DNA of 64,000 nucleotides from Trichosphaerium sp. ATCC 40318 (taxonomy: Eukaryota > Protista > Tubulinea): positions 930,001-994,000 of the forward strand of contig JALMLS010000577.1 in NCBI GenBank assembly GCA_038496445.1. The letters are read 5' to 3'. Shown in pieces: positions 1 through 64,000 of this stretch; within the stretch, counting starts at the first letter, position 1, and each line of letters opens with the position of its first letter. A program made the position numbers and the translations under genes. The notes beneath the pieces are model-generated. The model made no database searches. It worked only from the letters and a program-made list of their open reading frames with translations, and had not been told where the DNA came from.

Positions 1-3000
1 TAATTAGCATGGAAACTAACTGTAAGTACGACGTACCCAATCCTTGATCTAGCGTTTCTGGAAGAGGATAATTCTTCTTGACCTTAGCAGGTCCCTTGAC
101 ATTTGCAGTAGCTGGAACATCGGCGGCTGGAGATGGAGCAGTACCATCAGCAGCAGGTGCAGAAGCATCGGCCGGAGCGTTGTCATCAGTAGAAGCTGAG
201 GAATCCTCGCCTGCTGTATCAGCTGGAGCATCAAAGACAATATCGCCAGGTAGAACGCTATCATTTGCGGCAGTATCGTCACCAGTGCTATCATCAGTCG
301 TTGCATCAGCAGGTGCAGTGTCAGTCGTAACAGGTGCTGTATCGGTTGCTGGCACAGCATCAGTATCAGCAGTAGCATCATCAGTAGTGTCGTCAGCAGG
401 TACTGCAGTATCATCGCCGGGCGCTGCATCATCAGCAGGCGCTGCAGTATCATCAGTTGCTGACGCTACAGTGTCATCTGTTGATGTAGTAGTGTCATCT
501 GCAGGCGCAGTAGTATCAGCTGGTGTAGTTGCCGCGGCCGCAGGGGTTGCTGGTGCGGTGGTGTCATCTTCTTCTTCTGTTTCCAGTTGGGTGTAGCTGA
601 GCCTTTTCGATGAGTTAGCTAACAAGTACCAACAATGGGTATTAAGTAAAAGGCACATACTTTACTCTGACTTCTCCGGAGTCGTCTTTCTTGCCTTGAA
701 TCTTGTACCATTCATCTGTTGGCTGGTTAACAGCCTTAGATAAAGGTAGTTCAACAAAACCAATAACATCATTCGAGCCAACGGCATCATGATCTAGAAT
801 CTCAACCTTTACGGTGCTGGTTGGGTCACGCTAAGTTTGAACGATTAACAATTATCGAAATAGCTATCTGAAGCAAAACGAAAATAGACAGGTAACATAC
901 CACAGACAAGAGGAATTGTTGACTCCACACAGGATCGAGCTATTAGAATATAAGAAATTATGATCGAATAAGCATTCAGCAAAAGTATGGTTTCGTATTT
1001 CGTACCGTGTCCTTGACAACCTTACTCTTGGTGCTATCTCCTTCGAAGGAGATGACAGCAAAGGCATCTGTTGTACCGATAGTATCGGTTTTTGGCAAGT
1101 TCTTTGCCTCAACAAGTGTTACTTGAACAGCACCAACAGCGCTAGGTCTGCAGTATGTAAAGTAGTCATCAACAAATGTTTCGCCAATATTCTTGATGGC
1201 GGTACGCAATTGTACACTGAGCGAATGTGCAGGTCCAAAGGCTACGTCAAAACGACGTTTAAAGTCCTTCAAAGATACCTAATTGTTTTTAGAGATTTGT
1301 CAACTCCTAAAAAAAACGTCCAAAAAAAGCGCACTGTCTGGTCTTTTGCGGCAGCGTCTTCTTCAGCAAACTCTTTGTTACATGTATCAACAGCATAGTC
1401 GAGACTTCCCATGAGATCTGTAATCAAAGTAGCTTGATCAGAGTTCTTGCCAACAAAGTATTTGTGTAGACTCTTGGCTTGAATGAGCAATTGTTCGACG
1501 GTATCTAAAGCAAGTAAGTTCAAGTGTTTGATAGCGAAGACTGAGCATACCCGTAGAGTTTGTCTTTTCTTGGTCATCCTTGGATTTCTCAACGTAATCA
1601 AGTACGATGTACAAGCGCGATTGTTCGGCTTTTTTGCCTTCAATCTTGTACCAACCTTCGCTGGTCTTATTTTTAATAACATCCTCGAGATTGATGCTAA
1701 CAAGGCCGATGAGCTCATCCTTCTTTGGTGGGAGATCATTATCAAAGACTTGCAATTGCAATGGTTCAGGGTTCTATTATAACTTTAATACTAGCTCAAA
1801 CTCATAAAAAATAAAGTGACGTACATCGCCCAAACCGAATTCAAAGTGTTCATTCCATGCAGGGTTGCTGTCATCATCAATTGTCTTTGTTTTCTCTTCT
1901 TGTTCACCAAGACTGAGTCGGACAAAACCATCAGTTTTACCAAAGGTATCGAGTTTAGGCAAACGTTCTGCCTTGGCAATGACAACCTATTTATCTTTTA
2001 AGCAAAAACAAGCTTTCTTCAAACTATCAAAGATTAATTACCTTGAGTGTGCCCTTGTCGTCAGGTCTGCAGAATTTGTAGTAGTCATCAGTAAAGGTAG
2101 TACGCATACCTAGAAGAGTAGTCAATAGACAAGTAATATAAAATATTCACTCGCACCATCTGTCAATACTGTTAGGCGCTTATCGACCTTAGTGAGTTTC
2201 TCGCTGTAATATTCTTTGACCTTCTTGGCTTTCGAGAGTACTGCGTCAGCGTTGGACAAAGATACATCCGTTGCTGGTGCTGAGTCGTCTTGGCCAGCAG
2301 AGCCGGCTTGTTTCTCCTCGTAGGATACAGCAACGTGAAGTTCTCCACGAATCTTGTCTTTACCCTTCTTAACCAAGCTGTACCAAGTATCCTAATAGAA
2401 GGAATCAGCATAAAATAAACGAAAAAAAATAAAACGCACAATTGGAGCTTTGCTGTTGATAACATCGCTCAAAGGAATAGTGACAGTTCCGATTTCGTCA
2501 TCACCACCCATATCCTCATCAAAGCAAGCAACGACCAAGTCGCTGGCTACATTAGTTACGTCTAGAAAAATAAGGTAAGAAACAGACGCTTGTTAAGATA
2601 AAAACCTACCAAAATTGAACTCAGCCTCCCATTTTGGTTCAGCTGTCTTCTTCAATACAGGCGTTTTTTGTTTGACGCCATCCAATGTAAGTTTGACGTA
2701 AGGATCAGCATGGCCTGTAAGATCCATCTTCTTCAACTTTCTCGCTTCAATGACACTACATAAAATGAGACTTTCATTCTATTATCAATCTAAAAATTAC
2801 GTACCGAACTTTGATTTCGCCAACGCAATTTGGATTGCAGAATTTGTTATAATCAGGCCCGAACATCTGATCAATTTTTTCGAGTACATCTTCAGCCTCA
2901 TCAACAATTTGTGCAGTTGCAGAACCGCCCTAAAAGAAATTAACCAACAGAAAACGCATGAAACTGCAAAGTTTAAGAAACAAAAGAATTGCAACGTACT

Positions 3001-4761
3001 GCTTCTGCCTTCTTTTTGAACTCTTCGCGAATCTTTTGGATTTCATTATCCTTTGACTCTTGTAGCGCTTGGTTCTTCTTTTTCAAATCTTGAATTTCGG
3101 AGTCTTTCTCCTTCAAACCATCATTTTTATCGTCAATAGCTTCCTGAACTTTTGCGTCAGCTTCAGCTTTTTGATCAGCCATTTCTTTCTTGTGGTTGGC
3201 TGTTTCGGCGGCATTACTGTCACGGAAACGCTTGATCAATTCAACAACATCATCCCAAGTTTTGCAACCTTCAGAATTTGGAGTATATTCTGCTTTAATG
3301 TGCAACTCACCAACGTCTTTACCAGCTACATGATAATTATTAGCACACGAACGCACAAAGAGCCTTCAAAAAATAGCGTACCTTTTTTCTTTGGTGCTAC
3401 AATTTTCACCCATTTATCATAGCCAGCGCCTTCGCTTAGCATCTTATGTACAGATAAATTAATTTCACCCATGCTATCGTCTTTTCCAACATCATCATCA
3501 AACACACGAAGTGTAAGAGTTTCAAAGATTGATTCAAGACTAAACTCGAATTCTTCGTCCCAAACTGGATTGAGTGTATTCTCCTTGTGGTGAGTCTTAC
3601 GTTTATCCTCACCAATGTTAAGCTTGACATAAGGATCGCTCTTGCCTGTAAGGAATACCGTATAAATTAAATTGAAAAAAAACAAAAAATAGGTCTTACC
3701 GACTAACTCTACATCTAGCAAGTCTTTGCCAGCGACAACTGTAACTTTGAGTGTACCGCCAGTAGTGAACGAATCATCGACGTCAGCGAGAGTTTCCTTA
3801 AATAATTTGAGCCAAAAAGAAAGAAACACAAAATAAATTCAGCAAAACGTACTTGTACTCGAGCGATGACTGATGTTCTTTCTTGTTTGAGTCTATCTAT
3901 CTCTGCCTGTAATCTAGCAGCTTTTTTAGCTGCTTCTGGGTCAACAGCAGGAGGATTAGAGCTACGGTGTTTGTGTTTTTTCGAGGAGGACTTTTTACGC
4001 TTTGGCGGTTCTTCTTCTTCTTCGTCCATACCGTCAGCAAGGCCGTCTGAGAAGTACTAGAAAAATAAGGAAGCGAATAAGGAGAAAAAAGAGTTTTTTG
4101 ATTGCGTTATCATAATCGTTGCAACCGATTTTGCAACATGTGCGGGTAAGTTCTCTTCGCTTGTTTGCTCTACTATTCAGTTTACAAAAACTTTCTACTC
4201 ACCTTTATGCTCAAATTAATCTCTCCGCTCACTTTGTCCTTAGACTTTCTCTTTTCTAGCGTAAACCAACCGCTTACTTTGCCTAAACAACAATTTTTAG
4301 CAAAAAACGGTTTCAAACAACAGACATACCTTTATCCATAAGCTCCGGGATGCTGAATTTAACTTGGCCCTACGTTCGTTAAGATTTGAGTGAGCTATTT
4401 AAAAACTTTTTAAAGGTTCGCACCATGAAATCTTTTCCAATTGGGTCATCGTCCCATACTATAATAGAGAACTCGCCATCAGGGCTAATATCGTCCATTT
4501 CAACCCCAAAGGTGTGCTATTTTTTATTGTAAGCGCTTCGTGACGTTGTGCGCGTACGTTGAACGTAGGATCGAGCTCGTTAGGTACAACCTTGGTTTTA
4601 CCCAGTTTCTTCGAGCCGAAGAGCAAACTGACATACGGATCGCTACTGCTGCCTATGCGTGTTTAATACGTTTTTCTCGCCTTGGAAAAGCTCGTACCTT
4701 TATCCTTTGCTATCAGGTTACGGCCTTCTTTAACCTTCACTAAAAAGCCTTCCCCAGACAT
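1..4761 (-). CDS. Large multi-C2-domain protein (paralog A), 3' end runs off the window; multi-exon
   Basis: Spliced translation starts MSGEGFLVKVKEGRNLIAKDKGSSSDPYVSLLFG. At least five C2 domains are present (GKSDPYVKL..NPVWDEEF..VFDDD; MPKLDTFGKTDGFVRL; LPKTDTIGTTDAFAVI), separated by helical/coiled-coil stretches. A D/T/A-rich linker occupies 1-600. GT-AG introns restore the frame. Confidence 0.9.
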
Positions 4762-5066
4762 ACTTATTTACCACTTCACTTTGAGTTGGTTGATGCCTGA
4801 ATGTGGGGCTGGAGAACTGAGCACAAGAATAATCATTACCGACTTTTTTTTTTGCTGGTCTGAACTTTTTCGGTTTCCTACCATCGTGTTTGTCGCCCCA
4901 GTAGCAATATTGGATTGAGTACATCAATGCAACTCTTAAAAAAGCTAAAAATGCGGAAATACCTTGCGAGGCTCTTTCGAAGCTGTGAAAGCATAAAAGT
5001 AGAAAGTGTCATTTAACGTCGAAAAGTTCTTCCATTCGTTTTCTAACTGCAGTCAAAGACAGAAAA

Positions 5067-8000
5067 ATGGGCCAAGCAGCGCAGAAGGAAGCGTTTGAGA
5101 AGCATATTTCTGCTCTCGGAGAAGGTGTAGTACCCGCTGACGATAAGGCGTGGGATTTATGGTTTGAGGCTGCTATTGATCCTGATTTAACTGCCAGTGT
5201 CATTAAAGCGGATGATTTGGTTACAATAGAAAGCAACAAAAATTTAAAAACGCTGTTTACAAAGGTACACGTAAGTTACGCAAAGATCGTACTCACTCGA
5301 CGACGTAGTTAATATGTAGACTGGAGAAAACAATTTCTGCTTCTACAAAAGAGAACAAAGAAACAGATTATGTTCAAACCACTAGGGCGGTGCAGTATTT
5401 AACGCGCCTGTTCAGTGTTGTTGCCAATGATTCCGCAACGTGTGCAAAATTGTTGTTAGACAAAGATTACGAATTAGCTGATGGCACACTCGGTAGACGC
5501 CTAGTTGACAGCTTACTAAGCTTGCTTTTCTTAAACGGCTATACAAGTGCGTAATTCTCTTTCAACCTCACTGGAGAACTTCAAAAGCGTCTCAGTGGCT
5601 GCATATCCATGAATATTTTAAAGTGTCAAGTAATGTACTGACAAATAACTGTTAGTGACTGCTGATGCGAAAGGCGACGCTTTGTGGGAGAGCGGACTTG
5701 GTGCAAGCGAAAACCCGCCTTTAGCGTCACACCAGGCAAAGATACGTCGTGCAAAGGTAATGCGCGCGTTGATGACGATGTCTTCCGCGACGTTATACAG
5801 TACACCAGGTAACTAAACTGATTTAAAGCATTTAAACATGAAATTGAACCGTTTAATCCAAAACTTTTTGTTACTCCTCTCGGTCGAAGAAGCGTCTATC
5901 CTGTACTCATACCTTCTGATAGAAGCCTCAATGCCTATTGGGTTTAGTGACACGTTTCTGAACTACATTACACAGCTTCCTGACCAGCAATCAAGGCGTA
6001 TTTTTTATTCTGTGTTGAATACGTTTTGCGCTTATGATCCAGTTGGTTGGGGTATGCCTTATAATCACATGGTATTTGCAGATCCTGATGAAGATGTTAT
6101 GACTTGTTCCATTCAATTTTGTAATATTGTATTGGAGTATGGTCAATTACGTAAAGGAATACCAAAGAGTAAGATAAAGGCTACCAAGGTACGCAGGAGT
6201 TTATATCTTTTACCGAGATTTGGGGTTTTGTTTTGTTTGTCGGAGTTTGCTATTGCTTGACTTACAGTTGTTATAGCCTGCTCCAGGCGCCAAAGAATCT
6301 ATTGATGCTAAGGAAGGCGCTCCATACGTTAACAAGTTCTCAAAAATGTTGACTGAAATTGAAGATGCAAAGGATTTTACATTGCTGTACAAGGCTCTTT
6401 CTGCGAAGCTAAACAATCCTATTGATGCCAATGATACTTACTTTCCAAGTTCTACAAAACAACTATCGTGTCACCAAGAAGTATTAATGCTTCTTTGGCA
6501 TTTCTTGCAATCAAACACAGTACGATGGTTTTTTTTTGGTTTATTGTTCTTTCTTTCGTATGTATTTTGGCTTGTTGTTTTCTGACGGAATTTAGAAATT
6601 CCTTAACCATGTTTTACATAAAGAAGATATCAATACTATTCTTTACCCATTATTGCATTACATGTATGAAGGAAGAAACGATCAAGGTATGCTGAACTTT
6701 AGTATAACGATTTTTATGTTTAATTTTTTTTTTAATTATAGCTCAAATGGGTCTTAATCATCTTGGTATCTTTACTTTATTGTACCTTAGTGGAGAGCGC
6801 CTTTTCTCCGTTGCATTGAATAAGCCGTTTAATAAAGTATGTGGAATACTTTGAGTTTATTTCTTGTACACTAGCCGCAAGACTGACATGTTTTTTAGGT
6901 GATTCTTACCGATTTACCACGATTTGCTAATGGCACATTTGCTGATTACTTGTTACTAGTAAGACATCTATAAATCAATCACTATTTTTAACTTTTTATT
7001 CCTCAGGTACTCTTAAAGTTGCTTGTTGATGGTCACGAATCACTTGAAGGTCTATGGGAGTGTATTATGACTATTATGGCAAATGTAAGTCCATACGTCA
7101 AATCAATGACAATGGTACGTTACCTTCTTAGACCTCTTATGGTTTTTTTTGTTCTCGCTAAATATTGGAATTAGGTTACTTCTGCAAAGCTACTTAAGCT
7201 CTTTGAGTCCCTTATTAGACCAAAGTTCTTATTGGTAAAAGAAAAGAACCACAGGTTCCTCTTCTTTATCATTGAGATGTTCAACAATATTTTACAGTAT
7301 CAATATGAAGGAAATAATAACTTGATTTACTGTTTGATTCGTCATAGAGAGTCCTTTCAAAATCTTGATAAATTAGTTATTGATGATGCGTTATTGGAGT
7401 CTCTTGCTTCTGTATTAGAAAAGGCAAATAATACCAACAGCAAAAAGAAAGGAAAAACTGTTATCAAGTCAAAGAAGAAGGTTAAGAAGCCAAAGGTATG
7501 TTAGGTTTTTAAGTTTCTTTATCGTTCTCGAAATGACGAGCCATTGTGTATTTATGGGGTTATAGGAAACGGGTGATGCCACACCAGCCAAGAAAGAAGA
7601 AAAGAAGCCAACTACAAGTGATAAAAAATCTGGAAAGGAAGAAGAAACTGACGAGAAAGCAACACCTGTGAAGGATGATACCAAACCTGATACCAAGAAC
7701 ATCGAAGAAGCTAAACCAGAGAAGGAATCTAAAGTAGCAAGTGGAGAAAAGAAACCGCGAAAAAAGAGAAGAAAGAAAAAAGTTTGGGAACCAACAAATG
7801 CTTGGGTAAGTTTCTTTAATTCTATTCTATTCTCAAGTCCTTTTTAACGTTCTTATTATTTAGTTGAACCAATGGAGGAGTAGTTTGCCTTCAGCAGCTA
7901 TACTAAAATTCATATCAGTTGTAGAGCCAGAAGTCAATGCCATGGTAACTGGAAGGTATGTTTCAAAAGTTCGCAAAAACCTTTTTTGTTTTTTGCCTTT

Positions 8001-8316
8001 CTTACATCTTGCTCACTCTATTTTCAGTGCTAGCGATGAAGTAGCTATTATTTCATACCTTAAGAAGACTACACTCGTAGGATTACTACCTGTGCCTCAT
8101 CCAATCTTGATTCGCCGATACAAGCCTAACCTCGCTACTCTTTTATGGTTTCATAGTTATATGTGGGGTATCGTCGTTGTGAGGTACTGTGTTGTGTTTA
8201 TTAACGTTTTTTTATTTTGTACGTATTCTAAGCGTTACTAACTAATGATTTGTAGGAACCTTTCTTTGGGTATATTCTTGAGCAAAATCAAACTTTTTTC
8301 TCTTGTGGTAGACTAG
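5067..8316 (+). CDS. HID1: HID1 (high-temperature-induced dauer formation / dymeclin family) protein; multi-exon
   Basis: N-terminal MG (myristoylation), YDPVGWGMPYNH, LSGERLFSVALNKPF, FNNILQYQYEGNNNLIY and the C-terminal LVGLLPVPHPILIRRY..WFHSYMWG are hallmark HID1 motifs. Confidence 0.9.
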
Positions 8317-8525
8317 GCCTTGCGTGTACAAATAAATTACAATTTTTATAGTTCTTAGAGCCTACAAGGATTACGATTTTATGTTTTACGTAATACTATG
8401 GTTGTATGGTGTCCACTGCGACCATCTTTGTTTTGCGGACTGTTTGTGGAGTGGCTAACGCACATTTTTTCTGAAAAGTCGTCAGTTTTTTATATCTCCA
8501 CCCGAGTCACAAGCGTTGTATCGTA

Positions 8526-11500
8526 ATGGCGGAGCAAGGTGGCCTACTGAAGGTGGTGATCCTGGAAGCCAAGAATTTGGCCGCAAAGGACAAAGGCGGT
8601 TCGTTTTTTCAGAGTTTTATCTTCTCAAAAAAACAGAAGCAAACAAGCGCTGTAGCGTATTGTTATCACGTGTTGTAAATCGTCGCGTGTTCTTTTTTTT
8701 CTTTTTTGTTACGTATCGTTACTCCGATGCGAATCTTTAGTCTCCAGCGCCAATATACTCTGTAGGTACTTCTGATCCCTTTGTACAACTTTCTGTTGGG
8801 GGTTCAAAGTTTGGAACCACTGAAGTTATAAAAAAGACTCTAAACCCTACATGGAACGTACGTCACGTGATCAAAAAAAAAGCAGCTCGAAAATTTCTAA
8901 TTCGGAGCTTGATAGGAAACGTTTAGTAAACAAGATGTTCCAGAGGACGATGCTCTAACGCTTACAATGTATGATAAAGATAGTTTTGGGTCAAAAGATT
9001 TTATGGGTATCATTACAATACCTCTTTCAAGTTTTGCTGGTACAGGCACGTGATATTATATTTTTAAGCATTTGATCTTTTATTTCAAAAACTTTCGGTT
9101 CTGACATGACGTTATAGGGTTAACAAACAAATGGTACACACTAGAGAAGAGAAAATCAAAGGATGAAGTAAGCGGGGAAATTCATGTTAGCATTGAGGTG
9201 CGGAAAGCTGTTTTGAAGTTTCTTGAAAGCTAGTGAGGTTTTTATCTTAGTTTTATGTTTTAGTTTGTTACTTCAAGCGCTGCTGAACAATCAGGTACAT
9301 CTGATTCTGGCAGTAGCACTGGTAGAACAAAAAAAAGACATAGAAAATCTTCAAAAGCAAAACATTCCAAAAAAGATGAGACTGAATCAAAATCAGAGTC
9401 CAGGAGTCATAGATCTACCGGTTCTTCTAAGGAGCTTAAAGCTTTAAAGAAGAAGTATGATGCCTTAAAACTTGAGCATGATTCGGTCACTGTTAAAATA
9501 CAGGTAAGCAAAACAAGAAGAAGCCTTTCTTTTCAGGGTTTTTTTGGCTTACATTTTCTGTTCGTAGGAAGTTCTTGCTAGTGCTCAAGAAGGTGAAGTC
9601 GATACTGGAGGAAAATTATCTGTTACTGTTGTGGAAGCAAAAGATTTACCAAAAACAGATTTAATAGGCAAAATTGATCCGTTCGCTGTGCGTTTTTAAC
9701 AACTTGTGCTAATATGCTTTTCTCGTTTCTAAAACAAGTGTAGTCTGTCACTGTCGAGGGCGTCAAACAAAAAACGGAACATATTAAAAAGACTTATGCT
9801 CCTGTTTGGTAAGCATGCTTTTAAAAAGGTGTTGTCTCGTTTATTTTGTATGTAGGAACGCTGATTTTGATTTTCATGTTAAATCAACATTCTCAAATAT
9901 CGATATCTTTGTTTACGATTACGTACGTACCGTTTCATTTTTATTGAATTGCTAGTGATAAAGACACGCACTCTCTAATTTTCAAAGCGATTATAGCGTT
10001 GTGTCGGCAACGAAAAATCGGACCGAGTTTCAGCTTGAACGTCTGAATGTTGTTTTTAACCACGTGGTTTTAGGATAAACTTAATAAAAACGATAAAGTT
10101 GGTAAAGTGTCTATACCTGTATTTCGTGTAGCAAAGGAAGGAACATACGATGATTGGCTTGATCTAGAACCTGTTAAAGGCACGTTTTAAAACACAAAAA
10201 AACAAACCTGTGTACCACAAATAAGTTGTTAACAATTTGTCGTGTAGAGGGCAAAAAAGTGAAAGGATCTATCCACATCAAGCTTACATACACTTCAAAC
10301 GCTCCAATAATAACAAATACTACTGATATTATCGCCCTGATATCAAAATACAGAGATGACGCTTCAAATAGAACAGCTGCACTTGAGAAGCTCTTAAAAA
10401 CAAAAGAATCAGAGTTTGATGCTAAGATTAAAGAGTTAATGAAGAACCATGCTGATGAGATTGCAAAATTGACTCAGGAAAGTAAAGACGCATTAGCTAA
10501 GCAAGCACAATCTGTTGAAGATACAAGAAAGTCACTTGTTGAAGACTTGAAAAAGAAGGACGGTGAAATTGCTCAAATACGTGCTGATTTCAAGGCAAAG
10601 CTACAATCGGTGCGACAACTTTTTTTTTTCTTTTCCAAATCATGGAAGTGCTAATGTCATACTAGGGTGACTCAGCATCTCAGCATCTCGTAGATGAGGT
10701 ACCAAAATATTAGTTAACTGTTTGAGGTGTACTAACGTATGATAAAATAGGCCGAGGCTGTTGTAGCGAAGGTGAAGGATCTCTTTGAACCAGACTATAA
10801 TAAATATTGTAACCCTAACAGAATCGGTTCATTGATGGCTCGGTACGTTCACTTTATCGCAGCGATCTCACCCGAGGGTGTTTTAACCTTGTCTCTAGTG
10901 TTATCTCAGCAAAGAATCTCAAGAAAATGGACACGTTCGGAAAGAGTGATCCATACGCTAGGATAACTGTTGAAGGAGATAAGCGCAAAACAGAGATAAT
11001 CAAGAAATCTCTTAAGCCTGTATGGGAGCAAGAATTCCACTTTGGTACCTTTACTTTTCTACGGAGCTTGTGTAATCAGTCTAATTATTATTTTAGATAT
11101 CACTAGCGAGGCTAGTGTTATTGAGGCTACTGTTCTGGATTACGACGAAGTTGGAAAAAACGAAGAGATTGGTACAATTACCATTCCTTTGACAACAGTA
11201 ATTCATGGAAAAGATGCTGCCCTTCCTGCTGTACGCTCATTGAGCAGCAAGATGCTTTTAATTTGTTATCTTAATTATGTTTAGCAATGGTACACTTTGA
11301 AGTACAAGAATAAGGAAAAATCACGTGGAGAAGTTCAGTTGGCTTTTGTTTACACTGAGTTGAAAAAAGACGCTTCTGCTAAAAAAGGTGATACTTCAGA
11401 ACAAGCGCCAACAGCTGCTCTTTCTGAGGTAGATAATGTTCTTGATCATGTCAAACAAGTCAAGAAGCATTATACTGATAATATCACTAAACTAGAAGAT

Positions 11501-14500
11501 AAAATAGCCACAACAACAAAAGGTACGCTGAGGAAATGGACCATAAAATAAAGGCTTTTTCGGCTCACTTCTTTTTAGAGCTCAAGTCTTTCACTGCTGA
11601 CTACATGGAGTATTGTCAACCTGATGCTCTTGGTATCGTATCTATTTGTTTATCTAGAGCAAAAGGAATCCCAAAGATGGATACTCTAGGAAAAGCTGAT
11701 CCTTATGTGAAATTTTCTATTGGTAAACGAGACTATAAAACTAAAGTTGATAAAAATACTCTTACGCCTGTCTGGAATCAATCTTTCCAGTATGGTCTTG
11801 AAAGCGTACGTCAACATATTATACGAAACGCCTAAACCCATTGAGGTTATATTGACGGTGACTTAGGAAGAAGGAGACTTAGTGTTGACTGTTTACGATC
11901 ATGATACTGCCGGAAAAGATGACGTAATTGGCACTGTTACTTTCAAGAATGAAGATTTAATGAAAGGTAACGCTATTGAAGGATGGCAAACAATAACTGG
12001 AAAGAAGTGTAAGAAAGCAGAGCTTTACCTTACTTTGCGTACGTGACCCAATTTAACATCATCAACCCATATTAAATGTACTGTCTTGTAGAATTCCAAA
12101 AAGCAGCTGAGGCTAAGAACAAAAATACTTCTGGAGGAAGCGTTTCACAACTAATGGACCAAGCTCTCGAAGTCCATAATTTCCTAAAACTTAAGTATAA
12201 TGAGCAACAAGACATTATATCTGATCTCATGAAGAGGTAAACACAAAACATTCTTGCCATTTTTTTTTCTTCAAACTTTCTTAAAACTTTTAGCTTCGAT
12301 CACGGCATGACTATCTTGCAAACTGAATTCGGCGAACCTGATAAAGATGTACGTATAGTGTTTCCTTTATGCCTTGTTTATTGTACTAGGCACCTCTTAT
12401 GGACTTTAAAAAACGCATGGCTTTGTCTGTAGAAGTTGCTTCTAATGTTAGAGCTGCACTTCAAAAAGAAATTGTTGAGTACAGGAAGAACCTGGATGAT
12501 TCTATCAAGAAACTCGGCGATGCTTTTACTCCAGAGTACTTCGAATTTTGCAGACCTGGTTCAGTTGGTACACTAAGTGTAAAGGTTGTTGAAGCACGCA
12601 ACCTAGCTAAAAAGGTACCTACCTTATTTATTTCTCTGAACGACATGCATAAAAGGTTGTGTTATTGACATCTTTGTTTTACAGGACGTTCTCGGAAAAT
12701 CTGATCCTTACGTTGATGTTGATGTAGAAGGTTTAGTGGTAACCACAAAGGTCAAGAAGAATACGGTACGAAGCTAAAAAAGTGAAGAAAACAAACACAA
12801 AAAAACCCCTATAACTTTTTACTTACCTATATCTAGTTGAATCCACGCTGGGACGAAGAGTTCTTTATGGACGTTGTACGTATCATTTATTTTAAATACA
12901 AAGGCACACGCTAACATATTGAATAGCGCGACGAAAAGAGTGAAGTTGTTGTCAATGTATCTGATTGGGATGCTGTTGGTAAAGCAGATCTTATGGGTAC
13001 TTTCAAAGTTAATCTCGCTGATGTCATTGCCGATGCTGCTAAATATGATGATATCTGGATACCTCTCACAGGTAAAAAAGCCAAAGGAGATGTTCACATC
13101 AGGCACGTTTTTAACAAGTGTAAAATTTTCTCTTATTTTCTCCTAGGTTCAAGTACGGTAAAGTCGAAGAACCAGTGCCTGCAGCTCCAAAGGCTGATGC
13201 ATCTGCGCCTGCTATCGCCCAAGATGCAAGTGATAGTAAAGACGACGCCGAAGATTCAACAACCAGCCAAGATGCTAAACCAGACGATGTCGCGAAGGAT
13301 TCATCAGATGTTGGCGATATTGAACTTCCTCCAATAAAGGATGAAGGCGATGAAGGCGAAGATGCTCAAGAAAAAGTGGAAGATATCATTTTGCCAGACA
13401 CAAACGATTCCAAACAAGAAGAAACTGGCGATGATGCAGGTGATAAGCCCGAAGAAGGCGGTGAAGAAGGAGGCGAAGAAGGTGAAAAAGAAAACAAACC
13501 TGAAGAGCAATTAGAGCAAACAGACACAGCGCCTGCAGATGGCGATCCTGGATACAAAGACATTGATCTTAGCGGTGCTTCAACTGAAGATAAAGAAGGC
13601 ACTGAAGATGGTGAAGGAGGCGATACCGCTCCAACAGACGCCGACAAAAAGGAGGATGAAGATGCGCAACCTGATGCTGCTCCATCCGATGCAGATGCTG
13701 TACAAACTGATGCAACTGATACCGCCGATGCTGATGGAGATGCTGACGATACCAAGCCTTCCGACAATGATGCAAGTGATGTAGGTGATGCCAGTCAGAA
13801 GAAAGCAGATGCTGACGCTGATGACGATTCCTCATCAAAAGAGAAAAAGACAAAGGCACCAGGTCTGAAAGTAGCTCCTTCTGTTGCTCCTTCCGTACGT
13901 TTATGGATATCGATACTGCTTCTCACTCGTAACTATAGGAAACCAAAACGAGGAAGAAGTATCCAACTCCAAAATCTATGGACCAAGCTCTACGTTAGTG
14001 ACAAGTTGATCTTTTGTTAGTAACTTTTTTGTTTTAGAACAAGCGAATCAAGTCAAGATTTACTTCGATAAGCGTATAACAGAACTACAAGATGATGTAT
14101 CTAGGGCTATTAGTACACTTGATGTTACGTTCTCAAAGGATTATTATAAATATTGTAGACCGGATACAATAGGTGTTCTACATATCAAAGGTAACCACAA
14201 TCATAATTTTATTGGCTTTTGTTTTTCCTGGATTTTCATCAACTTTGGGTCACTGTGACTGACTCTTTCTCCTTTTAGTTGTTGAAGCTCAAGCACTTCC
14301 AAAGATGGATCTCATTGGACATACAGACGCCTTTGTTTCACTAAAATGTGAAGACTCGATAAAGAAGACAAAAACAATTGATAACAAACGTGATCCTGTT
14401 TGGAATGAACTATTCGCTTTTGAGCTTCGCCAAACTGGTAGCAACTTCACTTTCGAAGTTTGGGATGAAGACGCAGTCGTACGTTGCCCTTTTTTACAAC

Positions 14501-16607
14501 CAAACTTGTTGCTTCTTTTAAATGAAAAACTCACGTGCAAATCACGTGTTTGTTAGAACATTAAAGTAATGTTGTCATTTAGGGTAAAGATGAACTTTTT
14601 GGTCGTGTGGTTGTTCCTCTACAGGATTTTGTTCAAACTGGAAATGGAGATAAATGGTACCCTCATTATTTTTTTTTGTAATTTTTATTCCTTAGCTTTT
14701 TAAAACAGGTACGACATTACATTGCTTAAGAAGAAATCATCAAAGAAATCCCCAAAGCTTCATATTGTCTTTGATTACAATAAAATCGACAAAAAGAAGG
14801 TACACAGCTTGACAACTGATTTTGTGAACATACCTCTAACTGTTTGAAAAAACCAGGGCGCTGCTGCTGTTAGTCACCTCCATGACTTGCTGGAACAAAG
14901 TTCCACTGTCCGTAACTTCTATAGAGATACCTTGAAGGATCTACGAGAAGACATGACAAAGGTTTCCAAGACACTATCAGACTCTATCGGCGAAAGCTTG
15001 CCAATCGGTAAACTTTTCTCGAAGAAAATATCACTAAGTGTTGTTAGGTTCATTGTGCGTTAAGGTGCTCGATAAGGTTAACATACCGCCGTCCATAAGT
15101 GCATTTGTTGTCATTTCATTCGGACCTCAGAGATACAGGTGCCCAGAACATAACATGGCTGTATGGAACTACACAATGAAAAAATCAGACGTTGGTGAAA
15201 CACTTCTTATTGAAGTATTTGATGAATCAGCTGAGCATGTTACATTGATTGGTAAAACAACATTTGCAGCATCTTCTCTTGTGAAGGGTCAAGGTACTGG
15301 TAAGAAATGGTGGACGATTAAAGAATTAAACAGCAACGACGTCATGGTACTCGAAAAGAAAAAAGTTACTCATCGAAAATTAACAAAAGCTCTTAGATTC
15401 AAGTTGATATTTCATTCGATACTTACACAAAACAAAAAACTCTTCCTGCTGTCCCTGCCGAGGTACTGACTAAGTTTCTGAGAAGATCATTACTTAAACT
15501 TATGTAATAGGATGAAAGTTCTAAGTCTAAAAAGAAGAAGAGTGACGAACCAGAGGAAATTGATATCATCCCTGAAGACGAACCTGAAACAATTCTACCT
15601 CCTGATGCAACGAGCATTCTTTATCTAACTAAATGTGCTAAAGATGACTTACACGAGGCTGTGGAGGGATCAACAATAGTAAAGAACATGCTAGAGCATC
15701 AACTCAAATCACAAAAAGAATCTTTTGATTCTGAAAGAAAAGCAATGGAATCCACTCTTACAGCTGCTATTGAGAACTCCAAGAGTATCATAAGCCGTGC
15801 AAAGGGATTGGTAAGTTTTTTTTTTGTTACTTACAAAGAAACACGTGATTTTTTTAATTTCTCACGTGATTTTCTTTTCTTTAGCAAAAAGAGGTTAGTG
15901 TTATGGCTAGTCAAGCACCTTGTTCTTTGACTGTTGCTGTTGTTGGCGCCAGAGATTTAAAAACGGACTTTTTTGGTACGCAGTTTTTTTGCTATTTGCG
16001 AAGGATTTTTAGCTAACTGTACCTGACCGTTTATTTTTTCTCGTAGGTTCTGTTGATCCTTTCGTTCGTCTTACCCTCAACAATTCAAAATTCGAAACAA
16101 AGATGGTCAATGCAACGAAGAATCCTACCTGGAAGGAAGAGTTCAATTTTGTTGTTCCAAATCTTCACGCTGCAACTTCAACGCAATCACTTCATGTTGC
16201 CGCATGGGATCATAATATGCTACGCTCAGATGATTTTATTGGATCAACAAGCGTTATGCTTACCAAAGAGTACGTAGAAAACATCAAACCATGACGTATT
16301 TCCTTTGTTTCCTTCACAAAATTGTATTAATTTCGGCTTCTAACTTTCTATCTTTAAAGGTACCTCAACGGAGAGATGCATGAGTTTGAGGTGCGTAAAT
16401 GAAATGAGTTATTTGTAAGATTAAGCAGATGTCAGCTTACCCTTTGCTTTTTAGGTGGAGCTTTCCGGAAGAGATGGAGATGTTATGGATAAGAAAACCG
16501 GAAAGAAAGTTATACTCGGTTTTGTATTACTTAGAATGCGTTTTACCGACTCTGGTATGAAATACGCTTCTAAGCTTATGGGGAAACTTGTACAATCAAA
16601 AGTATAA
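8526..16607 (+). CDS. Giant multi-C2-domain protein (paralog B), about 8 C2 domains with helical spacers and an acidic linker; multi-exon
   Basis: Starts MAEQGGLLKVVILEAKNLAAKDKGGTSDPFVQL. It has repeated D..GKSDPY/V...P.W.e.F...v.D.D..G.dd..G C2 signatures and a D/E-rich linker at 13150-13890. The last exon ends ...GKLVQSKV*. No transmembrane segment was seen. Confidence 0.9.
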
Positions 16608-16789
16608 AAAAAAATAAAATCAACCAGAAATAATAATCCTTTTACAGCAGAGTAACAAGTAAAGTTGTCACCCTTAACTCACTATTATTATCTAGGCGTT
16701 TTACATAGGTTAACTTTTACAAGGAGGAATTTCTTTTACATACAAGTTACTATCTTTTTGTGTTTAGGTATTGTTCCGAAAACATTAGG

Positions 16790-18560
16790 CATATAACTGT
16801 GCTGGTCTATCGGTTCATCTACTTCGGTATATGTTGATTGTTCTGATCTTCTTTGACTTCCTTAGTTGGAGGTAACTTGTTTGGATTTTTCAGCACAATA
16901 CGCAATTGTGATAAAAATGCTTCATGGCTTTAGGCGATTATTTGAACATGATTAGCGGTTTATAAAAATGTGGGTTCTGTTCTTGTTAAGTTATATTTTA
17001 ACTTCTTGTCCAAGCTGTTGTAAGTGCTCTAGTAGTCAAAACAAGACTATCTTATTTTATTCTTTTTCGTGGAAATTTCGTTTGTTTTTTAGCCACAATA
17101 AATCACTATGTTCTTCCCTTTGATACAATTAGGTCATTCTCCTTGTTTGTTACTGAGATGCAAAGTAGATGTGCTCCAATACTTCCCAACATGGCAAAGT
17201 CGGTTTTATATACTTCGTAGACTACAAAATTCGTACCGAATTGCGTTAATACTTCGGATCAAAGCATTCAATTGTATCATATGCTGGGAAAAAATACTTC
17301 GTTGCTTGTCAACGAAGAGGCAGAGCTTCTTCTTCGTAATATCGGTGCTCTATCTGATGCAAAAACGCATTAGAAAGAGCCTACTATACTATGGGGCACG
17401 CTACGCTATCACCTCTTTTTGCAGAACATGGAAGAGGTGGAATTGTATTTAATAATACCAGCGCTATTGCAACTGTTCACGTTACACATTTGGTATGAAA
17501 TACAACTGCTTGCGGTTCTATAATAAGAAGCTGTTACAATTAGAACTAGATGGCCTATTTAGATTGTTTCCTGTACCTTATTGCGTGAACCATTAAGAAG
17601 CGGGTGTTACTGTGTATAGTATTGTTTGATATGGAGCTGGTTCTAATAATGCTACTTGGTATACTTAGGTTACCTCCGATTGTCAAGTACACAAACAAGG
17701 GTAGCATGACAAATAACAGTATTTATTGTTGAATTCGTTCACAGTGCGTTCATATGTTTTACAGTTATAAGTATGAGAGCTTCAATAGATACAAACCAAG
17801 CAGAAATAGTGGGCTCAACAAAACCCAAACTTGCACATAACCATTTCGCTACATTTCCGCTTGGTTTGTATCTATTGTACTTACATCTAATCCTTCCAAT
17901 TTTCGGTGTGTTTTATACTAGTAGCTTTGGTGAAGTTCTTACGATTGCGAGAAATCAAATCATTCATCGAGAGTCTAAAGGCAGTGAGTGAGGATGCGCA
18001 GAGTAAAGAAAACTAAGAAAAAGCAGAAATTACAAAGACAAAGTTTAGATGCTCATTGCTCAGTAGTAACAAAGACCAGAGTTAGATCAATGCCAAAAGT
18101 ACCTTAAAAGAGCGAACGAAAGGCATTTATGGGTGTCGGTGTATAAAATAAGAACAAGCTGTTTTGATGTTGAACATGCTTTTTCTATGAGTTTTTCAAA
18201 ACTATTGAACAACTTTTCATGCCATTTGTCCAACTTTTGTTTCATTCAGTGTTCTTCGTTTTGTTTCTTAGCCCTATATCAAGTCAATTACATACTTTGT
18301 TTTCGACCAACAACCCAACAACGAACCTTGAACTTTCTTCTTTTTTAGGACAAGCCAAAAAGCTCAATTGGAACAAAGCAGTAGATTCGCCTTCAAGTTC
18401 TTTGTACAAGCGTGCCCAGACATCATCTGTTTTCCCAACAAACCTCACCTCAACCTCCTGACTACTCCGTGTATACAATCATCTGGTTACTGTCTTTGAC
18501 AATACCCACGGATTCACTCTCGACTCACGTTCCTTCTCGTATTTTCACTAATGAAAACGA
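16790..18560 (-). pseudogene. Probable decayed gene relic of unknown family
   Basis: Protein-like fragments interrupted by stops (NPWVLSKTVTR*LYTRSSQEVEVRFVGKTDDVWARLYKELEG; HEAFLSQLRIVLKNPNKLPPTKEVKEDQNNQHIPK*). The 3' part has a degenerate second copy at about 44220-44400. Confidence 0.35.
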
Positions 18561-19006
18561 CAAGAAATTTCTTTTTTGTTCTAATTTGGAACATTGTGAA
18601 CCGAAACGTTTGAGGTTATCTAGTCTATCTAGTTACGCACAATAGAAGGTTTTCAGAGATTTTATTATCAAAATTACGAAGAAATTGCGTTTTCTTCGAG
18701 ATGGTTCGTGATAATGCGTCAATAACTTGCAAATACGTTAAAAGGCAGTTTCAAAGGTGTTTTGGGCTCCTGAGCTCGAAACGATGACTTTTCGCTAGTA
18801 GAAACCCGAATAGTGTTGTACACGATAGAAAAGTACTAACAAGTAGTAGAAGTGTAGTTCTAGCCGTATCAACCAAAGCGGGCGAACGGAAATCAAAATA
18901 GGAAAAAACTCGGGAAGTTTCGTTCAAAAAACGGAAGTTTCGAGAGCTTTTTAGAACAATTCACTAAAACACTTTCTATCTATTTTCATAATCCGAACAA
19001 CAACAG

Positions 19007-19751
19007 ATGCACCTTCTCTCCATTGTCACTTGTTTACTTGCTATCGTTTGTATTGCACAAACAGCCGAAACTGTCGACGGGAAAAGAGCAGTTGAGCATG
19101 GACAACGTTTATCTACAAAAACATTCACATGTGATGCTTCTCTTAGTACCTTGAATAAAATCGGAAGCAGGTGGAAGCTTGGCAGCTACAAAGTAGTAAG
19201 GAACGTATACAAAGCGAAATGGACTTATCAAAAAACATATGGATCGAACACAAAGGTTACTAAGATAAATGTTCTTAGCAATAAGTTCCCTCAATCTGTA
19301 CGTCTTGCTACGGAACAAAGTTTTTAAGTTCACGCAACGCAGCAATTCTACCACAACTTCTTTCACAGAGAGGCTCTTTGTATTGCGAATCCTGTGTTGC
19401 AAAACTCCAATTTCTATTGCAACCAACCTTGTACTTACTGTAGTTTGTTTTTAGATGCAAGCGTATCACTCAAGTAGAACCAAACCAAGGAATTTTCTTC
19501 AATACAGAAACAACCAAGGAGACCTCAAAAGCTCTAGAATGCTAAATTTTATTCTGAATGGAGTCTTTGATGTTACAACTGATTACGATGACTACAATGT
19601 TGTTCGCACATGGAGAAAAAATCATGTTAAGAAAAACAAGTTCACTATTGACTTGAGCACCTACGGTTGTACTACATTCTATCCTCAAGGATTCACTCTG
19701 AATGTGAAGGCTTATAGAATATGTACACGCTGCAAAGCGAAAAGAAACTAG
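19007..19751 (+). CDS. Small secreted basic protein (~195 aa), one intron 19298-19454
   Basis: Signal peptide MHLLSIVTCLLAIVCIAQTA. A GTACGT...TTTTAG intron joins ORFs 19007 and 19455 in frame. K/R/Y-rich with several Cys. Confidence 0.75.
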
Positions 19752-19977
19752 AGCTATACGTTATAGTAGAATACGTTTCATAGCAAAGCTAGAAACCAAT
19801 AAATTTTCTTCGGTATCTCTCCTTAAAAGTACTTGTTGCCTGTTGGTCTGGAAAAGCTACTTGAGTTTGTGAGCACTGTTACTGTGGACTATGCCATACA
19901 AACTTTGGTTAGATCAAAGCTCTTTATTCATCTAGGACTACAATACTGCTTAATTTGCTACTAATCAATAGTTGAAA

Positions 19978-22900
19978 CTAATTTTTTTTAAACTCCTCGA
20001 GAAGTTCTTCCGCTTTGGCGAGCTTTTGTTTCAAATCGTTCATTTCTACTACCGATACCTTGTCGTTAGTCCCACCCGAGTTTCCAGATGAATGCTTTCG
20101 AGAATTAGAACTATACTTGGCACCTCTAAAACAAATTTTGGTTAGTCTATTGTAGTTGAATACTAATCTTATTTAACTTACTTTTCTGAGAGTTCTATAT
20201 CTGTATGTGAAAAGATCATCCATAGTTTTGGTATAAATATCACCATCAGAGTCACTAATGCGATGCACAAGTAAGTACAAGAAAATGACTTTCATGTACT
20301 GGTACAAAAAACAATTTTTTTCGAAACACCAAGGCAAGTAGCAAAGTGCTGGTGTTTTGAAATGAAACAATAAATTAAAAAAAGGTTGTCTATTATGTAC
20401 CTGTTGCACCAAACCAAATGCCAAGAGCTCCAACTATGGTCAACGTTTTATGAGAAGATCCAGTTGAGTCTATGGAGTATCCAAAAGCAAGAAGAAGAGT
20501 TGCCCATATCAGATTATTGTAAATAGCAGCTCCCATCCATCTTGATTCATTGTACAACGATGGTACTTTACGAACTGCAAATGCAAAATATGCACCAACA
20601 AGTAAAACAGCTCCCTTTGAAATAAATTAAACTTGAAACCTTTTGTAAACAGCTATTGCTTCGTACCTCGTATACAATGGTGAGGATCAAAAATACGCTT
20701 CCGTGTCTACTCTTGCATCGAGCAATCTTAAAGTCATCATTTTGAGGATCCACAATATATCCTACTCTGTTGGGAGATGTTGCAGACCATAAGATTAGTA
20801 TGGCCTCATTTAGGTTAATTCAAATAACACGTGCACAATTGTTCAAAAAAAAACCAGAAAAAAGAAGGATACAAGTTGGATTATTATCGCAACTCCAGTT
20901 AGTTGTATCAAGTCTCTTAATGAGATTGTGGTTATTACAACATTAGAAGTACTAAAGATTTGACGAATACGGTACGTCTTGGATATCATAGGCCTAGACA
21001 ACTGGTTAAATTGTTGAAAGCTGGTGTTGTTTGAACTTACGCCATAGCGAGAATAAGTCCGAGAAGTGGAAGCCAAATACGAAGTTCACATGATAGAGAA
21101 GAAAGAGGTGCGATCCTAACAATGTTGTTATTTATGATGCCACGTGCTTATTTTGGTCGTTTTTATTTCTTACCATGCCAACGCCCCACTGTATGATAGC
21201 GCTATACCAAGTAGAATCAATAGTAGGAATTCTCTTGTAGCCGCTCTAATCACTGCTGATGACCTTGAATATTTGCATTTAGCTACAAAGATAAAGGCTA
21301 ATATAGTACACACCAGTAGTATATGACGATGACTTCAATAACAAAAGTACAAACGATGCCAAGGCTAACAAGCACCAAAGTTATGATTGTTGTAATGTCT
21401 GACCAGTCACTCCATGCTCGGATATCACGTTGCTTTTCTGAAACGATGACATAAAGATGTCCATCGTTGTAGGACGGTCTTGCAAAGAAGGGAGCGTCAA
21501 TATGAGAGAATGTACCATTGGGTGTTGTGTTATTGTTCCAAGACATTAACTTGAATCTATCACCAATATTGTATCTTATACCATCAAGGGCATCAAGTTG
21601 AAGAGTACCAGCTATGTTGAATGAGTACGGACGAACACATTGATATCAGTACCAAACTCAGGGATTATTTGAGGTCCGAATGTGATGAAAGAGTCAAATG
21701 ACATTTTTACAATACTCTCATCAGTGAGTATCATGTTGGTATCAATCAATACGTCACCCTATTTTATTGTTAAAATATATTGCTTTGAAATATATTGTTA
21801 GCGTACCTCAACCACAAACGTTGCATTTTGCATTAGAATTGAGGAATTATTACCTCTCACTTTAACTTGATCTCCAACAGTAAACGTTGATCCATCACTG
21901 TTGACGATCCTTGAATTCACAGGTTGAAATTCAACCACGAAACCTCTATTTATTGATAGTTGCCCTAATAAGGTCAATATAACACTCGTAGACTCTAGTA
22001 CGCAGTACGCTTACCATAGTTTCGAATTACAAGATCAAGTACTTTCAGTTCACCAAGAACTAATGTGGCAACAGCTGAGTCTAAGATGACCAATTGAGGC
22101 GAGGAACGCAACATACTATCATTCGTCAACACACCCTAAATAAGTATAAGTCAAAATCTGAGGATATCATGTTGTCTTCGTACACTTATGACTCCTCCTG
22201 ATGAATACTTAAATGCATCTCTAACAATAACACTCCCTTCTTCCTGAATTCTTACATTTGTGTTGGATACTGTTATGTCATTAATCTCAACAATATCAGT
22301 AACATCCCAATCAGTAAATACAATGATTTTATCAAAAACGTTTCCTAAATACAATCTTAGACAAGGGTCAACAGAAATCTGAGTACCTATAGTTTCTGGC
22401 ATGAATCCATGAAGATCAGCAGGATCAGAATTAGAGAAAGTACTGTTTGTAACAATAGGTCTACCGGAATCGGCCAACACAGCTACAAGAGGTAAGTACA
22501 ATGTTTGTTGATATAAAAATCACATGATTTAAAACAGTCGTTACAGCTAATCGTTCACATACCATAATTGCTGTTAATATCGAATTTACAACTATCAAAA
22601 ACTGAATTACTTCCAGCATTAACAGCACCTCCCAATAAAGCGTGATTATTGACAAAAGAACAGTTGGTGTACGAAGTTCCAGAAGTATATGCAGCACCTC
22701 CTTTCTCGGCTGCTGTGTTTTCAAGAAACAAACAATCTTCAACAAAATATGATCCAAAAGAGTCACCAGAAATAGCACCTCCGTTACGTGTTGCTGTATT
22801 TCGAATAAATCTCGTATTCTTTACTCGATGCGTTACAGCGAACGCAAATGAAAAAAAAATAGCGCCACCAGAGTTTCTGGCTGAGTTCTCTTCAAAAAGA

Positions 22901-24500
22901 CAATCTTCTATTGTTACTATACGTGGAGGTGTTGAAAATCTTCCAATCTGAATTAGTTTACTGAGCTCAAGAGCTCCATTGCCACCAGTGTTTTTTCTAG
23001 AATATTTAGTTGACTACACGTCATGTCATATTGAACATACCTGAAAGTAGTATTCGTAATGGTGGTATTGGTTATTCCACTAATTACAACTGCTAAAACT
23101 CCGTTGTTAGCAAAAAAAAACTAATCAGGCAGAACTCACAACTTTCTGTAGCATTATTATATTCAAACAAGCAGCCTTCTATGTTCACAACTGCTCCTAT
23201 TGGTAGATCTTGAAATAATGCTAATAAAGAGTAAGCGTAGATTTGTCATGTACAGTGTACCCAAAGCAGATCCATGTTCAGCGTTCGAATATTGAAAAGT
23301 ACATCCATAAAACTGAGCTTTGATAAGATCAAAACCCCTTACAACACCTTGGGATGTCAACACGATGAACGACTTAAGAACAAAATGTACCTGTACCGCC
23401 CACTGAATTATTTCTAAATACACAGTCTATCATTGTCGACACAGATTTGTACATAGTAACAATACTGTATCCTCTTTCCTCTCCATAGAACCGATAATTA
23501 ACAAGATCAGGGAAAAAGTAAGTCATCGTGTTGCGTTCAAAAATGACCCTAAACCAACTATTCAGCACAAAAACGCGAAAATAGATCTACCTTGTAAGAA
23601 CTACACTTGAATTCCGAACATGTAAAACGCCTGTATCATTCGCATTTACTTCCTGACAACCATTTTCAATAAACTGTGTGTCTCTACAAGAAATTCCTGA
23701 GTTGAAATAGAAACACCTGCAAAATAGTTTTGTGCTTTACGTACGTTATTTCAATATGACATCCATTCGCTGCATATAAAACAGAAGCAGCTGTATTCTT
23801 TATCAAAGTTAATTAACGTTTCATGACGTTTGCTCTGGCGGAAAAAAGGCGTACATTAAAACTATCTCCCTCCTATGTGATTGATTAATACACGAATAGT
23901 GGAAAAAAACAAGCTGTGTTGAGTCACTTACGCCATTTTGAACTACTATACCACACTCTGCATGCATAAACGTGACGAAAGATATTGATAGAATCGGAAC
24001 ACGACTTTCGTTGTATTGCCTACCACACGTGGGTATCGTTAAGAATGAGTTCACCATCTCTCCATCCCATACACTGTTCCCAAGAGATGACCCTTTTAAA
24101 AATAGTTCAGTCGGAGTTTTCAATAGAGCTGCACGCTACCTTCAATCTTTATATCATTAAGCAACTCCGGCTGGGACCATATTAGATTGGAGTTATTTGT
24201 TCCTGAAAAACACGTGTAAACAAATGTAAGTACTTCATACGTTTGTACCTTTATAGACGCCACTAGCCAGTTTAATAACATCTCCAGAAGAACTCGAATT
24301 AAACAATGTATATTTTATAGAGCGGCAAGGCTCCTGTTCATTAGTACAGTCTCCAAAATCACGTCCTATGTATCCAATACAATTAGTAACTGACATAACA
24401 TTTGTAAATTTTCAATACCATTTGGGCTTATGTACCGTTTGGTACATATACACGATGCCAGTAATGATACAAATACCAGTTTAATTGGGTACCTTCGCAT
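19978..24500 (-). CDS. Receptor copy 1: signal peptide + Pmp/pectin-lyase-like beta-helix ectodomain + class C (7tm_3) GPCR domain; multi-exon
   Basis: RYISPNG..DC...PCRSI start; FxxN/GGAI repeats (FEENSARNSGGAI, FIRNTATRNGGAI, FLENTAAEKGGAA); 7tm_3 motifs VIRAA, C.LRIWLP, SKTYRIRQIF, RKVPSLYNESRWMGAAIYN, IFIPKLW. Confidence 0.85.
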
Positions 24501-26656
24501 TAGTGGCTATGGATAGAAAGCAAAACAAATAGAACTGAGTTTTCAATTCTATTTTAGGCAGCGTAGTCTTTGTGATTTTCAATATCTAGCCAACAAAACG
24601 CCCACTGAACCTAGAAAACAAGATTAAGGTCATAGTAAAAGGGGAGCTCTCCTAAGTCAAACCGGACTTATGGCAAAAATGAGTCACAAGATTCACAAAG
24701 CAGTGAGTTTGGGATTTTCGTGTTTGTAACAAAAAAAAAAGTACTTTTGATTTCCTGGCGTATCTGGAAAATGCTGGAACGAAAACGATGTATCATACGC
24801 CTATCGGTATATGAGCCTTTCAATATATACAACTTAGCGCTTGGTACCTGTTGGTGAAACTGAGATTGAAAAAAGCAAGGCCAAACTAAACAACAACACA
24901 CTCTTTTTGCAATTTGAATTACCTAACAGCTAGAGCCAGATTACGTAAGCATTCCACACACGCTCATCGGCTTTAAAAGATGCTGTTAAACAAGGTAGTG
25001 GAGTGTGAGAGCATAAAATTACGTTGTAAGCACGGAAAAAAGTACTTACTTAAAAGCAAAAACTTTTTGCCTTAAAAGGAAAGTAGCAACATAAACTCCT
25101 TGAACACGGTTTCATGATGTCTGCACATTACACAGCCTTTTAATTGTTCCAAATATGTAGGAACTGAAGTTATAAGTGTTTTACAGCGTTTAGTGGCTAA
25201 AAAGTTAATTGCTCTTTAAAATCAAAGAACAATACTTACAAGCTTTATTTGTACGTAAAATATTCGTTTCCAAGCATAAAACGCTGTTTAAAACAAAAAG
25301 GCAAGAAAAAGGTATAATGCCAGGCAATGCCATCGATATTCTCTAAACTATATAAACAGATCATATAATTCTGTTTCTACATAGTCACAGTTTGGACCGT
25401 TTTGGCCCTAGCCTTTAATATTGGTTTTACGAAAAATTCCAGCTGTAGAAAACTGGGCCATTTTTAAAAACACACAAACGTGCCAGCTAAAATACATCAC
25501 TTGCAACGCATGTAAGTATATCAGTGGCAATAACTGAGATGTAAAATTGATTGTTTGATAACTTTGGGAAAAAAAAAATGTAAGTGAGTACTTTTGGTGC
25601 AAACGCTATTGGCATGTGTATTTTTACAATTGATCATAGTGGCACCACTATGCCATATACTCATTTTCTAATGAAGAAAAGTGTAGAACATAACATATAA
25701 CATCAGTGTAAAATAGTAAACCTTTTGTTTCATCAAGTATCATTCAACAAACTCCCACATTTGACGCACTTTATTGTGCATTTACTTTTCAATAACATGC
25801 TTTGAGGCTATTAAATACGACCATTGACACCTACTCAAAGTGATGAAAACATAATTGATAATGTGTGCAATAAGTATAACTTAGCTAAACAATGCTTAAA
25901 AAGTCACAAAATTAAACTATTTTTTAGAGTCATTATAGGCTACATCACTGTTGGTGAATGTTTCATACTCTCTATATATTATTCCCAGTATGTATGGCTA
26001 CTATTTACTCAAGCGTCAATCATAAAAAACTATTTTCAACATCAAAATAATTTTGTTTTAAAAGTGGAGTGCTTACATAATCTGGCTCTAGTAATCCAAC
26101 ATTGCACGCAAGCACCAAAAGACGGAGGCACCAGGTGCTACAGGTTCGAATACAATGTGATCTTACTCAAAACATTCTTTGTTGAGGCTACAATTCTAAA
26201 GAAAGTACATTCAAAACGTCACAAGTAAGTCTGGATAATGACTTGGGCGCCTCTACAGGATAAGGGAGTTCTTGTGAAGTTGAACTAAAGCAATCCACAC
26301 TTAATGCACTCGGACACTTAATACAACAACTATCTCTTTACTACATCGCCCTCTTCCACGGTAGATTGCAACGTATTTGTTGGAGGCTAGTACAACAGAA
26401 CAGTTTTGCTACTGGTATCATAAACGCACAAGAGTGACTACTGCGTGTTGAATAAGCATCTACACTCATGCCATTTTCCAATATTTAGTACAAACGCTGC
26501 TTCAAACAACGTGTCAGCCTTTCAATTGTAATCGACTGAAATTTCTGCGAATTTTAGTCAAACGCCAATAACAAACTGATTACTGTATACATAAAATCTA
26601 GCTAGAGCAAAGCTCTTTATTCATCTAGGACTACAATATTGTTTAATTGGTACTAA

Positions 26657-29600
26657 TCAATAGTTTAAGCTAATTTTGGAGTCCTTGAGAAGCTTTTCCG
26701 CTTTGGCAAGCTTTTGTTTCAAATCGTTCATTTCCACTACTAATACCTTGCTATCATTCGTACTTGAATTTCCAGATGAATGCTTTCGAGAATTAGAATT
26801 ATACTTGGCACCTCTGAAAAGAATTTTGGTTAGTCTATTGTAGTTGAATACTAATCTTATTTAACGAGCTTGTGAAACTTACTTTTCTGAGAGTTCTATA
26901 TCTGTATGTGAAAAGATCATCCATAGTTTTGGTATAAATATCACCATCAGAGTCACTAATACGATGCACAAGTGAGTACAAGGAAATGACATGTATTGGT
27001 ACAAAAAACCAAATCAAGCCCGAAAACGTTGCTTTGTTTAGATTTGAAAAGCGATTAGAAAAAAAGTTGGCTATTGTTTATATTTGTGTACCTGTTGCAC
27101 CAAACCAAATGCCAAGAGCTCCAACAATAGTCAATGTTTTATGAGAGGATCCAGTTGAGTCTATGGAGTATCCAAAAGCAAGAAGAAGAGTTGCCCATAT
27201 CAGATTATTGTAAATAGCAGCTCCCATCCATCTTGATTCATTGTACAGCGATGGTACTTTACGAACTGCAAATGCAAAATATGCACCAACAAGTAAAACA
27301 GCTCCCTTTTGAAATAAATTAAACTTGAAACCTTTTGTAAACAGCTATTGCTTCATACCTCGTATACAATGGTGAGGATCAAAAATACGCTTCCATATCT
27401 ACTTTTGCATCGAGCAATCTTAAAGTCATCATTTTGAGGATCCACAATATATCCTACTCTGTTGGGCGATGTTGCCGACCATAAGATTAGTATGGCCTTA
27501 TTTAGGTTAATTCAAATAACACGTGCACAATTGTTCAAAAAAAAACCAGAAAAAAGAAGGATACAAGTTGGATTATTATCGCAACTCCAGTTAGTTGTAT
27601 CAAGTCTCTTAATGAGATTGCAGTTATAGAAATATTAGCAGTACTGAATATCCGACGGATGCGGTACGTCTTGGATATCATAGGCCTATAACAGTTATTT
27701 TGTACAAATGACTATTTAGGAAAGCTGATGTTGTTAAACTTACGCCATTGCAATAATAAGCCCGAGAAGTGGAAGCCAAATACGAAGTTCACATGATAAA
27801 GAAGAAAGAGGAGCGATCCTAACAATGTTGTTATTTATGATGCCACGTGCTTATTTTTTTCGTTATTATTGTTTACCATGCCAACGCCCCACTGTATGAC
27901 AGCGCTATACCAAGTAGAATCAGGATTAGAAATTCTTTTGTAGACGCTCTAATTACTGATGATGACCTTAAATATTGTTAATTCAATACAAGTAGCTAAG
28001 GCTAACGATACGCACCAGTAGTATATGACGATGACTTCAATCACCAAAGTGCAAATGATACCAAGGCTTACAAGCACCAAAGTTATGATTGTTGTAATGT
28101 CTGACCAGTCACTCCATGCTCGGATATCACGTTGCTTTTCTGAAACGATGACATAAAGATGTCCATCGTTGTAGGACGGTCTTGCAAAGAAGGGAGCGAC
28201 AATGTGAGAGAATGTACCATTGGGTGTTGTGTTATTGTTCCAAGACATTAACTTGAATCTATCACCAATATTGTATCTTATACCATCAGGAGCATCAAGT
28301 TGAAGAGTACCAGCTTTATCGAATTAGCACGGAGGATACTTTGCAACAAGGAGGTGTATGTACCAAACTCAGGGACTATTAGAGGCCCGAATGTGATGAA
28401 AGAGTCAAATGACATTTTTACAATACTCTCATCAGTGAGTATCATGTTGGTATCAATCAATACGTCACCCTATTGTATTGGTAAACTAAATTGCTTTGAA
28501 ATATATTGTGAGTGTACCTCAACCACAAACGTTGCATTTTGCATTAGAATTGAGGAATCATTACCTCTCAGTTCAACTTGATCTCCAACAGTAAACGTTG
28601 ATCCATCACTGTTGATGATCCTTGAATTCACAGGTTGAAATTCAACCACGAAACCTCTATTTATTGATAGTTGTCCTAATAAGGTCAATATAACAATCTA
28701 AGACTCTAGTATGTAGTACGCTTACCATAGTTTCGAATTACAAGATCAAGTACTTTTAATTCACCAAGAACTAATGTGGCAACAGCTGAGTCTAAGATGA
28801 CCAATTGAGGCGAGGAACGCAACATACTATCATTCGTCAACACACCCTAAATAAGTATAAATGTTAGTCAAAAGCTGAGGATATCATGTATTCTTCGTAC
28901 ACTTATGACTCCTCCTGATGAATACTTAAATGCATCTCTAACAATAACACTCCCTTCTTCCTGAATTCTTACATTTGTGTTGGATACTGTTATGTCATTA
29001 ATCTCAACAATATCAGTGACATTCCAATCAGTGAATACAATGATTTTATCAAAAACGTTTCCTAAATACAATCTTAGACAAGAGTCAATACAAAATCTGA
29101 GTACCTATAGTTTCTGGCATGAATCCATGAAGATCAGCAGGGTCAGAATTAGAGAAGGTACTGTTTGTTACAACGGGTGCACCAAAATCGGCCAACACAG
29201 CTACAAGAGGTAAGTACACCGTTTGTTGATAAAAATCACGTGATTTGACAAAATTGTTAAAGCTAATCGTTCACATACCATAATTGCTGTTAATATCGAA
29301 TTTACAACTATCAAAAACTGAATTACTTCCAGCATTAACAGCTCCTCCCAATAACCCGTGATTATTGACAAAAGAGCAATTGGTGTATGAAGTTCCGAAA
29401 GTATATGCGGCACCTCCTTTCAAGGCGGCTGTGTTTTCAAGAAACAAACAATCTTCAAAAAAGTATCCTGCTCCAAAACCATGAATAGCACCTCCGTCAC
29501 GTGTTGCTGTATTTCGAATAAATCTCGTATTTCTTATTCGATACGTTACAGCGAACGCAAATGAAAATAAAATAGCTCCACCAGTATTCCTGGCTGAGTT

Positions 29601-31234
29601 CTCTTCAAAAAGACAATCTTCTATTATTACTACACGTGGATTTGTTGACAATCTTCCAGTCCTAATTAGTTTACCGAGTTCGAGCGCTCCATTAATACCA
29701 GTGTTTTTTCTAGAATATTTAGTTGACTACACGTCATGTCACACTGGACGTACCTGAAAGTAGTATTCGTAATGGTGGTATTGGTTATTCCACTAATTAC
29801 AATCGCTAAAACTGGTGTTAGCTTACAGCTTATAGAATAGCAGAACTTACGACTTGCTGTAGCATTATTATACTCAAACAAGCATCCTGCTATATTCACA
29901 ACTGCTCCTATTGGTAGATCTTGAAATAATGCTAATAAAGAGTAAGCGTAGATTTGTCATGTACAGTGTACCCAAAGCAGATCCATGTTCAGCGTTCGAA
30001 TATTGAAAAGTACATCCATAAAACTGAGCTTTGATAAGATCAAAACCCCTTACAACACCTTGGGCTGTCAAACACGATGAACGAGTTAAGAACAAAAATG
30101 TACCTGCTCCACCAACTGAATTATTTCTAAATACACAGTCTGTCATTGTTGACACAGATTTGTATACAGTAACAATACTGTATCCTCTTTCCTCTCCATA
30201 GTATCGAAAATTGAGACCATCACGAAATACGTAAGTCATCGTGTTGCGTTCAAAAATGACCCTAAACCATCTATTCAGCACAGAAACGCGAAAATGGATC
30301 TACCTTGTAAGAACTACACTTGAATTCCGAACATGTAAAACGCCTGTATCATTCGCATTTACTTCCTGACAACCATTTTCAATAAACTGCGTGTCTCTAC
30401 AAGACCAGTTAATAGAAAATACATGCAAAATAGTTTTGTGCTTCACGTACGTTATTTCAATATGACATCCATTCGCTGCATATAAAACAGAAGCAGCTGT
30501 ATTCTTTATCAAAGTTAAATTACGTTTCGTGACGTTTGCTGTGAAAAAAAGTCGTACATTAAAACTATCTCCCTCCTATTTGATTGATTAATACCAAAAT
30601 ACCTGAAAATAGGCGAAAAAAAAATTAAAAAAAGAGCTTTGTTTGCGTCACTTACACCATTTTGAACTACTATGCCACACTCTGCGTGCGTAAACGTGAC
30701 GAAAGATATTGATAGAATCGGAATACGATTTTCGTCGTATTGTCTGCCACACGTGGGTATCGTTACGAATGAGTTCACCATCTCTCCATCCCACACACTG
30801 CCTCCAAGAGGTGACCCTATTGAAAAAAATTTAGTTCAGTTCGTTAACGGAGTTTAAATAGAGCTATGCGTTAACCTTCAATCTTTATATCATTAAGCAA
30901 CTCCGGCTGGGACCATATTAGATTGGAGTTATTTGTTCCTGAAAACACGTCAGCAGACGTGTAAGTACTTCATTACGTTTGTACCTTTATAGACGCCACT
31001 AGCCAGTTTAATAACATCTCCAGAAGAACTCGAATTAAACAATGTATATTTTATAGAGCGGCAAGGCTCCTGTTCATTAGTGCAGTCTCCAAAATCGCGT
31101 CCTAAAGCAATACAATTAGTAACTGACCAAACATTTGGATATTTTTTAATACCATTTGGGCTTATGTACCGTTTGGTACATATACACGATGCCAGTAATG
31201 ACAGAAAAACCAGTTTACTTAAATGCCTTCGCAT
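26657..31234 (-). CDS. Receptor copy 2: beta-helix ectodomain + class C GPCR 7TM; multi-exon
   Basis: Near-identical exon/intron layout to copy 1. Starts MRRHLSKLVFLSLLASCICT and carries the same FxxN/GGAI and 7tm_3 motifs. Confidence 0.85.
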
Positions 31235-31277
31235 TAGTGGTTGTGTTGATAGAAAGGCAAAACAATAATTATTAAGT

Positions 31278-31860
31278 TTTCGGGGCTTCCTAATTTAGAC
31301 GAAAGTCCTCGAGCGCAAGCAAAAAGGGAGACACGTGTTATGACAAGTAATGTCTATTCATAAATGAATGATTTTAACACTGTTAAAGCTCTCCATCTAG
31401 AAGCCTTTTATTCTCCTTTGTCTATTTAAAATAAATACAACAGTTTTCGAAGCTGATCTTTTTTTTATCACTAAATTTTTAAAAGTGCTCACTATAAAAC
31501 AAAAAACTTTCGCTATCCAAATAAGCTTTGAAATTATGTGGTTGATTTAGCGCGCCTTTTTATACTAAAAAGAGTGTTTTTAAGGGAAGGGAGCCGCAGT
31601 TTAGTTCTAAAAAAACATCCCAGTGGTAATGTTTCGACTGCCGTATATCTTACGCACGCGTGGTTACCCTGTAGCTTTGTTAGAGGACAACAGGAAGAAA
31701 GGTTTGTTATTAACGGCACGTGCAGTTTTCCGAAATTAAAGTAGTTACATAACGCTGTAAATCACCTGAGGGATGCATCTAATGGTGTTTCTCCCAATTT
31801 CTTGAGTTCCGAAAACGGAGAATAAAGACAAAAAAAATTGGCTAGTACGTTTTTTGGCCA
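31278..31860 (-). pseudogene. Degenerate partial copy of the 36797-37260 region, including the last exon of the small ankyrin gene
   Basis: 31717-31860 aligns by eye with 37111-37255 (cacgtg..ttttccgaaattaaagtagttacataacgc..gatgcatctaatggtgtttctccc) with indels. 31278-31440 aligns with 36797-36940. Confidence 0.75.
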
Positions 31861-32082
31861 AAGTGAAGAATGTTACATCTAGAAATAGTCTTTGACAGTG
31901 GTACTAAACATCCACTTACCCACGAGTGTGTTGCGTACTTTAATCTAGGAAGAACAAGCTCTTTTATTAAACCAAGGAATTCTGGGTTAGACGAACAAAG
32001 CTGTTATTTTATGATAGTTAATGTTTATGATGAAATCTAGTTACAGCAAGACCTTTACTCTAGTACTACAATATTCTTTACT

Positions 32083-35000
32083 TTACTCATCATAATTTAA
32101 ACTAATTTTGGACTCCTTAAGAAGTTTTTCTGCTTTGGCAAGCTTTTTCTTCAAATCGTTCATTTCTACTGACGATACCTTGCTATTAGTCCCACCTGAG
32201 TTTCCAGATGAATGCTTTCGAGAATTAGAACTATACTTGGCACCTCTGAAACGAATTTTGGTTAGTCTGTTGTACCAACATCAAGTTGAATAACGAGCTT
32301 GTGAAACTTACTTTTCTGAGAGTTCTAAATCTGTATGTGCAAAGATCATCCATAGTTTTGGTATAAATATCACCATCAGAGTCACTAATACGATGCACAA
32401 GTAAGTACAAGAAAATTGAAATGGCGTGCCAAACATGAGCTTAAAACAAATGAGATAAGGTTGTCTGTTTTGTACCTGTTGCACCAAACCAAATGCCAAG
32501 AGCTCCAACAATAGTCAATGTTTTATGAGAGGATCCAGTTGAGTCTATGGAGTATCCAAAAGCGAGGAGAAGAGTTGCCCATATCAGATTATTGTAAATA
32601 GCAGCTCCCATCCATCTTGATTCATTGTACAACGATGGTACTTTACGAACTGCAAATGCAAAATATGCACCAACAAGTAAAACAGCTCCCTTTGAAATAA
32701 ATTAAACTTGATACCTTTTGTCAACAGCTATTACTTCGTACCTCGTATACAATGGTGAGGATCAAAAATACGCTTCCGTATCTACTCTTGCATCGAGCAA
32801 TCTTAAAGTCATCATTTTGAGGATCCACAATATATCCTACTCTGTTGGGTGATGTTGCAGACCATAAGATTAGTATGGCCTCATTTAGGTTAATTCAAAT
32901 AACACGTGCGCAATTGTTCAAAAAAAACCCAGAAAAAAGAAGGATACAAGTTGGATTATTATCGCAACTCCAGTTAGTTGTATCAAGTCTCTTAAAGTGA
33001 TTGCGGTTATAGATATATTAGCAGTACTGAATATTCGACTTATACGATATGTCTTAGATATCATAGGCCTAGAAAATTTGTTATTTGTACAGATGACACT
33101 CGCTTGAACTTACGCCATAGCGAGAATAAGTCCGAGAAGTGGAAGCCAAATACGAAGTTCACATGATAAAGAAGAAAGAGGTGCGAGCCTAACAATGTTG
33201 TTATTTATGACGCCACTCTTCCCTTTATTTCTTACCATGCCAATGCTCCACTGTATGACAGCGCTATACCGAGTAGAATCAAGATTAGGAATTCTCTTGT
33301 AGAGGCTCTAATCACTGCTGATGACCTTAATATTGTTAATTCAATACAAGTAGCTAATCAATACGCATTTGCAAAGCTACATAGATTAAATCTAACGATA
33401 CGCACCAGTAGTATATGACAATGACTTCAATCACCAAAGTGCAAATGATACCAAGGCTTACAAGCACCAAAGTTATGATTGTTGTAATGTCTGACCAGTC
33501 ACTCCATGCTCGGATATCACGTTGCTTTTCTGAAACGATGACATAAAGATGTCCATCGTTGTAGGATGGTCTTGCAAAGAAGGGAGCGTCAATGTGAGAG
33601 AATGTACCATTGGGTGTTGTGTTATTGTTCCAAGACATTAACTTGAATCTATCACCAATATTGTATCTTATACCATCAAGAGCATCAAGTTGAAGAGTGC
33701 CAGCTATGTTAAATGAGTATGACGAACACATTGATATCAATACCAAACTCAGGGATTATTTGAGGTCCGAATGTGATGAAAGAGTTAAGTGCCATTCGTA
33801 CAATACTCTCATCAGTGAGTATCATGTTGGTATCAATCAATACGTCACCCTATTGTATTGGTAAACTAAATTGCTTTGAAATATATTGTGAGTGTACCTC
33901 AACCACAAATGTTGCATTTTTTACTAGAATTGAGGAATCATTACCCCTCAGTTCAACTTGATCTCCAACAGTAAACGTTGATCCATCACTGTTGATGATC
34001 CTTGAATTCACAGGTTGAAATTCAACCACGAAACCTCTATTTATTGATAGTTGTCCTAATTGAGATTAGTACAAATCTAAGGCTCTAGTACGCAGTACGC
34101 TTACCATAGTTTCGAATTACAAGATCAAGTACTTTCAGTTCACCAAGAACTAATGTGGCAACAGCTGAGTCTAAGATGACCAATTGAGGCGAGGAACGCA
34201 ACATACTATCATTCGTCAACACACCCTAAATAAGTATAAGTATAAGTCAAAAGCTGAGGATATCATGTTGTCTTCGTACACTTATGACTCCTCCTGATGA
34301 ATACTTAAATGCATCTCTAACAATGACACTCCCTTCTTCCTGAATTCTTACATTTGTGTTGGTTACTGTTATGTCATTAATCTCAACAACATCAGTAACA
34401 TCCCAATCAGTGAATACAATGATTTTATCAAAAACGTTTCCTAAATACAATTTTAGACAAGGGTCAACAGAAAGCTGAGTACCTATAGTTTCTGGCATGA
34501 ATCCATGAAGATCAGCAGGATCAGAATTAGAGAAAGTACTGTTGGTCACAACGGGTGTACCAAAATCGGCCACCACAGCTACAAGAGGTTCAATGTAAGT
34601 ACAATGTTTGATACAAAATGATCAAAAATGCTACGTAAAAGCGTTCACATACCATAATTGCTGTTAATATCGAATTTGCAACTCTCCAAAACAGAGTTAC
34701 TTCCAGAATTAACAGCACCTCCCGATAACGCGTGATTGTTGATAAAAGAACAGTTGGTATATGAAGTTCCAGAAGTATCTGCAGCACCTCCTTTCTCGGC
34801 TGCTGTGTTTTCAAGAAACAAACAATCTTCAAAAAAGTATCCTGATCCAAAAGCATAAATAGCACCTCCATTACGTGTTGCTGTATTTCGAATAAATCTC
34901 GTATTTCTTATTCGATACGTTACAGCAAATACAAACTCAAATAAAAGGGCGCCTCCAGAATTTCTGGCTGAGTTCTCTTCAAAAAGACAATCTTCTATTG

Positions 35001-36582
35001 TTACAAAACGTGGATTTGTTGACAATGCTCCAATCTGGATTAATTTACCAAATTCAATTCCACTGTTACCAGTGTTTTTTCTAGAATATTTAGTTGACTA
35101 CACGTCATGTCATATTGAACATACCTGAAAGTAGTATTCGTAATGGTGGTATTGGTTATTCCGCTAAATACAACTGCTAACACTCCGTTGTTAATACAGA
35201 GAAAACTAATCAAGGAGAACTTACGACTTGCTGAAGCATTATTATACTCAAACAAGCATCCTGCTATATTCACAACTGCTCCTATTGGTAGATCTTGAAA
35301 TAATGCTAATAAAGAGTAAGCGTAGATTTGTCATGTACAGTGTACCCAAGGCAGATCCATGTTCAGCGTTCGAATATTGAAAAGTACATCCATAAAACTG
35401 AGCTTTGATAAGATCAAAACCCCTTACAACACCTTGGGCTGTCAAACACGATGAACGACTTAAGAACCAAAATGTACCTGTACCGCCAACTGAATTATTT
35501 CTAAATACACAGTCTATCATTGTCGACACAGACTTGTACATAGTAACAATACTGTATCCTCTTTCCTCTCCATAGAACCGGTAATTAACAAGATCAGGGA
35601 AAAAGTAAGTCATCGTGTTGCGTTCAAAAATGACCCTAAACTATTTAGCACAGAAACGCGAAAATGGTTGCTACCTTGTAAGAACTACACTTGAATTCCG
35701 AACATGTAAAACGCCTGCATCGTTTGCACTTACTTCCTGACAACCATTTTCAATAAACTGTGTGTCTCTACAAGAAATACATCAGGTAAATAGAAATGAA
35801 ATAGTTTTGTGCTTCACGTACGTTATTTCAATATGACATCCATTTGATGCATATAAAACAGAAGCAGTATTCTTGAAACAAGTTAATTAAGTTTTGTGAC
35901 GTTCAGTTGGACAAGGCTGTGGAGAAAAAAGTCGTACATTAAAACTATCTCCCTCCTATGTGATTGATTAATACACGAAAATAGGCGAAAAAACGAGCTT
36001 TGTTTGAGTCACTTACGCCATTTTGAACTACTATGCCACACTCTGCGTGTGTAAAAGTGACGAAAGATATTGATAGAATCGGAATACGATCTTCGTCGTA
36101 TTGTCTGCCACACGTGGGTATCGTTAAGAATGAGTTCACCATCTCTCCATCCCATACACTGTTCCCAAGAGATGACCCTTTTAAAAATAGTTCAGTCGGA
36201 GTTTTCAATAGACTGCACGCTACCTTCAATCTTTATATCATTAAGCAACTCCGGCTGGGACCATATTAGATTGGAGTTATTTGTTCCTGAAAAACACGTG
36301 TTAACAAAGTAAGTACTTCATTACGTTTGTACCTTTATAGACGCCACTAGCCAGTTTAATAACATCTCCAGAAGAACTCGAATTAAACAATGTATATTTT
36401 ATAGAGCGACAAGGCTCCTGTTCATTAGTGCAGTCTCCAAAATCACGTCCTACGTAACCAATACAATTAGTAACTGACAAAACAATTGCATTTTCAATAC
36501 CATTTGGGCTTATGTACCGTTTGGTACATATGCACGACGCCAATAACGATAGAAATACTAGTTTAATTATGTGCATCCGCAT
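32083..36582 (-). CDS. Receptor copy 3: beta-helix ectodomain + class C GPCR 7TM; multi-exon
   Basis: Starts MRMHIIKLVFLSLLASCICT; same domain motifs and intron positions as copies 1 and 2. Confidence 0.85.
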
Positions 36583-37023
36583 TAGTGGTTGTGTTGATAT
36601 TATAGGTATTCAAGTTAATTGTGAATTTGGTTTGACCCATTTGTTGTAACTTGGAAAAAATAAATAGAATTCGGAGATTGAATTACACTTCTTTGTCAGG
36701 GCAAACAAAGGAAGACGTATAAGAAGTCATTTTGGACATAGACGCAAATTACACAGAATTTTCAAAAGGCACAAGAAATACACAACAATTATTTGGTTTT
36801 CGGAGTTTCCTAATTTAGAACGAAAGGCAAAGAGGGACAACGTGTTATTGACAACGCCTATTCATAAATCAACAATTAACATTGCTAACGCACGCCACCT
36901 TGCAGCGTTTATTTCTCCTTTGCCTATTTAAAACAAATACAACAAGTAGTTGTTCAGTTCGAAAAGCAGATCTTTTTTTTTTCCCATTAAATAGGCGCTT
37001 CTGATTAAATTATACACTACTTC

Positions 37024-37090
37024 TGTAACGAGAGGATTCGAGATACGTTCATAGAACACGAGATATATCAACTCGAATCCTCTCGTTACA
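37024..37090. repeat. Perfect 19-bp inverted repeat (hairpin)
   Basis: tgtaacgagaggattcgag ... ctcgaatcctctcgttaca, with a 29-nt partly paired loop. Confidence 0.9.
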
Positions 37091-37109
37091 TTTTCAGGTG
37101 ATACTAACG

Positions 37110-37611
37110 TCACGTGCTGTTTTCCGAAATTAAAGTAGTTACATAACGCCGGAAATCATCTGAGGGTGATGCATCTAATGGTGTTTCTCCCCATTTCTTG
37201 AGTTGTTCAGAAAACAGAAAGAAGACAAAAAAACTTTTGCTAGTACGTTTTTTGCTTTGACGTCCGCATCAGCTTTTATCAACAGGGCTACCATCTCCTT
37301 TAACCCACTTTCCACTGCAGCGTGTAATAGTGTTTGTTTCTTTGTTTTGAAGGGGTTAAGCACTACATTTTACAAAAAGAGTCTCTTACCGTCTAAAAGA
37401 GCGTCAGATTATTCACGGTTGTGGAATCGTACGAGCTACAATCGTTAGTATTTGTACAACGCCCTAAACTGTCCTACCACCTACTTACGCGCGTTAGACT
37501 GCATAGAGATTATTTACGTACAGTTGGTTTATTTACCACTCTAGGGTTTTTTTTAATAGCAATGCGCACTGTATCAACATCTCCAGAAGCAACTGCTTTA
37601 AACAGTGACAT
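37110..37611 (-). CDS. Small ankyrin-repeat protein; multi-exon
   Basis: MSLFKAVASGDVDTVRIAI..., QTLLHAAVESGLKEMVALLIKADADVKAKN, WGETPLDA. The middle exon structure is uncertain. Confidence 0.7.
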
Positions 37612-38036
37612 GTCACGCTTGTTTCTGACAAGCCAAGCCGTTAAGCACTTAAACATAAAACAAAGCGTAGGCATCCTAAAATGAAGCAAGAGAAGCAATG
37701 TGTACAATGTAGCTCTAAAGTGCCTCATTTGTACAAAATATTTTGTGCCAACTCTGCAAATCCAAGTGTTAGGTTGACACATTGCGTGCGTACCAAAATA
37801 CACAAAACTACTGACTTACGAGTGATTGTAGACGAAATGTAATCAAATTGCTGACAAATACGTTGAATTTGACTGGATTCTACTACTCCTGGATCTCTTA
37901 CTACTTAAAACGGCCGTTTACAAACACATTCTATTTAATGTTGAATACACAGCTAAAAACTGGCTACCGGTACGCGAACGGCATCTCATGGTATTAGCAG
38001 TGACAGGCAATAGTCTTGGACAAAGAAATCACTCGT

Positions 38037-38803
38037 ATGCACTCTACTCTTTCTTGCCTGTATCCCCAAAGTATATTTTATGTCAAACCCAACGTTCAAA
38101 TCCTTGACAACATAGACACGAAATGGTTTTCTCTGCATCTTTATTTTAGTAATTTTTCACTTGATGATGCGTTGACGTCAAATTCAATGATTCCAGCGTC
38201 ATGGTACTTTGGTATCGTTGCGTATTCAATAGCAGAGTTTGCTGTATTTGTTCTTGGTAAGCACACAGCCACGTTGCTTTTTTTTTAGTTTCATCTCACG
38301 ATAGTATAGGAGCATTCACTACTATCAAGTTAATGGCGGGAGAGGGAGAGTACGTATTGTTGACATCTTTTTGGATGTTTTTTTAGTTGACACTTTTAAC
38401 TTTGACACGTAGTCTTCGCCTTATTCTTTCTGCTATTTGTCTGTCGTCATTTTCAAGACCGTTCATACTCTTGACTGTAATTTGGCACTATGCAATCTAT
38501 ATTGTTGCTTTAATTGATATTTACGTGTTGGCTTCTAACGTAGTCGCGTTAAATGGTAAGAAACAGATTTTTACTTTGTTTTTGAAGTCAAAAAATAATA
38601 GCTTTGTGTAGCCGTTATAAAGTCACAATCAACGGCGTTCGCTGCCGTTTTTGCTGGTGTATTACTACAATGTCTCTTACAACTCATTGTGTACTTGGCA
38701 TCTCCTTCATTTATGGAACCTTTCTGGGAGCTATCATTACATTCTGTTCAGTACTTTTTTGGATAACAACCCAGTTGTGAATACTGTGGCGCTCTGGTTT
38801 TAA
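38037..38803 (+). CDS. Small multi-pass membrane protein of unknown family; start uncertain
   Basis: Hydrophobic exons (WYFGIVAYSIAEFAVFVLGAF; LILSAICLSSFSRPFILLTVIWHYAIYIVALIDIYVL; FAAVFAGVLLQCLLQLIVYL) join in frame through GT-AG introns. Confidence 0.5.
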
Positions 38804-38889
38804 GTAACGGCAGTTTTTGGGTGTAAATAATTTTGACAGTGAAAACGTTGTTTGTAGACAGAACAGAGGAAGCTTAGAGAACGACGCGT

Positions 38890-41840
38890 ATGCAAGGATC
38901 ACAGTCGTATCGCCACCAAGGATCATACAACCATGAATTAGCAAAAGAATATGAAGAATCGCTTCGAGAACTTACTTTCAATTCTAAGCTTATAATAAAT
39001 AATTTAACTATCATCGCAGACGAAAATATTAAACATGCAAGAGAAATAGTTGATGTTGTGTGGCGAAGAATGCTTCAGGTGCGTTACCGTACAACGCATT
39101 GCCTTTAGCTATACGCTACAGCGTTAATTTACGCGGTTTGGCATACTTTAGTTCGTGCCAATCGCCCAGTAAGCAAGAGGGCGAACTTGGAAGCGTTATT
39201 AATTTTAAACCCTCCGTTTTATTAACTGTAGTACTCCTTAGAGCCCTCCAAACGCTAAATTACCTGTTATTTACCTGATGGACTCGATCTTGAAAAATGT
39301 TGGAGGAGTTTACTTAGACATGTTCGCAAAAAACTTGTTTTACAACGTAACGTCTACGTTTGATAAAGTAGACTCTCAAACTCGTAACCTAATAACTTCG
39401 CTTGTTGAAACTTGGAAACAGTCTCGCCTGTTTGCTCCTAATCTTATAACGCGCATCGAAGTCAGAATGCATAACGTATTGAAATCAGGTTATAACCAAC
39501 AAGGGTATGGTAATCAACCACCGCCTGTACATAATAGAGGAAGCGTAACAACAGGATCTACAGGCAAGTAACCGTTAACGACACAAATTGACAAGAAAAA
39601 AACAAACTCATATGACACTTCGCCTTCTCACAACGCAATTAGACTCTCAGAACCTCTATCATCTTGAAACGCAAATATTACAGCGTCTCGCCGTCCTTAT
39701 GGGCAAACACAACGTGAACTTTCTCCAAATGTCTAACCAAGCCCGCCAACAAGAGCGTACAGCTTTATTGCTTCAAGTTCAATCCGAATTAGGGACAGCG
39801 GCGAACCCTAACCAAGAAGTCGTTATTCTTCTCCAACAGCTACAACAGCTTTACCTACACATTAATCAAAGCCCTCCGCAACAGCCCCAAAACATCCCAC
39901 CTCCCCAGCCGCACTTACACAACCAAAATAACGGCGCAATGCCAAACCTTGTACCAAATTATCGCGAACACAACCCTAGTATGACAAATAGCCACGGTAA
40001 TGCGCGTGCTGGTAGGCAAGTGCGTCGTGACGCGCCTACCGGTATGGGAGGTCCTAAAAACGGTTCTGGATTAGCTAATGCAAATTTGACCGGTTTGTTA
40101 AAAACTTTGAAGTCAATGGGAAAGTCTAGTTCAGGAAAATCTCAAGGTGGGTCTACGAGCCAACATACGAACCCACGAGGTAGGCAACAAGATAATTGGA
40201 ATCGTCGTGCTACTATGCCTAAGCTTAGTTTCCGAGACTTGTCCTCATTGAAACGGTACGGTGTCTTTGTTTTTTTTGGATGACAGTTTTTGAACTTGAT
40301 TTTTTGTGGCGCTGTTTGAGATTGTTTGAGGACTTACTTCTGTTTTTTGTTGTAGGAAGAGTGTGGCTGTTATTAATAGTTTATATTCTGATTTTAAATG
40401 TCAATGTACTCAATGTGGTATGAGATTTAGAAAAGCAGAAGAACTTAAACCGCACGTCCAATGGCACTTTGAAATTAACTACAGGAAACGTAATATTCGT
40501 ATATCTCGTGTATGGTTCCAACAAAAAAACGTGCGTATAATTTTCTTGTATACTAGCGCCATAAACAAAGATAATTCGAGCGTTGTTAGACGTCTGCTAT
40601 TTGTTGTTGTTGTTTTTTTTTTGAATTTGTTTAATGCCATTGAAGCCTTTCTAAAGTTATTTTTTAGCAATGGATAAGACCTACTCAAGCTTTGATCGAA
40701 CATAAATCGAAACAAGGTACAAATATTATTCTCCTTATCTCTACAATCACGTGATATTTTATTTTTTTTCAAACTGACACGCGACATTTTAGAAGAAAAG
40801 AAAAAGGCTGAAGAAGCGAAGATTGGCCCTAAGTCTCGTGTTCCAGCACCTAAAGATGGATCTACACCTGTTTGTGCTCTTTGCATGGATTCTTTGGAGA
40901 AGCCAGAATGGGATAGGTATGTAAAGTTTACTTTATTGTCTTCTTGTGTTATTGCACTTTTACAGCAATATTTTTATAAATGTTGCTTGTGTCTTTATAC
41001 AGAGATTAATCATGGACGGTACTGTGCTCATATACTGCGAGATAATAAAATAATAATAATGCTTGAGAGTCGATAGTATTTGACTTTTGAAAAAAAACCA
41101 AAAAAAAACCAAAGAGCACGTGAAAAAAAAGCAAAAAAGCGAAACTTGTTATCTCGTATCGTTTGAAAAAAAAAATCAGAAAGAAATAAGAAAAAAAAGC
41201 CAGTGCTACGCCCTCGATAACTCTCCCTTATACTTTTGAGTATGAGTGTTAACATGATATTATTTTTACGTGTTGTTTCGCGGTAGAGCACACGTATTTG
41301 TCTCCATGGTGTCCTGTTTGATAAGACCGTAAAGATGGAATTCGGAAGTTAGCTATAAAAATTGTTTCAGATATTCAACATTTTCTTGTTGGTTTTCTTC
41401 ATCAATCTTTACGATTTTTTTTTGAAACTTGACATTTACAATTCGATAGTGATTTAGAAGAGTGGATGTGCGATGATGCAGTAATGGTAGATGGAAAGTA
41501 TTATCACAGGTATGAAATCTTTACTTTTTTTGGTTTTTGGTTTTTGTTTATGATTTTATCTCGTTTTGTTGACACTCTCTCACTAGCTCCTGTCATACTG
41601 CTTTACAAAACCAGAGCCCGCAAATACCTCGAAAGTCAGTATCTCATATAAAGAAAGAAGTACAGATAAAACCAGAGCCTGCAAGCACTTCTGAAGGTGG
41701 CACAAAGCGACCACAACTTGAGGTACCTTTATTTTTATGACGAAAGACAGCTTTATTGTATTTGTTTTTTCTTATCTTTTGTTTAGAGTTCAATTGCACC
41801 TCCAGCAAAGAAGCCTAGGTTAGAAACACCAAAGGCATAA
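38890..41840 (+). CDS. PCF11: Pre-mRNA cleavage/termination factor Pcf11; multi-exon
   Basis: CID domain (EYEESLRELTFNSKLIINNLTIIADEN, KLPVIYLMDSILKNVG), Q-rich linker, zinc finger CQCTQCGMRF..HVQWHF, SRVWF Clp1-binding motif, and a second zinc finger CALC..W..EEWMCDDAV..YYH..C. Confidence 0.93.
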
Positions 41841-42118
41841 TAGCTTTCATTGTAAAATAGATCAAAAAATGTAAAAGAAAAACCCACAAAAACAATGTAA
41901 ACATACAAAAAATGGAATAAAAAATCAAAAACACATAATACGAGAATAAGAGACTCTCAAAATTTTTATTCTACAACTATTTTAATATGTTGTTTTAACT
42001 ACATATTGAAGAGATCATCCCACGTGACTGTGATGAGTGTAATAAATTAAAGTACGCAAATACTTTGATTTGGTTTTTCGAATGAATTGAAGAAAACAGT
42101 TTTAATGGTTTTTTGACG

Positions 42119-43600
42119 TTACACTGTTGCTTCTTGGTTTTGTATTTCTTCTCCATTTTCAGCCCAATATCTCTTATCATATTCTATATTAAAATCACAT
42201 ACCTCATCTACCAGTACATTAGTATTCACCGTTTTTGGGGTTTTGTCAATATGTACCAATACTGTAATCAAGAGTGCCACCAAAGTCGACATGTAGTTGA
42301 TCTTTGTCAACAAAATCAAGTACCCTTGAAGGATCTTTTACAATTTCAATCTGTATTTATAGTTAGAGATTTACTTGCAAACAGACAAAGGAAAGAACAA
42401 AACACGAATTGTATTTTGTGCTGTAGAAATTTTTTTGGTTTTTTGTTTGGTTAGTACCCTCTTCATTAGCTTTTTCTTCATGAAAAGCTTTGCAATCCCA
42501 AATAGAATTTTCATAATAACAGGAGGATTAAGAATTAAAATCTTCTTTACACGCATAGGAAATGTTTCCTGGACATCTTTCATTATCTTTTGTTGAAATT
42601 TCATATCCATATTTTTCATTGTAAATCCTTTCAAATCTTCTACCATTACTATGCCATTTCTAGCCATATCAATGCTAATAGTGTATAAGTATAAAGTATT
42701 ATATTAGGTAAAGCAATCTTTTACATACTTTCCCTCACAGTAAGCACCAACAAGATTCTGCCAAACCATAAACTCTACCATTTTTCTGAATGAATCTTCT
42801 TTATACTTTCCTGGCTCTAAATGTCTTGGAACAAAATATAAAACGCCATATCCATCTTTAGACCGTGCATTAGGTATATTATAAGCGTATCTGTATAAGC
42901 ATTAGTACTTAGTACAGTCATAGAATCGAGGATTTTTGTAAGATTGTTGTTTGTACCCAGTTCTCATTATGTCTATATCAAGATCTGCTAGTTTTGGTAT
43001 CTTTGTAATCTTATGTTTCTTGAGGAAAGCTTCTAGATTCTCTAACATCTTTACAGTACGATCTATATCAAGTTTACGAGACATGAGGCATCCAAGAAGG
43101 TATCTGTCGGTGTGTTCTAATTCAGTAAGATCAAATAAAACACGTGTATCAAAGCAAGAGGCGCTAGCGAAAATACTAGCTTGCTGTCAAACGAATGAAA
43201 CATGAAAACCGGTAATATTGAACGCAAATTTCTGGTTACTAGGGTAATCGAAAATAGGAGTCGAAAACCACGTGATAGAACGAATCTTTTTTTGTGGCAA
43301 GATAAATTTTTGAAAATACTCCTAGCGAGTGAAGGCATCTGTTAACGTACTTTTAGCGAGATCACAAGTGTTTTTTAGTTTCTCTAAAGCTTCTTTTTCT
43401 TCAGGAAACAATTGGTCTTCAAGAGGCATCTCGTTGTACTCACCAATGACTACCTTGACGTAGAGTTAACTCAACAGAAATATTTGTGGTGTTTGCAGCT
43501 ATTTATTTTTAAAGCGAACCTCATGGCCTTCAACCCTTCCTCGGCATTTACTCTTTGTTTTTTCATCCTTTTTAGACGTGTTGCGCTTTGTTTTGGACAT
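42119..43600 (-). CDS. CRAL-TRIO (Sec14/alpha-TTP-like) lipid-binding protein; multi-exon
   Basis: RYLLGCLMSRKLDIDRT, ARNGIVMVEDLKGFTMKN, ETFPMRVKKILILNPP, DQLHVDFGGTL. Confidence 0.88.
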
Positions 43601-43996
43601 GTTGGTTTATGAACTTCTCGGTTTTTAGTAATTTTTGCGAGTTTTCGTGACTTTTTTCGACAAAGCTCCGGGATGGTCTATTTCGCGTTATTTCTGTTAC
43701 TAGGCATTTGGTGTGTTTGTTGGCTTATCCTCTAATTTTATCCACAACCCCAAAACAGTGGAAACCCCACAGAATTGGTTTCGAAAAGAGAATTGCTAAA
43801 TATGTACATGTGAGCTTGGCACCGCCTTTGGCGTAGACTTCTTTTAAGCTCTTGACTCAACTTGCGTTCTACTACTATTTCTTTGATATTTCGTTCCTTT
43901 CGTTAGTGTAAGTTTTCCAATACTATGTTCTTCTCGTATAAAACATTGACACATTGACACGTGTGTAGCGCTGCTGGTATGATACAAACATGCCTG

Positions 43997-44080
43997 AAGA
44001 GATGTTTAGATATCTGAGATATTCTGGATACTTGTGAAATTATCTAGTTTGTCTAGATCTCAGATATCTAAACATCTCTT
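43997..44080. repeat. Perfect 24-bp inverted repeat (hairpin)
   Basis: aagagatgtttagatatctgagat (43997-44020) ... atctcagatatctaaacatctctt (44057-44080). Confidence 0.92.
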
Positions 44081-44219
44081 GACAAAATTGCAGTATAGCA
44101 ATAATGCCCGCGATGAAGTGGTAGTATTCTCAACCTACAAACGAATCTATTGTGGTTTGATGTGTGAATGGGTACGAGCAAAGAACTATGACAACTCTTC
44201 AAACACGTGTGATGCCGTT

Positions 44220-44400
44220 TAAGTTCTTGCTGACTTGAAGCACACTAGCAGTTATACAACACTTGCGAAAAGAAGAATATTTCAACAAAGCTTGTACGAA
44301 GTTACCTCCAACTGAGAGAATCAAAGAACAACAGAGATAATAACCAAGATACACACGAAGTAGATGAACCGATAGAATAGACCAGAACAGCTATATATCC
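44220..44400 (+). repeat. Degenerate dispersed copy of 16790-17050 (opposite strand)
   Basis: Exact blocks aagttacctccaact (44299-44313 = reverse complement of 16864-16878) and cgaagtagatgaaccgatag (44356-44375 = reverse complement of 16807-16826), in collinear order. Confidence 0.75.
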
Positions 44401-44735
44401 CCCTTTTTTAAATCTGTATTGTATTCTTTTCTTTGTCAAAACTTTCATCACTCAATCTCGATTGGATGATGAGGCCACTCCCTTGAATACTGGCCAAGTC
44501 GATGCACTCCTAACTTTAAAACAGCTACCCAAAATTATGGGTCTTAAATGTAGCCGTAGACTTAATAAACAAAACATTCATTCATTCAGTTATACAACAC
44601 CGCCCATAGCTATATTTCCACATAGCCTTCTCTAACAGAAAAGTCTCGGTGTATTTCGGTTATCATTTAGCCCCTTTGCTCTCTGAAACAGGGCCAGAGC
44701 GTGTTGGCCCTCTTTTATAGACAACTTAGCTGAAA

Positions 44736-45434
44736 ATGGAGGAAGAATGTCATGTTACGTCCTTTCGTTAGCTAGGCAACACGTGGCTTTTTGTTGACAA
44801 CATACAATAGGTCATTGAGAAAAATGAGCGTTTTCAGCTCATTCTCCTTCCGCCAGAGCTTCAACTCGATATTACAGAGTTAGATCGTGAAGTATATTTA
44901 AAATGGCCATTGTTATCCAAACAAATGGCAACAGCCACGAGGTTTGATAATGCTTTGAAAAAAAATGGTAAATGGTTACAGATACGATGCAAAAAAACGA
45001 GGTGTATATTGTTTGAAAGCCATAGGTATTGGAGAAATGGTGCACTTGAGAGAGAATCAAAGATTGAATGGTTCAGAAAAAGAGGTGCAACACAGGGAAA
45101 GAGGATCCAAAAGCATTTGAGGTTTGGTAACCTTCATGGAGAATACAAAGAGTGGTACAGAAATGGGACATTACGAACTCAAAAGTATTATTACAATGGG
45201 AAGCTTGAAGGTGAGCATAAGGGTTGGCATAAAGATGGAAGTTTAGAACACTGTCATCATTATGTCAGTGATAAACTAGAAGGAGAGAGTAAGGTTTGGT
45301 ATGAGAATGGTCAATTATTTCGACATAGCATCTATGTCAATGATAAACTAGAAGGACTGTATACAGAATGGAAATACAACGGTCAATTAAAACTACAAAT
45401 AAAGTACGCCAACAATATACAAGTAAGAGAGTAA
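44736..45434 (+). CDS. F-box-like + MORN-variant (MORN_2) repeat protein, copy 1
   Basis: The frame upstream of the listed ORF reads FQLILLPPELQLDITELDREVYLKWPLLSK (F-box-like), followed by HGEYKEWYRNG..YYNGKLEGEHKGWHKDG repeats. A short first exon (MEEECH) is inferred. Confidence 0.75.
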
Positions 45435-46251
45435 ACAAAGGATCATGTCAATTTAATAAGAACTATTGAAGACATGTAGCATAATAAATCAGTACATTGC
45501 TCCAGGCTATAAGTTGTCCAAGATTATCGTTTCTAAATGATTACTAAATACTTTGTAGTAAGTAGTACAATAACATATCATGTGAATTTTGTTGTACAAT
45601 ATTGTTAGTATATCTACTAACATGTTGCACTGGTGTCTGTTAGTAGAAAAGCACAATAACTTAATACGCGATCTTTACTATATTTTCACAGGGTTGTAGG
45701 GCAAATGTAGTTGTAAACAGTAAGGAGAATTCTAAATTATGATAACAGTTATTTTCTGAAAATACTTTTCACGTGCTACTAGATTACTTGTACAAGCGCT
45801 ACTTATTAAATTACACGTATTTGCAGTATAAGAATGTTTGCTATCTATCAGAAAGATAGTTTAATTACCGTGACTAGAAGTGCTGATCCCACTAAACAAG
45901 GGAGGTCCATACGATATTGATGAATCTCAATCAATCTGTCATTCGTGATGTTTCAAACTTGTGGGAACTGAGTATACTACTGAAGCATAGTCGTCGGCAT
46001 GGTTGCGCTAGCGCCACGTCAGGTGGCGTGCAGTATTCACAGTAGATATCAAGTTTCAGAAAAGCGGCTTACTTAAAGTGCATAAGTGAGATAGTTGCTT
46101 AGAATTCTCCTTACCTTTACAACGCTTCCTATAACACGGCGAAGCTATACTATACTCCTGGTAGCGACTTTACCACTTCCGCGAGGATATTATTAGCAAA
46201 TAGCATTACACCTTATTTAAGCCAATGTTTACACTATTTATAGACAAACTA

Positions 46252-47117
46252 ATGGAAAAAAAGAAGGGAGGTCGATTTAGTGTGCGTTCCTTTGTTCAAC
46301 ACAAAAAAAAAACACGTGAGAAATTGAAAACAAACACGTTTTGTTCGTTGTGTTTGATATTTTTATTTATCTTCAAGACGTTTTTGGTTTTAGTTCGTCT
46401 TGTACATTACTCTGGAATCGCTCTGTTCTCACGTGTTTGTTTCTGACAAAATATTAGCGAGATGAAAAAAATGAATCTGATAATAAGGTCATTGAGAAGA
46501 ATGAGCGCTTTCAGCTTATTCACCTTCCGCCAGAGCTTCAACTCGATATTACAGAGTTAGATCGTGAAGTGTATTTAAAATGGCCATTGTTATCCAAGCA
46601 GATGGCAACAGCCACGAGGTTTGATAGTGCTTTGAGAAACCACGGTAAATGGTTACAGAAAAGACGCAAAGAAGAGAGGCGAATCATTTTAAAAGAAGGT
46701 CAAAGGTATTGGAGAAATGGTGTACTCGAGAGAGAATCAAAGATTAAATGGGTCATAAACAACCAAGGAGAAGAAGTAAAAGTAAGGCAACAATACTGGA
46801 GGTTTGGTAACCCCCATGGAGAATACAAAGAGTGGTACAGAAATGGTACATTACAAACTCAAAAGTATTATGACAATGGCAAGCTTGAAGGTGAGCATAA
46901 GGGTTGGTATGACGATGGAAACAAAGAATACTGTTTTACACATGTCAATGGTAAACAAGAAGGAGTGTGTAAGGTGTGGCATACAAACGGACAATTGGAA
47001 GTACTATGTAACTATGTTAATGGTAAACTTGAAGGAGTTTACAAGAGGTGGTACAAAGATGGTAGGGTTATTGACCAACATATTTACGTCGATGGTATAG
47101 AACAAGAGGTGGAATAA
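46252..47117 (+). CDS. F-box-like + MORN-variant repeat protein, copy 2
   Basis: Paralog of the 44736 gene (FQLIHLPPELQLDI; G.L.G....W..NG repeats). A short first exon MEKKKGGRFS followed by a GTGCGT intron is inferred. Confidence 0.75.
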
Positions 47118-47491
47118 AACAACCTCAGCAGCGAAAGACAGTTGTAATTTTTTGCTACAAATTAGGTTACTATTAGTAATAGCCCTAGTGTAGTACAGTT
47201 GTAAGTGTACGATTAAATAAAAAGTGAGATGTAATCTACCATACATGTTTTTGACTTGCGAACGTAATAACAATCGCACAACATTCCTTATCGACAACAA
47301 GAAAATGTCTAACAGTATAGTTTCAATAGTACTTGTGATGATGCACTTGCTCTTGAAAGGTTTATAAATACCCAGGCTATCATCAAGTGTGCATGTTATG
47401 ACAACCTTGCCGGCAAGCAATGTATGATACCAAAACCACTGTGAAAAAGTCATGAACAGTCAAACTCAACTTTATAATCGCGATTGCCGGA

Positions 47492-49716
47492 ATGGACAAC
47501 AAACAAGCTATTTTAGAACGCCAAAAGAAGTTTGCTTTTGCGGGTAAGATGCTGTCTGATAGCGTCTGTAATAACTGGGTGGTACATTCAACAAAAAGCG
47601 TTTGTTTTTAGATCATTTGTTTTGTGTTCTCGCTTTACGCTCATATATACCGTAGAACGTTGCTGGAGAAGCATGTTGTTATGTTACAGGCAAAACTGAA
47701 GAGAATCTAATCAAAGAAAAAGAATACTATAATATCACGTATCAAACAGGAGAAGCTCCATATCACGTGATTTCTAATGCAGGTACAAAAGAAAAAAACC
47801 CGCTAGCTTTTGTGGCTTGTATTCGGTTTTTCACGTGATTTAGGAGATGAGCACGTGGCTAGTAAGTTCAAAAGAGGTGTTGGGACGTTGAAAACGTATC
47901 TTGCTGATTTTATAGAATACAAGATACGTAATGAAAACGGCGGTACTCTCAATGGATTAAAAATACGTGTGATGGTTCAGAAATATGATTCAATGACTCT
48001 GACGATTTACGGTCAAAAAACAACGGTGAGGTTCTTCAAAAGGGTTTTTTACATATCGCAGGAGGTACTATACGCGTAATAAATTATATACAAGGTAAAC
48101 TAATGCAATATAAGAGCGCTCTTGGTGAGATTTTCTTATTTGCAGTTTATGCCAAAGAATTCGAACGTGGTTGTGGGTATAAAAATAACGATAGCTGGGT
48201 TTATCTCTCGTATATGGACTCAACACGTACGTTAAAATAGTTCCTTATAAATACAAGAATTCATATTCTGGTTGTTACTAACATCACTTGTTCTCTTTTG
48301 TAGCTTACTATGAGAGAAATAACTTACCAATGAGGCTATGTAAAGTTGTATTGAATGCTTATTTGGAATATGTAAGTGCATTGGGTTTTGCTTTTGCTCA
48401 GATTTGGTCTTGTGCTCCACAAAAAGAACAGCCATTCTTTGTTTTTAATTGTGGTGATGGGAAGGTTTTACGATCAAACGCTAGCTTAGTTGAATGGTAC
48501 AAAAACAAGTCAAAAACCCGTTGAGAGGTTCCCTTTACCTCTAAATTTTCTGTAATGGCTTCGTATGGCGACAAGGTGGTGTAAGCCAATGCCACGAATA
48601 TGCCTCTGAAAAAAACCACAGTGTAAAACAGAAGGAGCTCGAGTTGACGAAAATACAATCTTCCAAGAGAGTGTTATTCTAATCTTTTGTTGTCAGGTAC
48701 AAAAAAGCACTTGGTAAGGGAGAATGGAGCTATGAGCTTATAATGAATAAAGCTGTTGCAGAAGGTTTACCAGTATTCGGAGAAGCAAACGAACAAATGA
48801 CAAACGTAAGTAGCCACAACTCTTCCTTGACAGTTCCTCGACAGAGTTCCTTATTCTTCTTTTTTTTTGTCAAGTGTACACGTGAATTTCTTTCGGTTTT
48901 TTTAACGACTTGTTTTCACGTTTAGGGTGGTACACGTTATGTAAGTGGTAATATATTCTTCATAAGACTATTCGAAGGACAAAACCAGAAAAGGAGAAAG
49001 TACTTTGCAATGTACTATGAAACAGTCGAAGAATGTTCAACAAGTGTTTCTGATAGGTACAGAGTTTGTCTAAACTTTGACTTTTCTACAAGAGAAAAAG
49101 CACTACAGAGCACAAAGGCACTCCTAGGAGACTCATACTTCTGTCCTATAAACAAAAAAAGAATAATCAATCCCAAATGGATAACACAAACCCCGAGAGA
49201 GAACACTATTAAAAATGACTCAAATCAATGTCAAAATGATGCAACAACGAACCAAAGTTTTTTGAAGTTACATATCTCAAGGAGAATGTCAACTGAAACT
49301 TATCCTGTAAATCATATAGAACATCTCTCTTGGGCTAACAGACCTTTTATTGCTTCATTTTATACCGACGGGACGTAAGTACAGCGCAAATTCACTCATG
49401 TTCTTAAACGAACTTTTCACATTGTTTTTTTTTTCTTTCATGTTACTCTCACGCTTAATGTAATTCTTGCAACTCTCGATCTAACTTTTTTTTTAACCAT
49501 AGGATACTAGAACGTTGTCCTGTAACCAAGACATCATTCAGAACAACAAAGATCGAGTATAAAGGATGGAATGGCAAAAATTGTGTTGCTATGGTTGGAG
49601 AAAGAGGTCTTCTTACAATGAGAGAAGGAGATTCTGTACCTCACTGGAGCGCTTTCTTAGAATATATAACATGGGATTTATCACCATGGTCATTGACAGT
49701 ACTTCTACCAAACTAA
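47492..49716 (+). CDS. Divergent p300/CBP-type (KAT11) histone acetyltransferase-domain protein; multi-exon
   Basis: IFLFAVYAKEFERGC..WVYLSYMDS, AYLEYVSALGFAFAQIWSCAP, LVEWYKKAL, GLPVFG and FDFSTREKALQSTKALL parallel the p300 motifs VYISYLDS, GYLEYV..HIWACPP, LQEWYKKML, LPYFEG and EFSSLRRAQWST. Confidence 0.75.
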
Positions 49717-50457
49717 TCAAAGAAAATAAAAAAAGAAATGGCGCTGCGTTGCCGTATTAAATACTACAGCTTTCATACTTAATGTACATGTATCTCAGCT
49801 GTAAAAAATACTAAAGCAAGAATGCGAAAATAATTTCACTTGAGATTGCCTCTAAGGTTTGAGATTCCGACAGATGGGTTCTACGACTGTAACATTGTTA
49901 TAATGCATGGGTAGTTACTAAAGACGCGCATTCACAACGTCACGTTATATCGCGCAGGTTGGCCGATCCTCCTTGTAACGCATGAACCGTTTCCTACTCG
50001 CGTCTTTAGCCATTTTTCCCATTACCGGGTGTAAGCTTACAATGTGACGTTTCGCCTTTTCCCAAAATACTTTGAGTTTGTGCTTTACACTTACTATGAT
50101 TGCGGTATACACCCTATAATTGTATTAACATACTGTACACCAAACCGGTCATTCCTAAGCCGGCGGTCAGGGAAACATAGCCAGAACGTAAGCGCACCAC
50201 GTGACGGAGCAATACGCACCACGTGACAGAGTAATTCGCGTGAAAGCCACTTTCGTTCAAAAAAAAAAAAAAGATCCTTAAAAACAAGGCCGACATTTAA
50301 CATGTATCATTATCGAAACAAAAAAGGGAACAGGTATACAGAGGGGTATAATTTTGGGGTTTGTATTTGTTTATAGGGTTTTTTTTTTTTAGACATGTAG
50401 TTACAATTATTTTACGTAGTGGGTGGTTTTCTAGTGTTACAAGTGGGGGAAATTAAA

Positions 50458-51964
50458 TTACAGTGAGTTGCCATGAGAATTAAAGTTCGGAGTAGCAAGG
50501 TTAAGGCTACCGAAATGAGAGGCAAGGTGAGAGACAGGAAGATGGATAACATTTGAGTTCAAGCACTCAGCTAGTTCTATTGGAGACTCTCCATCTTCGT
50601 TTGTGTTGTTTGGATTAGCACCAACAGCAAGAAGTCTAAAGAGAATAACATAAGAAAGGGTGTCACAAAAGAACGGGAACAAAAAACGCTGCACAAAAAA
50701 ACCGACGCGGAGTAATAAAGAAGGACAGTAATACTTACGATTGTGTTGTTTTCGCACAGCCAGAGCGTACAGCAAAGTGTAGAGGTGTATCACCACAAGC
50801 ATCAGCTGCTTCGAGAAACGCGCCATTATTGACAAGTAGCATACATAAACGTTCACATCCAGCTCCAGCGGCAATGTGTAGTGCAGTTTCGCCTTTGTAG
50901 AGTGTCAGTAAAGCAATAAAAAAAAAAGCGGGGAAAAAATGCAAAAAAACTCAAGAAAATAGTTGTCGACGTGTTAACATGTATTCTGTGTTAAAAAAAA
51001 AACTTACCACTGGAATTCTTCGCGTTAATCATAGCGCCATGAGATATTAAAAATTGAACCATATCGATATCTCTACGTTCAATGGCTTCCATAAGGACAG
51101 TCTTTCCGGTATAATCTGATACGTTTGGGTTTGCTCCACTAGCAATGAGTACAGCAGCTACGTTTTGTTGACCCTTCTTAACAGCCCAGAATAAAGGTGT
51201 GAAGCCCTAAAAAGAAAGTTTTAACGACGATGGCTTTTTTTGAGGTGTAAGGTTTGAAAAAAAAAACAAAAGGCGATGAGAAGTTACAAACACGCTGTTA
51301 TCGGTTATTTTCAATTGATATAGAGTGTTTGAGAACATACCTTTACATCAGGAGCGTTCAAGTCGCTCAGACAAACACCGGAATTAATTAGTTGGTTTAC
51401 AACACGAACGTCACCAGCTAATAGTGCTGTTAGCGATATATTCGAAGTTTGTAAAGCAAAAACGAAAAAAAAAACGTTGAGAAATTTTCAAGTTTACAAC
51501 GTTATCAACAACGCAAATATATACGAACAGATAGTTGTTGTAAATATGAAGCGATATTTTAGTGTTAAAAAATAAAAGGTTAACAACGGCTATTTCGTTT
51601 GGGGTATTTTAACAAAACGTTATAAAAACAAACTATCGTACCTGCTACCGCATAATGTAACACCGTCCAATGATTCTTACCACATAATAACTGGGTACTA
51701 CTTCTAGGTCTTCTTGTGTGAAGACGTTTTAAAGAAGGTCTGGATGGTGGCCAGCTGGTCGATGGGTTCGCTAGCGACATTTAGTGAGATGCTTTTCACA
51801 GCTGGTGGCGTGGAAATTGTGTTCGAATAAGTTATGGTGATTGAAAATCCAACGAGAAATTTCCCAGTGTAAAAAACAAAAAAGATTGTGATAGAAGTTG
51901 TTCCCTTCTTTTCAGAAGCATAAATTGAGAAATGGTAGTAATCGCTTTCGGGCGAGTTCACCAT
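50458..51964 (-). CDS. Ankyrin-repeat protein; multi-exon
   Basis: WTVLHYAV, GFTPLFWAV, GKTVLMEAI, GETALHIAA, GDTPLHFAV and GESPIELA repeats. Confidence 0.85.
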
Positions 51965-52565
51965 TTCTCAAAGTCGCGAGGTTTTTTGGGTTTTTTTTTC
52001 TGGGTGTATTGTATTTGTGTTATGTATCACACGGTTTTTGTTTCGTATGGCGTTGTAATAAGAATTCATTATCGTCATTTTACTTACGAAACTGCGTAAA
52101 ACGATGGTATCACAACACACACATGCATGTGCATCGTTATACGCGCTTTGTAAAGCAGGATGACGTAATTATAAACGGTTAGCTTGCGCGTTCGTACCAA
52201 CAAACATCATTTGGGAAGGCTCTTTGTTGTTTAATAAGAAGATAAAGTATATTGTTGAAGACGTGTTGCCAACAAGGTGTTAATCTGCTGAATTTAGCGT
52301 ATTTTTATCGGTTCCATAATTTTTAGCAAATATGAGTTTTGTCATAAACTTGATAACTTCGGTAAAGTCACAAACTCAGGGAAATGCAATATCGAAATCA
52401 TTAATGAGGTAGAAAGCGTTTTTCCCGTTTATGAGATAATTGCGTGAGTTGACCAACTTTTTAAGAATCCTCATTTGGAAGGTAGTGATGAAATCTAGTA
52501 ATTCTCGGGGTTTTCTAAAAACGAACTACAAACACAACACATGGACCAAAAAATTGTTATCCGTA

Positions 52566-55500
52566 TTATAATACATTAGTGCCATTACTTTCACGCTTCA
52601 AAATTCGCGTTTCTTCAACCAGATTTGACACTTCAGGTTTTGAAGTTTTTGGCGGTTTTTTCTCACTACTTTTCGTCTTTACGTTGAGTTCATCTTGAGA
52701 TACCGCTTTCTTTGTTGTTTCTGTGGGTTCACTCAAAGCAGTTGCATCCTTTGTACCAGTGACACCGCCTTTTGAAAGCATCTTAGCGACACCTTTAGTG
52801 AGTTTGCTCATTTCATCGGCATCAACATTCTTTTTTGCACTCGTACGAGAAGAAGTTCGTTGTTGTTGGTTGTTCTTTTTACTACCTTTTTCGCCATTTT
52901 CCGAATTTTTAGCTTTATGTACATAAGGCGAACTAGGTTGTGCTTTTGGTCTGTATCTTTGTGTTCTACCACGGGAATGTTTCGGGGAGTTTTTGTACCC
53001 CGAGTTAGGAGTTTTATTACCACGATAACCACCTCTATTCCCCCTCTTGAGTTTGAACGACACTTTTAGAACCTTCTTGCCTATCCTGTATCCGTTCATT
53101 GCCCTTAAAGCAGCAACAGCATCTGCGGTATATTTAAACTTTACAAAACCATAACCTTTGCTCTGTCGTGACTCTCCTTCACAAGCAACCTATTGTATAT
53201 CAAAAATAATATTAATAGATGTCAATGATGGTGATGACAGAAAAAAACTCTGAGAGTTGAGTTCATCGGGAACAAAAAAAAACGAAAAATTTTTCGGTCG
53301 TACATAATGAAAAAAAATACATTTATTGTCGCTTCAGACGTACCTTTACACTCGCAAGATCACCAAATGGGTCAAATAGTTCCCAAAGTTTTTTGTCATC
53401 GACGTATTGAGGTAAATGAAAAACAAACAGGTTCTTTGTATCTACATCTTGTATGTGTGGGAATACCATACCTATGTATATTTAGCGCATTGATACCTAA
53501 AATGGAGCGTTTTTGAGAGCAAAAATAGCCAATACAAAGTTGAGAATAACGTAGAAAAGAGTTTAAGTGATGGGTCACGCTTAAGAAGAATTTTGTTCGA
53601 GTTTTCCGCCAACAACAAATTGATTGTTCGCTTCAAGAAAATCTCCAGAAATACGTGTACTACGCGCCACAATTATTCGAAAAACATCAGAAAAATCACT
53701 TTCAAAAATAAGGGCGTGGCTTGTTAATGTTAATTAACTTTAAATTTTTTGATGAAAACTTTTAGTTCGAAAGAAAAAATGTTTCTCGCTTTTGTTGGTG
53801 TTGTGCATTTCAGCCAATAATATACTGTATCCCAAAACATCTCTTACCTGTTTCTGGATCTATAAAGCCAGGAGACATAGGACCAAACGTTCTAGACATC
53901 ACCTTAACAAAGCCTATCGGCATGGCCTCAATTTTTAAAAAAATGCGTACCCATCCGGACTCATTGCGTATCCCATACCCATAGGAGAAGCTGGAGAGAA
54001 TGGCATACCTTTAAAAAAAATTGTAAATAGACGTCACATTGTATTCGTTGCAAAAGAACTCGTTACTGTTAGGAAAGCAGCGTAAAAGCAAAACGCATAA
54101 AACTAATTTTTGAGAGAAATGGTTTTTTGTAAAGTACCATAACAATCCATCGTTGGTGGACCATATGACCCCTCTGGTGTGTATGGATCCATTGGGTATT
54201 GGTGAGGACTCATTGGAGTCATCGGCATCATACCAGGTCCCATGCCTGGTGGTAGCATGCCTGGACTCATTGGCATCATAGGCGGTGGTGACATCATTGG
54301 TGGCATGCCAGGTGACATTGGTGCAGCGCCATTACCGCCAGGAGAGAATGTTGGAGCATATGTCGTATTGCCGTAAGAATCCTGCATAATGTATGGTACA
54401 GATCCTTGGTTCATCATTGATTGCATCAAGTGCTACAAGAGCGTTAGAGCGTTGATAACTATTACGCGTAGACGGGAGATTACAATATTCTCTCGTAAAA
54501 ACTGCACAACTTATGTTGTTCCACGCTTCATTTATGAAGCCTAACAAATGTAGAAACGTACTTGTTGTTGTTGGTGCTGAGAAATAAAAAATTGAGCTGC
54601 ATTTCGTGCTGCCGCTGCTGTTTGGTTTCGTAGTATCTTAGCACGTCTGGATTGCTTTTGAGGCTCTGTTTCTGCAAATTTGACTGCTACTTGTTAGCGT
54701 GCATGTGAAACAAACAAAAAAAAAATGCTTCAAACTGCACAACATGCATTCGAAAAGGCGATATAAAAGGTTTTGCGGAGGTTGTTTTTTTGAGCAAACT
54801 GAAATTCACGATTTCATTTCAAAAAGTCCAGCTTTGCTCTATATTGGTGGTGGCTACGCTTGTGCTCCAAATATACCGTTGGCAAGTAGCTGTTTTTTTT
54901 GATTTTTTGTGAGGTTAGCGTACCAACGAGTGGAGGTGCGTCATTTTCCATTTGGTATCCGTTTAAAGCTTGTAGAGCGCGTTTAGCCTCAACAATAGAG
55001 TGGAATCGGACAAAACCAATTTGGCGGCTCAAACCCGTAATTTTGTCTACCATTACTTTACAATCCTTTACGTTGCCATATTGTGCGAAAAGCTTGCGTA
55101 GCTCCTCTGTAAAAAAAAGTGAGATCAGTGTTTAGGCTTTTTTTACAAAATGAATTTAAACATGGTTTCGGCCGTAGTCGCGTAGTGGAGTAGTGGTGGA
55201 CCTTTAGTAGTGAGAGGTTTTGAGAAAACTGAGAAATGACTCGTACCTTCTGTAGTGGTCTGTAACAGAGGCTTTATGTATAGATTATCCATTGGGCGCG
55301 TGTTATTGACAGAGGCAGCATTGGAAAGCTTACAAAGCAATGTTTTAGACGCTACGCGCATACCATCCATCGCTTCAATGGCTTTATGCGCCCCTTCAGC
55401 GGTTTCGAAGCGACAGAAGCTATTTTACAGTAAGAACAAAAGATGAGTTCCTAAGCTCATTTATATACCCATAACCCATGCTATTATGCGTAATAGGGTC

Positions 55501-55650
55501 GACCATCACTTTGCATGTTATAATATTGCCATAAGGGCTAAAGAGCGCGTAAAGCCCCGTGTCGGTTAATTCTGGTGGTAAATACTTGACAAACACATTT
55601 GTGGTGTCAATGTTATCTTGTTCATCGATGTCTTCTTGTTCGGACGACAT
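52566..55650 (-). CDS. Three-RRM RNA-binding protein, CELF/ELAV-like; multi-exon
   Basis: RRM1 NVFVKYLP..MGYGFCRF; RRM2 NLYIKPL..QIGFVRF..AVKFA; Q/M/P-rich linker; RRM3 NLFVFHLP..SKGYGFVKF..MNGYRIGKKVLKVSFK. Confidence 0.88.
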
Positions 55651-56263
55651 TGAATCCCCGTTAATGACAGAAAAAAGGCTAAAATGGATCGAAATTTACC
55701 ATTTTTCAAGCAGAGTTAATTACTTATTGTCGCCAAGTCTCTGAGTGCTTGTATTAGTTTATTAAATATCAGTACCATCAGTTACAGTTGATGTAAAGAA
55801 CTTCAGGCAACCTACAAATATTTTTATCAGGCGAATTCTACCTGCGATATTTGTTGTTTTGTACGTTGTACTGATACAAAGGCTACAATGTAAAGTATTG
55901 ATGTATATGGTTAACCCAATTTAAACAAAGTAAGCACAAATTATGCGTTTTAGTGTATTACGCTCAAAACCGGGCGATGGAGTGCCTTGTGTTTGTTTAA
56001 TCAAATGCAGTGAATGGGTTTTGAATTTGCCTGCGCTTAACCGCTTTGTTCTCCCTGTTGTCCTAGCTCGTCAACGAAACAAAGGCGCTATCCTCTACGC
56101 TGAATAGCGGTATTTATGCTAGTTGTACCCAAACGTACCCGGCTAAAATAAAATAAAAGTCTGTACGACTCAACGCATCCCGCTAGCACAATTGAGGTAT
56201 TTGTTCATACGTCTGGCGCAATAATTATAAAATAAGAAGCCTACAGCTCGAACTTGTTGCATA

Positions 56264-58153
56264 ATGCTTTCCCCACGTATTAGTAATAAAGTACGGCGTA
56301 AAACAAGCCATAGCTCAACAATACTTACACAAAACAAGATTAAAAACGTAAGAAATGTGTCTCTTAGTGATTCTCCTCCTCCATCTCCGCGTGTCTCTCC
56401 ACGAAACGTTAGTACAGGCACGTGCCAAAAAATATTTGAAAAAAAAAGGTCTAAACAAAGGCTAGGCTGGAAGAGTTTCCGTATGTCCATTCACACCTTT
56501 CTCGAGGATCCTGCTAGTAGCAACTATGCTTTTATTTATCAAGTACTACAAGTACGTCAAAATGATCTATAGTCTTGCTTGGATTCGTGGCCATCATGCG
56601 ACCTGACAGGTTTTTAGATTATCATTATTTTATTATCTACATCCACAACTATCGTTGAGTCATTACCCTCATATTGGGGACAAAATCTTGTTGCTGTGAC
56701 TGTCATAGAAGTCTTTTGTTTTACAGTATTTTTCTTTGACTACATCGGTGCGTCTTGGTAGATTTTGTATCACTTTGGCCGTGTCTTCTTGTTTTTAGTT
56801 TGATCACTGCTGTCAGGTTTTTGACGTGTAATGTAGGAAGAGCCGTAACATGCCCATCACTGTCGTGGTTTTGGGAGCTTTTTAACGTTATTGATTTGGT
56901 TGTTTTGATACCATTTCTTATTGATTTTTCTACAACTGGCAATAATAATATGTCCGGATTGGGTGCGCTGAAAGTACTTAGAATAATGAGGATTGCGTTC
57001 TTGCTAGTAAAGGTATGATCTTTTGTTCAACTCTTCAATTATGTGCATTTATATAAACTGCTTTGCACAATCATTCAGTCGTCCAGAGGCATCAACTTCT
57101 TTGTTGATTTGACCATGGAAAATCTCATTTTCTTCTTGTTTTGCATGTAGCACTTCGAAGTTAATATTGCTCCATAGATAACCCGGTATCCTATTAGTAT
57201 AGTTGTCGTTATTATTATAACTCTAAAAAAGAGTAGAAAAGGATTTTTGGTACTAAACATTGCTCTAAACGCTTGCAGCAACGCTGACTAAGTTTAGATG
57301 TTTTTGGTTGGTTTTGGTTTTTTACTAATTATTTGTTCAACAAGTACTCACTCTTACTAACACTTGGTAACCTACTATTATGTACTAACACTATTCATCA
57401 CTCAAGTGATGTTTTTTGCAGAACAAACGGTGAGTACATTTGTTTTATCAAAACGTGTTTGGGTGTACACCAAAGATGATTCCATATCACCTTTTCAGAG
57501 TATCCTACATTGTAAGCAAATGCTTAGTTATTTCTCCTCTATTAAACCACCTCTTTTAAGGCATGTGGTGGTGTATCACCACAATGACTACTGTTGGTTA
57601 CGGCGATTATACTCCGAGAAGTGTTGCGGGTAAGAACGTTCTAGGAAGCCATAAGTTGTTAATCCTTTCCTAGGGCGTCTTGTGGCTGCTTTCACAATGA
57701 TTTGCAGTACATTTGTGCTGACGCTTCCTATGGCTATATTTCTTGTACACTTTACAGAAGCTTATGCTAATCAACGTCAAATCCAAGCACAGAAACGCGG
57801 ATACAGTATGGATGAAATACCACGAAACATGGACAACAACTACAATGAGGTTAGTATTATTAACCTTTTCAATTCATTAAACATATTGAAGCAAGTGGGT
57901 CTCTCGCCTGCATTCATGCGTAAAGAGTTACAGTTGTGGAAAGACGAAATAGAGTAAGTGGTTGCCTCAACCTCTTTTTTTCATCAAATAGCACGTGCTA
58001 AAAGAATTTAGGAATGCAAGCCGTTCTTTGGCAAAACTTGAGAAACGAAGGTCTAAACTAATGGATCTCATGGATAGATTTGATTCTGATGAAGAATCTG
58101 AGGGTGAAACAAAGGATAATACTGTTGTGATATCAGCAGCAACTATTGGTTGA
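56264..58153 (+). CDS. 6TM voltage-gated potassium channel (Kv-like); multi-exon
   Basis: LEDPASS, FNVIDLVVLIPF, S4 LKVLRIMRI, pore FQSI..MWWCITTMTTVGYGDYTP, S6 GRLVAAFTMI..LTLPMAI. Confidence 0.9.
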
Positions 58154-58335
58154 TAACCTTTGTTTGGAAGACAAACAACTTTGAGATTACCAAATGAGAA
58201 TAAATGTACATTCGAAACTATCTCTTCGCCGCATTCAATAGTCACGCTTTAAGATATCTTTACGACCTTCGTTCAAACATTTTGCAACAGTCACGTGGGG
58301 CATTAGCAGTATCCAAAATTAACACACAACAACAT

Positions 58336-58839
58336 TTATTCTACTACAGTAGCAGTATAAACAACTCTTGTTGCGTATGTGTTTGCCCTGAAGTTTATGA
58401 GTTGGTTTTTCCCATTCAGGTAAAATACAGTATATGAAAAGGAATGCGAGCCATCTCTTCTACTCCTTGTTTTATCAAAACAGAACCCAAGCAACAATCC
58501 ATCCTTTTCGAACCTCACTCCATCGAAATCTCGGGTCTTTAGTAGATTTCCGTCATAGCATTCGGGAGACATTAAGAATTGTTGTACCGCGCCAATATTG
58601 TCGAGTTCAGGTAGTGAGTCGTATGCTTTATGGACTTCTGTAGCATTTAACGGTTTTGAACAATATAATCCACCATAATGTGTTTCTCCATAATCAGGAC
58701 CATTTATACCACGTGCATAGTGTATTTTACCATGTTTTAGCGTAACTGATTTATATTTTTCTGAAACTGCTTTTATCACATGTCTTTTAACGTATTCTTC
58801 GTTTGATTCGTTTTTCAAACGATCTTGTGTGTCTGTCAT
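58336..58839 (-). CDS. Intronless hypothetical protein (167 aa)
   Basis: Uninterrupted ORF from MTDTQDRLK with globular-looking composition; no recognised motif. Confidence 0.6.
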   Translation of the reverse strand: MTDTQDRLKNESNEEYVKRHVIKAVSEKYKSVTLKHGKIHYARGINGPDYGETHYGGLYCSKPLNATEVHKAYDSLPELDNIGAVQQFLMSPECYDGNLLKTRDFDGVRFEKDGLLLGFCFDKTRSRRDGSHSFSYTVFYLNGKNQLINFRANTYATRVVYTATVVE

Positions 58840-59467
58840 CTTGGAGGAGTGTTTGTTTAAAAATAACAGCAAAAACTGAACACAATTCTTAAAGAGGTTG
58901 ACCTGGTTAAACGCGGTTAACTTAAAATGCCAAGAGTAAACACTGTTTGATTTTATAAAGGTGCTTGTACAGCAAATTTCTATGTCTAAATTTGCCAAGC
59001 ACAGGACTAGTCACGTGCAACATTGGTAGTTTCGTGTTTTTTACGCGATAAGTTCAAGACTAAAGGGTAAGTAGTCTTGTGTCAGTAACTGTTATTCAAA
59101 ATATGTCTGACCATAGTCATTTCAATTGCCTCCAGCACTGGTTACGCCTCTAAGTTGTTGGCTTATGCGTTGAGACACCAATGTCTTATTCAAACTCGCT
59201 TATGTCAAGTTAAGGTAATAAGTGGTTGACATTGTTACACGATTCTCCAGCTGTAAGGTATCTCCACGACCAGCGCCAGGCAATCAAGACAAAATGATAG
59301 TTCGGGCTTTGGTGGATCGACAAGATTCCATTCAAACGAAGGGAGCCTTCAGATCTTTTTTTTGATAAGGAAATAACCAGCAAGCCGAAAACGAAGACAA
59401 AAAAAGTGGAAGCCAGTACTTTTTTTTACTTCAGTACAAATCGAAGTGTTTTCCTTCTTGTAGTTAC

Positions 59468-60822
59468 CTATCTGAGGTATTTAGCTACCATGTCTTCCGT
59501 TAAATCCCATAGTTGTTTTGCAAAAAGTGCATCGTCTGCTCGTGCAGATGGCGTTTTCTCCTACAGGAGCAATTTAGTGTTTGGTTATTTCGTAGTGCTA
59601 TTAGTCTAAGCATTCAGTAACGCACCTTGAAGTTACTGTAGTATCTTCCTGGTTTCTTTGGTAGTCCAGGATCGAGTGCACAGAACATAGTCGTAGCAGA
59701 GCCCTTCAGAAAACATCAGTAAACAATAGAAGCAATTGTTCCATGCAAATGTATTGTTGCTACAATACAATCTCAAATCGTACTACGACGTACTTGAGCA
59801 GGTGATTTAACTTTCACAGCGACTGATATTGCGGGTTTAATTACTCTTACACAGGGTTTATATCTAGAAAGATTAGTCCTTACAATCCCTGGATATGCAC
59901 TATGAACAGTTACTTCTGATCTCTTGTCACTTAATTGGCTTTGAAGTTCCATTCCGAACAGTAAATTAGCTTCTTTGCTAGCGGAGTATGCATCCCATGT
60001 ACTGTAAGACCTTTTCTCCCAGTTTAAATCTGTAAAATCAAGAAATTTACCACCTAGTCAATGGTCAAATGAGTTGTCACGTGATTCTCAAAAAAACGCT
60101 ATACACTAAACGTACTGCAGCATTGGAGAACTGATGAAAGGATAATAATGCGTGCTTTGTCACCCTTTTCTAAAAGGTTAAGTAGTCTTGTTGCAAACGC
60201 ATAATGACCAATATGATTGATGCCAAGCTGTTTCTCGAATCCTTCTTTTGTCTTCCCAAAAGGACAAGCCATAATAGCTAGGCGGTAATTATAATAATGT
60301 AAAAAAAAACTGCGCAAAGTCCGTGCCAGCATTGAGTATGAGAAAGTCTATCTTCTTTTCTTCCTCGTATATCTCTCTTATAGCAGCTGTAACAGATACA
60401 AGGTATTCTAAATCAAGCTAAAAAATTATAAGGGCAGTTCACGTGAAACGGTTGTTGAGTACTGGAAGGAATATCAAAAGGCTTGCATCAATCCCTTGTT
60501 TAACTAATTTTGTTTTTGCCTTTTGTGCTCTGTCCTTGCTTCTACATGCCATATATGTCCTAGCACCACATCCAGCAAACACGCGAGCGGTTTCAAACCC
60601 AATTCCACTATTGGCTCCTAATCAAATTTATGTCACGTGACAAATAGTAGTAAACGGTTTTTTTTTTGCAAATTTTTGTTTTTTTGGACTCTGTTGGTAT
60701 GTACCTGTAATTACTGCTACTTTTCCTTTTAGATCTGCGTTATAGAATCGAGCGACATCTTCACCAGTTGATTTCCACGTTAATTTAGCTGGTTTGGCTT
60801 TATTATTTACTTGATTGCCCAT
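59468..60822 (-). CDS. Short-chain dehydrogenase/reductase, retinol-dehydrogenase/WWOX-like; multi-exon
   Basis: KVAVITGANSGIGFETAR, MACRS, GFEKQLGINHIGHY, YSASK catalytic motif, HSAYPGIVRTNL, QLWDLTE. Confidence 0.92.
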
Positions 60823-61502
60823 GTGTGATGATCTCCTTGGCTGCTTTCTTATAAGGAATGTCATGATGTTTTATTACTATAAACATGCATAACTATGACT
60901 CATACCTCACGCCCTACCAAGACTGTCCTTTTGACAAATGAAAATTATAGAACTTGTGGACATTTCTAATTTAGTAGTGCGCAGTCTACCGGTAAAATTT
61001 TTGCCCCGCAAACTCGTGGGAAAAACTAATTCTCCACGTTAAAATACAATCTTGGGAATGAAGCACACTAACACAAGAATTATGTTGATCTTGGGTTCCA
61101 ACAAATAGTTTTATACTGTTTTTGATACCAATGGAGAAGCATTACAATGTGCACGTGGAGTTACCTGAGGAGCGGAAAAATCAGGGGAAGATTGAATCTT
61201 TGACTCACGCCTGTTGTATGTAGCAACTTGGTTCATAACGGGCAAGTAAGTTCTTCTGGATAAGAAATGGACCACATTTGTAGTAAATAAACTACCAACT
61301 TGTTGACAGTTACCCAAAAAACTGCCAATACTTTACAACTCGATATTTACGGATAATATCCTCATGATATCGAACTATGGTATCAAAAAATTCGGAATGT
61401 TCTACCTCGCTCTGATAGCGAGTGTATATACGAGTTTGGGGCTTTACAAAGAAATTGGTTTACTAGGTAAAGAAGTCACTTGATTGCTGATTTAAGTGCA
61501 AA

Positions 61503-63417
61503 TCATATTCGTCTTGCGCATTGCCCTGGTTTTGCGTTTATCTTCCGGTCTAGGGTTCTTCCAACAAACATCAAATATATTGTATCACCAAGGAAGCGAT
61601 TGTTTAAATCCCTTTGAGTGTTAAATGCAATCTAAAGTAAAGAAACATAATGAGTTTATAAAATATTTACAGTATGGCTTACTGCTGTTGTAGTACTCAT
61701 GGTTCCATATGCAATCGCAGGTCTTTCAATATTGTACCCTTCCGTAGAGTGTTAGTGGTAATAGCCAAATACTGGTTAAAGAAACTGACCTGGCACGCTT
61801 ACAGGCACAACTTTAAATGTACGAGTGACAGAATCGAATACAGTGATGTACAATAGTCTGGCATCGATCGCGTCATCAGCAGATACCCCTAAGAAAGTAC
61901 CATCCTCATTGGGTATAATATCCATGCCGATAGCAAGTTCCAGTCTATCAATTTGTTGATCAAGTGTACGTACACTATCAACAATATTTATATTGAAATT
62001 GGCATCAATCTGTCGCAGATAAAATTCTGTAGTTTCTCCATGTCTTCTTGCTGAAGGTAGGCCATGTGACATGATACCAAGAAAACCTGAAATTGGGTGG
62101 TATGTGGCTGTTATACCACCTGAATAATGTGGATTATCTTCTTTAATTTTAGCGGGAATCTAAAAATAGAACAATTAGCGCTCACTTGTTTGAGTCAAGG
62201 TACGATGAATGAGTGATGGATGTACTGATAACGTGTATCAGCTTATCGACCCAGATACGTGTTTTTAGATAGAAGCAACATAGAACTGAGAAAAAAAGTT
62301 GTTTTCATACAGCAGGATTGTTGTTTTCATCTACTATCCAATGAAGTATTGAATTCTGATACCGAAAACCGTCCCCGACAATAATAATATCAAAACAATT
62401 GCATACATCTCCGCCATAGACAACATCAAAATCGTTGGTAATTACAAGTGCTATTCCAAACTTTTAGCTCTCTTTACTTTTGTAATGTTCTTGTACTTAC
62501 GAATTTGGGCACCTGTAACCAGTACTGTCTTTTCTGAGTCGAGTATTGTGTAAAAATTACCATCCCCTAATCTATACGTAATCAAATATTTGTCATCCTC
62601 TATCAAAGTACATTAGATACAACAACACGTAAGCAGGAGTTTTTGCAACCATAAAAAAGACGTACTTGGGTTGTGAGCTATCCTTGGATCAAATAAAAAG
62701 CGTCCGTGGGTTCCAGGGATGAGACCTCCGCCTTTCAAAAGAACCCCCTAATGGCATTACACATCATGTTTGTTCTTTCTAACGTACACCGTTTACAGTG
62801 TCTTCAATAAGATAGTACATTACGCCAAAGCTAAAGTCAACGGAACCTACAATTACGAATTCATTATGCCCAATAGCAATATCAGCAGAAACAGTGCCCA
62901 TAATTCGAAAGTACGTTAGTTCGCCACTTCTTAGTCCTATCATGCAGCCCTTAGTACAGAATTTTGTTACTTGTTTAAAGATGTTCTTGCTCAAACCTGT
63001 TTTCGTGAATACAACTACAATCAAGTCTTGTCTTCTGACTGCTCTACTTGCAAACTCAAAAGCAAGTACGAAATATTCCTAGATAATACTTAGTAAATAT
63101 AAATATAAACAATCACGTGTTTTTTTTGCAAATAAACTAACCACTCCGTTTATAATTCCAGACGCCATTTTTATGGCACCATTGTATAATATATGCCCTA
63201 GCCCTGGTATGAGGTCTTCAATTTTAATCGGTTTGGTGATATCTTGATAATAACATGGAGTAGACGAGGGAACTTTGACATCATATTTAGGAGGGTCAGG
63301 AGTGATGCTGGTGCCTCTTTTATAGAGAGAATCATGATCTCCGTGCATTTTAGCGATCATAGCCATGGCACAGACTGCTACAATAAGAAGAAACGAATTG
63401 GAATGTCGTTTATTCAT
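61503..63417 (-). CDS. Secreted protein of unknown family, beta-rich (possible propeller); multi-exon
   Basis: Signal-like MNKRHSNSFLLIVAVCAMAMIA. A series of exons bounded by GT-AG introns ends ...GQCARRI*. Confidence 0.6.
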
Positions 63418-63883
63418 CTTGTTCTTTGGTGATTTGCAGCTTTTTGGTAGAGGATTAAGTACTACATTGAACAGAATGTGATTTTGTGATGGATAGAGAT
63501 TTAACAAGCCAGCTTCAATCAAATAGCTCTTTAAAGTGTACATGAACTATCCACCTTATTACCTCCTTCGGACTTTGTAAGCTCCTGAAGGTAAATATGT
63601 GCACCGAGTCATCTCGAGTTTCTTTATTGCAATTTCTTGATATTTCAGAACTATAAACAGTAATGAATACAGTGGTATGTGTTGAAGAGGTTTAAATGCG
63701 CTTTGAACAATTGTAACTACACGTAAACATTTAAAAAAAGCGTACAAATCCTTGAATTGCTAAAGAGACACGTGGCTAGTCGTATTGGTTGCAATATTCT
63801 GTAGAGTAAAATAGTGTTCAAGAGCTACAAACAACTTATCTTTACTTCAACTGTATGAGTGAATGTGCCTCTTTTAAAGATAG

Positions 63884-63970
63884 AATCAGATCTCCATGTA
63901 CCCAACGATCATAGATATGGTCGGCTGCTACAATAAGAACAATTACATATTGTCTCACTTTATCCTTGCT
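63884..63970 (-). pseudogene. Degenerate duplicate of the 5' (signal peptide) segment of the preceding gene
   Basis: gaatcagatctccatgtac..cgatcatag..ctgctacaataagaa resembles 63328-63390 gaatcatgatctccgtgc..cgatcatag..ctgctacaataagaa, with indels. Confidence 0.55.
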
Positions 63971-64000
63971 GTTGTACTTGGATACTTCTGCGATTAATAA

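Follow-up and report, generated by a model that had tools for sequence, protein, structure and literature searches.

G-protein-coupled receptors of class C typically, but not universally, possess a Venus-flytrap ectodomain (ANF/PBP) with a NCD3G linker; GPR158/179 and GPR156 are examples able to work without a flytrap. Three adjacent genes, found in a 64,000 nucleotide stretch of DNA from Trichosphaerium sp. ATCC 40318 (hereafter, the window), raise the question of whether a beta-helix of the type repeated in chlamydial polymorphic membrane proteins (Pmp) may take the place of the flytrap in receptors of this class, and of how such receptors could work.

Organization of the locus

The locus is composed of three direct repeats, each ~4.6 kb long and arranged in tandem, all coding on the minus strand and here indicated as copies A, B and C (Table 1). 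Alignment of the three copies reveals a shared pattern of 23 exons and 22 introns, and the GT-AG sites of all 22 introns are conserved in each of them. The model of copy C was curated from this alignment, with introns set by hand, and checked for an open frame. Copies B and C, which share 91.6% amino-acid identity, are open over 3.3 kb, with 44 out of 44 splice dinucleotides intact.

The preliminary description of this DNA reported three complete paralogs. Three tandem copies are indeed present, but only B and C are complete ORFs as assembled, while copy A contains three frame breaks: a +2 indel relative to copy C, located in exon 1 at ~24408 and leading to a stop at codon 45, and two -1 indels in exon 7, at ~23382 and ~23361. 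Short homopolymers are the site of all three. When copy A is read in a frame anchored to copy C, no in-frame stop is found and dN/dS is ~0.3, similar to the other copies. Copy A is reported here as, probably, either a recent pseudogene or the product of homopolymer assembly errors. A region located upstream of copy C has a counterpart upstream of copy B and is absent upstream of copy A, as evaluated by blastn within the window; this common region is probably a duplicated promoter region.

Comparison of copies B and C gave a dN/dS of 0.33 for the ectodomain and 0.08 for the 7TM domain, 0.25 overall, with a dS of ~0.15 between copies. Taken together, these values indicate that, at the level of the coding sequence, B and C have been under long-term purifying selection after duplication.

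Table 1. Features of the three-copy locus, with positions given relative to the window.
Feature	Position	Strand	Description
Copy A	19978..24500	-	exon-intron structure and splice sites kept; three frame-breaking indels as assembled
Copy B	26657..31234	-	intact; 23-exon structure as in copy C, 1099 aa
Copy C	32083..36582	-	intact; 23 exons, 22 GT-AG introns (39-91 nt), 1099 aa
Upstream region of copy C	36782..37254	.	counterpart upstream of copy B at 31262-31856; 72-87% identity
Copy C, exon 1	36333..36582	-	signal peptide (residues 1-20) and Cys-bearing beta-helix cap (YISPNG...C...PC...DVI..A.G.Y), read directly
Copy C, exon 10	34653..35080	-	Pmp-type beta-helix rungs (GGA[IL], FxxN)
Copy C, exons 11-15	33744..34578	-	Cys-free beta-rich stalk, residues ~497-710, between Pmp rungs and membrane
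Copy C, exon 16	33406..33703	-	juxtamembrane ectodomain (conserved VSEKQRDIR.WS.W.D) and TM1, continuous ORF
Copy C, class C 7TM	32312..33476	-	TM1-TM7, exons 16-22
Copy C, exon 23	32083..32245	-	cytoplasmic tail, heptad-like charged helix (..DLKKKLAKAEKLLKESK..), read directly

Ectodomain

The proteins encoded by copies B and C share the same layout, in which a signal peptide and a Cys-bearing N-terminal cap are followed by Pmp-type beta-helix rungs, then by a beta-rich stalk devoid of Cys, and finally by a class C 7TM domain with a coiled-coil-like tail. The sequence elements listed in the preliminary description, i.e. signal peptide, YISPNG..C..PC cap, GGA[IL]/FxxN rungs, KTYRI..IF, KVPSLYNESRWMGAAIYN and IFIPK, were all found as quoted. 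The signal peptide (MR..KLVFLSLLASCIC) is predicted by inspection and by hydropathy, which detects a hydrophobic leader at residues 1-19. The cap in exon 1 has no match in Pfam, and is conserved in P0005, a transcript-derived relative.

The rungs were evaluated on exon 10, which matches both of the expected profiles, Chlam_PMP (E 2.5e-15, over 4 stretches) and Beta_helix (E 2.9e-6). An AlphaFold2 model of this exon alone is an all-beta solenoid, with pLDDT 85.9 and pTM 0.85. The stalk encoded by exons 11-15 matched no Pfam family; it aligns with the relatives P0005, P0003 and P0006, and in the structure model of P0006 the matching part continues the beta-solenoid (pLDDT ~88-90). The ectodomain of the P0006 model is adhesin-like, resembling pertactin, Ag43 and Hap, while its 7TM part, modelled with low confidence (pLDDT 45-65), resembles mGlu7, GABA-B2 and GPR156.

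None of the domains usual in class C ectodomains was detected: ANF, Peripla_BP and NCD3G have no Pfam match among the exons or in the relatives, the ectodomain of this receptor family contains no Cache domain, and no Cys lies between residues 488 and 796 of the spliced protein. The number of NxS/T sites varies between 13 and 15 per protein.

Seven-transmembrane domain and tail

The 7TM of copy C contains the cysteine pair formed by TM3 and EL2, KTYRI in TM3/IL2, YNESRW before TM6 and IPKLW in TM7. Both B and C have these class C signature residues, which do not vary across the family alignment and occupy the same positions in mGlu2. The TM3 Lys of KTYRI and the TM6 Glu of NE presumably form the ionic lock, and we take both of them, together with the TM7 PK, to be tied to activation and G-protein coupling, as in mGlu structures. 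By hydropathy, TM1-5 and TM7 are above threshold; TM6 is weaker, and aligns with TM6 of the relatives and of mGlu2.

The expected 7tm_3 match was confirmed on the relatives rather than on the locus itself: single exons of the window reach only E 0.021, because they are short, whereas P0003, from the Trichosphaerium transcriptome, and P0005 give 7.7e-46 and 9e-44, respectively. Searching exon 21 (71 aa) against PDB by phmmer returned class C receptors in 41 of 41 matches, the best being GPR158 (E 1e-4). In local blastp comparisons, the spliced model matches P0003 and P0005 at E 1e-129 or better and P0007, a protein combining ANF_receptor and 7tm_3, at E 8e-42. A profile built on the 7TM of the family detects mGlu2 (3e-29), GABA-B2 (5e-27) and GPR158 (3e-16). 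On this sequence evidence, the domain is classified as a class C 7TM, of glutamate/GABA-B type, homologous over its full length. Assignment to the adhesion receptors (class B2) was considered and rejected, as the 7TM matches class C only and no GPS/GAIN is found on the exons or relatives.

The tail encoded by exon 23 is similar to those of P0003, P0005 and P0006, and forms a long helix in the P0006 model.

Fusion within a single gene

A beta-helix ectodomain and a class C 7TM are, as judged from the sequence, really fused, because a single exon, the 16th, holds both juxtamembrane ectodomain and TM1, and because the spliced model is collinear with a transcript-derived relative. The collinearity with P0005 extends over residues 45-1069 of copy C (35.7% identity, 638 bits), and exon 16 has its counterpart in P0002 and P0005 (E 1e-12), and in P0003 (E 5e-7), at an equivalent position of those proteins. 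In addition to 7tm_3, Pfam detects Beta_helix (1e-26) and Chlam_PMP (8e-8) in P0005, and Beta_helix (3e-39) in P0003; P0002 is a single ORF on an intron-free JGI contig of 3348 nt. Alignment with the relatives across exon junctions supports introns 1, 2 and 11, as well as those of the 7TM. The whole layout is conserved in transcript-derived relatives. The presence of both parts in one gene, already proposed from the letters, is thus backed by exon-level Pfam matches, PDB sequence searches, collinear relatives and structure models.

The nearest relatives found are those of the Trichosphaerium transcriptome. In a representative library of 1.84 billion proteins, none has at least 50% identity to exon 16; the best match is at 44%, so that the search yielded no public transcript belonging to these copies.

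Relation to known systems

The preliminary description did not recognise this architecture as characterised. It has in fact been described, both in the Dictyostelium class C receptors GrlP, GrlQ and GrlR (Prabhu et al. 2007, PMC1885808), whose N-termini are homologous to a polymorphic membrane protein of Chlamydia, and in class C receptors of anaerobic gut fungi, whose ectodomain has a pectin-lyase-fold/beta-helix (Seppälä et al. 2016, PMC5168858). The kind of receptor is already known, although functionally uncharacterised, and the copies reported here are additional members of it.

GrlP, GrlQ and GrlR, likened here on the basis of their published description (PMC1885808), are amoebozoan class C 7TM proteins with long Pmp-homologous N-termini (1095-1604 aa in total) and neither BMP nor flytrap domains; the proteins of this locus show the same combination of class C 7TM and Pmp-homologous N-terminus, without BMP, and at 1099 aa nearly equal GrlQ (1095 aa) in length. 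They differ in forming a tandem triplet and in belonging to a different amoebozoan lineage. Gut-fungal receptors likewise carry a large beta-helix ectodomain in place of ANF/flytrap and no nine-cysteine domain, and form an expanded family for which a carbohydrate-sensing role has been proposed (PMC5168858); they belong, however, to another kingdom, their annotation is that of a pectin lyase fold and not of Pmp repeats, and some of them contain EGF domains.

Metazoan class C receptors (mGluR, GABA-B, GPR158/179, GPR156) share with these proteins the Cys of TM3, the K-T-x-R-I, the N-E preceding TM6 and the P-K of TM7, and the coiled-coil-like tail resembles that of GABA-B. In contrast to them, the receptors of the locus lack ANF/flytrap, NCD3G and Cache, and their ectodomain is a rigid rod, so that a mechanism based on clam-shell closure cannot apply. 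Chlamydial Pmp and the autotransporter adhesins share the right-handed beta-helix rod and its GGA[ILV]/FxxN rungs (Chlam_PMP), and the ectodomain modelled for P0006 finds its best structural matches in pertactin, Ag43 and Hap. Here, no C-terminal beta-barrel is present, the rod is mounted on a eukaryotic 7TM, the gene contains 22 spliceosomal introns, and the proteins are of neither chlamydial nor bacterial nature. Identification as a Pmp or autotransporter was rejected, since the C-terminus is a helical 7TM and not a beta-barrel translocator; what is common to them is the type of repeat alone.

With this locus, a receptor type which has been listed for almost 20 years and never studied gains intact, well-defined examples, complete with a map of all their exons, and is placed outside Dictyostelia, expanded in an amoeba of another lineage. 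Since flytrap-like closure is not available to a rigid rod, these receptors are also naturally suited to testing how 7TM dimers of class C switch without a clam-shell domain.

Proposed mode of action and alternatives

It is likely, in our evaluation, that the locus represents an amoebozoan class C receptor gene of the GrlP/Q/R kind, triplicated in tandem, in which a long right-handed beta-helix rod of Pmp rungs replaces the flytrap. Its products may work as follows. The rod would be displayed outside the cell, as suggested by the signal peptide and the NxS/T sites, and may bind along its face a ligand that is polymeric or attached to a surface, for instance a glycan or the surface of a cell or prey, by analogy with bacterial autotransporter adhesins and polysaccharide lyases. 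As in GABA-B, pairing of the receptors would rely on the 7TM together with the coiled-coil-like tail. Upon ligand engagement, the rigid stalk, which leads directly into TM1, would make the two 7TM bundles change position relative to each other, and a heterotrimeric G protein would thereby be activated. The coupling of adhesion or pattern sensing to G proteins, as originally put forward, may reasonably be inferred, and receptors of this type could help to explain the sensing of surfaces, prey or kin by amoebae.

An unlikely variant is that the rod is a contact sensor and not a receptor for small ligands. Ag43 beta-helices zip together between cells; similarly, the ectodomains might bind each other or a particulate surface, such as a prey wall or a kin cell, and pulling or clustering would act through the stalk on the class C dimer. 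If so, a receptor of the glutamate family would act like an adhesion GPCR, and the tandem copies could provide different surface specificities.

The proteins could also be membrane-anchored adhesins, holding the cell to substrate, prey or kin, in which the 7TM serves as an anchor or signals independently of G proteins. The resemblance of the P0006 ectodomain to pertactin, Ag43 and Hap, and the absence of both flytrap and Cys-rich transmission domain, would fit; yet the 7TM is the most constrained part of the protein (dN/dS 0.08) and keeps the Lys of KTYRI, the Glu of NE ahead of TM6 and the TM7 PK, all unneeded by a mere anchor, which makes this reading quite unlikely.

We regard it as improbable that the cluster is silent or decaying, i.e. 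made up of recent duplicates which are becoming pseudogenes and are unused by the cell. The frame breaks of copy A, its lack of the upstream region common to B and C, the finding that no RNA run is listed for the locus, and the failure to find a near-identical protein in the 1.84-billion-protein library point in this direction, against which stand the intact frames and splice sites of B and C and the dN/dS values maintained at a dS of ~0.15.

There is very little probability that the beta-helix acts as a polysaccharide lyase or hydrolase, either tethered to a receptor that senses what it produces or serving as an enzyme and nothing else. Foldseek found PL6 alginate lyases, polygalacturonase and pectate lyase as weak matches, and the similar gut-fungal domain is annotated as pectin lyase fold (PMC5168858), but the sequence signature is that of the non-enzymatic Pmp repeat, no lyase or hydrolase Pfam family is matched on any exon or homolog, and the best structural matches are adhesins.

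Finally, it is scarcely credible that a secreted beta-helix gene and a separate 7TM gene, lying head to tail, were artificially joined by the hand-curated introns, since ectodomain sequence and TM1 lie together within exon 16, no stop or start intervenes in the intact copies B and C, and the same fusion is found in transcript-derived relatives, collinear over more than 1000 residues.

Gene models of the tandem array

The window has ~37% G+C and is eukaryotic, its genes being interrupted by numerous short introns. It contains three direct repeats of ~4.6 kb each, spaced by 6.7 and 5.4 kb and sharing 80-98% nucleotide identity, introns counted, which correspond to three receptor genes, here called copies A, B and C. 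When the final protein model was compared with the window by tblastn, exactly three copies and no extra fragments were found. Introns were set by hand on the three-copy alignment, by combining clusters of indels with GT...AG borders kept in all copies, and reading frames were then checked. The predicted gene is composed of 23 exons, numbered from the N-terminus, and 22 introns of 39-146 nt, with donors mainly GTA and acceptors mainly TAG or CAG, several being AAG. Joined 1099-aa models were used for local blastp, MAFFT alignment, dN/dS and hydropathy; Pfam, sequence-search and structure queries were single exons or relatives.

Copies B and C each provide an uninterrupted ORF of 1099 aa, and their proteins are 91.6% identical. 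Three complete paralogs had been proposed in the preliminary description: the three copies are there and B and C are intact, but A, as assembled, is interrupted, which leaves two complete genes. Copy A retains every splice site; as assembled, its exon 1 carries 2 additional nt relative to C, leading to a stop at codon 45, and its exon 7 carries two single-base deletions. Since short homopolymers are found at all three lesion sites, no internal stop occurs in the frame of copy C and dN/dS is similar to that of the other copies, copy A is either a very recent pseudogene or the product of assembly errors.

The three copies share, at 100% identity, a candidate 18-nt micro-exon encoding EGDSFN, and the introns flanking it differ among them by indels. 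It is located in a part of the ectodomain which aligns poorly to relatives.

Features of the array, of the encoded protein and of the surrounding sequence (nucleotide positions refer to the window)
Feature	Position	Strand	Remarks
Three direct repeats	within 19978-36600	-	
Copy A	24500 -> 19978	-	
Copy B	31234 -> 26657	-	
Copy C	36582 -> 32083	-	
Copy A, exon 1 insertion	~24408	-	+2 nt
Copy A, exon 7 deletions	~23382, ~23361	-	one base each
Candidate micro-exon, copy A	23855-23872	-	
Candidate micro-exon, copy B	30558-30575	-	
Candidate micro-exon, copy C	35938-35955	-	
Exon 23, copy C	32083-32245	-	cytoplasmic tail
Leader	residues 1-20		hydrophobic
Cys-bearing cap	directly after leader		YISPNG...C...PC...DVI..A.G.Y
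Stalk	residues ~497-785		
Block switch	36152-36238		C-A 0.99, C-B 0.67
Block switch	33135-33223		B-A 0.96, C-B 0.81
Upstream region, copy B	31262-31856		shared with C
Upstream region, copy C	36782-37254		shared with B
Imperfect palindrome	37024-37090		upstream of copy C
Spacer upstream of copy A	24520-26650		2.1 kb
134-aa ORF	25824-26228	+	in spacer
C2 ORF piece	3329-3829	-	E 2.4e-23
MORN_2 ORF piece	44910-45434	+	E 4e-12
MORN_2 ORF piece	46569-47117	+	E 8e-14

Ectodomain and its link to the membrane domain

Exon 10 alone matches the Pfam families Chlam_PMP (2.5e-15, four stretches) and Beta_helix (2.9e-6). Its predicted structure is an all-beta solenoid (pLDDT 85.9, pTM 0.85), for which Foldseek returned beta-solenoid matches only, none of them significant. 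The stalk, which corresponds to the further beta-rich region of the preliminary description, contains no cysteines and matches no Pfam family; there is accordingly no NCD3G-like linker. Neither a flytrap nor a Cys-rich domain is present, and 13-15 NxS/T sites are found in the ectodomain. Exon 16, a single open exon, encodes both the final ectodomain segment, with the conserved VSEKQRDIR.WS.W.D, and TM1, so that the ectodomain is physically tied to the membrane domain, and the proposed fusion of a beta-helix ectodomain to a 7TM domain is borne out.

The overall shape was modelled on P0006, a complete relative of 903 aa, by AlphaFold2 from a shallow alignment. Residues 1-510 form a rod-like beta-solenoid, mostly at pLDDT 85-95, spanning both the rungs and the region matching the stalk; seven low-confidence helices and then a long C-terminal helix follow. 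Foldseek comparison to the PDB related the rod to pertactin (8e-5), Ag43, the Hap adhesin and PL6 alginate lyases, and the helices to mGlu7, GABA-B2 and GPR156. These matches are weak, yet each is of a kind that was expected.

The class C membrane domain and tail

TM1-5 and TM7 are clear by hydropathy, TM6 being more polar. The domain carries the TM3 and EL2 cysteines, KTYRI, YNESRW ahead of TM6 and IPKLW in TM7. Exons are short, and Pfam 7tm_3 therefore reaches at best an E-value of just 0.021 on single exons. The assignment to class C, already put forward in the preliminary description, is sustained by three comparisons. Exon 21 (71 aa, TM5-IL3-TM6), searched against all PDB sequences, matched 41 chains, all of class C GPCRs, namely GPR158, mGlu1/2/3/5/7, GPR179 and GABA-B (best E 1e-4); the 40-aa exon 19 found no PDB match by phmmer. 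Local blastp of the spliced model against seven proteins aligned residues 742-1090 to P0007, a conventional ANF_receptor+7tm_3 protein, at 29% identity (E 8e-42). Finally, a 7TM profile of the three closest relatives matched mGlu2 (3e-29), GABA-B2 (5e-27) and GPR158 (3e-16) over the seven helices, with signature residues, among them activation-linked ones, in register.

The cytoplasmic tail ends, in exon 23, with a charged heptad-like helix. Such a helix is located C-terminal to the 7TM domain in all family members (P0003, P0005 and P0006, besides exon 23), and is long in the P0006 model. It recalls the GABA-B coiled coil, which mediates subunit pairing.

Relatives with the same architecture

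Exon 16 was compared with 1.84 billion representative proteins, none of which was at least 50% identical to it. The search detected P0002 and P0005 (1091 and 1275 aa) and P0003 (1238 aa), the latter from the MMETSP0405 transcriptome of the amoebozoan Trichosphaerium sp. ATCC 40318; a bacterial fn3 protein, P0004 (E 7e-5), was dropped as a chance low-complexity match. P0003 contains 7tm_3 (7.7e-46, full model) and Beta_helix (3e-39), with a weak Chlam_PMP match under the Pfam cut-off (E 0.0012); P0005 contains 7tm_3 (9e-44), Beta_helix (1e-26) and Chlam_PMP (8e-8). P0002 is one intron-free ORF on a JGI contig of 3348 nt. Taken together, these data place the fusion on single transcripts in relatives.

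Residues 45-1069 of the spliced copy C model align collinearly with P0005 (35.7% identity, 638 bits). A MAFFT alignment with three relatives is clean across exon junctions, including that of the hidden intron 11 (..ETI|G|NVFDK.. against ..GTYGNVFEN..), which confirms introns 1, 2, 11 and those of the 7TM domain. The nearest relatives, from the Trichosphaerium transcriptome, are 34-36% identical to the array proteins, and hence are paralogs or derive from another strain.

Word-indexed protein searches with the relatives returned mostly bacterial Pmp/beta-helix proteins or a few 7tm_3 proteins; Dictyostelium GrlP/Q/R and the fungal receptors were absent from these results. An ESM Atlas search gave no usable matches. 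Acquisition from chlamydial endosymbionts is unsupported, bacterial matches being 22-30% identical and mostly unnamed, and the named ones not chlamydial.

Selection, probable gene conversion and upstream regions

Copies B and C differ by a dS of ~0.15, and their dN/dS drops from 0.33 across the ectodomain to 0.08 across the 7TM domain. These values denote purifying selection, by which both intact genes have been kept since duplication.

Pairwise identity alternates by block, copy A being nearest to C in some 100-nt windows and to B in others. Mosaics of this kind typically arise by gene conversion among tandem genes, and we read the present one as probable patchy conversion. At residues 351-500 both dN (0.097) and dS (0.31) are raised, the ratio remaining ~0.3. 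Positive selection on the rungs is thus unsupported at this coarse scale, and the unchanged ratio agrees with patchy conversion in other parts of the gene, not with diversifying selection.

About 0.5 kb of upstream sequence is common to copies B and C (72-87% identity), and was not found in the spacer upstream of copy A. This spacer contains a 134-aa ORF. The upstream region of copy C includes a ~70-nt imperfect palindrome, 75% self-complementary.

Known receptors and proposed mechanism

GrlP, GrlQ and GrlR of Dictyostelium, which belong to the family 3 GPCRs and are 1407, 1095 and 1604 aa long, have N-termini homologous to Chlamydia Pmp (Prabhu et al. 2007, PMC1885808), and class C GPCRs with a beta-helix/pectin-lyase fold are described in gut fungi (Seppälä et al. 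2016, PMC5168858). Diverse ectodomains, not found in metazoans, are reported in general terms for non-metazoan glutamate-family receptors (2025 preprint, 10.1101/2025.04.15.649019). In its figures, a 2023 survey of amoebozoan GPCRs includes a parallel beta-helix repeat as one of the domains; of the species it sampled, family 3 receptors were present in Dictyostelia and Physarum only (PMC10445921). The architecture, which the preliminary description did not recognise as characterised, is therefore already described in the literature; it is nowhere functionally characterised.

The identity of the locus is held with high confidence; the whole explanation, mechanism included, is considered likely. 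The rod, presumably extracellular, would bind a polymeric or surface ligand along its face, and the receptor would pair via its 7TM domain and coiled-coil-like tail. Ligand engagement or clustering might then let the rigid stalk shift the 7TM pair and activate a G protein. An adhesin devoid of signalling is an unlikely alternative: adhesins are among the structural matches of the rod, and the membrane domain retains activation-linked residues. That the cluster is silent or decaying, as the state of copy A might suggest, is somewhat less probable, copies B and C being kept by selection. A tethered enzyme, of which the PL6 lyase matches are reminiscent, is improbable, and an artefact of the gene models, set by hand and collinear with transcript-derived relatives, can hardly be entertained.

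Other genes in the window

Outside the array, one ORF piece encodes a C2 domain and two, lying downstream of the array, contain MORN_2 repeats; these two are probably exons, belonging either to a single MORN-repeat gene or to two.
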